A stretch of DNA of 63,810 bases, counting the filler. It is 7 parts of 7 records of this genome, joined end to end, with 100 filler letters (N's around TTAATTAATTAA, not from the genome) between each part and the next. Parts side by side here need not be neighbours in the genome. Positions count along the whole stretch, not along the records: positions 24,153 to 31,314 come from DRR723986_22421; 6 more parts are not named here. One strand, written 5' to 3'. Numbering within the stretch: the stretch's first letter is position 1; every line of letters starts with the position of its first letter. Position numbers and translations under genes: made by a program. Positions 1 through 63,810 of the stretch are shown here, in pieces. Under the pieces are notes generated by a model. That model saw only the letters and a program-made list of their open reading frames with translations, was not told the DNA's origin and searched no databases.

Positions 1-169
1 GTGGATGAAAGCCATGATTCCACATCACTCCTCAGCGATAATGGTGAGTCAAAAAGCACATCTTCAAGACCCTGAAGCTCAAAAACTCGCTCAAGATATC
101 ATCGAAGCCCAAAAACGGGAAATCGCCCAAATGCAGGATATGATTAAGAGACTGGAATCCAAAAAATAA
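1..169 (+). CDS. DUF305 (CopM-like) protein, 5'-truncated
   Basis: Frame from nt 2 reads WMKAMIPHHSSAIMVS...AQDIIEAQKREIAQM...KK*. MIPHH is the DUF305 signature. Stop at 167-169, just upstream of a multicopper oxidase. Confidence 0.85.
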   Translation, partial: WMKAMIPHHSSAIMVSQKAHLQDPEAQKLAQDIIEAQKREIAQMQDMIKRLESKK

Positions 170-175
170 GCTCAA

Positions 176-2560
176 ATGAAACTTAAACTATACCAACATC
201 TCGCATCTTTTGGGCTGGCTCTCTGGCTATTAGGAAATTGTACAGTTGTACATGCAGAACAGATCCCTATAGATACAGCTGTCTATACTCTAACTCTTAA
301 TCAGGACATGGTATCAAAGGCCAACAAAATGGTTCCAGCAATGACTGTAAATGGAGGGATTCCAGGTCCAACTTTAACTTTCCAGGAAGGCGGATATGCC
401 GTTATTTATGTCAAAAATGAAATGGATGTGGAGACTTCGGTGCACTGGCATGGAATCTTGTTACCGAATTTCTTTGACGGCGTTCCCTACCTAACGACTC
501 CCCCTATAATGCCAGGAGAAACCCAAAAATATGAGTTTCCGCTGAAACAAGCTGGCACCTATTGGTATCATTCCCATACCATGCTGCAAGAGCAAAGCGG
601 CGTATATGGCTCAATCGTCATCGAACCCAAGGAGAAAACCTTGGAATATGATTCAGAACTGGTGATCCTACTTTCGGATTGGACTAATCAAAAAGCAATG
701 AATGTCATGAGAAACCTCAAGCGGGGAAACGAGTGGTATAACATAAAAAAAGGAACGGCCACACCTCTAAATCAAGTGATTGGAAGAGGTGGATTTGGGG
801 CTCAATTGAACTTCTGGAAACAGCGGATGGAAGGTGCTGACATTGCCGATATTTATTACAATGCTTTCCTAAATAATGGTGAAAAAACTACTGAGTATCC
901 AGATTTCATTCCCGGAGAAAAAGTACGGGTGCGCTTTATCAATGGTTCAGCTTCCTCACAATTTTGGCTGACGTTCGGTGGTGAAGACCCCATGCTTGTC
1001 GCTGCAGACGGATTGGATGTAGAACCCGTCATTCATAACAAAACCTTTATTGCCATCGCAGAAACGTATGATTTTATAGTTTCCATTCCAAATTCAGGGA
1101 AGATCGAGATTCGCGCAACTGCACAAGATGGATCTGGCCATACCTCCTCATTTCTAGGAAAAGGCGAGCTTTTATCGGCTCCAGAAGTATCCAGACCTGA
1201 CAAAATCGGGATGATGATGGAGATGGCAAAGATGGATATGAAGATGGGCGCTCCCGCCATGAAGTTTAAGCCTTCGAAAGAAAATCCTGAAGAAATGAAG
1301 GATAAATGGGGAATGCAGATGGATCATAAAATGAACATGGAAAACATGGTTCATTCGAAAATGAATCACACAGCCATGAATATGGATCACTCCAAGATGG
1401 ATTTGGAAGAAAAAAACACAAGTGATTCGTCAAGCAAAAATGACATGCACGAAATGGATCATTCGAAAATGAATCACGGTCAATCAATGGAGGAGTCAAA
1501 AAAAACGAAAGCATCCATGAATACTATGTCTGGCATGAACATGTTTGCGGAATACAATTACAATTACCTTAAGTCTCCCGAAAAAACCAGCTTCTCCAAC
1601 GGTGAGCCTGTAAATGAAGTCTTTTTAAATCTCACTGGGAATATGTGGCGGTATATCTGGAGTATGAATGGAGTCCCATTGGCAGAGGCAGATAAGATCA
1701 AGATCGAAGGTGGAAAAGTAACCAGAATCACCTTGAATAACCTGACCATGATGCATCACCCGATGCACCTACACGGGCATTTCTTCAGAGTGATCAATGA
1801 AAATGGCGAATATTCTCCGCTCAAGCATACCGTGAATGTCCCGCCAATGCAACAAATCACCATAGAATTTGAAGGAACAGAAGAAGGCGATTGGTTTTTC
1901 CACTGCCACGTGCTCTATCATATGATGGGTGGAATGGCTAGAGTATTTTCATATGACAGTCCACGAGATCCGAGAATGCTGGGTTTCCCCTTAAAAAAAC
2001 TCATCAATGAAGCTGATGAATATTTCAGTTGGGGGACTGCTGAAATAGCATCGCATATGACGGAAGTAAATCTGGTTTCTTCCAATATCCGTAATCAGTT
2101 TAACCTTAATTTGGAATATGGTTACAACCAAAATTTTGAAGCAGAAGTGAGCTATGAGCGATACCTCTATGATTATTTTAGAGTATTCGTAGGTGTGAAT
2201 ATGGAAAATGAAATCGAGGAAAGTCTTAATGAAATTAGCTCCAACGCAGTGGTCGGGATTCGATTTCTCACTCCTTACCTATTCAATTTAGATGTGAGAC
2301 TGGACAGCAAACTTCGCCCAGAATTTAGAATAGATCGGGAAATCATGATTTTTCCTAAAACCTCAATATTTGGTAACTATGAATATAAAATGGATTTTGG
2401 ATTGACAAACACGCTTCCGGAATCCGGTGAAAACTCTGATTATAAAGGAGAGTCTACTTGGTCTGCGGGTGCTAGCTACATATTCTCTAGAAACTTTTCC
2501 ATCATGGGAAGTTATGACAATCGTTTTGGGGCTGGTGCTGGCTTAACTTTACGTTTTTAA
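176..2560 (+). CDS. Multicopper oxidase (CopA-like) with Met/His-rich linker and C-terminal beta-rich domain
   Basis: Signal peptide; copper motifs HWHG, WYHSH, HPMHLHGH, HCHVLYHMMGGM; MDHSKM-type repeats; ends GAGLTLRF. Confidence 0.92.
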   Translation: MKLKLYQHLASFGLALWLLGNCTVVHAEQIPIDTAVYTLTLNQDMVSKANKMVPAMTVNGGIPGPTLTFQEGGYAVIYVKNEMDVETSVHWHGILLPNFFDGVPYLTTPPIMPGETQKYEFPLKQAGTYWYHSHTMLQEQSGVYGSIVIEPKEKTLEYDSELVILLSDWTNQKAMNVMRNLKRGNEWYNIKKGTATPLNQVIGRGGFGAQLNFWKQRMEGADIADIYYNAFLNNGEKTTEYPDFIPGEKVRVRFINGSASSQFWLTFGGEDPMLVAADGLDVEPVIHNKTFIAIAETYDFIVSIPNSGKIEIRATAQDGSGHTSSFLGKGELLSAPEVSRPDKIGMMMEMAKMDMKMGAPAMKFKPSKENPEEMKDKWGMQMDHKMNMENMVHSKMNHTAMNMDHSKMDLEEKNTSDSSSKNDMHEMDHSKMNHGQSMEESKKTKASMNTMSGMNMFAEYNYNYLKSPEKTSFSNGEPVNEVFLNLTGNMWRYIWSMNGVPLAEADKIKIEGGKVTRITLNNLTMMHHPMHLHGHFFRVINENGEYSPLKHTVNVPPMQQITIEFEGTEEGDWFFHCHVLYHMMGGMARVFSYDSPRDPRMLGFPLKKLINEADEYFSWGTAEIASHMTEVNLVSSNIRNQFNLNLEYGYNQNFEAEVSYERYLYDYFRVFVGVNMENEIEESLNEISSNAVVGIRFLTPYLFNLDVRLDSKLRPEFRIDREIMIFPKTSIFGNYEYKMDFGLTNTLPESGENSDYKGESTWSAGASYIFSRNFSIMGSYDNRFGAGAGLTLRF

Positions 2561-2627
2561 TACAAATTCACCATTTTATCTTAGAAAGTTAAAGACTCAA
2601 TTAAAAATAAACATTACTACATAACTA

Positions 2628-3179
2628 ATGAAAAATCTACGACTCCCCTTTTTCTTTGCATTTCTAGCTGCATTTTCTTTAGCATGTTCATCAAAATCGA
2701 CGGAGAAGAAAGCTGAAATAAACAAAGCGGATCAGCTTAAGATTAGCTCTGAAAAAACTATCGAAACAGCTAACATACCAGTCAAATTCGCGGAAGAATC
2801 CACCACAACTATTTTCAATACCTATTTTGAATTGAAAGATGCTTTGGTGCAAACTGATGGTGAAAAAGCAAGTATTGAAGCTAAAAAGCTAGCTGATCTT
2901 TTGAAAGAAGATAAATTCAAGTCAATAAAAAAAGACGTACAAAAGATCGCAGAAAGTACAGATCCAACTATTCAAAGGGAAGCATTTGATGAGCTTTCAG
3001 AGCAAATGATAGTATTAGCCAAAAATAGTGAACTAGCTTCAGGTAACCTTTTCCTTCAGCATTGCCCAATGGCAAACGGAAACAAAGGAGCGAATTGGAT
3101 CAGTTTGTCTGAAGAAATCAGAAACCCGTATTTCGGAGACAGAATGTTGAAATGCGGCTCAGTGACGGAGAAGATATGA
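2628..3179 (+). CDS. DUF3347 lipoprotein (heavy-metal cluster associated)
   Basis: Lipobox SLAC; YFELKDALV, HCPMA...WIS...IRNPYFG..MLKCG motifs. Confidence 0.85.
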   Translation: MKNLRLPFFFAFLAAFSLACSSKSTEKKAEINKADQLKISSEKTIETANIPVKFAEESTTTIFNTYFELKDALVQTDGEKASIEAKKLADLLKEDKFKSIKKDVQKIAESTDPTIQREAFDELSEQMIVLAKNSELASGNLFLQHCPMANGNKGANWISLSEEIRNPYFGDRMLKCGSVTEKI

Positions 3180-3193
3180 TTTGAAAATCTAGG

Positions 3194-3225
3194 ATGTAGG
3201 GACAAAAAATCTTTTGCCCCTACAT
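3194..3225. repeat. GTAG-type REP-like hairpin between convergent genes, probable terminator
   Basis: ATGTAGGGaCAAAA-AATC-TTTTGcCCCTACAT imperfect palindrome. Confidence 0.6.
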
Positions 3226-5508
3226 TCAATCAGAAACTGTGAATCTCAATCCCAAAAATCCTCTTATCCCCTGATTTGGAGCATAGACATACGTTGGGTC
3301 AAAAGTCAAAGCATTCGGATTTTCTGGAGTAGGAATAACCGTTCCATTAGGACCAAAAACAACATTTTTATCAAATGGATCAAAGGCTCTGGCAATGGAA
3401 TTTGCTGCTGGAGTGAAATTCAGGATATTTTTTACTCCTCCATACACTTCCCATTTTTCTCCCAATTTCTTGGTCAATTGGATATTCTGCAAACTATACC
3501 AAGGAGAATACGCCGGCCTATCATCCAAAGGCCCCAACAAGGGTAAGCGCATAGGACTATAAACATTTCCGGTATAGTCCATCGTCAAACCCAATCTGAA
3601 AAACTCATAGCCAACAGACCAAACTCCTGAAAATCGCTCGGTGAGCAATTGACGGATTTTAACCCCTTCCTCTTCAATACTTACATCCATGAGTGTTCCT
3701 CCAGCTGTAATTGCAAATCCATTCGCCCAAGCAATATCCGCATTCAAAGAAATCCCTTTTGATACAGCTGAGCCGTCGAGGTTGGCATAAATAATCTGAT
3801 TTGGATTCGTCTCATAATCTGGAATAATCCGATTGGTGAAATAGGTGTAAAATGCTGATCCGTCCAATCCTATGAAAGTTCCCTTATCAGTATAGAATTT
3901 CTTCACCAGATTCGCATTTACATTCCAGCTTTGCTCCGGTTTCAATTCCTCAGTGAATATCACATCCCTAGCACCAGTCAACGCTGCATGATCTTCTGTA
4001 AATACATTTGCTACTCTAAACCCGTTACCAGCAGACAGCCTAAATACCGTACTCTTGTCATCAGAAGCCAATTTGTAATTCACCCGGGGAGAAAAAATTG
4101 ACCCGTGAATGGAATTGTAATCGTATCGAGCTCCTAATAGTAAACTCTGGTTGGGAGCAAACTTAATTTCATCCTGAACAAAAAAACCGGGTAAATGAAT
4201 GACTGAAGGTATATTTTCTTCCGAAGCCAAGGAAGAAGTAGCCGAAGTATTGTCATCATAAAAAGTATATCTATAGGCCAAGCCCATCAATAAACTATGT
4301 TCCTGAACAGGTTTTGCCCAAGTAAATTGCCCAAAACCAATGTATTGATCAGCTTTAAAAATGGTCGTGCCATAAACCGAATTTTGGTTATGCCCGTTTA
4401 CAGAAAATTGAAAGTTCATCGTCTCTGAAGTTGGCAATTGCCAGGTACCAAAAGTCTCCCATCGGCTGGTAAAAATACTCTCGCCATATACCCGATCCCC
4501 ACCTCTTTCTTCATTTGTCCAATTCATCTCTCCTCCCCAGCGATCTTCATAGACGTATCTTCCTGCAACCGTAAAAAGTCTATTTTCTGGTCGGCTTACA
4601 TTGATTTTCTGGAAAAAAGAAAGACGTTTTGAAAGGGTCACGTCAGTAAAACCATCTCCATTATTATCTATTGGATTATCGTAGTAAAAAGCATTCACAC
4701 CAGTAAGAGATTGAACTTTTTCACCCCAATCAGACCGCAAACCTAAATCCAGATTCATCTCTCCCCAGCCAGTTGAAAAGAAATCTGTAGAAACTAATGG
4801 TGCAAAATCCGGTTTTTTAGTGATCACATTAATCAAACCACCTACAGCTTCCGAGCCATAAAGCGTGGACGCTGGACCCTTCACTACTTCCACTCTATCT
4901 ATCAACGCCTGAGGAATCCCTGTCAATCCATAAACTGTAGCCAAGCCACTCACTATCGGCATCCCATCGATCAGAACCATAGTATATGGCCCTTCCAAAC
5001 CGTTGATATGTATATCGCCTGTGTTGCAAACATTACAATTGATCTGAGGTCGAACACCGTTTACATTTTGTAGGGATTCAAAAATTGAAGGTGTGGGATT
5101 TGCCCGGAAAAAATTAGCGCTATAAACCTCTACTGGCACTGGACTATCCAATTTGGACACTTCCTGCATTGTACCACTAACTACCACCTCATCCAATCCT
5201 CCATCCATTTCCCTCAAGATAAAAAGCATTGCAGTGGTGTCTGCTCCTGGGATTTTAACCACCTGCTGAGATGTTTGAAATCCTACCATGGAAGCCTGAA
5301 CAGTAAAAGTCCCTGACTCAGAAATTGGAATAGAAAAGGCTCCTGATTCATCTGTCACTGCCCCAATCGCTAATCCTTTCACATAAACATTAGCAAATTC
5401 CACCGGTTCATCTCCATGCAAAACCCTGCCTTTCAGCAAATAGCTTTGACCATATGCCTCAAAGGAGAATAGTAAAACATATACTAGAAAGAGGTAATTG
5501 TATCTCAT
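3226..5508 (-). CDS. TonB-dependent receptor with N-terminal carboxypeptidase-regulatory-like domain
   Basis: LDEVVVSG TonB-box region; plug motif IDRVEVVKGPASTLYGSEAVGGLINVITK; C-terminal FLGLRF strand. Confidence 0.93.
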   Translation of the reverse strand: MRYNYLFLVYVLLFSFEAYGQSYLLKGRVLHGDEPVEFANVYVKGLAIGAVTDESGAFSIPISESGTFTVQASMVGFQTSQQVVKIPGADTTAMLFILREMDGGLDEVVVSGTMQEVSKLDSPVPVEVYSANFFRANPTPSIFESLQNVNGVRPQINCNVCNTGDIHINGLEGPYTMVLIDGMPIVSGLATVYGLTGIPQALIDRVEVVKGPASTLYGSEAVGGLINVITKKPDFAPLVSTDFFSTGWGEMNLDLGLRSDWGEKVQSLTGVNAFYYDNPIDNNGDGFTDVTLSKRLSFFQKINVSRPENRLFTVAGRYVYEDRWGGEMNWTNEERGGDRVYGESIFTSRWETFGTWQLPTSETMNFQFSVNGHNQNSVYGTTIFKADQYIGFGQFTWAKPVQEHSLLMGLAYRYTFYDDNTSATSSLASEENIPSVIHLPGFFVQDEIKFAPNQSLLLGARYDYNSIHGSIFSPRVNYKLASDDKSTVFRLSAGNGFRVANVFTEDHAALTGARDVIFTEELKPEQSWNVNANLVKKFYTDKGTFIGLDGSAFYTYFTNRIIPDYETNPNQIIYANLDGSAVSKGISLNADIAWANGFAITAGGTLMDVSIEEEGVKIRQLLTERFSGVWSVGYEFFRLGLTMDYTGNVYSPMRLPLLGPLDDRPAYSPWYSLQNIQLTKKLGEKWEVYGGVKNILNFTPAANSIARAFDPFDKNVVFGPNGTVIPTPENPNALTFDPTYVYAPNQGIRGFLGLRFTVSD

Positions 5509-5539
5509 AGACTTGGAGTAATTCTAAAATTAGATACGG

Positions 5540-5570
5540 CAAATTTACATTGTTAGATTAGTCTAACAAA
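5540..5570 (-). promoter_or_regulatory. Bacteroidota sigma-A promoter of the TonB receptor
   Basis: Minus strand TTTG (5570-5567), 19-nt spacer, TAAATTTG (5547-5540); matches the TTTG-N19-21-TAnnTTTG consensus. Confidence 0.7.
5550..5569. promoter_or_regulatory. DtxR/MntR-type operator
   Basis: TTGTTAGA-TTAG-TCTAACAA with perfect 8-bp arms; core TTAGATTAGTCTAA resembles the DtxR box TTAGGTTAGCCTAA; lies between the receptor and the divergent regulator. Confidence 0.8.
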
Positions 5571-5619
5571 ATTGTTTTAAAAAATAATTCAGCATATTTG
5601 AATACTAAAGCAATAGATC

Positions 5620-6279
5620 ATGGCATCACAAACCGAGGAAAACTACCTGAAATCTCTTTTTAACCTTGCAAACGAAAACAATGAGGTGAATATCTCCGAA
5701 TTAGCTGCCCAGATGCAAGTCAGCATGCCCACAGTGAATAGTATGGTAAAAACTCTCCAAAAAAATGGTTGGTTGAATTATGAAAAGTATAAACCTGTCA
5801 CCCTGACGCCGAAAGGAAAAAAAGAAGCAGCATTAATTATTCGAAAGCATCGATTGACCGAAATGTTTTTGGTGAATAAAATGGGTTTTGGCTGGGAGGA
5901 AGTTCATGAAATTGCCGAGCAGGTTGAACATATTCATGCCCCAAAATTTTTTGAGCGCATGGATGAAATGATGGGATTCCCGACTATAGATCCACATGGC
6001 TCACCGATTCCAGATAAGCAAGGTCGAATCCAGGAGATTAATTACCTTACACTATCGAAGTGTAAGGCCGGTCAAACTGTGATACTTGCTGCACTTACTA
6101 ACTCCTCTACTGAGTTTCTGGAATTTCTCAATGGCAGGAATTTGAGTTTAGGGACAGAACTGAAAATCCTATCAAAAGAGGCTTATGATCAAAGTATAGT
6201 AGTCTCCTACCCGAATCACTCGAGCGAAACATTGTCTGAAAAAGTCTGTGAGAAGCTGCTGGTTAAAGTAGTAGAATAA
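5620..6279 (+). CDS. DtxR/MntR family metal-dependent repressor with FeoA domain
   Basis: TEENYLK, RKHRLTEMFL, VHEIAEQVEH, DPHGSPIP motifs; C-terminal SH3/FeoA-like domain. Confidence 0.93.
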   Translation: MASQTEENYLKSLFNLANENNEVNISELAAQMQVSMPTVNSMVKTLQKNGWLNYEKYKPVTLTPKGKKEAALIIRKHRLTEMFLVNKMGFGWEEVHEIAEQVEHIHAPKFFERMDEMMGFPTIDPHGSPIPDKQGRIQEINYLTLSKCKAGQTVILAALTNSSTEFLEFLNGRNLSLGTELKILSKEAYDQSIVVSYPNHSSETLSEKVCEKLLVKVVE

Positions 6280-6374
6280 GCTTTTCCAAAACCACATATC
6301 TTTTCAAACTACCTCCTAGTTTTTCCTCTTTGGTTAAATATTTGGTACATTTTACTCAAACCTATTTAATAAAC

Positions 6375-7187
6375 ATGATCATCGACGTACACACCCATAT
6401 TAATAATTACCATGAAGAACGTGTTGTTTCCTTGGAGGACTGTCTAAATAAGCTAACTGAAACCATGGAGGAGAATGAAGTCGATTATTCTCTTGTACTT
6501 ACTTCATACAAAGTCAACGAACACCGGCCAAGCACCAAAAAAGTGGTTGAAGCTATTGCTGATAGGAAAAATCTAGGGGTAGTTGCTGGCATCAGTTACC
6601 TGAATTACAATCACCATGATCTCCGGGAAATCGCAGAATACCTGGAAGCTGGCCTGATTAAAGGATTGAAACTTTATCCTGGCTACGAACCATTTTACCC
6701 CAGTGATGCACGCCTTAAAGTAGTTTATGATATGGCAATCGAGTATGACGTGCCTGTCATGTTTCACTCCGGGGACACCTATGCACCCACAGGACGGGTA
6801 AAATATTCCCATCCTATTCATCATGATGATCTCGCTGTGGATTATCCTGATTTGAAAATTGTAATCTGTCATGTAGGAAATCCATGGATCAAAGACTGCA
6901 TGGAGGTCACCTACAAAAACAAGAATGTTCATGCCGACTTTTCCGGATTGGTTCTTGGAGATTTCTCGGAGAAATTTGAGCGCTGGATGAAAAATGAACT
7001 GGAGCAAATGATCACTTATGCAGGAAATCCCAAGTATCTCCTTTACGGAACGGATTGGCCAATTTCTTCTATGAAATCCTATTTAAACTTCATGAAAAAC
7101 TTAGAGCTGCCTGAGGAAAAGAAAGAAATGATCTTGTGGAAAAATGCGGCTGAATTATTCAAGCTTGATGTCAGCAGTTTTAAATAG
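6375..7187 (+). CDS. Amidohydrolase family protein (Amidohydro_2)
   Basis: IIDVHTH, GLKLY, FHSG, CHVG, YGTDWP; ATG at 6375 preferred over the upstream TTG. Confidence 0.85.
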   Translation: MIIDVHTHINNYHEERVVSLEDCLNKLTETMEENEVDYSLVLTSYKVNEHRPSTKKVVEAIADRKNLGVVAGISYLNYNHHDLREIAEYLEAGLIKGLKLYPGYEPFYPSDARLKVVYDMAIEYDVPVMFHSGDTYAPTGRVKYSHPIHHDDLAVDYPDLKIVICHVGNPWIKDCMEVTYKNKNVHADFSGLVLGDFSEKFERWMKNELEQMITYAGNPKYLLYGTDWPISSMKSYLNFMKNLELPEEKKEMILWKNAAELFKLDVSSFK

Positions 7188-7196
7188 GGTTCTAAA

Positions 7197-8423
7197 CTAT
7201 CGATTGTAAGGGTATTCATTAATCCAATGAAACCCTCTTGCGACAAGTGGATATTCTGACACCAGTTTTCGAGTACCATTTACTTTGCTGATATTCTCGC
7301 CTATCCTCAACTCAAGTTCATATTCCTGATCAGAGAGTTCTCTTATGGATAGCTCATCCGGCTCTTCTTCATTCTCACGGTTTTTAATGCTGATTTTCCC
7401 ATCAGGATTGATTTCTTGAATAGATAGAAACTCCCTTTCTCCATCTTTTCTTATTAACATTAAGTAGTTAGATTCCACCACTACTTTGTCCCAAGCTATA
7501 GCCTCCTCAGCCTCGAATCCACTATAGATTCCCTCCCACTCATTTTGGTGTACCCGAAATTTTTGCCCTTGATAATGACCAACCATTCTCGTAATTGGAA
7601 TAACACCAACATAGTAGATATTGATTAAAAGCCAGATAATCTGGTATTTCCTTTTCGTGAAATACGGCTTTAGCTCTCCCAAACTGGTAGTCTTTTGAAG
7701 AAGAAAAAAATCAAAAATTGCTTTCAAACTAGGTAATAATACCAGAATGGAGAAAACGAGAAGATGCGATGAAAATAGCTTTACGGGTACGTCGAAAGAG
7801 AAATTCACTAAAACTATATTGGTACAAACGGCAATTGAGATTAAAGCACCTAATACAACGGTTCGTCGGAAAAGCAATAAAAATCCAGCAAGGATTTCAG
7901 ATACACCCATGAATATCTTATAGGTATCAGAATAACCAAAAAACCTCCATGCTAAGCCCATAGGAGACATTTCCCCGTAAAGTACGTCCATACTATATAG
8001 ACTTGGTCCAGGGAATTGACCAACCAGAAATTTGGCTACTCCATAAGAAATGAGCGTTAGCCCAACAAAATAACGTGCATACACCAATGACCATTTGTAG
8101 AAACCACTGGCATTTTCCCGCACTTTCTTTATGAAAATCATGATCAAACTAATGACGAATGACACGATGATCATAGCTGGAATCATTACATAATCAAAAG
8201 TAGTATCACCACTTCCAGTCATCTCAATTTTTTCAAGAGTTTCAATTCCAAGAATAGATTTGCCGAAAAAAAGTATAAAACTGGTCTTTAACTGAATAAA
8301 ATACTTGCTGAATAATTCGTAAGTAAAAGGGATGTTATCCAGAGGAAAAGGAAATCCATAAATAAAAATATAGAGACCTACCCAGATCATCAAAAAGCCC
8401 TTTAAAACAGTTATTTTCTTCAT
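7197..8423 (-). CDS. Polytopic membrane protein, DoxX-like
   Basis: Several TM helices; TGSGDTT, YG..K...QF, SPMGLAWRFFGYS, N..FDVPVKLFS motifs typical of a Bacteroidota DoxX-like family. Confidence 0.65.
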   Translation of the reverse strand: MKKITVLKGFLMIWVGLYIFIYGFPFPLDNIPFTYELFSKYFIQLKTSFILFFGKSILGIETLEKIEMTGSGDTTFDYVMIPAMIIVSFVISLIMIFIKKVRENASGFYKWSLVYARYFVGLTLISYGVAKFLVGQFPGPSLYSMDVLYGEMSPMGLAWRFFGYSDTYKIFMGVSEILAGFLLLFRRTVVLGALISIAVCTNIVLVNFSFDVPVKLFSSHLLVFSILVLLPSLKAIFDFFLLQKTTSLGELKPYFTKRKYQIIWLLINIYYVGVIPITRMVGHYQGQKFRVHQNEWEGIYSGFEAEEAIAWDKVVVESNYLMLIRKDGEREFLSIQEINPDGKISIKNRENEEEPDELSIRELSDQEYELELRIGENISKVNGTRKLVSEYPLVARGFHWINEYPYNR

Positions 8424-8589
8424 AGTTTAGATAAATTACCTTGTCAAAATAGGTGAAAATCTAAAATTAAGGAAACGAAAATCCGGCTCTTAACTAATTT
8501 TATGAGTGTTTCTGAATAGAACTTTTTCAAATATTTCAAAAAGAAAGTCACTTACCTCATTTCCTGAAACACAAGACGCCTAAAAAGCA

Positions 8590-8625
8590 AAAAACCACCT
8601 GCCGATCTCTCAGCAGGTGGTTTTT
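8590..8625 (-). terminator. Intrinsic terminator of the S9 peptidase gene
   Basis: AAAAACCACCTGC-10 nt-GCAGGTGGTTTTT hairpin about 20 nt past the stop. Confidence 0.8.
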
Positions 8626-8645
8626 CTATGAAAATCTAAATAAGG

Positions 8646-10724
8646 TTAGCGAACTACTTTTTTGTAATCGGTCACCAAATGCTTGATGAAAAACTCCATC
8701 ATTCTGTCTCTGTTCAAGGCAGTATGACCTCCATCTGGAGCGATCTGAACTTCAATGCTTTTGCCTGCATCCTGAAACGCTTTGATCAGCATCAAAGAAT
8801 TGGAAGGGTGTACGTTGTTATCTGCAGTTCCAAAGAAAATCAACAATTCGCCTTGTAATTGGTCTGCTTTGTTCATCAGGCTAAATCTATTGTAACCTTC
8901 CTCATTATTATCCAACGTACTCATGAAACGCTCTGTATAGATATTATCATACAATCTCCAGTCCGTTACTGAAGAGTTTGCAACACCCGCGTGAACCAAC
9001 TCTGGGAATCTAAGCAACATGGAAGCTGCGGTAGTTCCACCATAAGACGTCCCGTAAACACCTACTCTATCCTTATCGAAATAAGGTCTGTCATGAAGTG
9101 ATTTGATGCCTTCGGCAAAATCATCCATCTCAACCAAACCGAGATTTCCGTATAACTGATCTAGTAATTCCTTACCTCTACCTTTTACATTTCTACCATC
9201 GATATTCAATACCAGAAAGCCATATTCTGTCAATGGATCCGGAAGTGTAAAGTTCTCGCGAAATGCATTTGTAGCTGGTCCACCGTAATTACTTAAGATA
9301 ACAGGATACTTTTTGCTAGGATCAAAATCAGATGGGAAGTGAATCATTCCATGTAATTCCGTCACACCGTCTTTAGAAGTAAAGGTGAATACCTCAACTT
9401 TTTTCAAGCCCAGCTCCTCAAATTTGCTCATGTCACTTTTCGCCAACTCAGCGACCACTTTACCTTTGGCATCCACCAAATTAGTGAATGGAGGGATGTC
9501 ATGCGTTTGGGCTATATCCACAAAATATTTTCCGTCCGGAGAAATCGATACTGAGTGATTTAGTGAAGGATCAGTCAATCTAGTATCTTTCTTACCATCC
9601 AATTGTACACGGTGAAGCTGCATTAGCATGTGATTGTCTCCGCTACGAGCCATGTAATAAAGTAACTCAGCATCCTCATCCACTTTGACGATATTAGAAA
9701 CCTCAAAAGGATGAGTGGTAATAGCATTGACCAATGTTCCATCAAAATTATACAAGTAGTAATTATTGAAACCTGATCTCTCGGAAGCCCATATAAAGTG
9801 CTCACCATCTTCCAAAACTTTCATTTCAGGAGAATTCTCCACAAAACTTGGAAGCCACTCTTCACGGATCACTGTTCTACTTTTACCAGTTTCAGGATTT
9901 GCCGCGCGAAGTTCAAGTATATTCTGACGTCTATTGGTACTGTGGAAAAGCAATTCTTTGCCATCAGGAGTCCAAGACAGATCATAAATGTAAGTTCCTA
10001 AATCACCGTCACTGTAAGGCTTACCATCTCTGATGTCCAATTCAGTCATCTTTTTCGTAGCCAAGTCATAGACCATCAAATCAACTGGAAGATTTGGCTC
10101 ACCAACTTTTGGGTAGGCCTCTACTTCTAAGGAATCATATAATTCCAACTGATTCAAAAGCACATAATATTTTTTTACATCCTTTTCATCAAATCTATAG
10201 AAAGCGATTTTGCTACCATCAGGAGACCACCACATGGCAGTGTTTTGGCCAAGCTCTTCCCCATAAACCCAAGTTGCAATCCCGTATTTAATCTGATTTT
10301 CTTCGTTGCCATCCGTGGTGATAGCTATTACATTGCTACCATCAGCATTGCTGAGGAACATATTTCTATCCTTGGTGAATGCTTTGTATTTGCCATCGGG
10401 AGACTCTGCTGAATCAAACTGACGCCCTCTGGCTGGTCGGTTCCAAGCTCTTCGCTCAGGCTTGGGGATTTCTCCAGCTTCCGTCGCTTTTTTTGTTTTT
10501 ACAGAAAAAGACTGAAGTTTGCCACTTTCGACATATTCAAAAGATTTGCTGTCTTCAGCCCAAGTTACATTTAGGCTTCCAGGTTTTACTGCAGACCTCA
10601 ATTGAGGGGCTATTTTTTGATATTGCTCATAGCCAGGCATGCTTTTTAGCTTGTCTTGAGCTTGTGAAACTGAAATGGTTGTAGCTAAAGCCGCAGCCAT
10701 TGTAAGGAAGAACTTATTCTTCAT
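8646..10724 (-). CDS. Dipeptidyl peptidase IV-like S9B peptidase
   Basis: Signal peptide; WVYGEE, WWSPDG, YPKVG; catalytic GTSYGG, DNNVH, GGH. Confidence 0.92.
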   Translation of the reverse strand: MKNKFFLTMAAALATTISVSQAQDKLKSMPGYEQYQKIAPQLRSAVKPGSLNVTWAEDSKSFEYVESGKLQSFSVKTKKATEAGEIPKPERRAWNRPARGRQFDSAESPDGKYKAFTKDRNMFLSNADGSNVIAITTDGNEENQIKYGIATWVYGEELGQNTAMWWSPDGSKIAFYRFDEKDVKKYYVLLNQLELYDSLEVEAYPKVGEPNLPVDLMVYDLATKKMTELDIRDGKPYSDGDLGTYIYDLSWTPDGKELLFHSTNRRQNILELRAANPETGKSRTVIREEWLPSFVENSPEMKVLEDGEHFIWASERSGFNNYYLYNFDGTLVNAITTHPFEVSNIVKVDEDAELLYYMARSGDNHMLMQLHRVQLDGKKDTRLTDPSLNHSVSISPDGKYFVDIAQTHDIPPFTNLVDAKGKVVAELAKSDMSKFEELGLKKVEVFTFTSKDGVTELHGMIHFPSDFDPSKKYPVILSNYGGPATNAFRENFTLPDPLTEYGFLVLNIDGRNVKGRGKELLDQLYGNLGLVEMDDFAEGIKSLHDRPYFDKDRVGVYGTSYGGTTAASMLLRFPELVHAGVANSSVTDWRLYDNIYTERFMSTLDNNEEGYNRFSLMNKADQLQGELLIFFGTADNNVHPSNSLMLIKAFQDAGKSIEVQIAPDGGHTALNRDRMMEFFIKHLVTDYKKVVR

Positions 10725-10931
10725 ATACTATTCGGGTTAAGTTTATTCTAGTTGCGATGATACTATTTTTAGATGTAAAAAGCAGGGATAAATACACAAT
10801 AGGTTACTGGGACTCATTAAATATTACTTTTCACGCTAATGTCCTTCAGGTAAAATCTGATTACACGGCTTAGAAATTTGTAACCAATAAGGAACATTAT
10901 GCATCCTAAGGAGAATCAACAGACTTTCAAT

Positions 10932-12014
10932 ATGAAGCCCTTAAATTCAGCATTTAAGCTTTTCTTAGGAATATTTTTCCTCTTACAACTTAATTCTCTA
11001 TCTGCATTTTCTCAATCATTAGCAGTTAAGATTGACTCTTTGCTGGAAACCACTTTTTCACCAGATGGTCCAGGAGCAGTTTTCTTAGTGGCAAAAGCTG
11101 GCGAACCTATTTATAGAAAAGCATTTGGGAAGGCAAACTTAGAACTCAATGTCTCCATGACTCCCGCAAATGTCTTCGAAATTGGTTCCATGACCAAGCA
11201 GTTTACTGCCATTTCTATTTTGATGCTACTGGAGCAAGGAAAGCTTCAGCTTGATGATGAAATCACGAAATTTATCCCAAATTACCCTACTCAAGGCAAA
11301 AGAATTACAGTCCATCATCTGTTAACTCACACATCTGGAATAAAAAGCTTCACCAGTATGAAGTCTTTAAGAGCTATCGAAAGGCAAGATCTTACTCCTG
11401 CCGAACTGGTGGATTTCTTCAAAAACGAACCGATGGATTTTGAACCTGGAGAGGAGTTCAAATACAACAACTCAGGCTATGTGGTTTTGGGATATATCAT
11501 CGAAAAGCTATCAGGAAAAACTTTTGCTGATTTTGTCCAAGACAATATTTTTCAAAAACTCGGAATGAATTCTTCCCAATACGCCAGCCATTCCCAGGTC
11601 ATAGAAAACCGAGCCTATGGTTATCATCAAAAAGACAATTATGTAAATAAGAATTACATCAGTTTGAGTTTGCCTTATTCTTCCGGCTCGCTGATGTCCA
11701 CCGTAGATGACATGCTCAAATGGAATGAAGCGCTCAAAAAGAATTCGCTTATCAAAGCAGAAACCAAGGCCAACGCTTTTGAAAATCACACCTTGAACAA
11801 CGGCGACAAGATCAATTACGGCTACGGCTGGCATATCAGCAATATAGATGACTCCCCAAGTTTAGAGCATGGTGGCAGCATTTTCGGCTTCAAATCCATG
11901 GGAGTCTATTTACCCGAAGAAGATATTTATGTGATCGGATTGAGCAATTGCGACTGCAATTCGCCTACTACTTTGACTAGAGATATTGCTCACCTTACCT
12001 TGGAGAATTTTTAG
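10932..12014 (+). CDS. Serine hydrolase, beta-lactamase/PBP (AmpC-like) family
   Basis: SMTK (SxxK), YNN (YxN), LLTHTSG, HGG; signal peptide from ATG 10932 (alternative start 10899). Confidence 0.88.
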   Translation: MKPLNSAFKLFLGIFFLLQLNSLSAFSQSLAVKIDSLLETTFSPDGPGAVFLVAKAGEPIYRKAFGKANLELNVSMTPANVFEIGSMTKQFTAISILMLLEQGKLQLDDEITKFIPNYPTQGKRITVHHLLTHTSGIKSFTSMKSLRAIERQDLTPAELVDFFKNEPMDFEPGEEFKYNNSGYVVLGYIIEKLSGKTFADFVQDNIFQKLGMNSSQYASHSQVIENRAYGYHQKDNYVNKNYISLSLPYSSGSLMSTVDDMLKWNEALKKNSLIKAETKANAFENHTLNNGDKINYGYGWHISNIDDSPSLEHGGSIFGFKSMGVYLPEEDIYVIGLSNCDCNSPTTLTRDIAHLTLENF

Positions 12015-12150
12015 CTACCAGATTAATTTATATGTTCTATTGAGATCATCTCTGCAACAACCCCCTGATCCTTATGAATTGAATTTCCCTCCTCACAAAA
12101 TCTCCATATATTGGATTTGTAAAGTAAAAAACCCTACTATAACCTTATTT

Positions 12151-13083
12151 ATGGAATACAGAAAGTTAGGAAACACTGGTTTGGACCTTTCCATTCTAGG
12201 ATTTGGAGCGTCGCCTATGGGAGATGTTTTTAATGTTTCTGACGAAAAAGACGGTTACCGAGCCGTAGCCTATGCGATCGATCATGGTGTGAATTTTTTC
12301 GATGTCTCTCCCTTTTATGGCCTTACCCTGGCAGAAAAGCGACTTGGAAATGCTTTAGAAGGAAAGCGGGACAAAGTGATTTTAGCAACTAAATGTGGGA
12401 GATATGACTTAAAGGAATTTGATTTCTCCGAAAAGCGAATTCTCAAAAGTGTGGATGAATCTCTTGCCAGACTGAAAACAGACTATATAGATGTACTTCA
12501 GCTCCACGACATTGAGTTTGTGGAAAAAGAACAAATTCTTAATGAAGCCTGGCCAACCTTAGTCAAACTCAAAGAATCCGGAAAAGCACGATTCATAGGG
12601 ATCACAGGTTTACCGGTAAACTACCTTGCTGAAATAACGAGAAACATAGACGTGGACACAGTTCTATCCTGGGCACATTATAATTTGCTGGAGGATGAAA
12701 TCAACCGTGAACTCGTGCCACTTTCCAAGAAGAAAGGTTTCGGTCTGATGAACGCTGCACCTTTGATGCAACGCATTCTATCGGATGCTCCATTGCCAGA
12801 ATGGCATCGTTCTCCGCAAGCAATGAAGGATATGCAATCCAAACTCTTGGCTCTTTGCGCTAGCTATGGAGTGAAGCTAAGCGATGTGGCTATTCGCTAT
12901 GCCTTGGATCATCCTGATATTTCTACCACAATCGTAGGAATGTGTGATTTAGCCACCATCACCCAGAACGTAGGCGTGATTGATTTCCGAATTCCTGATG
13001 GACTTTTGGAAGAAATCGAAACGCTTGTCGCTCCAGTCAAAAACCAAATGTGGTACGAAGGAAAGCCTGAGAATAATATATAA
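12151..13083 (+). CDS. Aldo/keto reductase, L-galactose/L-fucose dehydrogenase-like
   Basis: MEYRKLGNTG, GFGASPMG, FFDVSPFYG, ATKCGRY, LQLHDIEF, IGITGLP; start moved to ATG 12151. Confidence 0.85.
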   Translation: MEYRKLGNTGLDLSILGFGASPMGDVFNVSDEKDGYRAVAYAIDHGVNFFDVSPFYGLTLAEKRLGNALEGKRDKVILATKCGRYDLKEFDFSEKRILKSVDESLARLKTDYIDVLQLHDIEFVEKEQILNEAWPTLVKLKESGKARFIGITGLPVNYLAEITRNIDVDTVLSWAHYNLLEDEINRELVPLSKKKGFGLMNAAPLMQRILSDAPLPEWHRSPQAMKDMQSKLLALCASYGVKLSDVAIRYALDHPDISTTIVGMCDLATITQNVGVIDFRIPDGLLEEIETLVAPVKNQMWYEGKPENNI

Positions 13084-13086
13084 GCT

Positions 13087-13303
13087 GGGAGACCGAAGAC
13101 GGGAGACGGAAGTGGCGTTCATCGCAAACAATGGAGAGCCTGTCCCGATTCGTCGGGAAGTGAAGCGATCTTAATGAGCTAATGAAATTGCTTCGTACCT
13201 CGCAATGACGGAAGAGTAAGACAATCTGATTGTAAAAAGTAAAATATGTCAAGACAAATCAGGTATGGTTACCATTCCTTCGGTCTTCGGTCTCCCGTCT
13301 TCC
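13087..13303. repeat. Composite intergenic repeat: inverted heptamer tracts flanking REP-like hairpins
   Basis: GGGAGACCGAAGACGGGAGACGGAAG (13087-13112) and inverted tract CTTCGGTCTTCGGTCTCCCGTCTTCC (13278-13303); TCCCGA-TTCG-TCGGGA (13143-13158); ATTGCTTCGTACCTCGCAATGAC (13187-13209). Confidence 0.7.
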
Positions 13304-13378
13304 TGCCTGTCAATCAAATAATAGAAGGTTAATATTATAATATAAGTCAAATACAAAAACCTATTAAAACCAAACCTC

Positions 13379-14398
13379 ATGAAAGCATTAGTACTTACAG
13401 ATATCGGAAAAACTGAACTCCGTGAAGTAGCAAAACCAAGCCCAAAAGCTGGACAGGTTCTCCTAAAAGTCGGCATGGTTGGCTTTTGCGGAGGTGATCT
13501 GAATAGTTACAGAGGTCTTTTTCCGCTACAGGAATATCCAAATATCCTCGGACATGAAGTGGGGGGAACTATAGAAGAACTGGGAGATGATGTGCCTGAA
13601 AGTATAAAAGTCGGAATGAAAGTGACGGTTTACCCTTACTTGAATTGCGAAAAATGCATCGCTTGCCGCAAGGGCGCCCGCAATGCCTGCAAGGAAAATA
13701 AGACCATGGGCGTACGTCGCCCTGGTGCCATGTGCCGATACATTGCCTTGCCTTGGCAAGATGTGTTTCCTTCGGAAAAATTATCTCTTCGGGAATTAGC
13801 TTTAGCGGAGCCGCTAACAGTTGGTTTTCACTCTGTGAATCGCGCAAAGGTTACAGCTCAGGATCGAGTGGCAGTGATTGGTTGTGGAATTGTAGGATTA
13901 GGCGCAATAGCATCAGCCGTGAATAAAGGAGCTGAAGTGATCGCCATTGATCTGGACGACGCAAAGCTAGAAATCGCAAAAAAAATCGGTGTAAGCCACA
14001 CCATTAATCCCAAGAAGGTGGATCTGCACCAAACATTGCAGGAAGTGACTACGAACGATGGTCCAGATGTAATCATTGAAGCTGTGGGCAGTCCGATCAC
14101 TTATCGACAAGCTGTAGAAGAAGTTGCATTTACTGGTCGGGTTGTCTGCATTGGCTACGCAAAAGCACCCGTGGAATTCAATACCTCCCTATTCGTTCAA
14201 AAAGAAATAGAAATCCTCGGATCAAGAAACTGCACCACTGAATTCCCAGAGGTAATTGAATATTTGGAACAAGGAAAATTCCCAGTAAATGAAGTGATCA
14301 GCAAAGTGGTGACCATCGATGAGTCAGAAAAAGCGCTGGCAGACTGGGCTCAGGACCAGCAAGGAATAATTAAAATAATGATTGATTTTGACAAATAA
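13379..14398 (+). CDS. Zn-dependent dehydrogenase, L-galactonate/L-gluconate 5-dehydrogenase-like
   Basis: GFCGGD, GHE, CxxCxxC...C structural zinc site, AEPLTVG, GCGIVG, ILGSRN. Confidence 0.85.
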   Translation: MKALVLTDIGKTELREVAKPSPKAGQVLLKVGMVGFCGGDLNSYRGLFPLQEYPNILGHEVGGTIEELGDDVPESIKVGMKVTVYPYLNCEKCIACRKGARNACKENKTMGVRRPGAMCRYIALPWQDVFPSEKLSLRELALAEPLTVGFHSVNRAKVTAQDRVAVIGCGIVGLGAIASAVNKGAEVIAIDLDDAKLEIAKKIGVSHTINPKKVDLHQTLQEVTTNDGPDVIIEAVGSPITYRQAVEEVAFTGRVVCIGYAKAPVEFNTSLFVQKEIEILGSRNCTTEFPEVIEYLEQGKFPVNEVISKVVTIDESEKALADWAQDQQGIIKIMIDFDK

Positions 14399-14402
14399 GA
14401 AA

Positions 14403-15218
14403 ATGATAAAATCCTGCGTAACGATTGCTCTAGTACCTGAAATTAAAAGTGGACCTTGGATTTTTTGGGAAGACCTGGAAACTGGAATGGAAAAAGCTTC
14501 CCGACTTGGATTCGATTCAATAGAACTTTTCACTGCTTCGGCGGACGCGATTGCAATACCAAGACTAAAAGAACTTCTTGAAAAATATAACTTAGAACTT
14601 GCTGCTGTAGGAACTGGAGCCGGAAAGGTAATTCATGGTCTGACCCTATCTGACCCGGATTCAAAAATTAGAGAGAAAGCCATTTCATTCATCTCTGATA
14701 TGATTGACTTCGGAGCAGCTTTCGGAGCTCCGGCAATTATTGGCTCAATGCAGGGAAATATCTTACCCGGAAACGAACGGGAAGAAACCATGTCTTGGTT
14801 GGCAGAAGGCTTGAATCAATTAGGCAAGCAAGCCGAATCCAAAGGAGTTACACTGATCTACGAACCCCTAAATCGCTACGAAACCAACTTGCTCAACACC
14901 ATTGAAGACGGTTCAAAATTGCTAAAAAGTCTGGAAACCAAGTCTATAAAACTTCTGGCCGATCTATTTCACATGAATATTGAAGAAGGGAACTTAGAAG
15001 AAAGCATCCTGAATTGGGGCAAATACATTGGGCATGTTCACTTTGCAGATAGCAATAGAAGACCTATGGGTTTTGGACATACTTCGATGAAGGAAATAGC
15101 CCTGGCGCTGAAAGCAGTTGGTTACACTGGCTATGCTTCGGCAGAAGCTTTTCCCTACCCGACCCCTGATGAAGCAGCTGAGAAGACGATAGAGGAGTTT
15201 AGGAAATGGTTTCGGTGA
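14403..15218 (+). CDS. TIM-barrel sugar isomerase/epimerase, IolO (5-keto-L-gluconate epimerase)-like
   Basis: YEPLNRYET, DLFHMNIEE, HVHFADSNR, IIGSMQG motifs. Confidence 0.8.
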   Translation: MIKSCVTIALVPEIKSGPWIFWEDLETGMEKASRLGFDSIELFTASADAIAIPRLKELLEKYNLELAAVGTGAGKVIHGLTLSDPDSKIREKAISFISDMIDFGAAFGAPAIIGSMQGNILPGNEREETMSWLAEGLNQLGKQAESKGVTLIYEPLNRYETNLLNTIEDGSKLLKSLETKSIKLLADLFHMNIEEGNLEESILNWGKYIGHVHFADSNRRPMGFGHTSMKEIALALKAVGYTGYASAEAFPYPTPDEAAEKTIEEFRKWFR

Positions 15219-15246
15219 TTTGAGATTTGAGATTTGAGATTTGAGA
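15217..15246 (+). repeat. Heptamer tandem repeat (GATTTGA) at contig end
   Basis: Four full copies plus GA running into the spacer; likely cause of the assembly break. Confidence 0.9.
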
Positions 15247-15346
15247 NNNNNNNNNNNNNNNNNNNNNNNNNNNNNNNNNNNNNNNNNNNNTTAATTAATT
15301 AANNNNNNNNNNNNNNNNNNNNNNNNNNNNNNNNNNNNNNNNNNNN
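15247..15346. other. Artificial contig spacer
   Basis: N44-TTAATTAATTAA-N44; composition and apparent taxon change across it. Confidence 0.98.
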
Positions 15347-15478
15347 GTCCGTTCGAAATCACTCATGGATTCAGGGGACTCGTGATGCTGAAAGTAAATT
15401 GTCGCCTCGTCCACTACGGGGAAGGCAACTCAACGTGAATTTTGCAAGACGGCCAGTGAACTTCGGCAAATCGCGTTC

Positions 15479-15530
15479 AGCAATACTAATTCAGCACATA
15501 AGATAGCAATACTAATTCAGCGCATAAGAT
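15479..15530. repeat. 26-bp tandem duplication covering the stop codon of the adjacent gene
   Basis: AGCAATACTAATTCAGC(A/G)CATAAGAT at 15479-15504 and 15505-15530, one mismatch. Confidence 0.9.
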
Positions 15531-16551
15531 GCAGTGAAGCAGATTGAATTCGCAGTTTCACTATTTGCTCCTGCACAATTTCTTGCGAAGTCTCATCGTC
15601 GAATAGCAGAATATCTATGTAGGCATGTTCGGATCCGTATGCGCCGCCCAAGACCCGCCCGCTACATTCATGCTGAAGCGTTTCGTCGATTGCATCTTCC
15701 ATCTGAGCACGTACGTTAGCCTGATCGCCATCAGGCAACATTGAGCAGTCGAACGCGATGTAACAGAGGCGTGCACCGGTCGCATCAAGCGGGTTTTCTT
15801 CCAGGGTGCCTTCCCCAAGTATGAACTCGATGATGACGTGCGGCAGCAGCGTTGTGCCGACCAAGGTGTCGCCACGCGGTCCTGCATATCGTTCGGGAAG
15901 TTGATAAGACGAATAGGCTTCCGTCGGGATCAGCTTTTCCCATTTATGGTAGGCATCTACCGAGCGAATGTATTCGGGCAATTGTTCCAGAGGCCTCCTG
16001 CGTGGTGCGTCTTCCGCAATCGGTTCGAGCTTAATGTCCCCGATCCAACTCTGCGTTCCGAACTCACCCAATGCCTCATCGAGCATTAGAAACAACACCT
16101 GGTGCTGAACCTCTTCCGGGATCGATTCGAACGCGTCGTGCCAGGCAACAATGTCAATCGCCTCCGATTCTTCGTCGACGTTCGTCTGTACAAAGAGCGA
16201 TTTACCATCCACGCGTCCTGAGTCCCCAAGGTCAAGCATGATGTTGTCTAGCGCGCCGGGTTGTCGAGAGCCATAGAACGTCCAGCCTTCGATCTCCAGG
16301 GAACGACGCAACCATTCAACGGCCAGCAATTGCTTTGCAAGGATACCTTCGCCAGATACGGTGAATGCGTGCCCTTTCCCCTCACCCGGGCCGAAGGACC
16401 AAGCGAGTCCCGGCATGTTATCGGCCATAAAACAACTCACTTCATCAGTAAGTTGTTCGCAGTTTCCGTCATTGATTGTTTGGTAGAACCTGTCGGCTAC
16501 CGTGGGGAACCAGTCCCAAAAACTCGTAACACCAGCTTTAAAGGTCGGCAT
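15517..16551 (-). CDS. Hypothetical acidic protein
   Basis: 344-aa ORF with FWDWF and FLMLDEALGE motifs; no function assignable. Confidence 0.75.
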   Translation of the reverse strand: MPTFKAGVTSFWDWFPTVADRFYQTINDGNCEQLTDEVSCFMADNMPGLAWSFGPGEGKGHAFTVSGEGILAKQLLAVEWLRRSLEIEGWTFYGSRQPGALDNIMLDLGDSGRVDGKSLFVQTNVDEESEAIDIVAWHDAFESIPEEVQHQVLFLMLDEALGEFGTQSWIGDIKLEPIAEDAPRRRPLEQLPEYIRSVDAYHKWEKLIPTEAYSSYQLPERYAGPRGDTLVGTTLLPHVIIEFILGEGTLEENPLDATGARLCYIAFDCSMLPDGDQANVRAQMEDAIDETLQHECSGRVLGGAYGSEHAYIDILLFDDETSQEIVQEQIVKLRIQSASLHLMR

Positions 16552-17132
16552 GAGAGGTTGCCATTGGATTGGGGCGGCTAAATGCTCAACAGCACACGGC
16601 TGTCTAGCTGGGATGTCTACGCAGGGCTGAAAGTCTTCGTCAACTAGCCTTCTAATGAGTGTTGTTTATGTATTTCCGCACGTGATACTCTCGGCCTAGG
16701 GGATACGCTGCTGTCTCTTTTTCGACAGGAGCCCCTAACGTGCTGTGCGAATGAAAATATGTTGCCTGAGTTAATCAGGCCCCGAGTTGCGATGGCGGCG
16801 TGGCGTTCGCGTTTCGTCCGGTGACGATTCTACTACTCACAAGCCGCTTTAGCGTGCGTAAACACCGAAAAAGCTGGGATAATGCCCCGCTAGTTCTGCT
16901 TGGCAACTGCTTCTGCCGCCGCGCCCGGCAACGACAGAATCAAATCGATAACGGACCGGGACCACAGGCTGCTTGGCAGGGCGTCGCAGAGACGACTCTC
17001 AAAGAACCAAGACTACTTAATTGCTAGGTTCACGATTGCCAGGTATACCGCGACCACGGCGGAGCGATGTCCTAACAGTTTGTTCGCATTGCGACCACCA
17101 AGCCGCCGTTGCGGTGGCCGAAACAATCCGAT

Positions 17133-19733
17133 TTATTCCTGATTCTGGTCGCTCAACACAACGATCCGACAAAGTTCACCCACGACGGAGAAATACAGTC
17201 GTGTGTACGATTCGAGAACGCCCTGTCCAGCGTTGAGCATTTCACCCAAGTCGTCTTGGTGCTCCGGCATGATTTCGTACAAGTACCTTGCGATCGTCAT
17301 GTCCTTCTCAGCATGGTCTAGCGGGTAAGGCGCCGACTTGAAGTGCTTTCGAATGCGGCTGGCGGCGGCATAAACGGCCGCGCCCTTATCGTTCAACATC
17401 GAAATCTGCCGCTCATCTACGTTGGAAGCGTCAACGGCAGCAAAGAAAAATGCCAACTGGGTGAACTCATTTCGAAGTCGTGTGACATCGCCGAGAATCT
17501 GTTGGATCGCAGGATAGGCCTGCAAAATCCGTTTGCCAGATTGCAGCAGACTGATCGATTCGGCATCTCCCCGCTGGGCCGCGCGATGGACCTTGATGAA
17601 GGCAGCTGAGACGCGATTGGCGAACCTAGCTTCAAAGCTCTCCATTCTGCTTGATATCTCTTGTAACTGGGCTCGACAAGATTCTTGCTTCTTTCGTGAT
17701 GCAGCCGCGCTTGAAACCGGGACGTCTTCAAAGTCCTTTTCCTTGAGCTTAATGCCCAGGTCCAGGAGAAACGCCAGGCTGCCACACTTGATCCACTTTG
17801 AGTCGACTTCGTCGAGTTGCTTGCTTGCTGCCGTGTATTCCTTTACGTCGGATTCCATCGAGACTTTCATTTCACGAGCCACCGTATCGGGAGACTCAAC
17901 TTTTTGAAAGGCGATTGGAATCGGCCGCAACAGATTAAACTCGGCGCCGAAGACCTTCTTCAATGCGTCTCGCCCGTCCTGAGCTACTTGCTTGTGAGAA
18001 AGGATGTGTTCGTTGGGAACGATCTTGGCTTTCTTCAAGTCATATTTGCCGACGACTTGCTCGAACAAATCCCGCGTCGTCGCGGCGCACAACTTGTCAT
18101 AGTGATCAAACAGCACACTCGCGGGAGCTTCTAAGTGGAAGACTCCCTTGTCATTGGCCTTGTGCGCCTGAGCAATTCTGTCTTTGTCAGCAGGGTGAGT
18201 CGCCAACCAGTGAGTTTTCTCGTGAGCGACCTCGCTGAGAATCTTCTTCACGGTATCGTCATCCTGTAGGTCGCGATTCGCTCGCACCAATTCTGGCATG
18301 TCTTGAGCCAACTGCCCTTTGACGAAGAACTCTTGTTGGTCGGCATAGGACTGCTGCATTGCAAGCCCCAGTCGCCGAAGCTGGGCGGCCGTCTTTTCGA
18401 AAGTCTCTGAACCTGAGAATCGGATCTCGTGCATGTCGGCATCGTATTCCATCTGCCGAAGGAGGGTACACGACACGGCGTTACCGATCATCATCTGCAC
18501 CCAGAGAATTCTACGTGAGATCCAGACGGCAAGCCGGGCGAGGTAGAGGACGATGCCGATACGGATATCGAGACTCTGCGATAAATTCGCTAGCCATTCG
18601 TCCCAACGGTCGCGTTCGTAAACAACTCTGGCAAACCAAAAGCTAATCGAGCGGATCAAGTAGCTGAGCCGCATTCCAAAGCCCTGGCTGAAGTGACCGA
18701 ACTCGTGCGCGAGGACGCCTGCCAACTGACGAGCACTGAGCCCTGCGACAAGCGGCATTCCGATGGTGAGCACCAAGTCGTTCGACATAAACACACTCAA
18801 CATCCCGCGCCCGTAAGATGCAGACGCGTTGACGTCGCAGTCGATTTCGATTCGCTTCGGTTTGGGTGCATGCACCGCTTCGCACAGAGCATCAATGAAC
18901 TCAAAGAGCCTGGGCTCTGTCTCGCGAGGAATGCGTCGCTGGCTGGCACGTTTGGCAGGGCGAGCAAACAGTGGTTTGATCATAAACAGCACCGTCACCG
19001 CCCCGATTACCAGCGGCCCGACGTACAGCAGTAGGATCCCAAATCCCTGTCCACGACTGGTGCGTCCACTTCCGACTGAATCGAAGATTGCGGTTCCTTC
19101 GGTTGCGTACCGGTACAATCCAAAGGCGACCAGGCATATCAATCCGATGTAGACGAGTGGAAGCAGGACCATAACAAGTGCGACGAACGCCACCGTGAGC
19201 CGGTAGGACATCGAAGTAGGCACCGGTTTGATTTGGCCCTTGATTTCCGAAATCAACTCTCCTGTTGACAAGGTTCGCTGGGGCGGCTTGACTGGTCGCC
19301 CAGGTGCGATCGACTGCTTCCCCACTACGGTTGCCGCGGGCTTGATTCCTTGCGCCGGCGATCCCGTAATGGCGGCCATTACCGGTTCTGCACCTGTTGC
19401 CACCTTTGCACCCGCGACTTGCTTCACACTGGGGGCCACTTCGTTTAATTGAGCCTCAAGGGCATCCGTAAACGCTTGAGGTGCGTTGTTCTGCGGAGTC
19501 GTGTCCGCAACGGTGGGAACCTCCGTCAGGGTTGGTTGAGCTGTCTTCGGTTGCTTGACTGCTACAGCCTTGACCATATCCGCACCGCCGCTTGCTTCGG
19601 TGACATCTTCTGGCGGCGATGGGACTCTAATCTCCTCCCCGCACTGTTTGCACTTCGCTTTTTTACCCGCTAGCTTTGGTGCGACGGAGTATCTCTTCTG
19701 GCATGACGGGCAGGAGAAGTTTATTTTCATCAA
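17133..19733 (-). CDS. M48 (HtpX/Ste24-like) membrane metalloprotease with N-terminal zinc ribbon
   Basis: CPSC...CKQC ribbon, Pro/Ala linker, two TM helices, HEFGH, EYDAD, THP..DRI. Confidence 0.88.
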   Translation of the reverse strand: MMKINFSCPSCQKRYSVAPKLAGKKAKCKQCGEEIRVPSPPEDVTEASGGADMVKAVAVKQPKTAQPTLTEVPTVADTTPQNNAPQAFTDALEAQLNEVAPSVKQVAGAKVATGAEPVMAAITGSPAQGIKPAATVVGKQSIAPGRPVKPPQRTLSTGELISEIKGQIKPVPTSMSYRLTVAFVALVMVLLPLVYIGLICLVAFGLYRYATEGTAIFDSVGSGRTSRGQGFGILLLYVGPLVIGAVTVLFMIKPLFARPAKRASQRRIPRETEPRLFEFIDALCEAVHAPKPKRIEIDCDVNASASYGRGMLSVFMSNDLVLTIGMPLVAGLSARQLAGVLAHEFGHFSQGFGMRLSYLIRSISFWFARVVYERDRWDEWLANLSQSLDIRIGIVLYLARLAVWISRRILWVQMMIGNAVSCTLLRQMEYDADMHEIRFSGSETFEKTAAQLRRLGLAMQQSYADQQEFFVKGQLAQDMPELVRANRDLQDDDTVKKILSEVAHEKTHWLATHPADKDRIAQAHKANDKGVFHLEAPASVLFDHYDKLCAATTRDLFEQVVGKYDLKKAKIVPNEHILSHKQVAQDGRDALKKVFGAEFNLLRPIPIAFQKVESPDTVAREMKVSMESDVKEYTAASKQLDEVDSKWIKCGSLAFLLDLGIKLKEKDFEDVPVSSAAASRKKQESCRAQLQEISSRMESFEARFANRVSAAFIKVHRAAQRGDAESISLLQSGKRILQAYPAIQQILGDVTRLRNEFTQLAFFFAAVDASNVDERQISMLNDKGAAVYAAASRIRKHFKSAPYPLDHAEKDMTIARYLYEIMPEHQDDLGEMLNAGQGVLESYTRLYFSVVGELCRIVVLSDQNQE

Positions 19734-19901
19734 AATGCTCTCAGCCGACTTTCAATTCGACTTCATCGATTCACTACTGTTAAAGTGTTTCAGTGTGCCA
19801 TACTAACAACAGCTCACGTCCCATGTTGTGGAAAGTTGTAGCCGTTCGCCAACTTTTCGCTTACCAATGCTTTTGGGGGGAATGCCTTAGTGGGACTACG
19901 G

Positions 19902-20012
19902 GGCACGAGTCGGCACGAGTCCCAGAGCTCAGATGTCGAGGGCGCAGATTTATAGAGTCACAGATTTGTAGAGTCACAAATTACCAGAGCTAGGATTTAT
20001 CGAGCCACAGAC
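19902..20012. repeat. Degenerate 15-16 bp direct-repeat array plus 10-bp doublet
   Basis: GGCACGAGTC twice (19902-19921); six units approximating AGAGYCACAGATTTRT starting at 19924, 19939, 19954, 19970, 19986 and 20001. Confidence 0.65.
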
Positions 20013-20097
20013 AGTCAGTGCAAGCGTTTGTAAATCTCTCGCCGCAACCGGATGAGCGTGAAACTTGACTACGACTCGAGAATTTGAGAACTCGACA

Positions 20098-20580
20098 ATG
20101 AACCCTTACCGAGCAGTAGACCTGGAGAAGCCACCGGAGGACCTTGCTTCGAAGTGCTGGCCGGTTAGGCTCCGATGTGCGTTCTGCATATTTGGGCTCT
20201 TCGAGATTCTCCCGACTGTTGTGGCACTTTCTGGCGGGAACGGTATGAATTTGCAACTCTACCTGGACACGACGGTCATCCTGTTATCGTTGGTCCTCCT
20301 TTCGCTGGGGTTGTCTATCTCAGTCCTACGCGACCGGTCGATGAACAAGACCGCGCGGGGGTTTGCAGCGTTGCATCTAATCGTGGTGCTGCATTCTTTT
20401 GTCACCAAATTTGCAATTGCCTTTCACGGATTGATGCAGTTGCCCGAATTGGGATCTTTGGTGGATGTGCCGATGCGGCGCTCGACCTGGCGGCCCGATT
20501 TCCGCCGCGACTTTTTTTGGCGGCGTGGCACATGGGCGGCGCTATCGGCTACAATCAACGGACCTCGTCAAACCAAATAG
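20098..20580 (+). CDS. Hypothetical membrane protein
   Basis: Starts MNPY (common planctomycete N-terminal motif); three hydrophobic segments; C-terminus looks atypical. Confidence 0.5.
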   Translation: MNPYRAVDLEKPPEDLASKCWPVRLRCAFCIFGLFEILPTVVALSGGNGMNLQLYLDTTVILLSLVLLSLGLSISVLRDRSMNKTARGFAALHLIVVLHSFVTKFAIAFHGLMQLPELGSLVDVPMRRSTWRPDFRRDFFWRRGTWAALSATINGPRQTK

Positions 20581-20727
20581 ATTGCTCGAAATAACTTGGC
20601 TGAGTAGAAACCGCGAAATCTAGCAAGGACTGTTCGCGGAGATTCTGCGATGCGACGTGCCATTGATGCTCGTTGTCGCGGCAAAGTTGTTGAGAGTATC
20701 CGATTCCTTTTCAGATTCGTGTCGCTG

Positions 20728-22005
20728 ATGGCAAGTTATGTAGTGCGTTGCGGAGCAATGCGAACTCTCCATATCATGGGGGCGAAGGCGAATTATGCGC
20801 GAGGCATGCGCGTCATCGCTCGAACACCACGCGGCCTTGAGCTGGGTGAAGTGCTGTCGCAAGCCGACTCAAGTACATACTCCTACGTTGACGGCGCACC
20901 GGGAGGAACCATTCAGCGTGAAGTCAACGAGGCCGATGAAGTCGAACTCGCGCACTTGGCATCCAAGGCTGACGCTGAGGCGGAGAGTTGCATACGCATC
21001 ATCCGGGAACTTGACCTTCCCATGGACTTGGTCGATATCGAACGAGTTTTCGGTGGCGAGCGCATCGTCGTCTACTACTTGTCCGAGAGTCGTGTTGATT
21101 TTCGCGAGCTCGTCAAAAGGCTGGCTCACGAATTCCAGACACGGGTCGAAATGCGGCAAATCGGTGTCCGCGACGAAGCAAAATTGTTGGCCGACTACGG
21201 CGACTGCGGCAAGCCGGTTTGTTGCAATACGCACTTGTTGAAAATGCCGCCAGTGTCTATGAAGATGGCAAAGCTTCAGAAGGCAACTCTGGATCCGAAC
21301 AAAATATCCGGTCGATGTGGTCGACTAAAGTGCTGCCTGCGTTACGAATACGATACTTACGAAGACAATCGCAAGAGCCTACCGAGAATCGGCTCCGAAT
21401 TGGTTACCGCTCAGGGAAGATGCCGCGTCATTGGTCATGAACTTTTGACAGCTCAGTTGCTCGTTCGCATGGAAGATAATCGCCGAGTCATGATTCATAG
21501 CGACGAAGTCCTGACGGTTCTGAAGAAGGGCCAAGGGGCGGACGGTCGTCATGGACGCGATCATCAGCACAGTAGCGATGAAGACCTTGCACGCAGGGAT
21601 GCACCCGAGCGGGCTGACGGCGACTCATCACCCGCTGGCGAGAACGATCCTTCCCGCGAGCAGGCAAAGGGCCGCTCAAGTGGCGACCGCAGGCGAGGCC
21701 AAGACAGTAAGAGGAAACAACCCAGGCGTGAATCGACAAGTGAGCGCTATCCGCAAGTAGATCCAGACTCAGTAGCCACCGCGAAGCCGAAGGGCCAGGA
21801 CACCTCGGCCACAGGATCGGACACACCCGGCCAAGCAGACTCGACTGAAGTTGCCGCTGGAAGCGGAGCTGGTTCGCCTGCCAATAAGAAACGTCGTCGG
21901 CCGGAAAGGCGTCGAAATCGAGGTCCTAAATCAGCCGGCGGAAACGAATCCAAGGGCAAACCAGACGACTCTGGGAATACTCCCGGTGATCGAGAATCGA
22001 ATTAA
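20728..22005 (+). CDS. PSP1-domain protein (RicT/YaaT family) with disordered C-terminal tail
   Basis: RVDFRELVK, EMRQIGVRDEAK, GDCGKPVCC, KISGRCGRLKCCLRYE; start at ATG 20728 preferred. Confidence 0.9.
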   Translation: MASYVVRCGAMRTLHIMGAKANYARGMRVIARTPRGLELGEVLSQADSSTYSYVDGAPGGTIQREVNEADEVELAHLASKADAEAESCIRIIRELDLPMDLVDIERVFGGERIVVYYLSESRVDFRELVKRLAHEFQTRVEMRQIGVRDEAKLLADYGDCGKPVCCNTHLLKMPPVSMKMAKLQKATLDPNKISGRCGRLKCCLRYEYDTYEDNRKSLPRIGSELVTAQGRCRVIGHELLTAQLLVRMEDNRRVMIHSDEVLTVLKKGQGADGRHGRDHQHSSDEDLARRDAPERADGDSSPAGENDPSREQAKGRSSGDRRRGQDSKRKQPRRESTSERYPQVDPDSVATAKPKGQDTSATGSDTPGQADSTEVAAGSGAGSPANKKRRRPERRRNRGPKSAGGNESKGKPDDSGNTPGDRESN

Positions 22006-22027
22006 CAATTCAGCGCGTGAAACTCCT

Positions 22028-23441
<1,414 letters not shown>

Positions 23442-23555
23442 GTTCACGCAGACCCACATGTTCCACCTGAACCATACAAGCAGCTTTGCCGAGTCGACGC
23501 AATCAGCACCAACCAATAATGAAACATACCTATTTATCAAACAGGCGATAAACTA

Positions 23556-23574
23556 ATGTTGGCCGACGCAGAGC
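23556..23574 (+). repeat. Left inverted repeat flanking the small ORF
   Basis: ATGTTGGCCGACGCAGAGC matches the reverse complement of 23920-23938 at 17 of 19 positions; first 14 bp perfect. Confidence 0.85.
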
Positions 23575-23581
23575 GCTTTCA

Positions 23582-23920
23582 ATGCCCAGCATAGAACCTG
23601 TTGATCTCGGATTCTCCACTGCAGACGCCGATCACCCTTCGATGACGTATGACGCCGGCAACCTCGTGCTGATGTTCCGCGACTGGCAGGAACGGCGGGT
23701 TTGCTGCGTCTTTCGCGATGTGTCGCGTTTTGAGTGGACCGACGAACCAGACGATTACTTTGATGGCGAACCGTACGATGGCTCTTGTGTCGTTCTCCAC
23801 TCTGGGTGGACGCCGCAACATTCTCGTTCCGCCAGCAAACACTATCGTCTGAACTTCAACGCGTGTGGTGGCCGACTGGAAATCGCCTGCGAGTCAATCG
23901 TAATAGAAGATCGTCCGTAG
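23582..23920 (+). CDS. Hypothetical 112-aa protein
   Basis: Compact ORF with globular composition (DLGFSTADA, HYRLNFNACGGRLEI). Confidence 0.7.
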   Translation: MPSIEPVDLGFSTADADHPSMTYDAGNLVLMFRDWQERRVCCVFRDVSRFEWTDEPDDYFDGEPYDGSCVVLHSGWTPQHSRSASKHYRLNFNACGGRLEIACESIVIEDRP

Positions 23921-23938
23921 TTCAGCGTCGGCCAACAT
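23920..23938 (-). repeat. Right inverted repeat
   Basis: GTTCAGCGTCGGCCAACAT, starting at the last base of the stop codon. Confidence 0.85.
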
Positions 23939-24052
23939 GGTTTTTGCGCTGAGGCCCTTCGGGCACACCTTCGCTCTTTGGCAGCGGGCGTTGGCCTAGT
24001 TACAATCTCTCGTAGCTCAGGTATCGTTCGCTTCGTTTAGGGCGGTGTCGTA

Positions 24053-24152
24053 NNNNNNNNNNNNNNNNNNNNNNNNNNNNNNNNNNNNNNNNNNNNTTAA
24101 TTAATTAANNNNNNNNNNNNNNNNNNNNNNNNNNNNNNNNNNNNNNNNNNNN
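24053..24152. other. Artificial contig spacer
   Basis: N44-TTAATTAATTAA-N44. Confidence 0.98.
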
Positions 24153-24164
24153 GCGGCCCCACCA
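24153..24164 (+). tRNA. Possible tRNA 3' end fragment
   Basis: Contig begins GCGGCCCCACCA (acceptor-strand-like plus CCA); only 12 nt visible. Confidence 0.3.
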
Positions 24165-24255
24165 CGAGAGACTGCGCGGTTCAAAAGATTTGCAAAGGAA
24201 GGGTCCATATACACGGTTTGACGCGCAGGGCAAGGCCGCCGCGCGTCAAATCAGG

Positions 24256-25656
24256 TTAGCCTCGCGCAGCTGCAAAAAGCCCATAGCGCAGGTTCAGGCG
24301 GCGGGCGGTCTGGGACAGCACCACAAGGGTCAGCATCGCCATCAGAACCTCGGACACCGGACCGGCAATCCAGATCCCCAATTCGCCCATGAACAGGGGC
24401 AAGGCAAAGGTCAGTGGCAGTGCAAAGGCATAGGGTTTGGTCAGCCCAAGCACCGCCGCCCGTGTCGCATCCCCCAGCGCCTGAAAGTAGGAGGCAATCA
24501 CGATCATTGGCCCTGCCAGCCAGAACATCACAGTGGTGACCTGCAAGATCCATTCAAACGCCTCGATCACCGCAGGATCGGCCACAAAGAGCCGCGCAAT
24601 CGGCTGTGCCAAGGCGACAAAGACCACCTGACACCCAAGGCAATAGAGGAATGCGATCCAGATCCCGATCCGCAAGCTGCGGTCCGAACGGTCCAGCGCC
24701 CGCGCGCCGTAGTTGTTTCCGACAATGGTTTGCAGCGCATGGGTCAGCCCCAGAAGCGGCAAAAAGGCAAAGGTCATCACGCGGGTGATGATGCCATAGG
24801 CAGACACGGTGGCGGCATATTGCGGCGCGTTCACCATTTGCAGCGCCAGCAGAATCGCGGTTGATCCCAGGGCCACGCCAATGAAGTTCAGGCTTTGCGG
24901 CGCACCAAGGGCGAGAATGCGGCCCCAATCACTGGTCAACGGGGCCTGCAAAAGGGTTTTGGGGGTCAGCAGGGTTTTGCCCGACATCCGAAACCCGATC
25001 ACGATCAGGATCGTCACCAGCTGCGCCAGCGCCGTGCCATAGGCCGATCCGGCCACGCCCATATCCAGCAGTGCGATCAGGACATAATTGAAAGCGATGT
25101 TGAGCAGAGACACTGACAAGCTGAGCGCGGCCATAACACCGACATGCCCCTCGTTGCGCAGCGCATCGGAATTGACGCTCAGCACAAAAAGCAGCGGCGA
25201 CATGATCATGGTGATCGCCAGATAGGTCTGGGCCATGTCGGCCAAGGTGGCAGAGCCGGCCGCAAGGAACCGCGCAACCGCAGGGCCAAACGCCAGATAG
25301 GTTAGCACCAGCAGAACGCCGACAAAGAGCGCAAGACCATGCGCACCGGCAAACACCGCACGCGCCGCGTCATGTTCGCCCGCGCCAAGGTGGCGGGCCA
25401 GTTTGCTGGACATGCCGTTGCTGACCAAGGTCGCCAGCGCCACGATAAGCATGAACAACGGAAAGATCAGGGTCACAGCGCCAAGCGCTTCGGCCCCGAC
25501 ATAGCGACCCAGAAAGATCGCATCGACCACCGTCAGCAGACCGTTCATCGACATCACAAAGATGATCGGCAGGGCGGTCTTGGCAAAGATCGGGCCAAGC
25601 GGCCCATGGGTGAAAGGATTTTGCGGAGAAGGATCCACAGAAGAATTAGGGGACAT
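24256..25656 (-). CDS. MATE family efflux transporter
   Basis: About 12 TM helices; VDAIFLGRYVG, LRNEG, GVAGSAYGTALAQ, IVGNNYGA; start MSPNS at 25656. Confidence 0.92.
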   Translation of the reverse strand: MSPNSSVDPSPQNPFTHGPLGPIFAKTALPIIFVMSMNGLLTVVDAIFLGRYVGAEALGAVTLIFPLFMLIVALATLVSNGMSSKLARHLGAGEHDAARAVFAGAHGLALFVGVLLVLTYLAFGPAVARFLAAGSATLADMAQTYLAITMIMSPLLFVLSVNSDALRNEGHVGVMAALSLSVSLLNIAFNYVLIALLDMGVAGSAYGTALAQLVTILIVIGFRMSGKTLLTPKTLLQAPLTSDWGRILALGAPQSLNFIGVALGSTAILLALQMVNAPQYAATVSAYGIITRVMTFAFLPLLGLTHALQTIVGNNYGARALDRSDRSLRIGIWIAFLYCLGCQVVFVALAQPIARLFVADPAVIEAFEWILQVTTVMFWLAGPMIVIASYFQALGDATRAAVLGLTKPYAFALPLTFALPLFMGELGIWIAGPVSEVLMAMLTLVVLSQTARRLNLRYGLFAAARG

Positions 25657-25933
25657 GATTGGCCTCACAAACACGTTCCGCATTTTCGAAAGGGGCCCGC
25701 GTTTCCCACCGGCAGAACAGGGTAGGTCCAAGAATCGTTCCGACACTTCACCGGTATTGCGGGCGGCAGGCGGTCGGGCCCTGCCATGGGCTTAGTCGGG
25801 TTTGCGGCAAATAACAATGTCTGTTGCGCCCCGATTTGGGGCATTGCCCTGACAAGGTACGCACATCGCCCAGTTGTCGCCCAATTCTCGGCCACTTCTT
25901 CGCTCATTCCTTAATACAAGATGAACAGCAAGG

Positions 25934-26476
25934 ATGGGTGCAGTGACAGCGACAGCAGACTTTATGGAGGGCGAGGATGCTTCCTTTTTGTCAGAAGACA
26001 AACAAACCTGTGCGATATACGACCGACCAACCGACGAGGCCCGCGTGATGCAACGCTCGGTGCAACGTCTGATGGGCGCGTCATTGATGGTTGCGGCGGT
26101 TGGCCTTTGGGTTTTGCCGGGATCAAGCTGGGATACCGATCTGCTGCTTTTTAAACTGGCACTGTCGTTGACGGGCGGTTTGGCAGGGTTCGGCTTGCTT
26201 TTGGCCAGCAGCACACCCCGCGATCCGCGGGTGGAGATTGACACGATCCGCCGCGAGGTGCGGGTGGTGCGCCCGGCGAAAGGGGTCGGAGACATCATCT
26301 TGCGGCGCTGCTGCTTTGACGATCTGGCCCGCGCCGAACAGGACGGCCCGCGGGTGCGCATGTGGGACCGGAACGACGACTTGCTGGTGGACATCACAAT
26401 GAAGAATCGCGACGCCCTTTTTAGCCTCGTGGGGGGGCTGAAGGACGTCGGGAAACTGGGGCAGAATGCCGGATAA
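25934..26476 (+). CDS. Hypothetical membrane protein (two TM helices plus soluble domain)
   Basis: ORF with AAGG upstream; two hydrophobic helices, then PRVEIDTIRREVRV. Confidence 0.75.
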   Translation: MGAVTATADFMEGEDASFLSEDKQTCAIYDRPTDEARVMQRSVQRLMGASLMVAAVGLWVLPGSSWDTDLLLFKLALSLTGGLAGFGLLLASSTPRDPRVEIDTIRREVRVVRPAKGVGDIILRRCCFDDLARAEQDGPRVRMWDRNDDLLVDITMKNRDALFSLVGGLKDVGKLGQNAG

Positions 26477-26620
26477 CGCTGGGCAAAAGCCCGCAAAAAG
26501 CAGAACGCTTGCGTAACCTGGGCAGAACGCCCGCCAAACCGGTGCAGAACGCCCGGTCAAGACAGGCAGAACGCCTGAAAGGTCAGGGCAGAACGCCCGC
26601 AGCACAGGCAGAATGCCTTG
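26460..26620 (+). repeat. Array of eight mini-hairpins, core GC-AGAAY-GC, mostly 22-nt period; candidate structured RNA
   Basis: Cores begin at 26461, 26483 (AAAA loop variant), 26500, 26522, 26544, 26566, 26588 and 26608; flanks differ but remain complementary. Confidence 0.85.
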
Positions 26621-26632
26621 AGACCACCCAAC

Positions 26633-26665
26633 AACGCCCCGGCAAAAGCCGGGGCGTTTGTTTTT
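26633..26665 (+). terminator. Intrinsic terminator closing the hairpin array
   Basis: AACGCCCCGGC-AAAA-GCCGGGGCGTT followed by TGTTTTT. Confidence 0.85.
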
Positions 26666-26787
26666 GCGCCGCTCATCGCAGCCCAATGTTCATAAATGCG
26701 CAGACCCTGTTCAGCCCTGTTCAATTGCGCTTGCCTATCTGATCCCCATTTTGGCCTGCACAAACGCAAACCAACGGAGCGACCCAA

Positions 26788-27366
26788 ATGAAAAACGCAA
26801 TTCTTGCCTCGGCCCTTGGCCTGACCACCGTGCTGGCCGGACCAGCCTTTGCCGCAGAGAAATATGTGCTGGATGCCAGCCACAGCCAGATCCTGTTTGA
26901 GTACAACCACCTTGGTTTTTCCACGACCTATGGCATGTTCTCCGGCTTTGAAGGCGAGATCATGTTTGACGAGGCCGCACCGGAGGCGTCTTCTGTTACG
27001 GTCTCGATGCCTGTGATGTCGATGTTCACCGGCTGGGAAGAGCGCCACGCGCATTTCATGTCGCCTGATTTCTTTGCGGCAGGGGACGACGAAATGGTCA
27101 GCTTTGCCTCAACCGGAATCGAAGTGACGGGTGAGGATACCGCGCTGATCACGGGCGATCTGACGCTAAATGATGTGACCAAATCGGTGGTTCTGGATGC
27201 CAAGCTGAACCAGAAGGGCGATCACCCGATGGCGGGCAAGCCCTGGATGGGCTTTGATGCCACCACAACTTTGGTGCGTTCGGATTACAACCTTGGCAAA
27301 TTTGCACCGTTTGTCAGCGACGAAGTGCAGGTGAAGATCTCTATCGAGGCGATGAAAGCCGATTAA
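26788..27366 (+). CDS. YceI family periplasmic protein
   Basis: Signal peptide; YVLDASHS, HLGFS, GDLTL..VTK.V.L, RSDYNLG, V.ISIEA. Confidence 0.92.
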   Translation: MKNAILASALGLTTVLAGPAFAAEKYVLDASHSQILFEYNHLGFSTTYGMFSGFEGEIMFDEAAPEASSVTVSMPVMSMFTGWEERHAHFMSPDFFAAGDDEMVSFASTGIEVTGEDTALITGDLTLNDVTKSVVLDAKLNQKGDHPMAGKPWMGFDATTTLVRSDYNLGKFAPFVSDEVQVKISIEAMKAD

Positions 27367-27387
27367 GCCTTCACTCCGAGACTGAAC

Positions 27388-27418
27388 AAAGGCCGCCGGG
27401 CATCTCCGGCGGCCTTTT
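27388..27418. terminator. Bidirectional terminator
   Basis: AAAGGCCGCCGG-6 nt-CCGGCGGCCTTTT between convergent genes. Confidence 0.85.
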
Positions 27419-27419
27419 G

Positions 27420-28619
27420 TTATTCTGCGCCGCGCACAGCGGTCAGCGTGATCTTGACGCGCACCTCAAAGCCCAGTGTTGCGGGATCATTCACGTTGTC
27501 CCCAATCCCAAAGCTGCGCCGGTCCAGTGTCAGATCACCGCGCATTTCGGCGCGATTGCCATCAACCGACAGGCTGAACGGCAGGGTCAACGGCACGGTC
27601 TGATCCTTGATGGTCAGGGTGCCGATGGCCTCATACCCGTCAGAGGCATGTCTGATATCCGCTTTGAACACCGCCGCGGGGTGATCGGTGGCGGCAAAAA
27701 AGTCGGGGCCAAGCGCTTGACCCGTCACAGACCCGAGGGTGAGTGAGGGGATGGAGACCGTGGTTTCGACATTGCCGACTGTGATATCCGCGGTTGGTAC
27801 GGTTTCATCAAAGGTGATGACAGACGTCCAATCGGCGAAACTGCCGGCGATTTCAGAGCCGAACTGCACCACGGTAATCTCGATGGTGCCGGTTTCGACC
27901 TGCCACTGTGATGTAACCTCGGCCAATGCTTCGGGTGCGGCTTCGGTCTTGCTGCCTGCCATCGCTGCTGACAGGCCAAGCGCCGCGAGCCAAAGCGCAA
28001 TGGCGGCCATCACAGGTGTGCGGCTGTGGCGTCGATCGGGCAGGGGCGGCAGGTCCGGGCGGCCCGGTAGCATCCGGCGCAGCGTGGAGTCGCGGTCAAT
28101 CACGTGGTGTTTCACCGCGCCCGCAATATGCAACAGCAATGACAGGATCAGCAGCCGCCCGGACACCCAATGCAGCGCACCAAAGAAATGCTCGACCGCG
28201 GTGGATTTTGGCACCATCGGCAGACCCTGCCCAAAGGGCCACCAGATCGGTGCAAACCCCGCCGCCGCCGCATGAGAGATCCAGCCGGACAGCGGCACCA
28301 CAACCATCGCGGCGTAGAGCATCCAATGCACGGTGTCCGCCGCCCAGCTTTCCAGTTTTTTGTCCGCGTTCAGGAGGCCGGGCTTGGGCTGGTTCATGGC
28401 CCAGATGATCCGCAGGACAGCAAGGAAAAATGCCAGCACGCCCAATGTTTTATGCAGTGAAAACAGCCATGCCTTGCGGGCCAGTTCTGCGTCTGTGTCA
28501 AAGGGCAACTGGTGCGCAATCCACCCCATCGGGATCAGCGAGAGGATCAGCAAGGCCATCAGCCAGTGGATCGCTTTTGTCACCGCGCCATAGCGGGTTT
28601 GGGTGTTGGATAAGGACAT
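27420..28619 (-). CDS. Cytochrome b561-YceI fusion protein
   Basis: RYG...IHW, HKTLG, HWMLY, HIAGAVKHH heme-ligand helices; C-terminal YceI domain (LDRRSFGIG); AGGAG RBS. Confidence 0.9.
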   Translation of the reverse strand: MSLSNTQTRYGAVTKAIHWLMALLILSLIPMGWIAHQLPFDTDAELARKAWLFSLHKTLGVLAFFLAVLRIIWAMNQPKPGLLNADKKLESWAADTVHWMLYAAMVVVPLSGWISHAAAAGFAPIWWPFGQGLPMVPKSTAVEHFFGALHWVSGRLLILSLLLHIAGAVKHHVIDRDSTLRRMLPGRPDLPPLPDRRHSRTPVMAAIALWLAALGLSAAMAGSKTEAAPEALAEVTSQWQVETGTIEITVVQFGSEIAGSFADWTSVITFDETVPTADITVGNVETTVSIPSLTLGSVTGQALGPDFFAATDHPAAVFKADIRHASDGYEAIGTLTIKDQTVPLTLPFSLSVDGNRAEMRGDLTLDRRSFGIGDNVNDPATLGFEVRVKITLTAVRGAE

Positions 28620-28760
28620 CGTCAACTCCTGCCTTGGGTTTGGATCAACCTAAGGGGCAATCTGGCCAAGACAATGACAATCCATGCACAATGCCTCTGC
28701 ACTCTTGTTCAGGGGGGCGGTGCAGGCTAGACCAAGGGCCACTGAAAAGAAGGGGCCATC

Positions 28761-29693
28761 ATGAGCATCGCATTCGTATTTCCCGGACAGGGCGCACAGA
28801 CAATCGGCATGGGCCGCGCATTGGCCGAAGCCTATCCTGAGGCGCGGGCCGTTTTTGATGAGGTCGACGCGGCGCTGGGTGAAAAGCTGTCGGATTTGAT
28901 CTGGGAGGGTGAGATCGAGGCCCTGACCCTGACGGAGAACGCGCAGCCCGCCCTGATGGCCACCTCGATGGCGGCGATGGCGGCGCTGAAGGCCGAAGGC
29001 ATTGGGCTTGATCGCGCAGCTTTTGTGGCGGGGCATTCGCTGGGTGAATATTCGGCGCTTTGCGCGGCGGGCACCTTGTCCCTGGCCGATACCGCACGGT
29101 TGTTGCGCATTCGCGGCAAGGCAATGCAGGCGGCGGTGCCTGTGGGCCAAGGCGCAATGGCGGCGGTGCTGGGGCTGGATGCGGAGAAAGCCGCGAAGGT
29201 GGCTGAAGATGCGGCGCAGGGCGATGTGTGCCAATTGGCCAATGAAAACGATCCGACACAAAACGTTTTGTCTGGCAGCAAGGCGGCGATTGAACGGGCG
29301 GTTGTTCTGGCCAAAGAAGCAGGCGCAAAACGCGCCCTGCCATTGCCTGTGTCTGCCCCGTTTCACTGCGCCCTGATGCAGCCCGCAGCAGATGAAATGG
29401 CCCGCGCCTTGGGCGAGGTCACGATGAATGCGCCGCAGGTGCCGTTGGTGGCGAATGTCACAGCGGAGGCGGTGACCGATGCAGGTCAGATCCGCGATTT
29501 GCTGGTGCAGCAGGTGACCGGGCGCGTGCGCTGGCGGTCTTCGGTGGAATGGATGGCCGCGCAGGGCGTGACCGAATTTTGGGAAATCGGCGCGGGCAAA
29601 GCCCTTTCTGGCATGATCCGCCGGATCGCCAAAGACAGCGCGATGCGGGCCATCGGCACGCCCGATGATGTTACGGCGGCCAAAGACGCCTGA
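28761..29693 (+). CDS. fabD: Malonyl-CoA:ACP transacylase
   Basis: FPGQGAQ, TENAQPA, GHSLGEY, VSAPFHC. Confidence 0.97.
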   Translation: MSIAFVFPGQGAQTIGMGRALAEAYPEARAVFDEVDAALGEKLSDLIWEGEIEALTLTENAQPALMATSMAAMAALKAEGIGLDRAAFVAGHSLGEYSALCAAGTLSLADTARLLRIRGKAMQAAVPVGQGAMAAVLGLDAEKAAKVAEDAAQGDVCQLANENDPTQNVLSGSKAAIERAVVLAKEAGAKRALPLPVSAPFHCALMQPAADEMARALGEVTMNAPQVPLVANVTAEAVTDAGQIRDLLVQQVTGRVRWRSSVEWMAAQGVTEFWEIGAGKALSGMIRRIAKDSAMRAIGTPDDVTAAKDA

Positions 29694-30259
29694 TGCGGCT
29701 GGCCGCGCTTTTTGTTGTTGTTCTGGCGGTTCTTGGCTGTGCGATTGCGGACAACGCCGTGGACCGCACAACGATGGAGGTGCGCGGCGGCCAGCTTTGG
29801 ATCAGCGGTGAGATCACCAGCCGCACACCGGCCAATTTTGAGGCGGTGATCGCGGAAAATCCGCAGATTACAGTGGTGGTGCAAGGGGTTATGCCGGGAT
29901 CACTGGATGATCAGGCGGTGTTGAGAATGGGGTACTTTGTGCGGGATCGCGGGCTGAACACCCATTTGACAGCGCAAAGCGAGATTTATTCCGGTGCGGT
30001 GGACCTGTTTTTGGCGGGCGTGCGGCGCAGCGCGCAAAATGGCGCGGTGATCGGGGTGCACAGCTGGGCTGATGGTTTTGGCGAGGGCAGCAGCTATCCC
30101 AAAGACGCGGCAGAACATCGGGCCAATGCACAGTACACCCGCGATATGCTGGGCAGTGATGCGTTTTACTGGTTTACCTTGCAGGCCGCGCCCTCAGACG
30201 GGATACATGAGATGACACGGGGCGAATTGGCGCGGTTTGGCGTGCTGACCCAGCCCTAA
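29693..30259 (+). CDS. Putative lipoprotein with ClpP/crotonase-like fold (COG3904-like)
   Basis: Lipobox VLGC; PGS.DD, SGAVDLFLAG, IGVHSW; TGATG overlap with fabD. Confidence 0.65.
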   Translation: MRLAALFVVVLAVLGCAIADNAVDRTTMEVRGGQLWISGEITSRTPANFEAVIAENPQITVVVQGVMPGSLDDQAVLRMGYFVRDRGLNTHLTAQSEIYSGAVDLFLAGVRRSAQNGAVIGVHSWADGFGEGSSYPKDAAEHRANAQYTRDMLGSDAFYWFTLQAAPSDGIHEMTRGELARFGVLTQP

Positions 30260-30283
30260 ACGAGAAAGAGCAAAGGAAAAGAC

Positions 30284-31021
30284 ATGTTTGATCTGACAGG
30301 TAAAAATGCCCTTGTCACAGGAGCATCCGGCGGGATCGGCGCAGATATTGCCCGCACATTGCACGCACGCGGTGCGGCGGTCGGCCTGTCCGGCACCCGC
30401 ACTGAGCCGCTTGAGGCGCTGAAGGCGGAACTGGGCGAGCGGGCGCATGTGCTGCCGTGCAACCTGAGCGATATGGAGGCGGTTGATGCGCTGCCCAAAC
30501 AGGCGGCAGAAGCGATGGGATCGGTTGATATTCTGGTCAACAACGCCGGGATCACCCGCGACAATCTGTTCATGCGGATGTCGGATGATGAATGGCAGTC
30601 GGTACTGAACGTGAATCTGACCGCGACGTTCAAGCTGTGCAAAGGGGTGATGCGCGGCATGATGAAGGCCCGATGGGGCCGGATTGTGAATATTTCCAGC
30701 GTGGTCGGCGCCACCGGCAACCCCGGTCAGGCCAATTATGCGGCGTCCAAAGCAGGCATGGTGGGCATGTCCAAGTCGCTGGCTTGTGAGGTTGCGAGCC
30801 GCGGGATCACAGTAAATGCGGTTGCGCCCGGATTTATCACCACGGCGATGACCGATAAGCTGACCGATGATCAAAAGGCTGGAATCATGGGGCAAATCCC
30901 TGCCGGGCGCATGGGCGAGCCATCCGAGATTGCCGCTGCTGTGGTCTATCTTTCGAGCAACGAAGCGGCCTATGTGACCGGGACCACCTTGCATGTGAAC
31001 GGCGGCATGGCCATGTTGTAG
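30284..31021 (+). CDS. fabG: 3-oxoacyl-ACP reductase
   Basis: TGASGGIG, NNAGITRD, YAASK, HVNGGM. Confidence 0.97.
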   Translation: MFDLTGKNALVTGASGGIGADIARTLHARGAAVGLSGTRTEPLEALKAELGERAHVLPCNLSDMEAVDALPKQAAEAMGSVDILVNNAGITRDNLFMRMSDDEWQSVLNVNLTATFKLCKGVMRGMMKARWGRIVNISSVVGATGNPGQANYAASKAGMVGMSKSLACEVASRGITVNAVAPGFITTAMTDKLTDDQKAGIMGQIPAGRMGEPSEIAAAVVYLSSNEAAYVTGTTLHVNGGMAML

Positions 31022-31221
31022 CCTCTGACGCAAAACGTTTGCCTGATAGGATTGATATGGTAAACGAGGCGCAGATTCGTATCGAGGGGTGCTTGATCGC
31101 ACCCTATTCCCTGTGCGAACAGGGGAAATAGCCGCCTCGGCAACGGGGTAATTTCCAAGCGTCGATCAACGGCGTGCGGATAGAAAGGGCCCAAACAGGG
31201 CCAAAGACATGAGGACTTATT

Positions 31222-31314
31222 ATGAGCGACGTCGCAGACCGCGTGAAAAAAATCGTTGTGGAACACCTTGGTGTTGAAGAGGACAAAGTGACCGAGAATG
31301 CGTCGTTCATCGAC
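31222..31314 (+). CDS. acpP: Acyl carrier protein, 3'-truncated
   Basis: [31 protein letters not shown] after a GAGG RBS, downstream of fabG. Confidence 0.95.
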
Positions 31315-31414
31315 NNNNNNNNNNNNNNNNNNNNNNNNNNNNNNNNNNNNNNNNNNNNTTAATTAATTAANNNNNNNNNNNNNNNNNNNNNNNNNNNNNN
31401 NNNNNNNNNNNNNN
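31315..31414. other. Artificial contig spacer
   Basis: N44-TTAATTAATTAA-N44. Confidence 0.98.
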
Positions 31415-31644
31415 TAGAGCGTCATCAGCGGCTCGAACGCCATGTCACCGGGCAGCGCGTGCAAAATACGCTGGCGATAGGCTGCGGCCTGCGCCCCTGT
31501 CACGACGGGCGGCACCAGGTTGGGCATCACGATGGCGCGGGCGAAATGGCGCGCGCTTTCGGGCAAAACGGCGTGTAACATGGCACCATCACGCAAGTGC
31601 AGGTGCCAATCGTCGGGGCGGGCGATGGTCAAGCTTTGGGTCAT
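31415..31644 (-). CDS. pyrC: Dihydroorotase, 3'-truncated
   Basis: [29 protein letters not shown]. Confidence 0.95.
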
Positions 31645-31696
31645 GCGCGGCCATTAGCGCATCTGTGCGCGCCGCGCCAGTGGTTTAGCTGTAGGT

Positions 31697-32710
31697 TTAG
31701 CTGCGCGATGAGCTGCGCGCCGGTGGCAGGGTGATCTGGCCTTCGGCTGCGGCCTGTTGCAGCGCCTCAAGCCGGCGGCGAAAGCGCGGTGCCCCAATGG
31801 TGGCCACCGCGTGGCGGCACAAATGCACCGTCAGGCCCGGCCGTTGTTGCTGATCGAGCACCCCCAAAAGCGAGCGCAGGTAATTGCCATAGTCGCGCCG
31901 CCGGCGGTAGAGGCGCGCAAATGAGTTGTGATCCAGCGTGCCATCTGCCAAGGCCAGCAGGCTGGGCATCAGAATATTCATCCGCCACATATCGCCCTGC
32001 AGTGTGGTTCCCATAAAGCGCATGCGCAGCTTTAGCACATTGGAACGGGTGAAAAGCGCCACATGCATGGCGTCCAGTTCCTCGGCCGGGTCATAGACCA
32101 AAATGGCCTGTTCGGCGGCATCCACCATATCTGGGGCATAGCCATAGCGCGTAGAAAAATCGGTGCGCCGCATATGCGCAAACCGCCCATCCCATTCGGC
32201 GATGCGCGGGTCTAATGTGGCTTGCGGCTGAACCGCCAGCACCCGCGCGCCGGGGGACGCGACAGAATAGGCGCAGGCCGCATAGCCGCCCGGGCCCGCA
32301 CCGTAAAACAGCACCGTGTCGAATTGTTCGAAAAACCCATCATCAATCAGCGCGTCGAAATAGCTGTAAACGGCGGGGTCACGAAACCAACTGTCGCCAT
32401 CGCTGAACAGGCCCAGGTGGCTCCAGCCTTGGTCGAGGGCGAAATCCCAGCCCAAGGGGCGCCCGCCATTGGGGTTTACCTGCGCGGCTTGCAGGGTTTC
32501 AAACGTGACCAGCAATGTCGAATCGCCCGTGATCATCGCCGCGAAATGGCGCTGGCCCAAGGGTTTGAAATGCCCATGCTCCATTGCGGTTTGGGCAATC
32601 TTTCGGATCCACGGCACCTTTTTCAGCCCGTCTAGATTGGTTTCTAGGCTGGCCTCTAGGGTGGTTGCAGGGGTGTCGGGCGTTTCGGTGTCCATCGGGG
32701 CATCCATCAT
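31697..32710 (-). CDS. Hypothetical protein with alpha/beta-hydrolase-like core
   Basis: LLVTFE, SWFRD..V..YFD.L.DDGFF, FYGAGPGGYAA, PQATLDP; the nucleophile-elbow position lacks Ser; start uncertain (32710 or 32695). Confidence 0.65.
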   Translation of the reverse strand: MMDAPMDTETPDTPATTLEASLETNLDGLKKVPWIRKIAQTAMEHGHFKPLGQRHFAAMITGDSTLLVTFETLQAAQVNPNGGRPLGWDFALDQGWSHLGLFSDGDSWFRDPAVYSYFDALIDDGFFEQFDTVLFYGAGPGGYAACAYSVASPGARVLAVQPQATLDPRIAEWDGRFAHMRRTDFSTRYGYAPDMVDAAEQAILVYDPAEELDAMHVALFTRSNVLKLRMRFMGTTLQGDMWRMNILMPSLLALADGTLDHNSFARLYRRRRDYGNYLRSLLGVLDQQQRPGLTVHLCRHAVATIGAPRFRRRLEALQQAAAEGQITLPPARSSSRS

Positions 32711-32804
32711 CTGGCAGGTGCGCAGCAGCGCGGCGGTGTCACCCTGATAACGGCCCAATGCGGCAAGATTTTGGTGAAAGGTGGCAGAATTTTGGTAAAT
32801 CGCC

Positions 32805-33917
32805 CTAAGCGTGTGTTTGTGTGCCGCCACTATCGCGTGTATCACCCGTGGCCGTATCTGTGGCCTTATCTGTGGCTGCAGACGCGCCCGTTTGCCCCGC
32901 GCGCGCATGGCCCAGTAAAAACGCCGCCCCTTTTTGGGTGACGGGCCGCGTGGGGGGGCACATCAACAGCCGTCCAAACAGCGCGCGATAGGGCTCTTGG
33001 CGCATCAAGGCCTGAAACCGCGCATGGCGCCATGCCACCGCGCCCTGATGCAGGCGCGCCAAAACCGGATCGGCCAGCAAAGCATCCCGTGCCGCGCCGC
33101 CCCCCAGCGCCAAAATGCTGCGGTCCTCGTGCGAGGAAAAATTCCGCTCGATCCAATAGTCCATGCCCAGCATATCGCCCCTGTGCACCGCGCGGCCACG
33201 ATCGGCCTTTAGAACATAGCTTTCCATCGCCCCCAGCGGGTAGTGATTTAGCTGCGCCAATTGGGTGTTGTCGCGCCCGAAAGGCGAAAAGATCTGCGTG
33301 GTTTTGAACCGTGGCTCTAACCGGCGCCCGCAGCCATCGCGCCACACCAGATTTGGCAGCATATCCGGGTTTGGGCTGCGCGGGCGATGCACACCCAATT
33401 TCGCATAAGCGCCATTGTTGCGGTAAAGCGTTTTAAACATCGCGGCCCGCCACGGCCAATAGATCACCCGTGGGGCTGCGTGGGTAAAGCTGTGGGTGAT
33501 GGGGCGATCTGCGTAGCGCACCACGCCCGCATTGCCAAACAGCCGCCATGTCAGGGTGATGGCATCGGCATCTGGCAGCGCATCCAGCAGCGCGGGCAGG
33601 GTGCGATTGCCCACATGGATATTCACAAACTCGTCGATATCCAGCGTCATCACCCAATCGGCCTGGGCAAAAACCGGTAAGGCTGCGGCCCTTTTATAGG
33701 CGCTAAATTGCACCCCTGCCTTTAGATAGGGCCCATCGTTGCGAATATGATGCACCAGCCCTTGGGCGGCCAGATGATCCAGCATCAGATCGGTGCCATC
33801 GCTGCAATCATTCGAGCAGATGATAAAATCGCTAAAGCCGCAGGCCTGGTGATGGGCCAGCCATTCCAGCAAAAACGCCCCTTCGTTTTTTACCGTCAGA
33901 ACCGCCAAAAACCGCAT
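32805..33917 (-). CDS. Glycosyltransferase family 2-like (Glyco_tranf_2_4)
   Basis: VKNEGAFLLEWLAHH, SNDCSDGT, LDIDEF, LNHY. Confidence 0.88.
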   Translation of the reverse strand: MRFLAVLTVKNEGAFLLEWLAHHQACGFSDFIICSNDCSDGTDLMLDHLAAQGLVHHIRNDGPYLKAGVQFSAYKRAAALPVFAQADWVMTLDIDEFVNIHVGNRTLPALLDALPDADAITLTWRLFGNAGVVRYADRPITHSFTHAAPRVIYWPWRAAMFKTLYRNNGAYAKLGVHRPRSPNPDMLPNLVWRDGCGRRLEPRFKTTQIFSPFGRDNTQLAQLNHYPLGAMESYVLKADRGRAVHRGDMLGMDYWIERNFSSHEDRSILALGGGAARDALLADPVLARLHQGAVAWRHARFQALMRQEPYRALFGRLLMCPPTRPVTQKGAAFLLGHARAGQTGASAATDKATDTATGDTRDSGGTQTHA

Positions 33918-33918
33918 G

Positions 33919-36285
33919 TCAACTTTCCAGACCCAGCGCCAGCGCATAGGCCACGCGCTCGGCCGCGGTGAGCTTGATTTCCAGCGCCTGGGCGTAAAGC
34001 GTGGCAAATTCCGGGGTGGCGTGCAATTCGGCGGCTTTTTCGCGGTGCCAGGCAAAGCCCGCATCGTGCAACGCGCGCAGCTGATCGTCTTGCATAAGTG
34101 CCTGATAGGCCTGTTCTAGCCGTGGCAGATTGCGCTGAATGCTGATGTCTTTGTGGTCGCACCAATCCATGCGGATCCAATAATTCAGCCCGATTGATCG
34201 ATCGACATGCAGCGCCCGCCCGCGCTGGCGTTTGATCAGATAGCTTTCAGCCGAGCGCAGGGCGTAATGGTTCAGCTGCAACAGATCATACCCGATTGAT
34301 TTGACCGAATTGCGCCAGCCCTTGTCGCGCGTCTCGCGCGTCATGTCTTGGCCGGCGCCATTCACCCATTTGACCTGGGCCGCGTAATCGGGGTTTAGCT
34401 TGTTTGGGCGGTGGCAGCTAAGCTTTGCATAGGCGCCAATATTGCGCACCATGGTTTTAAACCCCCACACTGTGTGGGGCTTGGGGCAATATTTGGGCGC
34501 GGCATGGTCGAACTGGCCAATCACAAATTGGTCAGCCAATTGGCGCACGCCATTATGGCCAAACATCCGCCAGGTCATGGCAACATTGGTGGCATCGGGC
34601 ACCAGCGCCAGAAAATCCTGCAAGGTGCCATTGCCGCAGCGGATATTGATAAATTCGTCCACATCGATGTGAATGACCCAGTCTGCCTGGGTGATCACCG
34701 GCTCTTTCAGCGCGCGGTTGAGCGCATATTGCTGGGGCGAGTTGCCTTTCCAGGCGTCATTATTGCGATGGTGCACAATGCCCATGGCATCCAACCGCTG
34801 CAGCAGCTGATCGGTGCCATCGGTGCAATCATTGGTATAGATCAAGAAAGTATCGATCCCGATGGCCCGGTGATAGGCCACCCATTCCAGAATATAGGGC
34901 GCCTCGTTTTTCATGCAGGCCACAATCACATTGCCACTGCACCCCGGTGGCAGGCTGCGCGCAGGCGCAGGGGCAAAGGGGGGGGCGGGGCGATCTTCGG
35001 CATCGGGGCCAATGGCGTTGTGGGGGTAAAACGGGGTGCCGTGCAGCTTTTCAAAATTTTGCAAGGCCAAGGGCGATAGCAGGCGCTGTGCGGTGGCGCT
35101 GGGCTGGGGGGCTGTGCGGCCTTTGGCCTGGGCAGGCAGGCTTTGGCCGGGGGGCTGCGCCGGGGGGTCGCCTGCGCGCGCCTCGCGGGTGGCGCGTTCG
35201 ATCTGCCAAAACTGGGCCAGCAGATGTTGCGAGGCGCGATAGCCTTGGCCCGGGTCTGCCTCGTGCCAAGGCAGGCAGGCCAGATCTGGGCAAAGGCGCT
35301 GTTTCGACAGGGCCGGATGGCTGGCCAAAACAGCCTTGTTGCCCTCGTCAAATTGGGCCGCCACACCGGCCAGCATGCGCGGATCAATCGCTGGCCCCTC
35401 AATGGCGATATTGGCCAAAATGCGCCGCCACAGCGTGCGTGGCAGCACATGTGTGCCTTGCCCCAGCAAGGCCTGCAATAGATGGTTCATCTGCCGCGCC
35501 CGCGCGACCCAGGCCGCGCTGGGCTGTGCGGGCGCCGCGCTGGGCTGGCAGCGCCCCAGGCTTGCGTCTATCTCGAACATGGCGCGCAGCTCTTCTGGCG
35601 CATCGGCGCTGTCAAAAACCGCGGCGTCATAGGGGCGAAAGATAACATTTTCCGCCCCAAACACAGCCTGCCAATGCGCCTGCAGCGCCGCATAATCTAG
35701 CCAAAACGCCGGCGCCTCGGTTTCCAGAAACTGGCCCTGTTGGGCCTGCTCGGGCGTGGGCGCCACACCCAGCGCCGCCTGCCACCAGCCGCCCGCCTGC
35801 AGCAAACCCAGATCGCGCTGCAAGGGGGTGGCGCGGCCCTCGAATACTTGCGCTGCAAAATAGCGTGCCATGGCCGGTGCCTGTGCATCGATATGGGCAA
35901 TCACCCGAATATCTGTGCTGAACTGGCTTAAAAACCCATAAAGGCGCTGCAGCTCGTCGCGCTGGGCCAACCCGCCCCCCAGCTGGTGGCACGAGACGAT
36001 CAGCGCCTGCGGCTGGGTGGCGGCAATATCGCGCGCCAGGGCAAGCCCCAGCTCGCGCGCCAAAGCCGCCTGGGCGGGCGCGGCGCCATGGCCGCGGGCC
36101 AGGCGCAACATTTCGGGGCGTTCGGGCGCAGAGACGGCCATAAACAGCCGCGTGTGGTTCTTGGCGCCCAACGCCCGCGGAAACAAATAGCCCAGCTGCG
36201 CCAGCCGCTCGCGTTTTTCGGCCAGGGCATTTTGCAGCTGCGGGCTGCCCATAGCGGGCAAGCCGATATGCAGATAGATGCGCAT
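33919..36285 (-). CDS. Fusion of sulfotransferase-like N-terminal domain and GT2-like domain
   Basis: N-terminal IYLHIG...GS..LQ; C-terminal MKNEAPYILEWVAYH, TNDCTDGT, IDVDEF, LNHYALRS. Confidence 0.82.
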   Translation of the reverse strand: MRIYLHIGLPAMGSPQLQNALAEKRERLAQLGYLFPRALGAKNHTRLFMAVSAPERPEMLRLARGHGAAPAQAALARELGLALARDIAATQPQALIVSCHQLGGGLAQRDELQRLYGFLSQFSTDIRVIAHIDAQAPAMARYFAAQVFEGRATPLQRDLGLLQAGGWWQAALGVAPTPEQAQQGQFLETEAPAFWLDYAALQAHWQAVFGAENVIFRPYDAAVFDSADAPEELRAMFEIDASLGRCQPSAAPAQPSAAWVARARQMNHLLQALLGQGTHVLPRTLWRRILANIAIEGPAIDPRMLAGVAAQFDEGNKAVLASHPALSKQRLCPDLACLPWHEADPGQGYRASQHLLAQFWQIERATREARAGDPPAQPPGQSLPAQAKGRTAPQPSATAQRLLSPLALQNFEKLHGTPFYPHNAIGPDAEDRPAPPFAPAPARSLPPGCSGNVIVACMKNEAPYILEWVAYHRAIGIDTFLIYTNDCTDGTDQLLQRLDAMGIVHHRNNDAWKGNSPQQYALNRALKEPVITQADWVIHIDVDEFINIRCGNGTLQDFLALVPDATNVAMTWRMFGHNGVRQLADQFVIGQFDHAAPKYCPKPHTVWGFKTMVRNIGAYAKLSCHRPNKLNPDYAAQVKWVNGAGQDMTRETRDKGWRNSVKSIGYDLLQLNHYALRSAESYLIKRQRGRALHVDRSIGLNYWIRMDWCDHKDISIQRNLPRLEQAYQALMQDDQLRALHDAGFAWHREKAAELHATPEFATLYAQALEIKLTAAERVAYALALGLES

Positions 36286-37313
36286 CAGCCCAACCCCAAC
36301 CGCTGTAACAACGCCTCTTCCTGCGGGGGCAGGGTGGGGGCTGTGCGCAGCTGGTCGCGCATCGCCTGATAGGGCGGCTGGGCCAACAGCTGGGCAATTT
36401 TGGCGCGGTGCTGGGCCACGCAATGGGCGTGCAGGCGGCCAATCTCGGGGTCTGCTTTCAGCTCGGCCAAGGCAGCCTCTAGGGCCGGCAGATGCCGCTG
36501 GATGGTGCGATCCTCAAAGGCGGGGTCGTTGCGTTCGCGCCAATAGGTGTCATCAAAGGCGCGGTTGTCGCGGTTTACATCGCCGCGGTCATTTTTCACC
36601 AGATAGCTTTCCAAAGACCGCAGCGCATAATGGTTCAGCGTGGCAAAGCGGCGCGCGCCTGCGGCGGGAAATTTCCGAATGCGCCGTGGGTTGGCGGCCA
36701 CCAAAAACTTGCCCGGCACCGGGCGGCCCGCGCCATCGCACCACCGCGGTTGGCGATGCGGCGGGTGGGATTTGCGAAAAAACGGGCGGTGGGCGCCGAA
36801 ATATTGCAGCGGAAAATCACGATGCACCAAGGTTTTCACCTCGATCGCGCTTTCGCCGCACCACAGATCGGGGGTATGGCTGCGGCTAAACTGCGCAATC
36901 ACGGGGCGGTCCTCAAACTGCTCGACCCCGTCATTGGCAAAAAACTGAAACGTCACGCTGATCGCCGCCGGGCTGTCGCAGGCCGCCACCAGCGCGGCAA
37001 TGCTGTGATCGCCCACATGGATGTTCAAAAACTCGTCCACATCTGCCACCCACACCCAATCGGCGCTGCGCACGCTGGGGTGGTTTTGGGCATGTTTCAG
37101 CGCCTCCATCTGGTAATTGCGCCCCTCGGCAGGGTTGGGCAAATGGTGCACCAAACCGCGGGCCGCCAGCGCATCCAGCAATAGATCGGTGCCATCGGTG
37201 CAATCGTTTGAATAAAACAAATGCGCCCCCACCCCGATCAAGCGGTTATAGGCGATCCATTCCAACAAGAACGGGCCTTCGTTTTTGACACATGTCACGG
37301 CTGTTATGCGCAT
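36285..37313 (-). CDS. Glycosyltransferase family 2-like (Glyco_tranf_2_4)
   Basis: VKNEGPFLLEWIAY, SNDCTDGT, ADVDEF, LNHYALRS. Confidence 0.88.
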   Translation of the reverse strand: MRITAVTCVKNEGPFLLEWIAYNRLIGVGAHLFYSNDCTDGTDLLLDALAARGLVHHLPNPAEGRNYQMEALKHAQNHPSVRSADWVWVADVDEFLNIHVGDHSIAALVAACDSPAAISVTFQFFANDGVEQFEDRPVIAQFSRSHTPDLWCGESAIEVKTLVHRDFPLQYFGAHRPFFRKSHPPHRQPRWCDGAGRPVPGKFLVAANPRRIRKFPAAGARRFATLNHYALRSLESYLVKNDRGDVNRDNRAFDDTYWRERNDPAFEDRTIQRHLPALEAALAELKADPEIGRLHAHCVAQHRAKIAQLLAQPPYQAMRDQLRTAPTLPPQEEALLQRLGLG

Positions 37314-37530
37314 GGGCGCCACAAACCCTTTACCAAACTACTCGATCACAGGCCCGCATACCGCTTGGGGTGCGCCTTGGGCCGGGGCGGCTCGCCGCTT
37401 CTTGCGCCCGACCATGCCAGCCCCATCCCCCCGCGTCAATCGCTGCGCCCCGCGGGCTGTGGGCTCTTTGCTGTTTGTGCTGTTGACGCGCCGCGCCACA
37501 GATGCACTTCTTGGCACAAGGAGGACCATC

Positions 37531-38436
37531 ATGACCGCTTTCAACTCGATCGATGCCGTGCAACAGGGCCTGGCCGCCCAAGGCTATGTCTGCGGGCGCG
37601 CCCTGGCGACGCTGGTGTTTTTATCGCTGCGCCTGGGCCGGCCTTTGTTTCTCGAGGGCGAGGCGGGCACTGGCAAGACTGAGATCGCCAAAACCCTGGC
37701 CCAGGCACTGGGCCGGCCGCTGATCCGGCTGCAATGCTACGAGGGGCTTGATGCCGCCAGCGCGGTTTATGAATGGAACTTCGCCGAACAGATGATCGCG
37801 ATCCGCACCGCCGAGGCCACCGGCACCGCCGAACGCGGCGCCCTGAAAACCGAGCTGTTTTCCCAAGACTACCTGATCGAACGCCCGCTGTTGCAGGCCA
37901 TGCGCCCCCACCCCCAGGGCGCGCCGGTGCTGTTGATCGACGAGATCGACCGCACCGACGAACCGTTCGAGGCCTTCTTGCTAGAGGCGCTCAGCGATTT
38001 TCAGGTCACAATCCCCGAATTGGGCACCATCCGCGCCCCCGAACCCCCCATCGTGATTCTCACCTCGAACCGCACCCGCGAGGTGCACGACGCGCTCAAA
38101 CGCCGCTGCCTGTATCATTGGGTCGATTACCCCAGTTTCGACCGCGAGATCGAAATCTTGCAGGCCCGCGCCCCCGAAGCCGCCGAAACCCTCTCGCGCG
38201 AGGTGGTGGCCTTTGTGCAAAAACTGCGCACCGAAGACCTGTTCAAAAAGCCGGGCGTGGCCGAAACCATCGATTGGGCCAAATGCCTGTTGGCGCTCGA
38301 CGTGATCAGCCTCAGCCCGGCGGTCATTGCCGATACATTGGGCGCGGTGCTGAAATACCAAGACGACATCGCCCGCCTGCAAGGCTCCGAGGCCAAACGC
38401 CTGCTCGACGAGGCGCGCGCAGGCCTGCCCGCATGA
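37531..38436 (+). CDS. MoxR-type AAA+ ATPase, CoxD-like
   Basis: GEAGTGKT, RLQCYEGLD, LLIDEID, TSNRTREVHDALKRRC; AGGAGG RBS. Confidence 0.92.
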   Translation: MTAFNSIDAVQQGLAAQGYVCGRALATLVFLSLRLGRPLFLEGEAGTGKTEIAKTLAQALGRPLIRLQCYEGLDAASAVYEWNFAEQMIAIRTAEATGTAERGALKTELFSQDYLIERPLLQAMRPHPQGAPVLLIDEIDRTDEPFEAFLLEALSDFQVTIPELGTIRAPEPPIVILTSNRTREVHDALKRRCLYHWVDYPSFDREIEILQARAPEAAETLSREVVAFVQKLRTEDLFKKPGVAETIDWAKCLLALDVISLSPAVIADTLGAVLKYQDDIARLQGSEAKRLLDEARAGLPA

Positions 38437-38499
38437 TCTGCCCGCAGCCTTCATCTTGCCCCAAATACTCATCACCGCGTGCCACGGGCGGGGCGGCGC

Positions 38500-39198
38500 A
38501 TGGCTGAATATCTCCCCCTTGATCTGCCCGAAAACCCAAAGCTGACCCATAACATCACCTGGTTTGCGCGGGCTTTGCGCAAGGCGGGCTTGCCCATCGG
38601 GCCGGGGCGGGTGCTGGATGCCATCCGCGCGGTGGCGGCGGCGGGCTTTAGCGAAAAGGGCGATTTTTACTGGGTCTTGCACGCCTGTTTTGTCAGCCGT
38701 CCAGAACACAGCCGGGTGTTTACCCAAGTGTTCCGCCTCTATTGGCGCGATCCGCACTATATGGAACATATGATGGCGATGATGCTGCCCGCGGTGCGCG
38801 GCGTCCAGGAAGATCGCCCCGCGGCGGCGGCCGAAAAGCGCGCAGCCGAGGCGCTGCTGGATGGCGCCAATCACACCGTCGACGCCCCAGACCAGCCCGA
38901 GGAAGAGGCCCGCATCGAAATAGACGCCTCGATGACGATCTCGGCCGAAGAGCGGCTGAAAACCCTCGATTTCGAACAAATGAGCACCGACGAGGTGGCC
39001 CAGGCCAAGCGCATGTTGGCCCGCCTCAGCCTGCCGGTGCAGCCCTTGCGCGCGCGCCGCATGCGTGCCGCGCGCCAAGGCGCCATGGTCGATTGGCGCG
39101 CCAGCCTGCGCGACAGCCTGCGCCGGGGCGGCGAAATTCACAGCCTGGCGCGGAAATCGCACCGCGTGCGCTGGCCCAATCTGGTGGTGCTGTGCGAT
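38500..39198 (+). CDS. vWA domain protein, CoxE-like, 3'-truncated
   Basis: FARALRKAGLPIGPG, E.L...DFEQM, LVVLCD (start of the MIDAS motif); follows the CoxD-like ATPase. Confidence 0.88.
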
Positions 39199-39298
39199 NN
39201 NNNNNNNNNNNNNNNNNNNNNNNNNNNNNNNNNNNNNNNNNNTTAATTAATTAANNNNNNNNNNNNNNNNNNNNNNNNNNNNNNNNNNNNNNNNNNNN
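39199..39298. other. Artificial contig spacer
   Basis: N44-TTAATTAATTAA-N44. Confidence 0.98.
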
Positions 39299-40073
39299 TC
39301 AGCCGGCGAGCGCTACGCAGGCTAACACAACAAGTCTACGAGTATTTTTCACCATGGCAATGTGTGAAAGTGCCAACGGCCGGTAATCCACCGCTGAACG
39401 GTCGCAATTCCTGCTTATACGGGAAGTATAATTTTGAGCTTACCAGTGCAATTGGTTGGGCCCTGAGCGAGACTGACTCCTGACCTCGACAATTCCGGTA
39501 CAACAATAAACAAGAAGGTTAAGAAGCGAGCTGCAAGCGATCAGCGCAGGAGCGCTGCAATATTTCGAAAACCCGGAAACTCTATGGTGAAGTGAATCAG
39601 CAGCCGTAATACTTGGTGTTAAGATGATCGGGCAGTAGAGTAGAATAATTAGGTCAAGTTGAGCGCTCAATGGGCCGACCGGAATTTTTGGGCGCATTTT
39701 TGCGTGATCAAGGGGACCGCCCACGCCACCTCCACGGACAAAACCTCCACGTCCAGACACATTCCACCCACCCTGCACAATGCAGATTTTTTTGTGAGAG
39801 AAAGGCCGTCGAAGAGCGGCGCGCTGCATGCTGCGGGCCGTCAAGTGCAAGTCTAAACAAGTTGTCGTTTTTCTCAATGCGTTAAAAAGCGAACGCACCG
39901 CATTCCATGCTTAAACAGGCAGTAATCGCCTATGAACGGTCAAAATGCGCTGCGCCTGCCGGCTCAAAGCCGCATCCACAAAAGGCAGCCGGATACACAC
40001 ATTATCCGCAATGATCGTGCCTATCCTCACGCCTATAGACATATTCCGCTATACAAAAAAAGAGGAGCACCAC

Positions 40074-41033
40074 ATGACACAGCTCAACAAAGTCGTTGGC
40101 TGCCTCGTGGGTCTCGCCTGCGGCGACGCAGTCGGCACAACCGTAGAATTTAAACGCCGCGGCCACTTTGAACCGGTCACAGATATGGTTGGCGGTGGAC
40201 CGTTTAATCTGGATCGCGGCCAGTGGACGGATGACACCTCAATGGCACTCTGCCTGGCGCAGAGTCTGTTATACCGACGCGGCTTCGATGCCAAAGACCA
40301 AATGACACGTTACGTAAATTGGCATCAGCATGGATACATGAGCAGTACCGGAACCTGTTTTGACATTGGCAATACTGTGCGCACTGCTCTCGCGAACTTC
40401 CAACTGACCGGTGACCCAATGAGCGGATCAGTTGACCCGATGTCAGCCGGTAATGGCGCGCTGATGCGGCTGGCGGCAGTGCCGATGTTTTACCTGAGCA
40501 GTCCTGAGAATGCAATCGCCTTTGCGGAAGACTCGACCAAAACGACTCACGGTGCTGCCGAATGTATAGACAGCAGCCGCTATTTCTGCAGCGTGCTTAT
40601 GCGTGCAATGTTAACGAATGACAAGGATTCAATCCTGGCAACGAACTATCAGGCATATATGTCCAATGTCAAGAAACTGACTTCCGGCGAGTACTTAACA
40701 AAAGCTTACAGCGAACTGACCGGTAGCGGCTATGTTATTGAGAGCCTGGAATCGGCGCTGTGGTGTTTTTATCACGGCAAGTCCTTCCGCGAATCGATTT
40801 TGTTGGCTACGAATATTGGCAATGACGCCGATACAACCGCTGCGATCTGCGGTCAGGTCTGCGGGGCCTTTTATGGAATTAATGGCATTCCCAAAAACTG
40901 GGCTACAGAAATTAGCATGTCAGCCGAGATTCACGACATGGGCCGGCGGCTTTTTGAGTTGGGCTGCGAACTTAACGGAACTCCGCCGGCATTAAACACA
41001 CCCATGCACAAACTAGTACAGATGGCCTACTAA
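40074..41033 (+). CDS. ADP-ribosylglycohydrolase (DraG/Tri1-like)
   Basis: GLACGDAVG, GQWTDDTSM, CFDIG, AGNGALMR, GNDADTTAAI; GAGGAG RBS before ATG 40074. Confidence 0.93.
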   Translation: MTQLNKVVGCLVGLACGDAVGTTVEFKRRGHFEPVTDMVGGGPFNLDRGQWTDDTSMALCLAQSLLYRRGFDAKDQMTRYVNWHQHGYMSSTGTCFDIGNTVRTALANFQLTGDPMSGSVDPMSAGNGALMRLAAVPMFYLSSPENAIAFAEDSTKTTHGAAECIDSSRYFCSVLMRAMLTNDKDSILATNYQAYMSNVKKLTSGEYLTKAYSELTGSGYVIESLESALWCFYHGKSFRESILLATNIGNDADTTAAICGQVCGAFYGINGIPKNWATEISMSAEIHDMGRRLFELGCELNGTPPALNTPMHKLVQMAY

Positions 41034-41160
41034 CAACAATGGTTACACCAGCGCCATGCCTGTGTTAAGCTGACAATTTGTGATCTGTAACCCTCGCCGC
41101 ACCAGCTGCATCCAGAAGATACAGGAGAGCGGAGTTGACCCTAAATCGGAGGATCACAGG

Positions 41161-41688
41161 ATGGCAGGCACGGCAATTCAGGCAAGCAACAAACGCAAGG
41201 GCAAGAACTCCGGACGCAAGCAGCGCAAACGGCTCGGATTCAGCATCGACACAACACCCCTGGTGGACATCGCATTTTTGCTGTTAACGTTTTTTATGTT
41301 TACGACCGAGTTAACACAGCCGCAAGCCATGGAGATGGCTGTGCCGCAAGACTACACAGAGAAAAAAGTCAAAGAGACCAAATTGCTACAGTTGATGGTG
41401 CGGCATGACAACCAGATGTTTTATATCCTGGGCAAAGACGCACCTGCCACTCTGCAGCTGAGTGACATACGCACTCTGGCAATCAGCCAGAATCTGGAGC
41501 AGGGCAATGAATTAATTACATCATTAAAAGTCTCACCGCAGGCCGACTACAATCGCTTAATTGAAATATTGGATGAATTGAACCTGGCCGAAGTGGAGAT
41601 TCAACAGCAGATGAATGAACGGCGCGAACGCAAGTTTGCGCTCGTGCCGATGACTGAGAATGATCGGTTGAAAATTGCGGAGTTGTGA
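41161..41688 (+). CDS. exbD: ExbD/TolR family biopolymer transport protein
   Basis: IDTTPLVDIAFLLLTFFMFT, ADY..LI.ILDEL. Confidence 0.88.
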   Translation: MAGTAIQASNKRKGKNSGRKQRKRLGFSIDTTPLVDIAFLLLTFFMFTTELTQPQAMEMAVPQDYTEKKVKETKLLQLMVRHDNQMFYILGKDAPATLQLSDIRTLAISQNLEQGNELITSLKVSPQADYNRLIEILDELNLAEVEIQQQMNERRERKFALVPMTENDRLKIAEL

Positions 41689-41690
41689 GC

Positions 41691-41708
41691 TTGTTGAGCG
41701 CTCAACAA
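41691..41708. repeat. Perfect 18-bp palindrome; its 12-bp core recurs at 39659-39670
   Basis: TTGTTGAGCGCTCAACAA; core TTGAGCGCTCAA. Confidence 0.75.
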
Positions 41709-41718
41709 CAAACTAAAA

Positions 41719-41759
41719 AAACCGCAGACCCCATGTCTACAAGACAGGATCTGCGGTTT
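41719..41759. terminator. Terminator between convergent genes
   Basis: AAACCGCAGA...TCTGCGGTTT stem with inner TGTCT/AGACA; A-run upstream. Confidence 0.75.
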
Positions 41760-41822
41760 CTATTTTCCGGCTACATCACTAACAAAAAAATCAAAAGGCC
41801 AAGACCAAACGCAGTGCAGGGC

Positions 41823-44063
41823 TTAAGGCCGCATCAAACTGAATCCCTGTGACAGAGCGACAGGGAACTCACCAGACTTGTGATAGCGGACACGCAAAAA
41901 GTATTGCCCCTGACTTAAACCGTCAGGCAACTCAAAGCGCTGATTGTGCTCACCGGCGGCAAAAGTACGCGCCGAAGTGTTAAACACTTCGCGACCGCCA
42001 AGGTCTACAATTGTCAGCTTGATTGTACCTGCGTGTTCCAGGCTCCAGTTAACTCCCAGAAACTCACGTGCCGGATTTGGACTGATTGTGTTAAGTACAA
42101 AACCAAGTTCGGCAGCACGTTCGGCGACGCTATTGGGGTCCTGTGGTTTGACTTCACCAACGGCAAACTGGCCGAGCTTTGTGACATCCAGAGCTGTGAC
42201 TGTTAAGTCCACCTCATTAACTTCGGATGGCGTCCAGGCCGTCCACGTGTCGCGATTGTCTGTCCGGTAAACAACACCGGGAACACCTTCGCCGGTGAAC
42301 TTCTCATTCAGATAACCATAGTCGAATTTTAGGCTCATGTCGTAGTTTTCGAGGGCGACGCCCCACTCCATGTTCCAGCGTACCTTGGGTGAGATGTTAA
42401 TCACCGACTCATCAATTTCGCCAATTTCCGGCACGTCAAAATGAAGGTCCAAACGCAACTCAGCGTCGTTTGGAATGTTGCTATTCTCATCCGTTTCCAC
42501 CGTGACACCGGCGTCTGGAACTACGGTTACAGGCTCAACCGCAGGTTTAACAGCACGGTGATGATATTCCTGTGGGTCCATCCGGCCAGTTAAAGAACCA
42601 CCTACGTCAAGAGTTGGGTTCTGGCTACGCGCCCACAAATGTGCCTCGCGAATGTTAACCATATTGTCTTTGTTGTGATCGGCACCGGGAGCGCCGTAAC
42701 ACTGCACAAAAGCCCAGGTGTATTCGCCCGTGCGAACCGTGTCACCCGAGCTAAGTGGAATATAACGTGTCCAGGAGGTCGTGTCCTTGCGGCAAGATGT
42801 CACCAGGGTAACGTTCTGGTCTTTTAACACCGAAGAGCCGCTAAACTCTTCGATTGCACCGCCGGAGTGGCAGGCATCAATGATAACGCAGATTTCGTCG
42901 GCCTCAGACTTATCAAGCGCTTCAACAAGGTCTGTGTACCACATGCGGCTACCGACTTCGTCGTTCGTTACCATGTAACGCTCGCTGCCGTGACCGGAAT
43001 AGTAAAAATAGACTTTGCGGTAGGTGCCCTTAAAGCCTTCAATTGTTGAAGTAATTGTTTCACGCGAAGCGTTCTTGAGGGTCGTGATATTCTCCGGGTT
43101 AATACGCTCACCGAGCTTTTCACCTATCAGATTACTGCGCATAAATTCAACATCAGTATCAAAGGACTGAATTTGACGTGGATTGGTGGCGGTCCCCGTT
43201 ACAAGAACGGCGCAGACGTCTTCCTTTGGCGGTGCGGGCTCTTCCGGCGTCGAAATCGTATTATCATCCGTCACTGAAATAGCGGGCGGATTATCGCCAA
43301 AAACACGGTCAGGGCTGTCCAGGCGATCCTGCAATCCTGGCAGATAGGGCTCGCCGTTAACAACAGGCCAAAAATCGCTTGAATACTGTTCGAGATTACC
43401 TGTTTTAGCATCAACCAGATAAAATTCGCTGTAGCTGGCAAAACGATCGTCCTTGCCATAGTCAACCCAGGCGAACCATGTAGCTTGTGCCGTGACTTCT
43501 AAGCCGCCGGACTCATCATTGTATGCAACCTGGGCATTATCGCCCGGCTCCAACCAGTTATCACTGCGCCCCAGCGGATCACCATCGCTGATGGTTGCCC
43601 CGGCTGTTAGCGGCGTCTGCTGCATAAAGACCCAGGCATCATCAGCTGTAATATTACGGTCAGTGAACACGCCGTTCATTATTTCAATTGCAGCGTCTGC
43701 ACCGACGGTATAATCACCAACTTCGACTTCTGCCGCGCAGACACCATTATCGGATTCATCGGTAAACTCCCAGGCAACTTCAATTGTGGTTGTGCCAGGT
43801 GCGAGGCCTTTGATTGAAAAAGTTGCTTCGAGTGCATCCCTGAATTCGGTTTGCGAGAATTCGAGCATGCCATCATCGCCGGGATTGACCAGCGTAAAAT
43901 TGCCACGCGAAAATCCGTCGCCTTCAATCTTGAAGGTCGATTCACCGCACCACTCAATTGCGACGGTGGGTTGAGTACAGAAAAAAGCCTGAGCGGACGG
44001 CGCCTGCGCCATCAGAAACAATACCATCAGGCTGGTAGAAACAATTCGTAAGGGTTTTAGCAT
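41823..44063 (-). CDS. Secreted clan CD (caspase/C13-like) protease with T9SS C-terminal sorting domain
   Basis: Signal peptide; YYSGHG and IIDACHSGG dyad; CTD (ISPNPA, IVDLGGREV, LSQGQYFLRV). Confidence 0.82.
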   Translation of the reverse strand: MLKPLRIVSTSLMVLFLMAQAPSAQAFFCTQPTVAIEWCGESTFKIEGDGFSRGNFTLVNPGDDGMLEFSQTEFRDALEATFSIKGLAPGTTTIEVAWEFTDESDNGVCAAEVEVGDYTVGADAAIEIMNGVFTDRNITADDAWVFMQQTPLTAGATISDGDPLGRSDNWLEPGDNAQVAYNDESGGLEVTAQATWFAWVDYGKDDRFASYSEFYLVDAKTGNLEQYSSDFWPVVNGEPYLPGLQDRLDSPDRVFGDNPPAISVTDDNTISTPEEPAPPKEDVCAVLVTGTATNPRQIQSFDTDVEFMRSNLIGEKLGERINPENITTLKNASRETITSTIEGFKGTYRKVYFYYSGHGSERYMVTNDEVGSRMWYTDLVEALDKSEADEICVIIDACHSGGAIEEFSGSSVLKDQNVTLVTSCRKDTTSWTRYIPLSSGDTVRTGEYTWAFVQCYGAPGADHNKDNMVNIREAHLWARSQNPTLDVGGSLTGRMDPQEYHHRAVKPAVEPVTVVPDAGVTVETDENSNIPNDAELRLDLHFDVPEIGEIDESVINISPKVRWNMEWGVALENYDMSLKFDYGYLNEKFTGEGVPGVVYRTDNRDTWTAWTPSEVNEVDLTVTALDVTKLGQFAVGEVKPQDPNSVAERAAELGFVLNTISPNPAREFLGVNWSLEHAGTIKLTIVDLGGREVFNTSARTFAAGEHNQRFELPDGLSQGQYFLRVRYHKSGEFPVALSQGFSLMRP

Positions 44064-44367
44064 AGGGGTTCTCCGTGTTGGATTGGAGATATGTACATTC
44101 ATGACTGCGATTAGCGAATATTGAGCGGTACCCGCCGGGAACGTGAAAAATAGGAAATTACCGCACACCATCTGCATTGAAGTTCAGACCGGTGTCGCAG
44201 GCTAACAGCCGACTCCGACTAACAATTCCAGCTTTGTGGCTCGTGGGCATAGAACTTGACATTAATAATGTCGTCCTATCGCCGTATTTTTGGGTTGGCG
44301 TAGCGTGGGCTCAGAGCCGGGCGCTATCCGCACAGATTTGCTCATCAATTACTCAGCTGTTCTGCAC

Positions 44368-45540
44368 ATGGACGCCGGCCTAGCTCACACAGACTCACAG
44401 TTCAATCTTGGTTTTGCCTGCATGTGGCTCAAGGATCGCCAGGCGACCTGGTCACACACGCCGATTTCACTGCTGACCGCTCTGGAAGCCAAGCCAGACT
44501 GCCGGCCGGTGGACATCAATATAGCACCGGCGGGCTGGGTTCAGGAGCTCTGGCGCCTGCGCTACGGCGTGCTGCACGAGGGCAAGGTTCACAGCAAGTT
44601 CAGCTTTGCGCCCGCCTACCTGCGCGCCATGGAGTCGCGGCTGAACAAAGGCATTGCTGCGGCTGCGCGCGCGGGGCAGCCCTTTGACGCGATCCTGCAG
44701 ATGGGCGATATGGGACAAACGCCGGGCGTAGCCAACTATATCTATGTTGATCTGACAATTGAACAAATGTTACGCCACATGCGTGAGAGCGGCCAGGCTA
44801 TGCCGATGTATGAGCATTACACGGCGGCCGACCTGGAGCGCCGCAATCAGCGCCAGAAAGACGTGCTGGCGGCAGCTACCGGCATCTTTGCCATGAGCCA
44901 CTGGCTTAAGGAGCGCCTGATAGAGGATAATGGCATTGCGCCCGAACGCATCCACGTGTTGCACGCGGGCATGAACGTCACACAGGACAGCACAACAGCC
45001 CGCAGTGACAAGCGCGCATCCAGTGACAAGCCTCTGATCCTCTTCGTGGGCCGCGACTTTGAGCGTAAAGGCGGTGATCTTGTGTTTGAAGCCTTTGAAA
45101 TCCTGCGACGCAAACACTTCCCCGCCGCCGAACTTGTGGTTGCGGGTCCGCCGGAGTGGCCACTGGACGGCGCTGTTCCGGCAGGCGTGACATTCCTGGG
45201 CAATGCCGGCCACGCGCAGCTGCGCGACTACTTCAGCCGCGCCGATGTCTTCTGCCTGCCCTCGCGCTACGAACCCTTCGGCATCGTCTTTGTTGAGGCG
45301 CTGGCCGCCGGCGTTCCCTGCATTGGGCGACGCGACTTTGCCATGCCTGAAATCATCACCGAAGGCGTTGATGGTGAGCTGGTGGATGATGACAATCCGC
45401 AGAAACTGGCGGAATTATTGCAGAAAATTCTAAGCGATTCCTCAATGCGTAACAATGCAATTCAGGGCGCGCAACGCATCTCCAGCTACTACCACTGGGA
45501 CCGCATTGCGGCTGATATGCTCAAAATTATGCAGTCTTAG
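44368..45540 (+). CDS. Glycosyltransferase family 4
   Basis: LFVGRDFERKGG, PSRYEPFGIVFVEALAAG; start uncertain. Confidence 0.9.
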   Translation: MDAGLAHTDSQFNLGFACMWLKDRQATWSHTPISLLTALEAKPDCRPVDINIAPAGWVQELWRLRYGVLHEGKVHSKFSFAPAYLRAMESRLNKGIAAAARAGQPFDAILQMGDMGQTPGVANYIYVDLTIEQMLRHMRESGQAMPMYEHYTAADLERRNQRQKDVLAAATGIFAMSHWLKERLIEDNGIAPERIHVLHAGMNVTQDSTTARSDKRASSDKPLILFVGRDFERKGGDLVFEAFEILRRKHFPAAELVVAGPPEWPLDGAVPAGVTFLGNAGHAQLRDYFSRADVFCLPSRYEPFGIVFVEALAAGVPCIGRRDFAMPEIITEGVDGELVDDDNPQKLAELLQKILSDSSMRNNAIQGAQRISSYYHWDRIAADMLKIMQS

Positions 45541-45627
45541 GTCACTCTTTTGTCTCCTCTGTAACCTGATCGGCAGACTGGTGTTCCGTCTGGGCCAACA
45601 ATATTTCCATGTGCCCTGGATACTGGT

Positions 45628-47061
45628 ATGCCCGACATATTCAAAATTCTTGCCAAGATTGGTCTACTCTTTTTTCTCAGTTGTCTTATCTGCAGACCTT
45701 CGCTCGCGCAAGACAGCAAACAACACTCTGATCGGATTCAGAAAGACACAACAATTGAGGGGGCGCTGTGGTGTACTTCTCTTCCATCTGTGAGTGATAT
45801 CGCACTAATTGGCCAGGAAAAATATATTAGCGTCCTCACAGAGTCCAGGCGCATGTTAATTGATACACGCAGTGGAGAAACGATAAAAACGTGGAATGAA
45901 TCCGACGATGCTGGATTCGAGTTAACCAGGAACGCCATTACCGCGGATGACACTTACTTATACCGTTGTTTAATGTCGAATCGGGTTCCAGGCATTCCCT
46001 CTTTCATATTCCAATTGCATCGCACACGACTCGACGATTTAACAACAACTGATACCCTGGCATTTGAATTTGCAGAAATCTCAAAATATACTGCGGTCCA
46101 GGAAGTAGTAGCACTCCCCGGACAGACAGGCAAAGTTCTCATTTCTTTCAAGTACTATAATAATCAGTTCCACAATCACACTTTGGAGGAGTCTGGAAAA
46201 CTGTGCTTGTTTGACACGGAAGCAAGTGTCGACGCTGAAAGCCGGATTTGTGATCTGGATATAGGAATGCGTTCAGGCATGTTCATTTCGCCCATGGGAG
46301 ACTACGCACTTAAGTTTGGAACGTATGAGTATTCTGGATTTAAAAGGGAAACCACTACGGCTATCGCTTCCTCATTAATGCACACAACGTTTGACGAATT
46401 TGACACGAACTATAGCACTGTGATGTACCTGCCACGCTTCAATCACGCTATGTGGGCTGCAAACGGCGAAGCATTTGTTTTATTAACAGACACCCAACTA
46501 TCCCACTACTATACTCTTGATACCAAAACTCAAGAGTGGGTTAGTCATGGTGATTTCATATTGAATAGTCCTGGCGTCTTACTGCGCTATGGGAGACACT
46601 ATCTACAATTCAACAAACATCTTTCCCAGCTACAATTAATCGACCTATTGGCAGGCGAGGCTGTCAATGAATGCGCTCTCAATGTGGATAATATTCAATC
46701 GATGCTCATCTCAGCAGATCAAAGAACGCTGTATATACTAACCGCAAGTGGCAGGCTAGCTGCAATTCCCATGTGCAGTGAGTTACTGACTGTTACCGAT
46801 GTAAGACCGATGACATCGCCAATATCCTCAGGCTTGAGGGTCGCTCCGAACCCGACAAACTCAAGTTTGTATGTCACACATCCTGGAGTCTCAAACGGCA
46901 CGATTCGAGTTATGGATCTCACAGCTCGCGAGGTTTTGAGGTTGCCGGCCAATAAACAGCAAACAACTCAAATCGATGTCAGCCAATTACCGCCTGGAAC
47001 CTATGCACTCGAACTAATCAACGGAGTTAAAAGACATCAGCAACTATTCATCCGGTACTAG
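45628..47061 (+). CDS. T9SS-sorted protein, probable beta-propeller
   Basis: Signal peptide; ITADD, ISPMG, ISADQ turn motifs; CTD (VAPNPT, MDLTAREV, IDVSQLPPGTY). Confidence 0.75.
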   Translation: MPDIFKILAKIGLLFFLSCLICRPSLAQDSKQHSDRIQKDTTIEGALWCTSLPSVSDIALIGQEKYISVLTESRRMLIDTRSGETIKTWNESDDAGFELTRNAITADDTYLYRCLMSNRVPGIPSFIFQLHRTRLDDLTTTDTLAFEFAEISKYTAVQEVVALPGQTGKVLISFKYYNNQFHNHTLEESGKLCLFDTEASVDAESRICDLDIGMRSGMFISPMGDYALKFGTYEYSGFKRETTTAIASSLMHTTFDEFDTNYSTVMYLPRFNHAMWAANGEAFVLLTDTQLSHYYTLDTKTQEWVSHGDFILNSPGVLLRYGRHYLQFNKHLSQLQLIDLLAGEAVNECALNVDNIQSMLISADQRTLYILTASGRLAAIPMCSELLTVTDVRPMTSPISSGLRVAPNPTNSSLYVTHPGVSNGTIRVMDLTAREVLRLPANKQQTTQIDVSQLPPGTYALELINGVKRHQQLFIRY

Positions 47062-47120
47062 AATCAGCAAAAACCATCGTACCATTTTAACAATACAACA
47101 AACGTAGCCCGGGAGCACAA

Positions 47121-49038
47121 ATGATGTCACGTAGATCGCAGTTTCGCATAACAGTTCTGACCTTGTTCACTACCTTCATGCTCATGTCTTGTGCTCAACT
47201 GCAGGCACAGTCCCTTACAGTAACTGACAAAAGCTCGTTACAAACTTCACGTATCCTCATGCAAGATGAAGTAAAGATCCAGCATTGGTTTGAAAGACCG
47301 TTTGAAAAGGTGAAAAGTGGACACATTACTTCGCGTAATATTGACTTCTATTCACGTGATACGACCACGATTCAGATTGATAGTTTCAGCGTTTCAGACG
47401 CTGCGAGTTACGACCTCAGAATGTACTCTGACACCAATTATGTGCCATATCAACTAGTTCCCAATGGGGTTTTCCAATGCAGACTAATATTCAGATTATT
47501 GGACCGAGAAATAAAAACACCACTGGCATTTACTGTCACTTTACATACAAATGTCGGTGACTACACAGCAGAGCTTCAGTACCGATTAAATGAATCCATC
47601 AGACTGCTCAATACCTGGCCGGGTCGCCGGCCAGGTATCCCGATGCTGTCTGCCCCGGAAGTATCGCAACATCTGATTGTTGAGAATGACGGTACTCAAG
47701 ACTTTGAAATTCTTTCGATGGAAATGTTTAGCGGAAATGCAGTCCTCAGTATCCCGGAAGACTTTCAGCAAAAAACTCACTCGCTGTCACGCAGAGAATT
47801 AATGCGTATTCCGTTCAATATTAAAAACCCATCAGACAGTATAATTTTTGGCACCTTGCAGCTACAGACCGCAGATGCTAACATTCAGCATAACTTTATT
47901 GTGAATTTAATCGAACCTTCACAGCTTGGCAACTATGACTGGAGACGTGTCATGCCAAGCCCCTATGGCGCCGTGCGTTACACACACGACGGCACACATT
48001 TAATTTATTCGACTTTATATGGAGTTGCAATTCTCATTAATTCAGCGGATGGAAATATTGTCAACCAATTTAGACATCTAGATAAGTTCACATACCAGAC
48101 CAGCATATTTACACCCTATTTACCGCAAGGTCATCCGGGATTCAGCTCAAACGCAAAGCTTTGTGCTCGTGGAGTCCCTCTTGACGATAGTGACACAGCC
48201 CGTACCGCGATCGAAGTCATACAGTTAAGTTCTGGCGAAGTTCTTGATACTATAATTCCAGGGCCTCCTGCATCGCGAGTAGTTCTATCCGAATTTCTTC
48301 CGGGTGATAGTTTACTGGCTATCAGTATATGCAACTCCGAAGAACCAGGCAGCTCAGTTGAGTTAATGGGCCGTTATGGTATCTATTCAATTCCTCAGCA
48401 AAAATGGATCTGGAGCAGCCCAAGCAATAGATGTGCAAAGACTCTCAGTCTATCCTCAACCGGACGATATGTTTCTTTTCAACAATATGACGTAACATAC
48501 TTTTTCGGCACCATCCAGAAAAACCACGAGCTCAAGTACTCGGGGCACATTTATGACCACCAAAGTCAAAGTGTCGAAAACGGTCTCTATGACAACTTCA
48601 TGGCCCAATTCAGTCCAAGTGATGAAAAGCGGATTTATCATATCGGTGACTCAGAATCGTGGCAACTTAACGAAAAGCGATATACAAAAACGGACATCAG
48701 TTTAGTTCCTATTCCAAACAACTATAGCTCTCTTGCATTTCTTCAAGACGAAGAATATGCTGTCTGTAGAGTGGAAGAAGACAGCGAACTGCAGAATCAG
48801 CTTACGGTCATCCATTTGCCTTCAGGCGGAACTATCGTCGGTGAGTGTTTTACAAACTCATCTCCATTCGACAGTTTTACGATTTCACCGGACTTCAAAA
48901 AAATCACCTTCTGGACAAAATCCGGCACAATCTGGCAGGAAGATTTCAAATGTGAGTACGAGCCATATATACCAACTGGTGTTACAGAGTCCTCGACCTC
49001 AAGTATTTCGGGTTTTAGGCTCGCGCCTAACCCGGTAA
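47121..49038 (+). CDS. T9SS-sorted protein (Ig-like plus propeller-like), 3'-truncated
   Basis: Signal peptide; YTHDG, FSPSD, ISPD motifs; ends TGVTE...RLAPNPV at the start of a CTD. Confidence 0.7.
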
Positions 49039-49138
49039 NNNNNNNNNNNNNNNNNNNNNNNNNNNNNNNNNNNNNNNNNNNNTTAATTAATTAANNNNNN
49101 NNNNNNNNNNNNNNNNNNNNNNNNNNNNNNNNNNNNNN
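49039..49138. other. Artificial contig spacer
   Basis: N44-TTAATTAATTAA-N44. Confidence 0.98.
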
Positions 49139-49917
49139 CCTTCGCTGCGCTTGGCCATTTCCTTTTTGGCAAGCTGCCCTTGCTGGCTTTCGCTGAAGAG
49201 TTCGAATTTGATCTGATCAGGCTCTAATCCGTGGGATTTTAGCGCATCCGAGATCGCCAGCATCATCGGCTCAGGGCCGCAGATGAACGCTGTATCAACG
49301 GATTTGACGTCGATCCAATGTTTGAAGAGCTGGGCGCATTTGTCCTGATCTACACGTCCGGTGAACAGGTCAATATCCTGCCCGGATTCCAGCATGTGGA
49401 TCACATTGAATCGGCCCATGAAGTGGTTCTTGAGATCTTCAAGTTCCTCGCGGAACATGATCGTGTTTACGGCGCGGTTGGCATAGACCAGCGTGAAGGT
49501 GGATTGTGGCTCGCGCATCAGGACGGTTTTGAGGATCGACAGCACCGGCGTGATCCCGGAGCCGCCAGCAAAACCGAGGTAGTTCTTGCCGATATCAGGC
49601 TCTATTACGGTGAAAAACTTGCCCTGCGGCGGCATTGCATGCAGACGGTCGCCGACCTTGAGTTCCGTATTTGCAAAGGTGGAAAAGGCGCCGCCATCGA
49701 CCCGTTTGATGCCAACCTGCAATTTTCCATCGTCCAGTCCGGCACAAATGGAATAATTCCGGCGCAGCTCTGTGCCGTTGAAATCCTGTTTGAACGTCAG
49801 GTACTGCCCTTGGGTAAAATCAAAGGCATCGGGGTTTTCTGGCTCCAGTGTCAGAACCACCGCATCGCGGATCGTGTGGTGAATATCAGTCACTGTTAAG
49901 GGGTGAAACTGGCTCAT
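49139..49917 (-). CDS. paaE: Phenylacetyl-CoA epoxidase reductase subunit, 3'-truncated
   Basis: GQYLT, RRNYSIC, GGSGITP, FICGPEPM, FELF; operon position. Confidence 0.92.
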
Positions 49918-49930
49918 GATACGCTAGGCC

Positions 49931-50398
49931 TCATATGCATTTGAAATAATCGAAAGGCTCAAGGCAGCTTTGACAGCGCCACTGTGCCTTACATGGGGTG
50001 GAGCCGAACTGGCTGATGCGTTCGACTTTGGCGGATTTGCATCGCGGGCAATGCTGCGGTCCACCGGCGGGCCGGGGTGGGGCAATGCCGTAGTCTTCCA
50101 GCTTTGCCTTGCCGCTTTCAGACAGCCAATCGGTTGTCCATGCAGGCGACAATTGCCTTTTTAGAGACAGTTTTTCGATCCCTTTGGCCCGCAGCGCGGT
50201 TTCGATATCCAGATTAATGATGCTCGTCGCCGGGCAGCCCGAATAGGTCGGCGTGACCGTTACTTCAAGCGTATCGCCTTGCCACTGCACATCACGGATG
50301 ATGCCCAGATCGATCAGGGAGATGACCGGGATCTCTGGATCAGGAACGGCATCGAGCCAGCCCCAAACAGTCTCTAATGTGGGCTTTTCTTCTACCAT
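49931..50398 (-). CDS. paaD: Phenylacetyl-CoA epoxidase subunit D
   Basis: VPDPEIPVIS, TPTYSGCPA, CPRC, FGSTPCKA, EPFDYFKCI. Confidence 0.95.
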   Translation of the reverse strand: MVEEKPTLETVWGWLDAVPDPEIPVISLIDLGIIRDVQWQGDTLEVTVTPTYSGCPATSIINLDIETALRAKGIEKLSLKRQLSPAWTTDWLSESGKAKLEDYGIAPPRPAGGPQHCPRCKSAKVERISQFGSTPCKAQWRCQSCLEPFDYFKCI

Positions 50399-51147
50399 GT
50401 CGCGTCTGGATAGGCCCGTTGAAGCCACTGCATTTCGGTCAGCATGTGACCTAGGTGTTCTGTATGCCGCGCACCTGTCTTGCCACCTTGATGGGCAAAG
50501 TCACTGTCTGGGCGGGTCAGCGTTGCCTCAGCCAAAACGGCATTTACCGCAGTGTCATATTCTTCGCGCAGGCTGGTTGGTTCAGGGGCGATCCCCTTGG
50601 CGGACAAGGCCTGATCCACCTCATCAGAAACAAACAACTCGCCCACATAGGGCCAAAGACGATCAAGCGCTTTTTGCATGCGCTGATGGCTTTCTTCCGT
50701 GCCGTCACCGAGACCGATCACCGTGTCACCGGACCGTTCAACATGGTAGGTGACCTCTTTCACCGCTTTCTCGGCGATGGCTGCGATCTGCGCATTGCTG
50801 GACCCCTTCAAGGCCTTGAGTTGCAGCAGGTGCCAGGCGTCAAACAGGTATTGCCGCATCATGGTCTGACCAAAATCGCCATTGGGCTGTTCAGCCAGAA
50901 GGACATTGCGGAAATCCCAAACATCGCGGCGGAACGCCAGTGTATCGGCGTCTCGGCCTTTGCCTTCGACTTCGCCAGCGAGGCCCAGCCAAAGCTGGGT
51001 TTGGCCGATAAGATCAAGCGCAGTATTGGCCAGCGCAATGTCCTCTTCGAGAACCGGCGCGACGCCGCACCATTCTGATACGCGATGACTGAGAACGAGG
51101 GTATTGTCCCCCATCCGGCAGAGATATTCGAACAACGGGTCGGTCAC
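50392..51147 (-). CDS. paaC: Phenylacetyl-CoA epoxidase subunit C
   Basis: EWCG.AP.LEEDIALANTALDLIGQ, KEVTYH, HTEHLGHML.EMQ.LQRAYP. Confidence 0.96.
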   Translation of the reverse strand: MTDPLFEYLCRMGDNTLVLSHRVSEWCGVAPVLEEDIALANTALDLIGQTQLWLGLAGEVEGKGRDADTLAFRRDVWDFRNVLLAEQPNGDFGQTMMRQYLFDAWHLLQLKALKGSSNAQIAAIAEKAVKEVTYHVERSGDTVIGLGDGTEESHQRMQKALDRLWPYVGELFVSDEVDQALSAKGIAPEPTSLREEYDTAVNAVLAEATLTRPDSDFAHQGGKTGARHTEHLGHMLTEMQWLQRAYPDATW

Positions 51148-51488
51148 ATCGCACCTACTTCTTCTGGGATGTCAAAGAACGTCGGGTGGCGGTACACCTT
51201 GGCGTTGGATGGCTCATAAAGCGATCCTTTTTCCTCGGGGGAGGACGCGGCGATGTTGTCTGCCTCGACGGCCCAGATGCTGACGCCCTCATTGCGGCGT
51301 GTGTAAACATCGCGGGCGTTCTTGATCGCCATCTCGGCGTCGGGCGCATGCAGACTGCCAACATGACGATGGCTCAATCCGTGCTGGCCGCGAATGAAAA
51401 TTTCCCACAACGGCCATTCGTTGTGACGCGCGGGACCGTGATCTGCGGCTTCTGTACCTTTGTAGGGGCTGGTTTCTGGGCTGCTCAT
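51144..51488 (-). CDS. paaB: Phenylacetyl-CoA epoxidase subunit B
   Basis: WPLWEIFIR, HVGSLHA, ARDVYTRRNEGVSIW, YRHPTFF. Confidence 0.95.
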   Translation of the reverse strand: MSSPETSPYKGTEAADHGPARHNEWPLWEIFIRGQHGLSHRHVGSLHAPDAEMAIKNARDVYTRRNEGVSIWAVEADNIAASSPEEKGSLYEPSNAKVYRHPTFFDIPEEVGAM

Positions 51489-51492
51489 GATC

Positions 51493-52485
51493 TTACTCCG
51501 CTGCGAGATGTGTTGCTTTTTTCTTGGCGGCATGGGCCAACAGGCCTTCGCGCACCCAACGTCCGTCATCCCAGGCTTTGTTGCGGGCCTCCAGGCGCTC
51601 GACGTTGCAGGGGCCGTTGCCCTTGAGCACGTCAAAGAATTCGTTCCAGTCCGGCTGACTGAAATCCCAATGGCCGGTCTCTTCGTTGAACTTCAGATCG
51701 TCGTCTGGAACGGTCAGGCCAAGGTAATGGGCTTGCGGAACGGTCTGATCAACGAACTTCTGGCGCAGCTCATCGTTGGTGTTCACCTTGATCTTCCAGG
51801 CCATGGATTGCGCGGAATGCACGGATTCAGCGTCGGAGGGGCCGAACATCATCAGAGAAGGATACCAGAACCGGTTGAGCGCATCCTGCGCCATCTTGCG
51901 TTGTGCTTCGGTGCCTTGGGCCATCTTCATCATGATGTCGTAGCCCTGACGCTGGTGGAAAGATTCCTCTTTGCAGATCCGAACCATCGCGCGGGCGTAG
52001 GGGCCATAGGATGTCCGTTGGAGAGGCACCTGATTCATGATCGCCGCGCCATCGACCAACCAACCGACCGCACCCATATCTGCCCAGGTTAGGGTCGGAT
52101 AATTGAAGATGGAGGAGTATTTCATCTTGCCCGACAGCAAGTCGCGGGTCAGTTGATCGCGGCTGACACCGAGCGTTTCAGCGGCACAATAGAGGTACAG
52201 ACCATGGCCTGCTTCATCCTGCACTTTGGCCAGCAGGATCGCCTTGCGTTCCAGCGTTGGTGCGCGGGTGATCCAGTTGCCTTCGGGCAATTGGCCGACA
52301 ATTTCGGAATGCGCATGTTGGCCTATTTGGCGGATTAGGGTCTTGCGATAGCCATCCGGCATCCAGTCCTTTGGCTCAATCTTGCCACCCGCATTGATCC
52401 GCTCCTGAAAGGCGCGCTCATCCGGGTCCATGTCTTCGAGGGATTTCACACCCTCGCCGGTCGACTTGATCATCTGTGCATACAT
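51493..52485 (-). CDS. paaA: Phenylacetyl-CoA epoxidase subunit A
   Basis: [35 protein letters not shown]. Confidence 0.97.
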
Positions 52486-52488
52486 CGT

Positions 52489-53691
52489 TCAGGTCCTTTC
52501 AAGAAGTAGGGCAACGCCTTGGCCAACGCCCACGCACATAGTGCAAAGCGCATAGCGGCCTTGAGTTCGCTTCAATTGTAGAGCGGCGGTCATCACCAAC
52601 CGCGCACCGGACATGCCCAAGGGGTGACCGATAGCGATGGCACCGCCATTGGCATTCACATGCGGTGCATCATCCGGCACGCCCAAGGCCCGCAGGGTTG
52701 CAATGCCTTGGCTGGCGAATGCTTCGTTCAGTTCAATCACGTCCATTTGGTCGATGGTCAGCCCAGCGCGGTTCAACACCTTTTGGCAGGCCGGGATTGG
52801 ACCGATGCCCATCACGCGAGGTTCGACCCCGGCGGCAGACATCGCAACGACACGCGCGATTGGTGTTAGGTTGTGCTCTTGGGCCGCCTGTTCAGAGGCA
52901 ATGAGCATCGCAGCCGCACCGTCATTCACACCGGAGGCATTGCCAGCGGTCACGGTCAGATCCGGCCCATTGATGCCGCGCAGTTTTCCCAGCTTTTCGG
53001 CGGTTGTGCCGGGGCGCGGGTGTTCATCGCGGTTCACGACAATGGCGTCGCCCTTACGCTGTGGAATGGTAACGGGCGTGATCTCCTCAGCAAATACGCC
53101 GGCAGCATCTGCAGCGGCCCAACGTTCCTGACTGCGCTGGGCAAAGGCGTCTTGATCGGCGCGGCTTACGTCGTGGTCTTCGGCGACGTTGTCGGCGGTC
53201 TGCGGCATGGAATCCACGCCAAACTGCGCTTTCATCTTTGGATTAACAAAGCGCCAGCCAATGGTGGTGTCATAGACCGCATTGCCGCGGGAAAAGGCGG
53301 TCTCGGCTTTGGGCATCACGAAAGGGGCCCGTGTCATGCTTTCCACGCCACCCGCGATGGCCAGATCCATATCACCTGCACGAATGGCACGGGCGGCCGT
53401 TCCGACAGCGTCCATGCCAGAGGCACAGAGCCTGTTAATTGTGGCACCGGGCACATCCACCGGCAGCCCCGCCAACAAGGACGCCATACGCGCCACGTTC
53501 CGGTTATCTTCGCCCGCCTGATTGGCGCAGCCATAGATAACGTCGTCAACTTTGGCCCAATCCACTTGTGGATTGCGGGCCATCAATGCCGCGATCGGTA
53601 CAGCCGCCAGATCATCCGCCCTGACAGAGGCCAAAGCCCCGCCGAACCGACCGATTGGTGTACGCTGCGCGTCACAGATAAATGCCTGCAT
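52489..53691 (-). CDS. paaJ: 3-oxoadipyl-CoA thiolase (PaaJ/PcaF)
   Basis: GCANQAGEDNRNVAR, NRLCASG, NEAFA, GHPLG, CVGVGQG; heads the paa operon. Confidence 0.92.
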   Translation of the reverse strand: MQAFICDAQRTPIGRFGGALASVRADDLAAVPIAALMARNPQVDWAKVDDVIYGCANQAGEDNRNVARMASLLAGLPVDVPGATINRLCASGMDAVGTAARAIRAGDMDLAIAGGVESMTRAPFVMPKAETAFSRGNAVYDTTIGWRFVNPKMKAQFGVDSMPQTADNVAEDHDVSRADQDAFAQRSQERWAAADAAGVFAEEITPVTIPQRKGDAIVVNRDEHPRPGTTAEKLGKLRGINGPDLTVTAGNASGVNDGAAAMLIASEQAAQEHNLTPIARVVAMSAAGVEPRVMGIGPIPACQKVLNRAGLTIDQMDVIELNEAFASQGIATLRALGVPDDAPHVNANGGAIAIGHPLGMSGARLVMTAALQLKRTQGRYALCTMCVGVGQGVALLLERT

Positions 53692-53883
53692 GAATCACTC
53701 CCTTTGACGGGTAAGCCTAGGTGATCCGATTCCGCCAAACAAGAAAAATGTTACTAAGTTTTGAAGGCGACTGTTTATCGGTAACGCTTTTGGGGTGAAG
53801 CATCGCCAAACCTGCAAGCAGCCAGCAGGGTGCATTTCAATTTAGATGTTATTTCATAATAGCTTAACGACAGATCCGTGTGA

Positions 53884-54660
53884 TCAGGTCAAAAGCTCTT
53901 CTAGCCGGTGCGCACCTGCGCGCAATATCTCGATAAAGCCGATAAGATCATCCAGATCGTGGCGTTGGATCGGCGCGTGAATAGAAAGTGTCGTCAGCAA
54001 CCGGCCCTGCGTGTCGCAGATCGGTACGGCAATCGCGGCCATGCCTTCCATAAATTCCTGATTGTCGGTGGAGAAGCCTCGCTCGCGGATTTTGGCGATA
54101 TCCACCAACAGATCATCTGGATCCACGATAGAACTCGGGGTCTTTTGTTCCAAGGGCATGGATTGCAGCAAACGCCGCAATTTGTCCTGACGCATGGATG
54201 ACAGGTACATCTTTCCGCTGGCCGTGCAATGAAACGGAACCCGCGTGCCAACAGGCAGTTGGATCCGCAGGGGCCAATGGGTTTCGACGCGGTCCAGATA
54301 GACCATGCCATAGCGCCCCGGCGCAGCGAGGTTGCAGGTTTCGCCCACATCCTCGGCCAGTTTCTTGAGCACGATCAGACGTTCGGTGCGCACCCGTTGA
54401 GATGACAATGTATTGGCAGACAGCACACGCAGCCGGGCGCCGGGCCCAAAGGACCGACCGTCAAGATCGCGTTGCAGAAACCCTTCCTCTTCGGCCGTTG
54501 CCAGAAGCCGGTGAATTGTGGGCTTGGGCAGGTCAAGTGCGGCGCTCAATGCGCGCGGCGAGACCGGCGCACCCTCCTTTGCAATTTGCTCAAGAATCTT
54601 CAGCAGACGCAAATTGGTCGGGATCTGCCCTTTGGCACTCTCTGACGGGTTGTTGGGCAT
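53884..54660 (-). CDS. IclR family transcriptional regulator
   Basis: HTH LPKPTIHRLL; GETCNL, P.HCTASGK, GFS.D..EF..G..AIAVP. Confidence 0.93.
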   Translation of the reverse strand: MPNNPSESAKGQIPTNLRLLKILEQIAKEGAPVSPRALSAALDLPKPTIHRLLATAEEEGFLQRDLDGRSFGPGARLRVLSANTLSSQRVRTERLIVLKKLAEDVGETCNLAAPGRYGMVYLDRVETHWPLRIQLPVGTRVPFHCTASGKMYLSSMRQDKLRRLLQSMPLEQKTPSSIVDPDDLLVDIAKIRERGFSTDNQEFMEGMAAIAVPICDTQGRLLTTLSIHAPIQRHDLDDLIGFIEILRAGAHRLEELLT

Positions 54661-54857
54661 CGGTTTCCTTTACCTGTCTGGAACGAGCCATAGGGCAAGG
54701 TCACGTGTCAGAGCAACCACAATCCAGATCACGATGTGGCAAATAACAGAGAAGTAGACCGGATTAACCGCAACCGAGTCGCACAAGTGGCAATGGTCCA
54801 GCGCCATCGTCTAGCGCCGCTAAGGGTTCCAAGTCTTGAAAAACTTTTCGGAGAATT

Positions 54858-54882
54858 TGGTGCCCAGGAGAGGACTCGAACC
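54858..54882 (-). tRNA. tRNA 3' fragment, probably tRNA-Leu
   Basis: Minus strand GGTTCGAGTCCTCTCCTGGGCACCA is a T-arm, acceptor strand and CCA, like alphaproteobacterial tRNA-Leu starting GCCCAGG; anticodon not visible. Confidence 0.8.
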
Positions 54883-54982
54883 NNNNNNNNNNNNNNNNNN
54901 NNNNNNNNNNNNNNNNNNNNNNNNNNTTAATTAATTAANNNNNNNNNNNNNNNNNNNNNNNNNNNNNNNNNNNNNNNNNNNN
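54883..54982. other. Artificial contig spacer
   Basis: N44-TTAATTAATTAA-N44. Confidence 0.98.
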
Positions 54983-55107
54983 GGAAAGTGCAACTGACAG
55001 CGCAGCTCAAGCCGCTCAGAAATCGTGTGTGCAGCCCGGCAATTTCACAGAATAACTGCTATATTTGTTCGCAAAACATTGTTGAAAATTAACAAAACGG
55101 CGTCCAC

Positions 55108-55467
55108 ATGCACAAAGTTAACATAGCCGCCAAAGGCCAATTGTTTAAGGAATCCTGGCAGCCCAAAATAATTGCTGAACTTAACGGACAATATGTTAAA
55201 CTCGCCAAGTTCAAAGGTGAGTTTGGCTGGCATAAACATGAGCACGAAGATGAGATGTTTCAGGTCGTGGAAGGTTCGATTGAAATTCGTCTGCGGGAAC
55301 AGACAATCAGACTTGATGCCGGTGAATTTCTGGTGGTTCCGCGCGGCGTGGAGCACAATCCCTATGCGGAAAACGAAGCGCTCGTGATGCTGTTTGAGCC
55401 CGCCGCCACGCTAAATACCGGCGATACGGTCACCGATAAAACGGTTGAGAAGCTGGAAAGACTTTAA
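55108..55467 (+). CDS. Cupin domain protein
   Basis: GEFGWHKHEHEDEMF, GEFLVVPRGVEH, TLNTG. Confidence 0.92.
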   Translation: MHKVNIAAKGQLFKESWQPKIIAELNGQYVKLAKFKGEFGWHKHEHEDEMFQVVEGSIEIRLREQTIRLDAGEFLVVPRGVEHNPYAENEALVMLFEPAATLNTGDTVTDKTVEKLERL

Positions 55468-56159
55468 GCAACAAGTTCACCAAACAGGTCGGTGGTATAT
55501 TCCGCAGCCAGCTCGCTTGTTTTGTCAGCGACTTTTGTGTCCTTTTGACCCGCAGTTTTTTTGTCAGTTTCGCTCGTGGGTGCGTCTGCCTGCGAATCAT
55601 CCAGCAGGAGCTTTTCAATTTGTTTGAGCGACTCCTTGAATGGCCGCGTTGAATCAATACCGCGTGACATAACAAGACCGCCCTGAAAAAGCATTACTAC
55701 TTCGCGTGCCAAATTCTCGTTGTTGCGATCGGGATTGAGGGCCGTCGCCAGGATCGTTATGGCCGAGACCAGTTCTTTAAGGTTGGCTTGAATCTGTTTG
55801 GAGAAGAGGCCTTTTTCCTGGAACGGCGGCGCAAAAATGTTGAGAATGCATGAATTTTTACCGCCATCGTAGACCTCGTTGAGCTGTTTCGTCAGGATCT
55901 TGGCGCGCTTGCGTGGCTCGATATTTTCATCTTGCAGCGGCTCGATGATTGTAGTGCGGATCTGACCCTCAAAGCAGGTCAGAACAGCCTGTGCCATTTC
56001 TTCCTTGCCACCGGGGAAGCGGTGATAAAGACTGGCGCGCTGCAGGTTTGTAGCCTTGGAGAGAATCGACATCGAAGCGCCTTCATATCCGTAGCGCCTG
56101 AAGACGGCTGAGAGTTTGTCGGTCAGTTCCTGCGCCGACAGTTGTGGGGTTCTTGCCAC
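55464..56159 (-). CDS. TetR/AcrR family regulator (LmrA/YxaF-like)
   Basis: FRRYGYEGASM, ASLYHRFPGGKEEM; AAGGAG RBS before GTG. Confidence 0.92.
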   Translation of the reverse strand: MARTPQLSAQELTDKLSAVFRRYGYEGASMSILSKATNLQRASLYHRFPGGKEEMAQAVLTCFEGQIRTTIIEPLQDENIEPRKRAKILTKQLNEVYDGGKNSCILNIFAPPFQEKGLFSKQIQANLKELVSAITILATALNPDRNNENLAREVVMLFQGGLVMSRGIDSTRPFKESLKQIEKLLLDDSQADAPTSETDKKTAGQKDTKVADKTSELAAEYTTDLFGELVA

Positions 56160-56177
56160 TGCAAATGCTCCTTGCTA

Positions 56178-56197
56178 AACAGAACGTTCGTTCAGCA
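56178..56197. promoter_or_regulatory. Probable TetR operator, degenerate copy
   Basis: AACAGAACGTTCGTTCAGCA, 15 of 20 identical to 56275-56294, just upstream of tetR. Confidence 0.6.
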
Positions 56198-56274
56198 ATA
56201 TAGCATTTCCGCATTTAATGGAGCGCGGGAAAATCGCCGGGAGAGCCGGTGAGGGCAAGCGGAAACTACAGAAA

Positions 56275-56294
56275 TACCGAACGCTCGTTCGGTA
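56275..56294. promoter_or_regulatory. Probable TetR operator, perfect palindrome
   Basis: TACCGAACG-CT-CGTTCGGTA with 9-bp arms. Confidence 0.7.
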
Positions 56295-56298
56295 CAAG

Positions 56299-57372
56299 TC
56301 AAAAACGTTGGATGCGATAGACGCGAATGTCGCGCGCTTGATTGGCAGTTATGAGCAATTCTCCTGAAGGCGAAAACTGGAGCTCACTAATACGGGACAG
56401 CGGCGCTTCTATCTCTGCGATTACTGCTCCATCGTCGGCGCGGTAGATCCGTATTATCGTGAAATCAGCGACTCGGGCGCTGGCAGCCGCAAACAGCGCG
56501 CCGTCGCGCGTACTGGCGACAGCGCTGACCGGGACTGTTGGGGCGTTGGGGATTCGACCTATATCCGCAAAAGCCGGCAGGACGGTCATACCGAAATAAC
56601 CACTTGGACGACTGGAGACAAATTGACCGTTACTGACAAAGGTGTTTTTTGAGCCGCTAATATCGGGGTCGAAACTCTTGACTTCTGCGGCGCTGGGGTT
56701 TTCAGAAGAGAATTGCTCAAACACAAGGAATGCGCCATCAGTTATTGCCAGCCACTGTGAGTTGGGCGTCCAGGCCATGTTGCGCTCAAAAACGTTGCTG
56801 TAGACCGGGATTTCCAAGCTTTGAGAAAAACGCAAAGTGCCGGCATCGTAGAGGTGGATCAAGTCTTTTGTATTGGTTAAAGCAATGATTTTACCATTGG
56901 GACTGATCGTTAGGCCGTGAAATTTGTCGTACCCAATTCCAATCTCACTACTGCGGATTTCCTCACCTGTCTGCGGATTCCACTCCGTTAAGACATGTCT
57001 GCGGTATGATCTGAATGGCGTATAGGCACCACGACCAATTACTGTTCCCATGGGATGAAAGCGTGCATACAGGAAGTCTTCGTCGCGTACACCTGTGGGC
57101 CGGGACAGCTTGAGGTCGCGAAGGTGGCTCGCATCACTGAGTCGCCAGAGCCGCGGAAGCAATACTTTGTCAAAGTCAGGGATATTGCGTTCATCAGCCT
57201 GGGTTGTGACGATCATCGTTCCATCGGGGCTGACATCTACACGATTTCCCGCTTCGGCTATAGTGTAGAGAAGCTCTGCCGAGCCGACCGGTCTTATATC
57301 GTCGTTGTCATCACAAGCAGTCATGCCGCCTGCAAGGATCAGCAGAGTCAGCAGGATTGATAGTCTGTGCAC
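56299..57372 (-). CDS. WD40-like beta-propeller lipoprotein
   Basis: Lipobox MTAC; VSPDG, ISPNG, WTPNS, FSPSG blade motifs. Confidence 0.8.
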   Translation of the reverse strand: MHRLSILLTLLILAGGMTACDDNDDIRPVGSAELLYTIAEAGNRVDVSPDGTMIVTTQADERNIPDFDKVLLPRLWRLSDASHLRDLKLSRPTGVRDEDFLYARFHPMGTVIGRGAYTPFRSYRRHVLTEWNPQTGEEIRSSEIGIGYDKFHGLTISPNGKIIALTNTKDLIHLYDAGTLRFSQSLEIPVYSNVFERNMAWTPNSQWLAITDGAFLVFEQFSSENPSAAEVKSFDPDISGSKNTFVSNGQFVSSRPSGYFGMTVLPAFADIGRIPNAPTVPVSAVASTRDGALFAAASARVADFTIIRIYRADDGAVIAEIEAPLSRISELQFSPSGELLITANQARDIRVYRIQRF

Positions 57373-57710
57373 GCGTTCTCCTGATTGCGCCGGGAAGTTC
57401 TACGATTGTGTTTGACAAATATAGTGGAATATATTGCAAGAATAATAGGTGCTGATTTTTCCATAGTAAGAGTTCTGCTGGTTTGATGTAAATTGAGTTG
57501 ATGCAAACTATAGTCGGCGATTATCGTGAAAATGCGGGAGTGCGGCGTTTGGATGCCACTACTGCAGTGTAAAACGCGGATTGTCTCCAAATTCAGGTCC
57601 CAGAGAACTGGATCATTAAGTAGTTTGCATGTGATAATTTACAGCCTAAGTTTAGAGCATGTTTTTCTGCAAAAACGTGATGTATACCGCAGATTAAAGG
57701 ATCTATTACA

Positions 57711-59984
57711 GTGAAAACCTTCCTGGCACCCTTGCTTGTTTTTGTGTTCTGTTTTGGAGTTTTCTCAAGCGAAACACGGGCCGAAGATGGGTATATTTAT
57801 GGCTGGAGCTACAATGCGGATAGAATCTATGTGTTTGCCAGAATGCACATTGCCAGTGGTGCGGGCGAAGAACTCTCCGGACGCCTCCCGGCTGATGATC
57901 AACACTTTCCGGTGACGGCTGCGATCGATACGCGCCGAAACGTCTATACCTACATTAGCCGGACCGATGAAATTATTCGAATTGACTTAACAAGTGGAGA
58001 GATTCTGAGTAAGGTTCAACTCGACGTCAGCAACCTGGAGGGACTTGAATACTCATATAAAAACGATCTGTTTTATGCTTGGTATCAAGCCGATCAGCGT
58101 TTGGAACAGACGCTGGTCAACATTGACCCGGTTAGCAATTCTGTCAGCAAGTATCCCGTACCGGAGGGCAATGTTGTGCACTTCTCCTGCTACTCAATGT
58201 TCAGCGACCGCAATGATTGGGTCATACCGGTTGCAAGCAGTCGAGCTTCATATGTTTTAGACGCAAGATCCGGGGAACACCTACGCACAATTTTGCCGGG
58301 ATTTGAGTTTGGTACAGGTATTTATGATGACTTGAGTGACCAGGCGTATGGACTTCACAGAGAATATGCCACGGGGCAATGGTTTGTTAACCGTGCCGAT
58401 CTACGCTCGGGAGAAGTTATAACGGGGACACCATTTGAGATTCCTGAGTTAACACAGACAAATTTGAGCAATTGTTCTTTCGGTTTTCATCATGCAGGTC
58501 GCAAATATTGTTCCGGTGGATTTAGCTGGTTAATTGTAGACGTAGAAACCAACGACTACAAAATTATTGGCAGAAACGACGGGCCCGGAATAGTAACACA
58601 TTTCGGTAAGGTTTACAATGCGCCAAGGGATGTTGTGAGCGTCAGAGGTAGTGTGTTTGCGGACCAGGTTGACAATTGTGTGCGCGATGACTCCGAGGAT
58701 TTTGTAAGCGGCTATCCGCTGAGACTTCACCACAATGGCACTCGTATTTACACACGGTCAGATGGAGCTTTTGTTACGGGATTGCCGGTGGGGGAATCAG
58801 CGCTTTCCCTTGAGCCTGTTTGGCCCTGGGCCTCTGCCTGTGACGCCGAACAGCGTATCGTAACCGTCGATGAATCCGGTCTGGTAGATGGAAATCTGGA
58901 TTTTGGTCTGGTACCGCTCGCCATTTTTGAGCACCTGGAACTCAGCATTGTCTCCAGCCGTGCCGTTGCCGGACAAAATATCGAATACCGTATAAAAGCT
59001 GTTAACAAGGGAACTGTTGCATTTAACGGAGCACTGCGTTTTACGCACGATCCTTTGCTGCGGGAATTTAATGCAAACCCGGAAGCCAACCGCTACAATG
59101 GTAGCGTTGCTGAATGGGATATAAGTGATCTGCCAATAGGCGCTACCTTGCACTTTGAGGTGACGCTCACAATTCCAGCCGACGAAACACTGCGCGGCCA
59201 GGAACTGTGCGCGCGGGTAGAACTTGTTAACAAACGCGATGACCTGCTGGCTGCCGATCGCGAGGACAAAATCTGTAACAGGATTCTCGCAGCCTATGAT
59301 CCCAACGATATCTCAGTGGCACCGACCGGCTTTGGCGAACGTGGTTTAATCACCGCTGAGGATTCGACACTTGCTTACACAATCCGATTCCAGAATATCG
59401 GTGATGCACCCGCACGTGACGTTGTGATTCTGGATACACTCGACGAGGATCTGGATATAAATACCTTGCATTTTGGGGCCTCGCTCCACGAATACAGCGT
59501 CAGTTTGTTAAGTGGCAGGGTTCTTGAATTTCGTTTTGAGGATATAGAGTTACCTGGTAAGGAAGAAGATGAACCGGGCAGTCACGGCGCTGTAAAGTAT
59601 AAGCTGGACTTAAACACATCACTGCCGCCGGGCACTCAAATACACAATCGCGCCGGCATCTATTTTGACTTTAACAAACCCGTGATTACCAATACAGTCG
59701 TGAATGAACTCGCAGAGTCAGTCACAGACCTTGTTGAACAAGCAGACTCTGACAAGCTTGAGCTGCGCTCGCTTGGGAATGGCCTTTTTGTTTGTCACAG
59801 TGTGAATGGCCTGAATGGACGCCTGAGCGTGTATTCGATCCTCGGGACCAAAGTCCATGAACAACACGTGCCAAACCAGTCCCAGGTGACGATCGACCTG
59901 CGATCCCAGCCGAGCGGCCGGTATTTGATCCGGATCGAAGACCGCGGGCAGGTGATTGTCAAATCGGTGGCCGTTCTGCATTAA
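57711..59984 (+). CDS. T9SS-sorted protein with DUF11/DUF7619-like Ig domains
   Basis: Signal peptide; AYDPND, YTIRFQN.G, AGIYFDFNKPVITN; CTD (VYSILG, IDL...SGRYLIRI). Confidence 0.82.
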   Translation: MKTFLAPLLVFVFCFGVFSSETRAEDGYIYGWSYNADRIYVFARMHIASGAGEELSGRLPADDQHFPVTAAIDTRRNVYTYISRTDEIIRIDLTSGEILSKVQLDVSNLEGLEYSYKNDLFYAWYQADQRLEQTLVNIDPVSNSVSKYPVPEGNVVHFSCYSMFSDRNDWVIPVASSRASYVLDARSGEHLRTILPGFEFGTGIYDDLSDQAYGLHREYATGQWFVNRADLRSGEVITGTPFEIPELTQTNLSNCSFGFHHAGRKYCSGGFSWLIVDVETNDYKIIGRNDGPGIVTHFGKVYNAPRDVVSVRGSVFADQVDNCVRDDSEDFVSGYPLRLHHNGTRIYTRSDGAFVTGLPVGESALSLEPVWPWASACDAEQRIVTVDESGLVDGNLDFGLVPLAIFEHLELSIVSSRAVAGQNIEYRIKAVNKGTVAFNGALRFTHDPLLREFNANPEANRYNGSVAEWDISDLPIGATLHFEVTLTIPADETLRGQELCARVELVNKRDDLLAADREDKICNRILAAYDPNDISVAPTGFGERGLITAEDSTLAYTIRFQNIGDAPARDVVILDTLDEDLDINTLHFGASLHEYSVSLLSGRVLEFRFEDIELPGKEEDEPGSHGAVKYKLDLNTSLPPGTQIHNRAGIYFDFNKPVITNTVVNELAESVTDLVEQADSDKLELRSLGNGLFVCHSVNGLNGRLSVYSILGTKVHEQHVPNQSQVTIDLRSQPSGRYLIRIEDRGQVIVKSVAVLH

Positions 59985-60007
59985 TCAATCGATTGGGACG
60001 CGGGAAC

Positions 60008-60073
60008 GTAGAGCCGAGGCACGCCTCGGCTCCAACCAAAACGAACCGCGTAAAACCGCGCAAAACCGCGTAC
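60008..60073. repeat. GTAG REP-like hairpin plus three 10-bp tandem repeats
   Basis: GTA-GAGCCGAGGC-AC-GCCTCGGCTC (60008-60032); AACCGCG(T/C)AA-type units at 60044-60073; between convergent genes. Confidence 0.7.
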
Positions 60074-60098
60074 AAGGTCAATTCACACCCACAGAATC

Positions 60099-63000
60099 CT
60101 AAGGTCCAATCAGCAGCATCGTAGCCACCTGCGCCGTACCCTGACGAATCGAGACAATCAGGCTGCCGCGTCCCAGACCCTCCGCAGGCCATGCATGCCA
60201 GGTGCTGCCGGAAAGGTCAGCAGCGCCCTGCGCGCTGAAGATCAGCTTGCCCTGAATGTTAAAGACTTCAACAAAATAGCGGCCGGCGGCCGGACTGTTA
60301 AACTGCACGCCAAACTCGTTAACATTGCCAATCTCCAGAAGCTGCCCGCCGGTGATATCTTCATCCACCGAAACAGTGGTCGCATTATAGGATACCGGTA
60401 CACGCGCGCTTTCCAGATGTGCAAAGGAGAGCCACTTGCTGCGCAGGTGTTCGGCAATACCGGCCTGTTCTTCCGGGCTAAGCACCACATCCCAAAGTAT
60501 TATTTCGGCCAGATCTCCATTCCACATGGCATTGGTCCATGCGCTGCCGCGTGGCATAGCTTCGTGGAGTCCAATGCCTACGACGCAGAATTGCATCGGG
60601 TTGGGTGTGCTGAGTGGATTGATCAAGTCCCCATTCAAATAAAAGTCCGATTCGAGTGAGCGCAGGCCGGCCTCGCTCCACAAAAGTTGTGTTGAATCAG
60701 AGTGCCTGGGAAAAATGGCATTTAAGTGCTGGAACGGGGCGCTGCCGGTGCGCGACATTTCTGATTCGCGATAGACCAAAATGACACTTTGATACGATGG
60801 CATGATTTGGTTAAGTGACTGCACCCACATGCGCTCAAACTGGGCAACTCCCAGACCATTTTCACGATTGGGAATGTAGGCGAACCAATAGGGTGGATGA
60901 TTCCACTTGTAGTTGCCAGTTTTGCCAATCCAGTCGTGATTAGCCGCTTTTACAGGCGCCGGCACGTCAATGCGACCATCAGCATTCAAATCCGAAGCGT
61001 CAAACCACAAGACCGGCGCCGCTGACGCCTCATCCGGCAGCAGCGGAGTCGGATAGTCTATCTGCTTGCGGGCCGCAACGTAGTAGCGACCTGACTGAGC
61101 GGGAGTAAATGTTGTGCCCTCATGTAATACCGTGCCGCCAAATGCCTCGGCATACCAGAAATATTTCGTGCTTCCATCCGGATCTAAAACGGCCAGTGAC
61201 GAGTCACGCTGGACAAATGGTCTCGGCACGGCATCCATCGTAATCGCGAATCCACGACGATTGTCGCTGATGGCGTCACTGATAACACGTTGCGCGGCCA
61301 CGTAATAATTGCCTGGTGCCAGCGGCTGGAAACGCGGCCCGACGTGAATATACTTCTCGGCTGCAGGTGCATCGAACCACAGATAATTTGTATTGGGCTG
61401 TGGATTGCTGACGCGCACCATATTGGGACCATCTTTTTCGATCTCAATCAACATTTCAAACGAGTCAACTTCGGCGATGTCGATGACTAACTCACGTACG
61501 CTGCAGTTTGCGTCTTTAACAATCACCAGATAAGTACCCGGCGCTAAATCTTTGCGCAGCTGAGCATCGGAAACAGTCTTTTGCGCCAGCGGACCACCAT
61601 CCGGATCGTCTTCTACCCAGCGCAAGGTGTAGGGTGGACGGCCGCCACTGATATCAATCCATGCATAGCCGTTGGCTAAACCATTACTTGCCGGCACAAC
61701 ATTTGCCGCCGCGCTCAATGCTTCGTCGCTGTTGCGCAGGTCAATTTCAGCAGTGACTTCACAATCATCAACTGTTGTGACGCTCAGCCGGTACGTGCCG
61801 TTTGGCAACTCGTGAATATTAGGTGAACTTGCGCCGTTGGACCACGCAAAACTCAAATCCTGTGGCCGGTAGCCGCGCGTGATTGTGCGGACGCTCCAGG
61901 AATTGTTAATCCATTCACTCCGCAGCTCCACTTCCAGTCGGGGCGCGGCTTGCACCTCAATGGATTGAACGCGTCCGCAGCCATTCTTATCGACTGCCGA
62001 TACCCGGTACGCGCCACTGTTTAAGTTACTGAAGACTCCGTCCGTGTTAACTGCCAGTATCTCATCTGCATTCGCAAGCCGCAAAACGTAGCTTATCGGC
62101 GAAGCAGCGCCCTCAAAATCAGCGCGAATCTGGCCGTCGCCGGATGCAGTGTTTGCATCGCCATCTCCATGACAGCTCACCGGCCTGGAAGTGACCAGCA
62201 GTTCGGCCGGATAGTAGGCAACGTCTATCTGCTCAAGATTCCAGACATGTGCCTGTTGCGGAAACGATGAGAACGGTGGGTCATGCCGCACAAATTCTGT
62301 GGTGTCGGTCACGACAAATCTGACTTCGTACTCCTCACATGCAAAAAATCTTAAGTCAATTTCTGTCACGCCCCTTGCAATCGGATTGCCGTTCAGGAAC
62401 CATTCGTAGCGCTGGGTATTTGGAATCGGTTTGATCACGTCAACTGAAAACTTGAAATCGCGTCCGCCCTGGACTTCTATTTCTGACTGCGGCGGTTGCG
62501 GGTTCTCAATCACGTTAATATTCCGATAAATACTGTGCACAACAGCCTGTTTACAGACTGGGCAAAGCTGCGGGAGTAGGTTGCCGACTTCACCCCATAA
62601 TCCCATCAAACAGGCGTCAGATGTTGGGCGGTAACATCCAAAGTACTGGCCAACGCCACCCTCAAAAACACCGACCTTATTGCGGTATTTCTGCACATCG
62701 GGTGTTGGAATCGGGATGTCTTCATCAATCCAGGCACGCCACGGAATTTGTGCGCGGCTCGTATAGGGAGTTGCATTGGGACCATTGGGGCACCAGCTCG
62801 GCCTTGGGCCGCTCCCGGCGCTGTATTCGTCGTGCTGGAAAGGCATCGTGTGGCCATATTCGTGGATAACTGTCGGTAACTCATTGCCAAACAGCATGAC
62901 GTCACCATAACGTCCGGCGCGATTGGCTCCCGCACCGCCGCCGCCGCCAACTCCATTCGGCAGTGACATAATAGTCGCCCAGCCGGTTTCGCCGGCCCAA

Positions 63001-63455
63001 GGCAAAAAGATATCAGCGAGCACGGCCTCCGATTCCACATAGTTCCAGCCCTCTTCCAGTGAGGGAGCATCCGGCAGCCACAGGGCGTAAAAGTTAAAAA
63101 AGTCGCGATATTCCGTGTAGGGCGGAAAACTCAGCGAGTCGCCCGGAACCAGGGCGCGGGTTATGTAACGTATGTCCTCCAGAAACTCAGCTTTCATCCC
63201 GGCACGGTAGGCATTTGGCCCGCCGCCACGATTAATAAATGCGATGTTGGCGCGATTGTCCTTGGGGCCGTTATCCACAATCTTTTCGAGCTGGACCTGA
63301 CGCACAAGTGAGTCCAGGTCAAACTCCTGAGCTTTAACAATCGCAGTCTGGATAAACAGGCAGGTCAGGACAAGGAGTAATTTGGCTGCATTGTTTTGAA
63401 TCGTTCGGTTCAAAAACAGGGAACATCCAGGCGAAACTTTCATGGCTTGGGACAT
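60099..63455 (-). CDS. M64 (IgA-peptidase-like) metallopeptidase with SprB-like/Ig repeats, LamG-like domain and T9SS CTD
   Basis: PYTEYRDFFNF, HEYGH..DEY, FEGG, CLM, LCPVC; VSC.G..DG/DKNGC repeats; LWFDASD; VFNIQGKLI; start uncertain (63455 or 63443). Confidence 0.82.
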   Translation of the reverse strand: MSQAMKVSPGCSLFLNRTIQNNAAKLLLVLTCLFIQTAIVKAQEFDLDSLVRQVQLEKIVDNGPKDNRANIAFINRGGGPNAYRAGMKAEFLEDIRYITRALVPGDSLSFPPYTEYRDFFNFYALWLPDAPSLEEGWNYVESEAVLADIFLPWAGETGWATIMSLPNGVGGGGGAGANRAGRYGDVMLFGNELPTVIHEYGHTMPFQHDEYSAGSGPRPSWCPNGPNATPYTSRAQIPWRAWIDEDIPIPTPDVQKYRNKVGVFEGGVGQYFGCYRPTSDACLMGLWGEVGNLLPQLCPVCKQAVVHSIYRNINVIENPQPPQSEIEVQGGRDFKFSVDVIKPIPNTQRYEWFLNGNPIARGVTEIDLRFFACEEYEVRFVVTDTTEFVRHDPPFSSFPQQAHVWNLEQIDVAYYPAELLVTSRPVSCHGDGDANTASGDGQIRADFEGAASPISYVLRLANADEILAVNTDGVFSNLNSGAYRVSAVDKNGCGRVQSIEVQAAPRLEVELRSEWINNSWSVRTITRGYRPQDLSFAWSNGASSPNIHELPNGTYRLSVTTVDDCEVTAEIDLRNSDEALSAAANVVPASNGLANGYAWIDISGGRPPYTLRWVEDDPDGGPLAQKTVSDAQLRKDLAPGTYLVIVKDANCSVRELVIDIAEVDSFEMLIEIEKDGPNMVRVSNPQPNTNYLWFDAPAAEKYIHVGPRFQPLAPGNYYVAAQRVISDAISDNRRGFAITMDAVPRPFVQRDSSLAVLDPDGSTKYFWYAEAFGGTVLHEGTTFTPAQSGRYYVAARKQIDYPTPLLPDEASAAPVLWFDASDLNADGRIDVPAPVKAANHDWIGKTGNYKWNHPPYWFAYIPNRENGLGVAQFERMWVQSLNQIMPSYQSVILVYRESEMSRTGSAPFQHLNAIFPRHSDSTQLLWSEAGLRSLESDFYLNGDLINPLSTPNPMQFCVVGIGLHEAMPRGSAWTNAMWNGDLAEIILWDVVLSPEEQAGIAEHLRSKWLSFAHLESARVPVSYNATTVSVDEDITGGQLLEIGNVNEFGVQFNSPAAGRYFVEVFNIQGKLIFSAQGAADLSGSTWHAWPAEGLGRGSLIVSIRQGTAQVATMLLIGP

Positions 63456-63810
63456 ATCTATCACGCGCAATAGTTGTGGAGGAGCTTGGTTGTTGCACCG
63501 GACGCCGGCGGAAGGTCCGCAGCGGCACATGTACAATCGGCGTTGTATGGCAGATTTGTGTGTAATCCAGTTGTATCTACATTAGTCACCATTTTACAAA
63601 AAACATCTCAGATTGCGGACAGGTTTGAGCTATGAGCAGACTTGAGCGCTTCGCCTTCTCCTGCGTTGCAGGCTTGCTGTTTTTTCATGGTGGTTGTTGG
63701 GGTTTAGGTTTCCAGTCTATGAGTTGCCGCCAGTTCCGGATTGAGTAGATTTCAGCTTGCCGTGCAGTGATTAACAAAATAATCAAAAGGCAAGCCTGAT
63801 GTCATCAGCA

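Follow-up and report, generated by a model that had tools for sequence, protein, structure and literature searches.

An array of eight hairpins with a constant loop behind a small membrane-protein gene in Rhodobacterales

Repeated hairpins in described systems

The CsrB/RsmZ RNAs titrate CsrA/RsmA through GGA motifs presented in hairpin loops, and the Cuckoo/CcsR RNAs, found behind a small gene in Rhodobacter, carry loops reading CCUCCUCCC. The locus described here belongs to a window of 63,810 nucleotides (the whole stretch of DNA that was analysed) and comprises, at 26460-26618 and on one strand, seven GCAGAAYGC cores and one GCAAAAGC core with a spacing of about 22 nt. With CsrB/RsmZ it shares the many short hairpins, the single loop motif, the variable stems and linkers and the terminator at the end; it differs in its loops, which are AGAAC, AGAAT or, in one unit, AAAA, with GGA in none, in the lack of an Rfam match, and in its setting, a presumed mRNA tail for which no promoter of its own was seen and which is confined to two of 113 genomes of the genus. 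With Cuckoo/CcsR it has in common the bacterial order and a succession of constant-loop stem-loops behind a small upstream gene, together with which the Cuckoo/CcsR RNAs are transcribed. In contrast to their CCUCCUCCC loops, however, those of the array are AGAAN, its units are far smaller, its upstream protein belongs to no Pfam family and it matches no Rfam family at threshold. Over the whole window no Rfam family reached its gathering score, and the best match below threshold (sX6, 24.8 bits vs 40) rests on the terminator hairpin; the Rfam scan that a first-pass annotation of the window had proposed as a check thus matched no family at the array. A word search of the literature on roseobacter small RNAs and stem-loops yielded nothing relevant, and 11-mers of the array core were found, in 27 papers, only within primers or unrelated sequences.

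REP/BIME elements are short GC-rich imperfect palindromes, extragenic, often located behind a gene within the transcript and sometimes clustered. The array resembles them in that its palindromes are extragenic, between a stop codon and a terminator and presumably within a transcript, and in that related genomes contain many dispersed copies of a hairpin much like its own. It differs in forming a single locus in its own lineage, whereas the REP/BIME range of tens to hundreds of copies is reached by the related hairpin elsewhere (35 copies of GGGCAGAANGCCC in G275 vs 1 for the reversed control), and in having units of one orientation, with differing arms and a much shorter length (11-20 nt). The RAYT/Y1 transposase domain (PF01797) was found in none of the three genomes searched (G275, G445 and G513); the same search was positive in 6 of 14 control genomes. 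The BOX elements of Streptococcus pneumoniae are modular, with boxA, boxB repeated n times and boxC. The dispersed element of related genomes (G275, G046, G272) is built in a similar way, its head being constant and the tandem hairpin modules behind it varying in number, and the window array resembles a run of the repeated module alone; there is, however, no sequence relation to BOX, the head is absent from the window, and the array units have diverged from one another and are conserved between species, whereas BOX copies are near-identical.

Two further systems offer a likeness of layout. The ToxI antitoxin repeats of type III toxin-antitoxin systems are near-identical units of about 36 nt followed by a terminator and then a gene. 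The array displays the same order of repeats, terminator and gene, but its downstream gene is YceI-like and not an endoribonuclease toxin, and its repeats measure 22 nt and are diverged. Iteron-type replication origins consist of near-identical direct repeats of 17-22 bp beside a rep gene; in comparison, the array units share only 9-13 bp and the flanking genes are unrelated to replication.

Anatomy, position and folding of the array

The array lies on the coding strand, between the stop codon (26474-26476) of a gene for a 180-aa membrane protein (25934-26476, + strand in the ORF list) and an intrinsic terminator (26633-26667, + strand) made of an 11-bp GC-rich hairpin with an AAAA loop followed by TTTGTTTTT. 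The membrane protein belongs to no named family (a Pfam and NCBIfam search gave no match) and has relatives in 133 of 401 genomes of the family. Its C-terminus reads GKLGQNAG in the window, the relatives ending in GKL plus 0-1 residue, and the first unit of the array is located inside this four-codon C-terminal extension. Downstream stands a yceI-family gene (26788-27366, + strand) encoding a periplasmic lipid-binding-type protein (Pfam PF04264, E = 1.6e-39; YceI family in NCBIfam); the genes around the array are MatE, the small membrane protein, YceI and cytochrome b561-YceI, with no adjoining replication gene. A scan of 25700-26900 for sigma-70-like promoters, other promoter types being outside its range, returned no site. 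In the metatranscriptome runs X14 and X15, contigs match only 26790-27398 (yceI) and are uninformative for the array and the small gene. GC-rich hairpins resembling the window terminator, some of them with a T run after, stand at the same place in the array-less loci L121 and L159; since such hairpins are found in relatives lacking the array, the terminator probably predates it, and the array would have been placed upstream of an existing terminator.

All eight units have the same orientation, and their arm sequences differ. Unit 1 (26460-26470; GGC/AGAAT/GCC) lies within the coding sequence, and unit 2 (26481-26492; GGGC/AAAA/GCCC) has a loop of 4 nt. They are followed by unit 3 (26498-26510; AAGC/AGAAC/GCTT), unit 4 (26520-26532; GGGC/AGAAC/GCCC) and unit 5 (26538-26557; ACCGG(T)GC/AGAAC/GCCCGGT), the latter with seven pairs, one bulged T and a stability of -9.4 kcal/mol alone, and then by unit 6 (26563-26577; CAGGC/AGAAC/GCCTG), unit 7 (26586-26598; GGGC/AGAAC/GCCC) and unit 8 (26606-26618; AGGC/AGAAT/GCCT), all on the + strand. 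GCAGAAYGC occurs nine times in the window vs 1.90 expected (sd 1.29), and none of 100 shuffles reaches nine; seven copies, on the + strand, start at 26461, 26500, 26522, 26544, 26566, 26588 and 26608, the GCAAAAGC core is positioned at 26483, and the remaining two copies (20179 on the - strand and 25311 on the + strand) are without pairing flanks. Tandem Repeats Finder assigns a period of 22 to 26500-26617, and identity between units is limited to 9-13 nt. The core positions and complementary arms given in the first-pass annotation were all recovered, as were the constant loop, the unit-specific yet complementary flanks and the variable linkers that it had described; the 11-bp hairpin with a T tract that it saw closing the array was found at 26633-26658, and its placing of the start of the array in the last codons of the small membrane-protein gene agrees with the position of unit 1 inside the 25934-26476 ORF.

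The array stretch has a minimum free energy (MFE) of -95.9 kcal/mol vs a shuffle mean of -78.8 kcal/mol (z = -3.5), with none of 200 shuffles as good. When the pair span is limited to 30 nt, eight of eight local hairpins form, with single stabilities from -1.7 to -9.4 kcal/mol. In the unrestricted ensemble, the pair probabilities of the local hairpins range from 0.17 (unit 8) to 0.98, units 1, 7 and 8 having a local pairing probability of at most 0.5, and the structure containing all hairpins (-75.3) is less stable than the MFE by 18.5 kcal/mol. Outside the core common to the units, cognate flanks form 12 extra pairs vs a mean of 6.7 for swapped flanks, and 1.2% of 5040 permutations reach 12. 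In an alignment of the seven units with a 5-nt loop, 80% of the cells are paired vs 20-43% when the units are slid, and both-side changes are seen in 4 cells vs 1.7 expected (23 of 500 shuffles equal this); the pair of columns 5-17 is AU in three units and GC in three, that of columns 6-16 GC in five and AU in one. The shuffle control of this comparison is only moderate: between 23 and 34 of 500 shuffles reach the observed values, and the share of paired cells, taken by itself, does no better than shuffles (193 of 500). Among the five orthologous arrays no compensatory substitution was found, the stems being simply unchanged. As to the covariation that the first-pass annotation had proposed to check, the arms are complementary across units, but there is no compensatory change among orthologues. 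By a single substitution, the outer pair of unit 5 is G-U instead of A-U in L169 and G513, and such a pair forms only in RNA of the + strand. The case for pairing rests on conservation and on the comparison between units, and the combination of a constant loop and closing pairs with free linkers and arms that are complementary within each unit is in keeping with a single strand that folds on itself rather than with double-stranded operators.

Distribution, constraint and a dispersed relative

The array is carried by the window, by G513 and G445 (2 of the 113 genus genomes) and by two metagenome contigs, all from closely related Rhodobacterales; a metagenome search with the small membrane protein gave two loci only. 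Patterns of two and of three units retrieved no equivalent array in 401 genomes of the family, and none of 30 syntenic spacers from outside the clade contains a core. The spacer between the gene and yceI measures 107-227 nt in 30 array-less syntenic loci vs 311 nt in the window; judged by this synteny, the spacer is conserved and the array fills it in one lineage only. Statements at genome scale are drawn from two close relatives, G513 (95.2% identity over 3031 nt) and G445, each of which has a single array locus, the two-unit pattern matching only the array; that of G445 lies within a 3.8-Mb contig. GGGCAGAANGCCC has 3 copies in G513 and 6 in G445, two of each inside the array, and the five copies outside it, when examined, had no repeat context; GGCAGAANGCC has 22 copies in G445 (4 in the array) vs 12 for the control. 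A scan of genome contigs for three GCAGAAYGC units gave at least 120 loci; among the matches listed, all 120 three-unit loci consist of (GCAGAAC)n microsatellites or of near-perfect tandem repeats from unrelated organisms (ten inspected by eye). The array is also present in X11 and X12 (DNA or unknown kind), with a few letter differences in linkers and one loop; these two and the RNA runs X14 and X15 are the four runs covered out of 22 listed, among which the DNA runs X1-X10 and X13 also contain the locus.

Constraint was assessed on five array sequences: the window, G513, G445 and the two metagenome contigs. The number of units is eight in all five. Between the window and G445, 24 of 96 four-fold sites (25%) and 17 of 57 linker positions (30%) differ, vs 1 of 64 stem positions and 0 of 28 AGAA positions; at a rate of 0.25, the binomial P is 2e-7 for the stems and 3e-4 for AGAA. 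Over the five sequences, 2 of 64 stem positions are variable vs 17 of 57 linker positions (Fisher P = 7e-5). For the unit-specific arm positions alone, the same comparison with the linkers is weak (2 of 20 variable, Fisher P = 0.13); between the window and G445, 1 of 20 differs (P = 0.024). Units 2, 6 and 8 are identical in all five sequences. Unit 1 has an AGACT loop in G445 and L170, the GGC arm being kept one base further out; the loop of unit 3 is AAAAC in G513 and AAAAT in L169, with unchanged arms; the fifth loop base is G in unit 4 of G445 and T in unit 7 of G445 and L170; and variation in unit 5 concerns the outermost pair only (A to G in L169 and G513, T to A in G445 and L170). By these substitution counts, the array is kept by selection. 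The stem conservation in relatives that the first-pass annotation had named as a test took the form of strong constraint on stems and AGAA between species.

In other genomes of the family, the hairpin with a GC stem and an AGAAN loop recurs as one module of a repeat that is dispersed, often tandem and located behind stop codons. Besides G275, 12-15 dispersed copies vs 0-3 are present in each of G046, G226, G272, G373 and G359. The element is laid out as a head, a variable hairpin and then the AGAAN hairpin, in 20 of 20 copies from G275 and in 20 of 20 from G046, G272 and G226. In G275 the module is repeated in tandem, with 2-4 copies of one orientation at intervals of 33-36 nt, and the tandem unit of the G275 locus L228, ACCGGTGGGGCAGAAGGCCCCCCGG...TCAAGAC, resembles unit 5 plus its linker. 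Dispersed elements stand directly after the stop codon of a co-oriented ORF at 8 of 17 loci, as does the array. The GC stem of the dispersed module bears an AGAA(T/G) loop closed by C-G; the array displays the same kind of stem and AGAA-type loop in same-orientation tandem modules behind a stop codon, and its units 4 and 7 (GGGC/AGAAC/GCCC) match GGGCAGAANGCCC, the pattern that describes the module core. The AAATAYYCTC-N-GGGGG head of the element has no match in the window with up to one mismatch, and G513 and G445 contain 1-2 copies of the dispersed element with AGACA loops instead of AGAAN. Resemblance suggests that the array may descend from the dispersed element, convergence being the alternative. 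Apart from the array, the hairpin looks like a scattered repeat module in related genomes; the scattering as an ordinary REP that the first-pass annotation had set against its own reading is seen in part, in other genomes of the family but not in the lineage of the array. A search of Rfam with 18 loci of the dispersed element gave nothing at gathering score (one match at 23.1 bits vs a cut-off of 199.5), and its head and module strings had no match in the literature; as far as searched, the element is undescribed.

Possible roles of the array

The explanation that we favour, if tentatively, is that of a selected 3′-UTR hairpin array, probably acting as RNA and read through its loops. The array would consist of eight short GC hairpins, each with an A-R-A-A-N loop and the same two closing pairs (GC...GC), and would most likely originate from the tandem amplification of a hairpin akin to the dispersed module found behind stop codons. 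Filling the gap from the stop codon of the membrane-protein gene to the terminator, it would most likely act as RNA, forming the untranslated 3′ end of the upstream message, with hairpins folding successively during transcription and a putative factor reading their constant loop and closing pairs. Its main effect would be on the fate of the upstream transcript, by protection of the 3′ end, processing or decay; as unit 1 overlaps the last codons, translation termination may be affected too. A pure exonuclease barrier needs no conserved loop, so that a structural role in cis would not by itself explain the constraint on AGAA. If this explanation is correct, the locus shows a dispersed-repeat hairpin that was amplified in place and then kept by selection in an mRNA tail, and hence one way in which new RNA elements arise in bacteria. 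The constancy of loop and closing pairs points to a specific reader of the hairpin; many genes of related genomes are followed by the same hairpin, so that a factor bound to the array could explain the whole repeat class, which belongs to a major group of marine bacteria. A small-RNA seed in the linkers was also considered and was dropped, these being the least conserved part of the array (17 of 57 positions vary).

It is possible, if rather unlikely, that the array acts in trans, alone or cut from the mRNA tail, as a sponge or platform RNA that titrates or assembles a candidate RNA-binding protein. An array of eight sites in which loop and closing pairs are constant while the arms vary and the linkers are free, ended by a strong terminator, would suit such a function, as would the constraint on the AGAA bases (0 of 28 changed vs 25% at neutral sites), the failure of any known RNA family to fit and the presence of the same hairpin after many genes in related genomes, which are potential natural targets of such a protein; sponge RNAs, moreover, are known to turn over fast between lineages. 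On the other hand, such an RNA would have almost nothing to compete with in its own lineage, with 3 copies of GGGCAGAANGCCC in G513, 6 in G445 and 22 of GGCAGAANGCC in the latter vs 12 for the control, no sigma-70-like site for a transcript of its own was seen at 25700-26900, and it occurs in two of the 113 genus genomes, the two- and three-unit patterns retrieving no equivalent in the 401 genomes of the family. The protein-sponge RNA put forward in the first-pass annotation keeps its hairpin architecture, its constraint and its absence from Rfam, but is weakened by the lack of a sigma-70-like site, the very narrow clade and the scattering of the hairpin in other genomes of the family. A more elaborate version, which we consider improbable, takes the C-AGAAN-G hairpin as the site of a putative loop-specific protein of the roseobacter group, with the dispersed elements as its ordinary targets and the array as a young multivalent decoy or platform that arose by amplification of the target hairpin; it would amount to a Csr-like titration system observed shortly after its origin, its motif and partner being others than those of Csr.

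Equally improbable in our judgement is a selfish or neutral tandem palindrome of the REP/BOX type, sitting in a tolerant spacer and conserved through mutation or repair bias. The lineage-specific insertion, the period-22 tandem structure and the multicopy, dispersed state of the same hairpin in G275, with its variable tandem numbers, are all expected of such a repeat; its stems and loops, however, evolve at least ten times slower than four-fold sites and linkers across two clades, the number of units is fixed at eight in the five sequences, there is a single locus per genome in the lineage, and no Y1 (RAYT-type) transposase is present in G275, G445 or G513. Over identity tracts of 9-13 nt, homologous gene conversion would hardly be able to keep the units uniform, and it was on these grounds judged an unlikely cause of the identity of the cores. 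Should the array nevertheless be inert, it would provide a clean example of conservation and apparent covariation misleading in tandem palindromes.

Double-stranded DNA sites, either operators two helical turns apart, as the first-pass annotation had offered as its alternative, or iterons, controlling yceI or replication, are very unlikely: the regular spacing of about 22 bp, the constant 9-bp core and the echo of its GAAC in the GTTC of TGTTCA repeats upstream of yceI speak for them, but arms that vary yet remain complementary around a constant centre are the reverse of a protein-bound inverted repeat, the array and yceI have the terminator between them, the conserved motif ahead of yceI is located past that terminator and is unchanged in array-less relatives, the neighbours (MatE, YceI, cytochrome b561-YceI) include no adjoining replication gene, and in G445 the locus is part of a 3.8-Mb contig. 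A reading of the array as GTTC repeats of the LexA or response-regulator type was likewise dropped in view of its 22-bp spacing and complementary arms. The motif upstream of yceI (26687-26725, + strand), with three TGTTCA, is conserved across the family, in loci with and without the array, and is likely the promoter or operator of yceI, separate from the array; in BLAST comparisons with G438 and G413, this stretch alone matches, at 83-97%.

Anatomy and folding of the array

Eight short hairpins follow one another on the + strand at window positions 26460-26618, seven of them built on a GCAGAAYGC core (26461, 26500, 26522, 26544, 26566, 26588 and 26608) and one on GCAAAAGC (26483). The cores and the 22-nt phasing described in the first-pass annotation are borne out, Tandem Repeats Finder returning a period of 22, as are its unit-specific arms, which in unit order are GGC/GCC, GGGC/GCCC, AAGC/GCTT, GGGC/GCCC, ACCGG(T)GC/GCCCGGT, CAGGC/GCCTG, GGGC/GCCC and AGGC/GCCT. 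The window has 9 copies of GCAGAAYGC (expected, 1.9), a number that 0 of 100 shuffles attain; the flanks of the two copies outside the array do not pair. Upstream lies an ORF of 180 aa with predicted membrane segments (25934-26476, + strand), for which no Pfam or NCBIfam family was matched; unit 1 is within its last codons, hence translated, and unit 2 starts 5 nt after its stop codon. The array is closed on its 3' side by the 11-bp hairpin and T tract (26633-26658, +) already recognised as a terminator, followed by a YceI-family gene (26788-27366, +) and, beyond it, a cytochrome b561-YceI fusion gene on the opposite strand. TGTTCA occurs three times upstream of yceI (26688, 26709 and 26719), within a motif, TGTTCAT-N4-GCGCAG-N4-CTGTTSA (26687-26725), that is conserved in all family loci examined, with or without the array, and probably serves as the promoter of yceI or as a site for its regulator.

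The array stretch is more stable than its shuffles (z = -3.5), and single units folded alone reach -1.7 to -9.4 kcal/mol. A fold limited to pairs within 30 nt yields all eight hairpins; in an unrestricted fold the repeated arms can also pair across units, local pair probabilities are 0.17-0.98 and the structure with all eight hairpins is 18.5 kcal/mol less stable than the minimum. Given these competing pairings, the local hairpins would therefore depend on folding during transcription, which is assumed here. The cognate flanks form 12 extra Watson-Crick pairs versus a mean of 6.7 with 3' flanks swapped between units, a number reached by 1.2% of all 5040 permutations. Across the seven units with a 5-nt loop, 80% of cells are paired versus 20-43% when the partner is slid; one arm pair is AU in three units and GC in three, the next GC in five and AU in one. 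A shuffle control of the pair counts is moderate: 23/500 for both sides changed, 34/500 for the covariation score and 193/500 for the percentage paired.

Rfam gives no family at gathering score over the whole window, in agreement with the annotation, which had recognised none; the best sub-threshold match, sX6 (24.8 versus 40 bits), is due to the terminator hairpin. No sigma-70-like promoter site is found at 25700-26900, and the RNA contigs examined at the locus cover yceI only.

Distribution and constraint among relatives

Relatives were reached via the locus of Aliiruegeria lutimaris (order Rhodobacterales), and family-wide counts are samples of 401 genomes out of a larger group. Relatives of the small protein occur in 133 of the 401 (identity at most 47%), and the arrangement with yceI behind the small gene is conserved. 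The core GCARAANGC is absent from all 30 of 30 spacers between these genes outside the array clade, which measure 107-227 nt versus 311 nt in the window. Several of them carry a GC-rich hairpin, some with a T run, resembling the window terminator, which by this comparison is probably older than the array; as array-less relatives have both such a hairpin and the yceI motif, the array fills the space from stop codon to terminator. The small protein ends in GKLGQNAG or GKLAQTAG in the array clade (window 26459-26476); relatives with the GKL ending, mostly closer ones, add at most one or two residues to it, and unit 1 is therefore in a four-codon C-terminal extension.

The array recurs in two species genomes, G445 (87% identity over 1433 nt) and G513 (95.2% over 3031 nt), on two metagenome contigs, L169 and L170, and on DNA contigs from sequencing runs X11 and X12. 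Among all 113 genus genomes, a two-unit pattern finds runs in G445 and G513 only, fifteen others giving one or two isolated unit pairs (reversed control: 6 matches). No other such array appears in the 401 family genomes with the two-unit or a three-unit wide-gap pattern, searches whose results include tandem repeats in G275 and G314 and, in G255, a microsatellite with a heptamer unit; the matches listed in a pattern scan of all species genomes are microsatellites or near-perfect tandem repeats. The 11-mer GGCAGAANGCC has 22 copies in G445 (4 in the array) versus 12 in the control, and the 9-mer 172 copies in G513 versus 71, scattered singly among the matches listed (100 places). Within its lineage, then, the array stands at a single place in each genome and is no REP. 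Scattering as an ordinary REP, which would have counted against the first-pass reading, is thus not seen in G445 or G513, and a similar hairpin is dispersed in other family genomes.

The unit number is eight in each of five orthologous sequences from near relatives, of which window, G513 and L169 form one group and G445 and L170 the other. Over the non-coding part, 17/57 linker positions and 4/6 fifth loop bases are variable, versus 1/28 AGAA loop bases (G to A in unit 3) and 2/64 stem positions, both belonging to the outermost pair of unit 5. In the small gene, window and G445 differ at 24/96 four-fold sites; linkers change at about this rate, and stems (1/64) and AGAA (0/28) at far lower ones (binomial P = 2e-7 and 3e-4; stems versus linkers, Fisher P = 7e-5). 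Unit-specific arm positions by themselves give a weak signal (P = 0.024 and 0.13). Of the stem covariation that the annotation proposed to look for, conservation of the stems is found and compensatory substitution is not, because the stems are unchanged among the five orthologues. In G513 and L169 the outer pair of unit 5 has an A to G change, after which a G-U pair can still form on the + strand but not on the other, a single and weak pointer to RNA. Identical tracts between units measure 9-13 nt, probably too short for homologous gene conversion, and the conservation is therefore taken as selection.

A dispersed hairpin element in other family genomes

In the family genome G275, the three-unit search led to a tandem run of four 36-nt units (locus L228, 1480-1640) with a carboxylase gene on either side. 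Each unit has a hairpin CCGG(T)GGGGC/AGAAG/GCCCCCCGG; unit and linker (…TCAAGAC…) resemble window unit 5 and its following linker. GGGCAGAAGGCCC has 35 copies in G275 versus 1 in the control, over at least ten contigs, and 20 of 20 copies examined are preceded by an A/T-rich, AAATATCCTCGGGGG-like head (78 copies versus 0). The element has 1-4 tandem hairpin modules there, and in 6 of the 20 loci an exact module is followed 33-35 nt on by a second, co-oriented one. More widely, the 13-mer GGGCAGAANGCCC is present at least once in 349/401 family genomes, with 149 copies versus 46 in the reversed control among the matches listed (50 rows); in five genomes with 12-15 copies these are dispersed. 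All 20 of 20 copies examined from G046, G272 and G226 run from a G run through a GC hairpin with arms that vary between copies yet pair, to GGGGGC/AGAA(T/G)/GCCCCC, and the head (AAATAYYCTC-N-GGGGG) is recognisable in 19; the G046 element has a further hairpin with CCAGAAG in its loop. Across the loci seen in these four genomes (L228, L258-L297 and L306-L322), 8 of the 17 longer ones have an ORF running in from the locus start and ending 58-67 nt before the hairpin, where the element starts; this is a hint, such ORFs being common in GC-rich DNA, that the element may often lie directly behind a stop codon.

The element has no Rfam match, its strings have none in the main texts of the literature searched, and no Y1 transposase was found in G275, G445 or G513. 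The array's own lineage has one copy in G513 and two in G445, with loop AGACA; five dispersed GGGCAGAANGCCC copies outside the array in these genomes are without element context, and the head is absent from the window. The link between array and element is one of resemblance. Separately, G314 has four tandem 35-nt units behind a stop codon (L231, 1470-1610), with a hairpin GCGGGGG/TTTCACA/CCCCCGC and a GCAAAAAGC spacer, bearing no sequence relation to the array.

Reading of the array

A constant loop with its closing pairs, unlike but complementary arms, and unconstrained linkers are the hallmark of a folded single strand displaying its loop; located on the coding strand behind a stop codon and before a terminator, the array would have the tail of the upstream mRNA as its natural carrier. 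Since its hairpin type is common to an often-tandem dispersed element behind genes, the array is read as a module of that element, or a convergent hairpin, that would have been amplified and retained by selection in the 3' UTR, with recognition of the loop by some putative factor assumed. REP elements form a structural barrier to 3' exonucleases, and a purely structural barrier of this kind would account for the stems only, leaving the loop constraint unexplained. A REP near a stop codon reportedly disturbs translation termination; as the stop codon lies between units 1 and 2, an effect of the array on termination is conceivable. The protein-binding sponge RNA first proposed is a less likely possibility, weakened by a narrow distribution, by finding neither promoter nor transcript, and by the scarcity of further hairpins of this type in the same genomes. 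A neutral repeat fits poorly with a tenfold rate difference and a unit number that does not vary. DNA operators, the annotation's alternative upstream of yceI, are unlikely, and so are iterons: a double-stranded operator keeps its arms constant and its centre free, the opposite of the array, a terminator separates the array from yceI, and none of the adjacent genes is a replication gene.

Elsewhere in the window, positions 1-16000 have 38-43% G+C versus 50-64% in the remainder and look like foreign DNA. Short tandem repeats occur inside this stretch at 15217-15530 and just outside it, in 54% G+C DNA, at 19902-19989.
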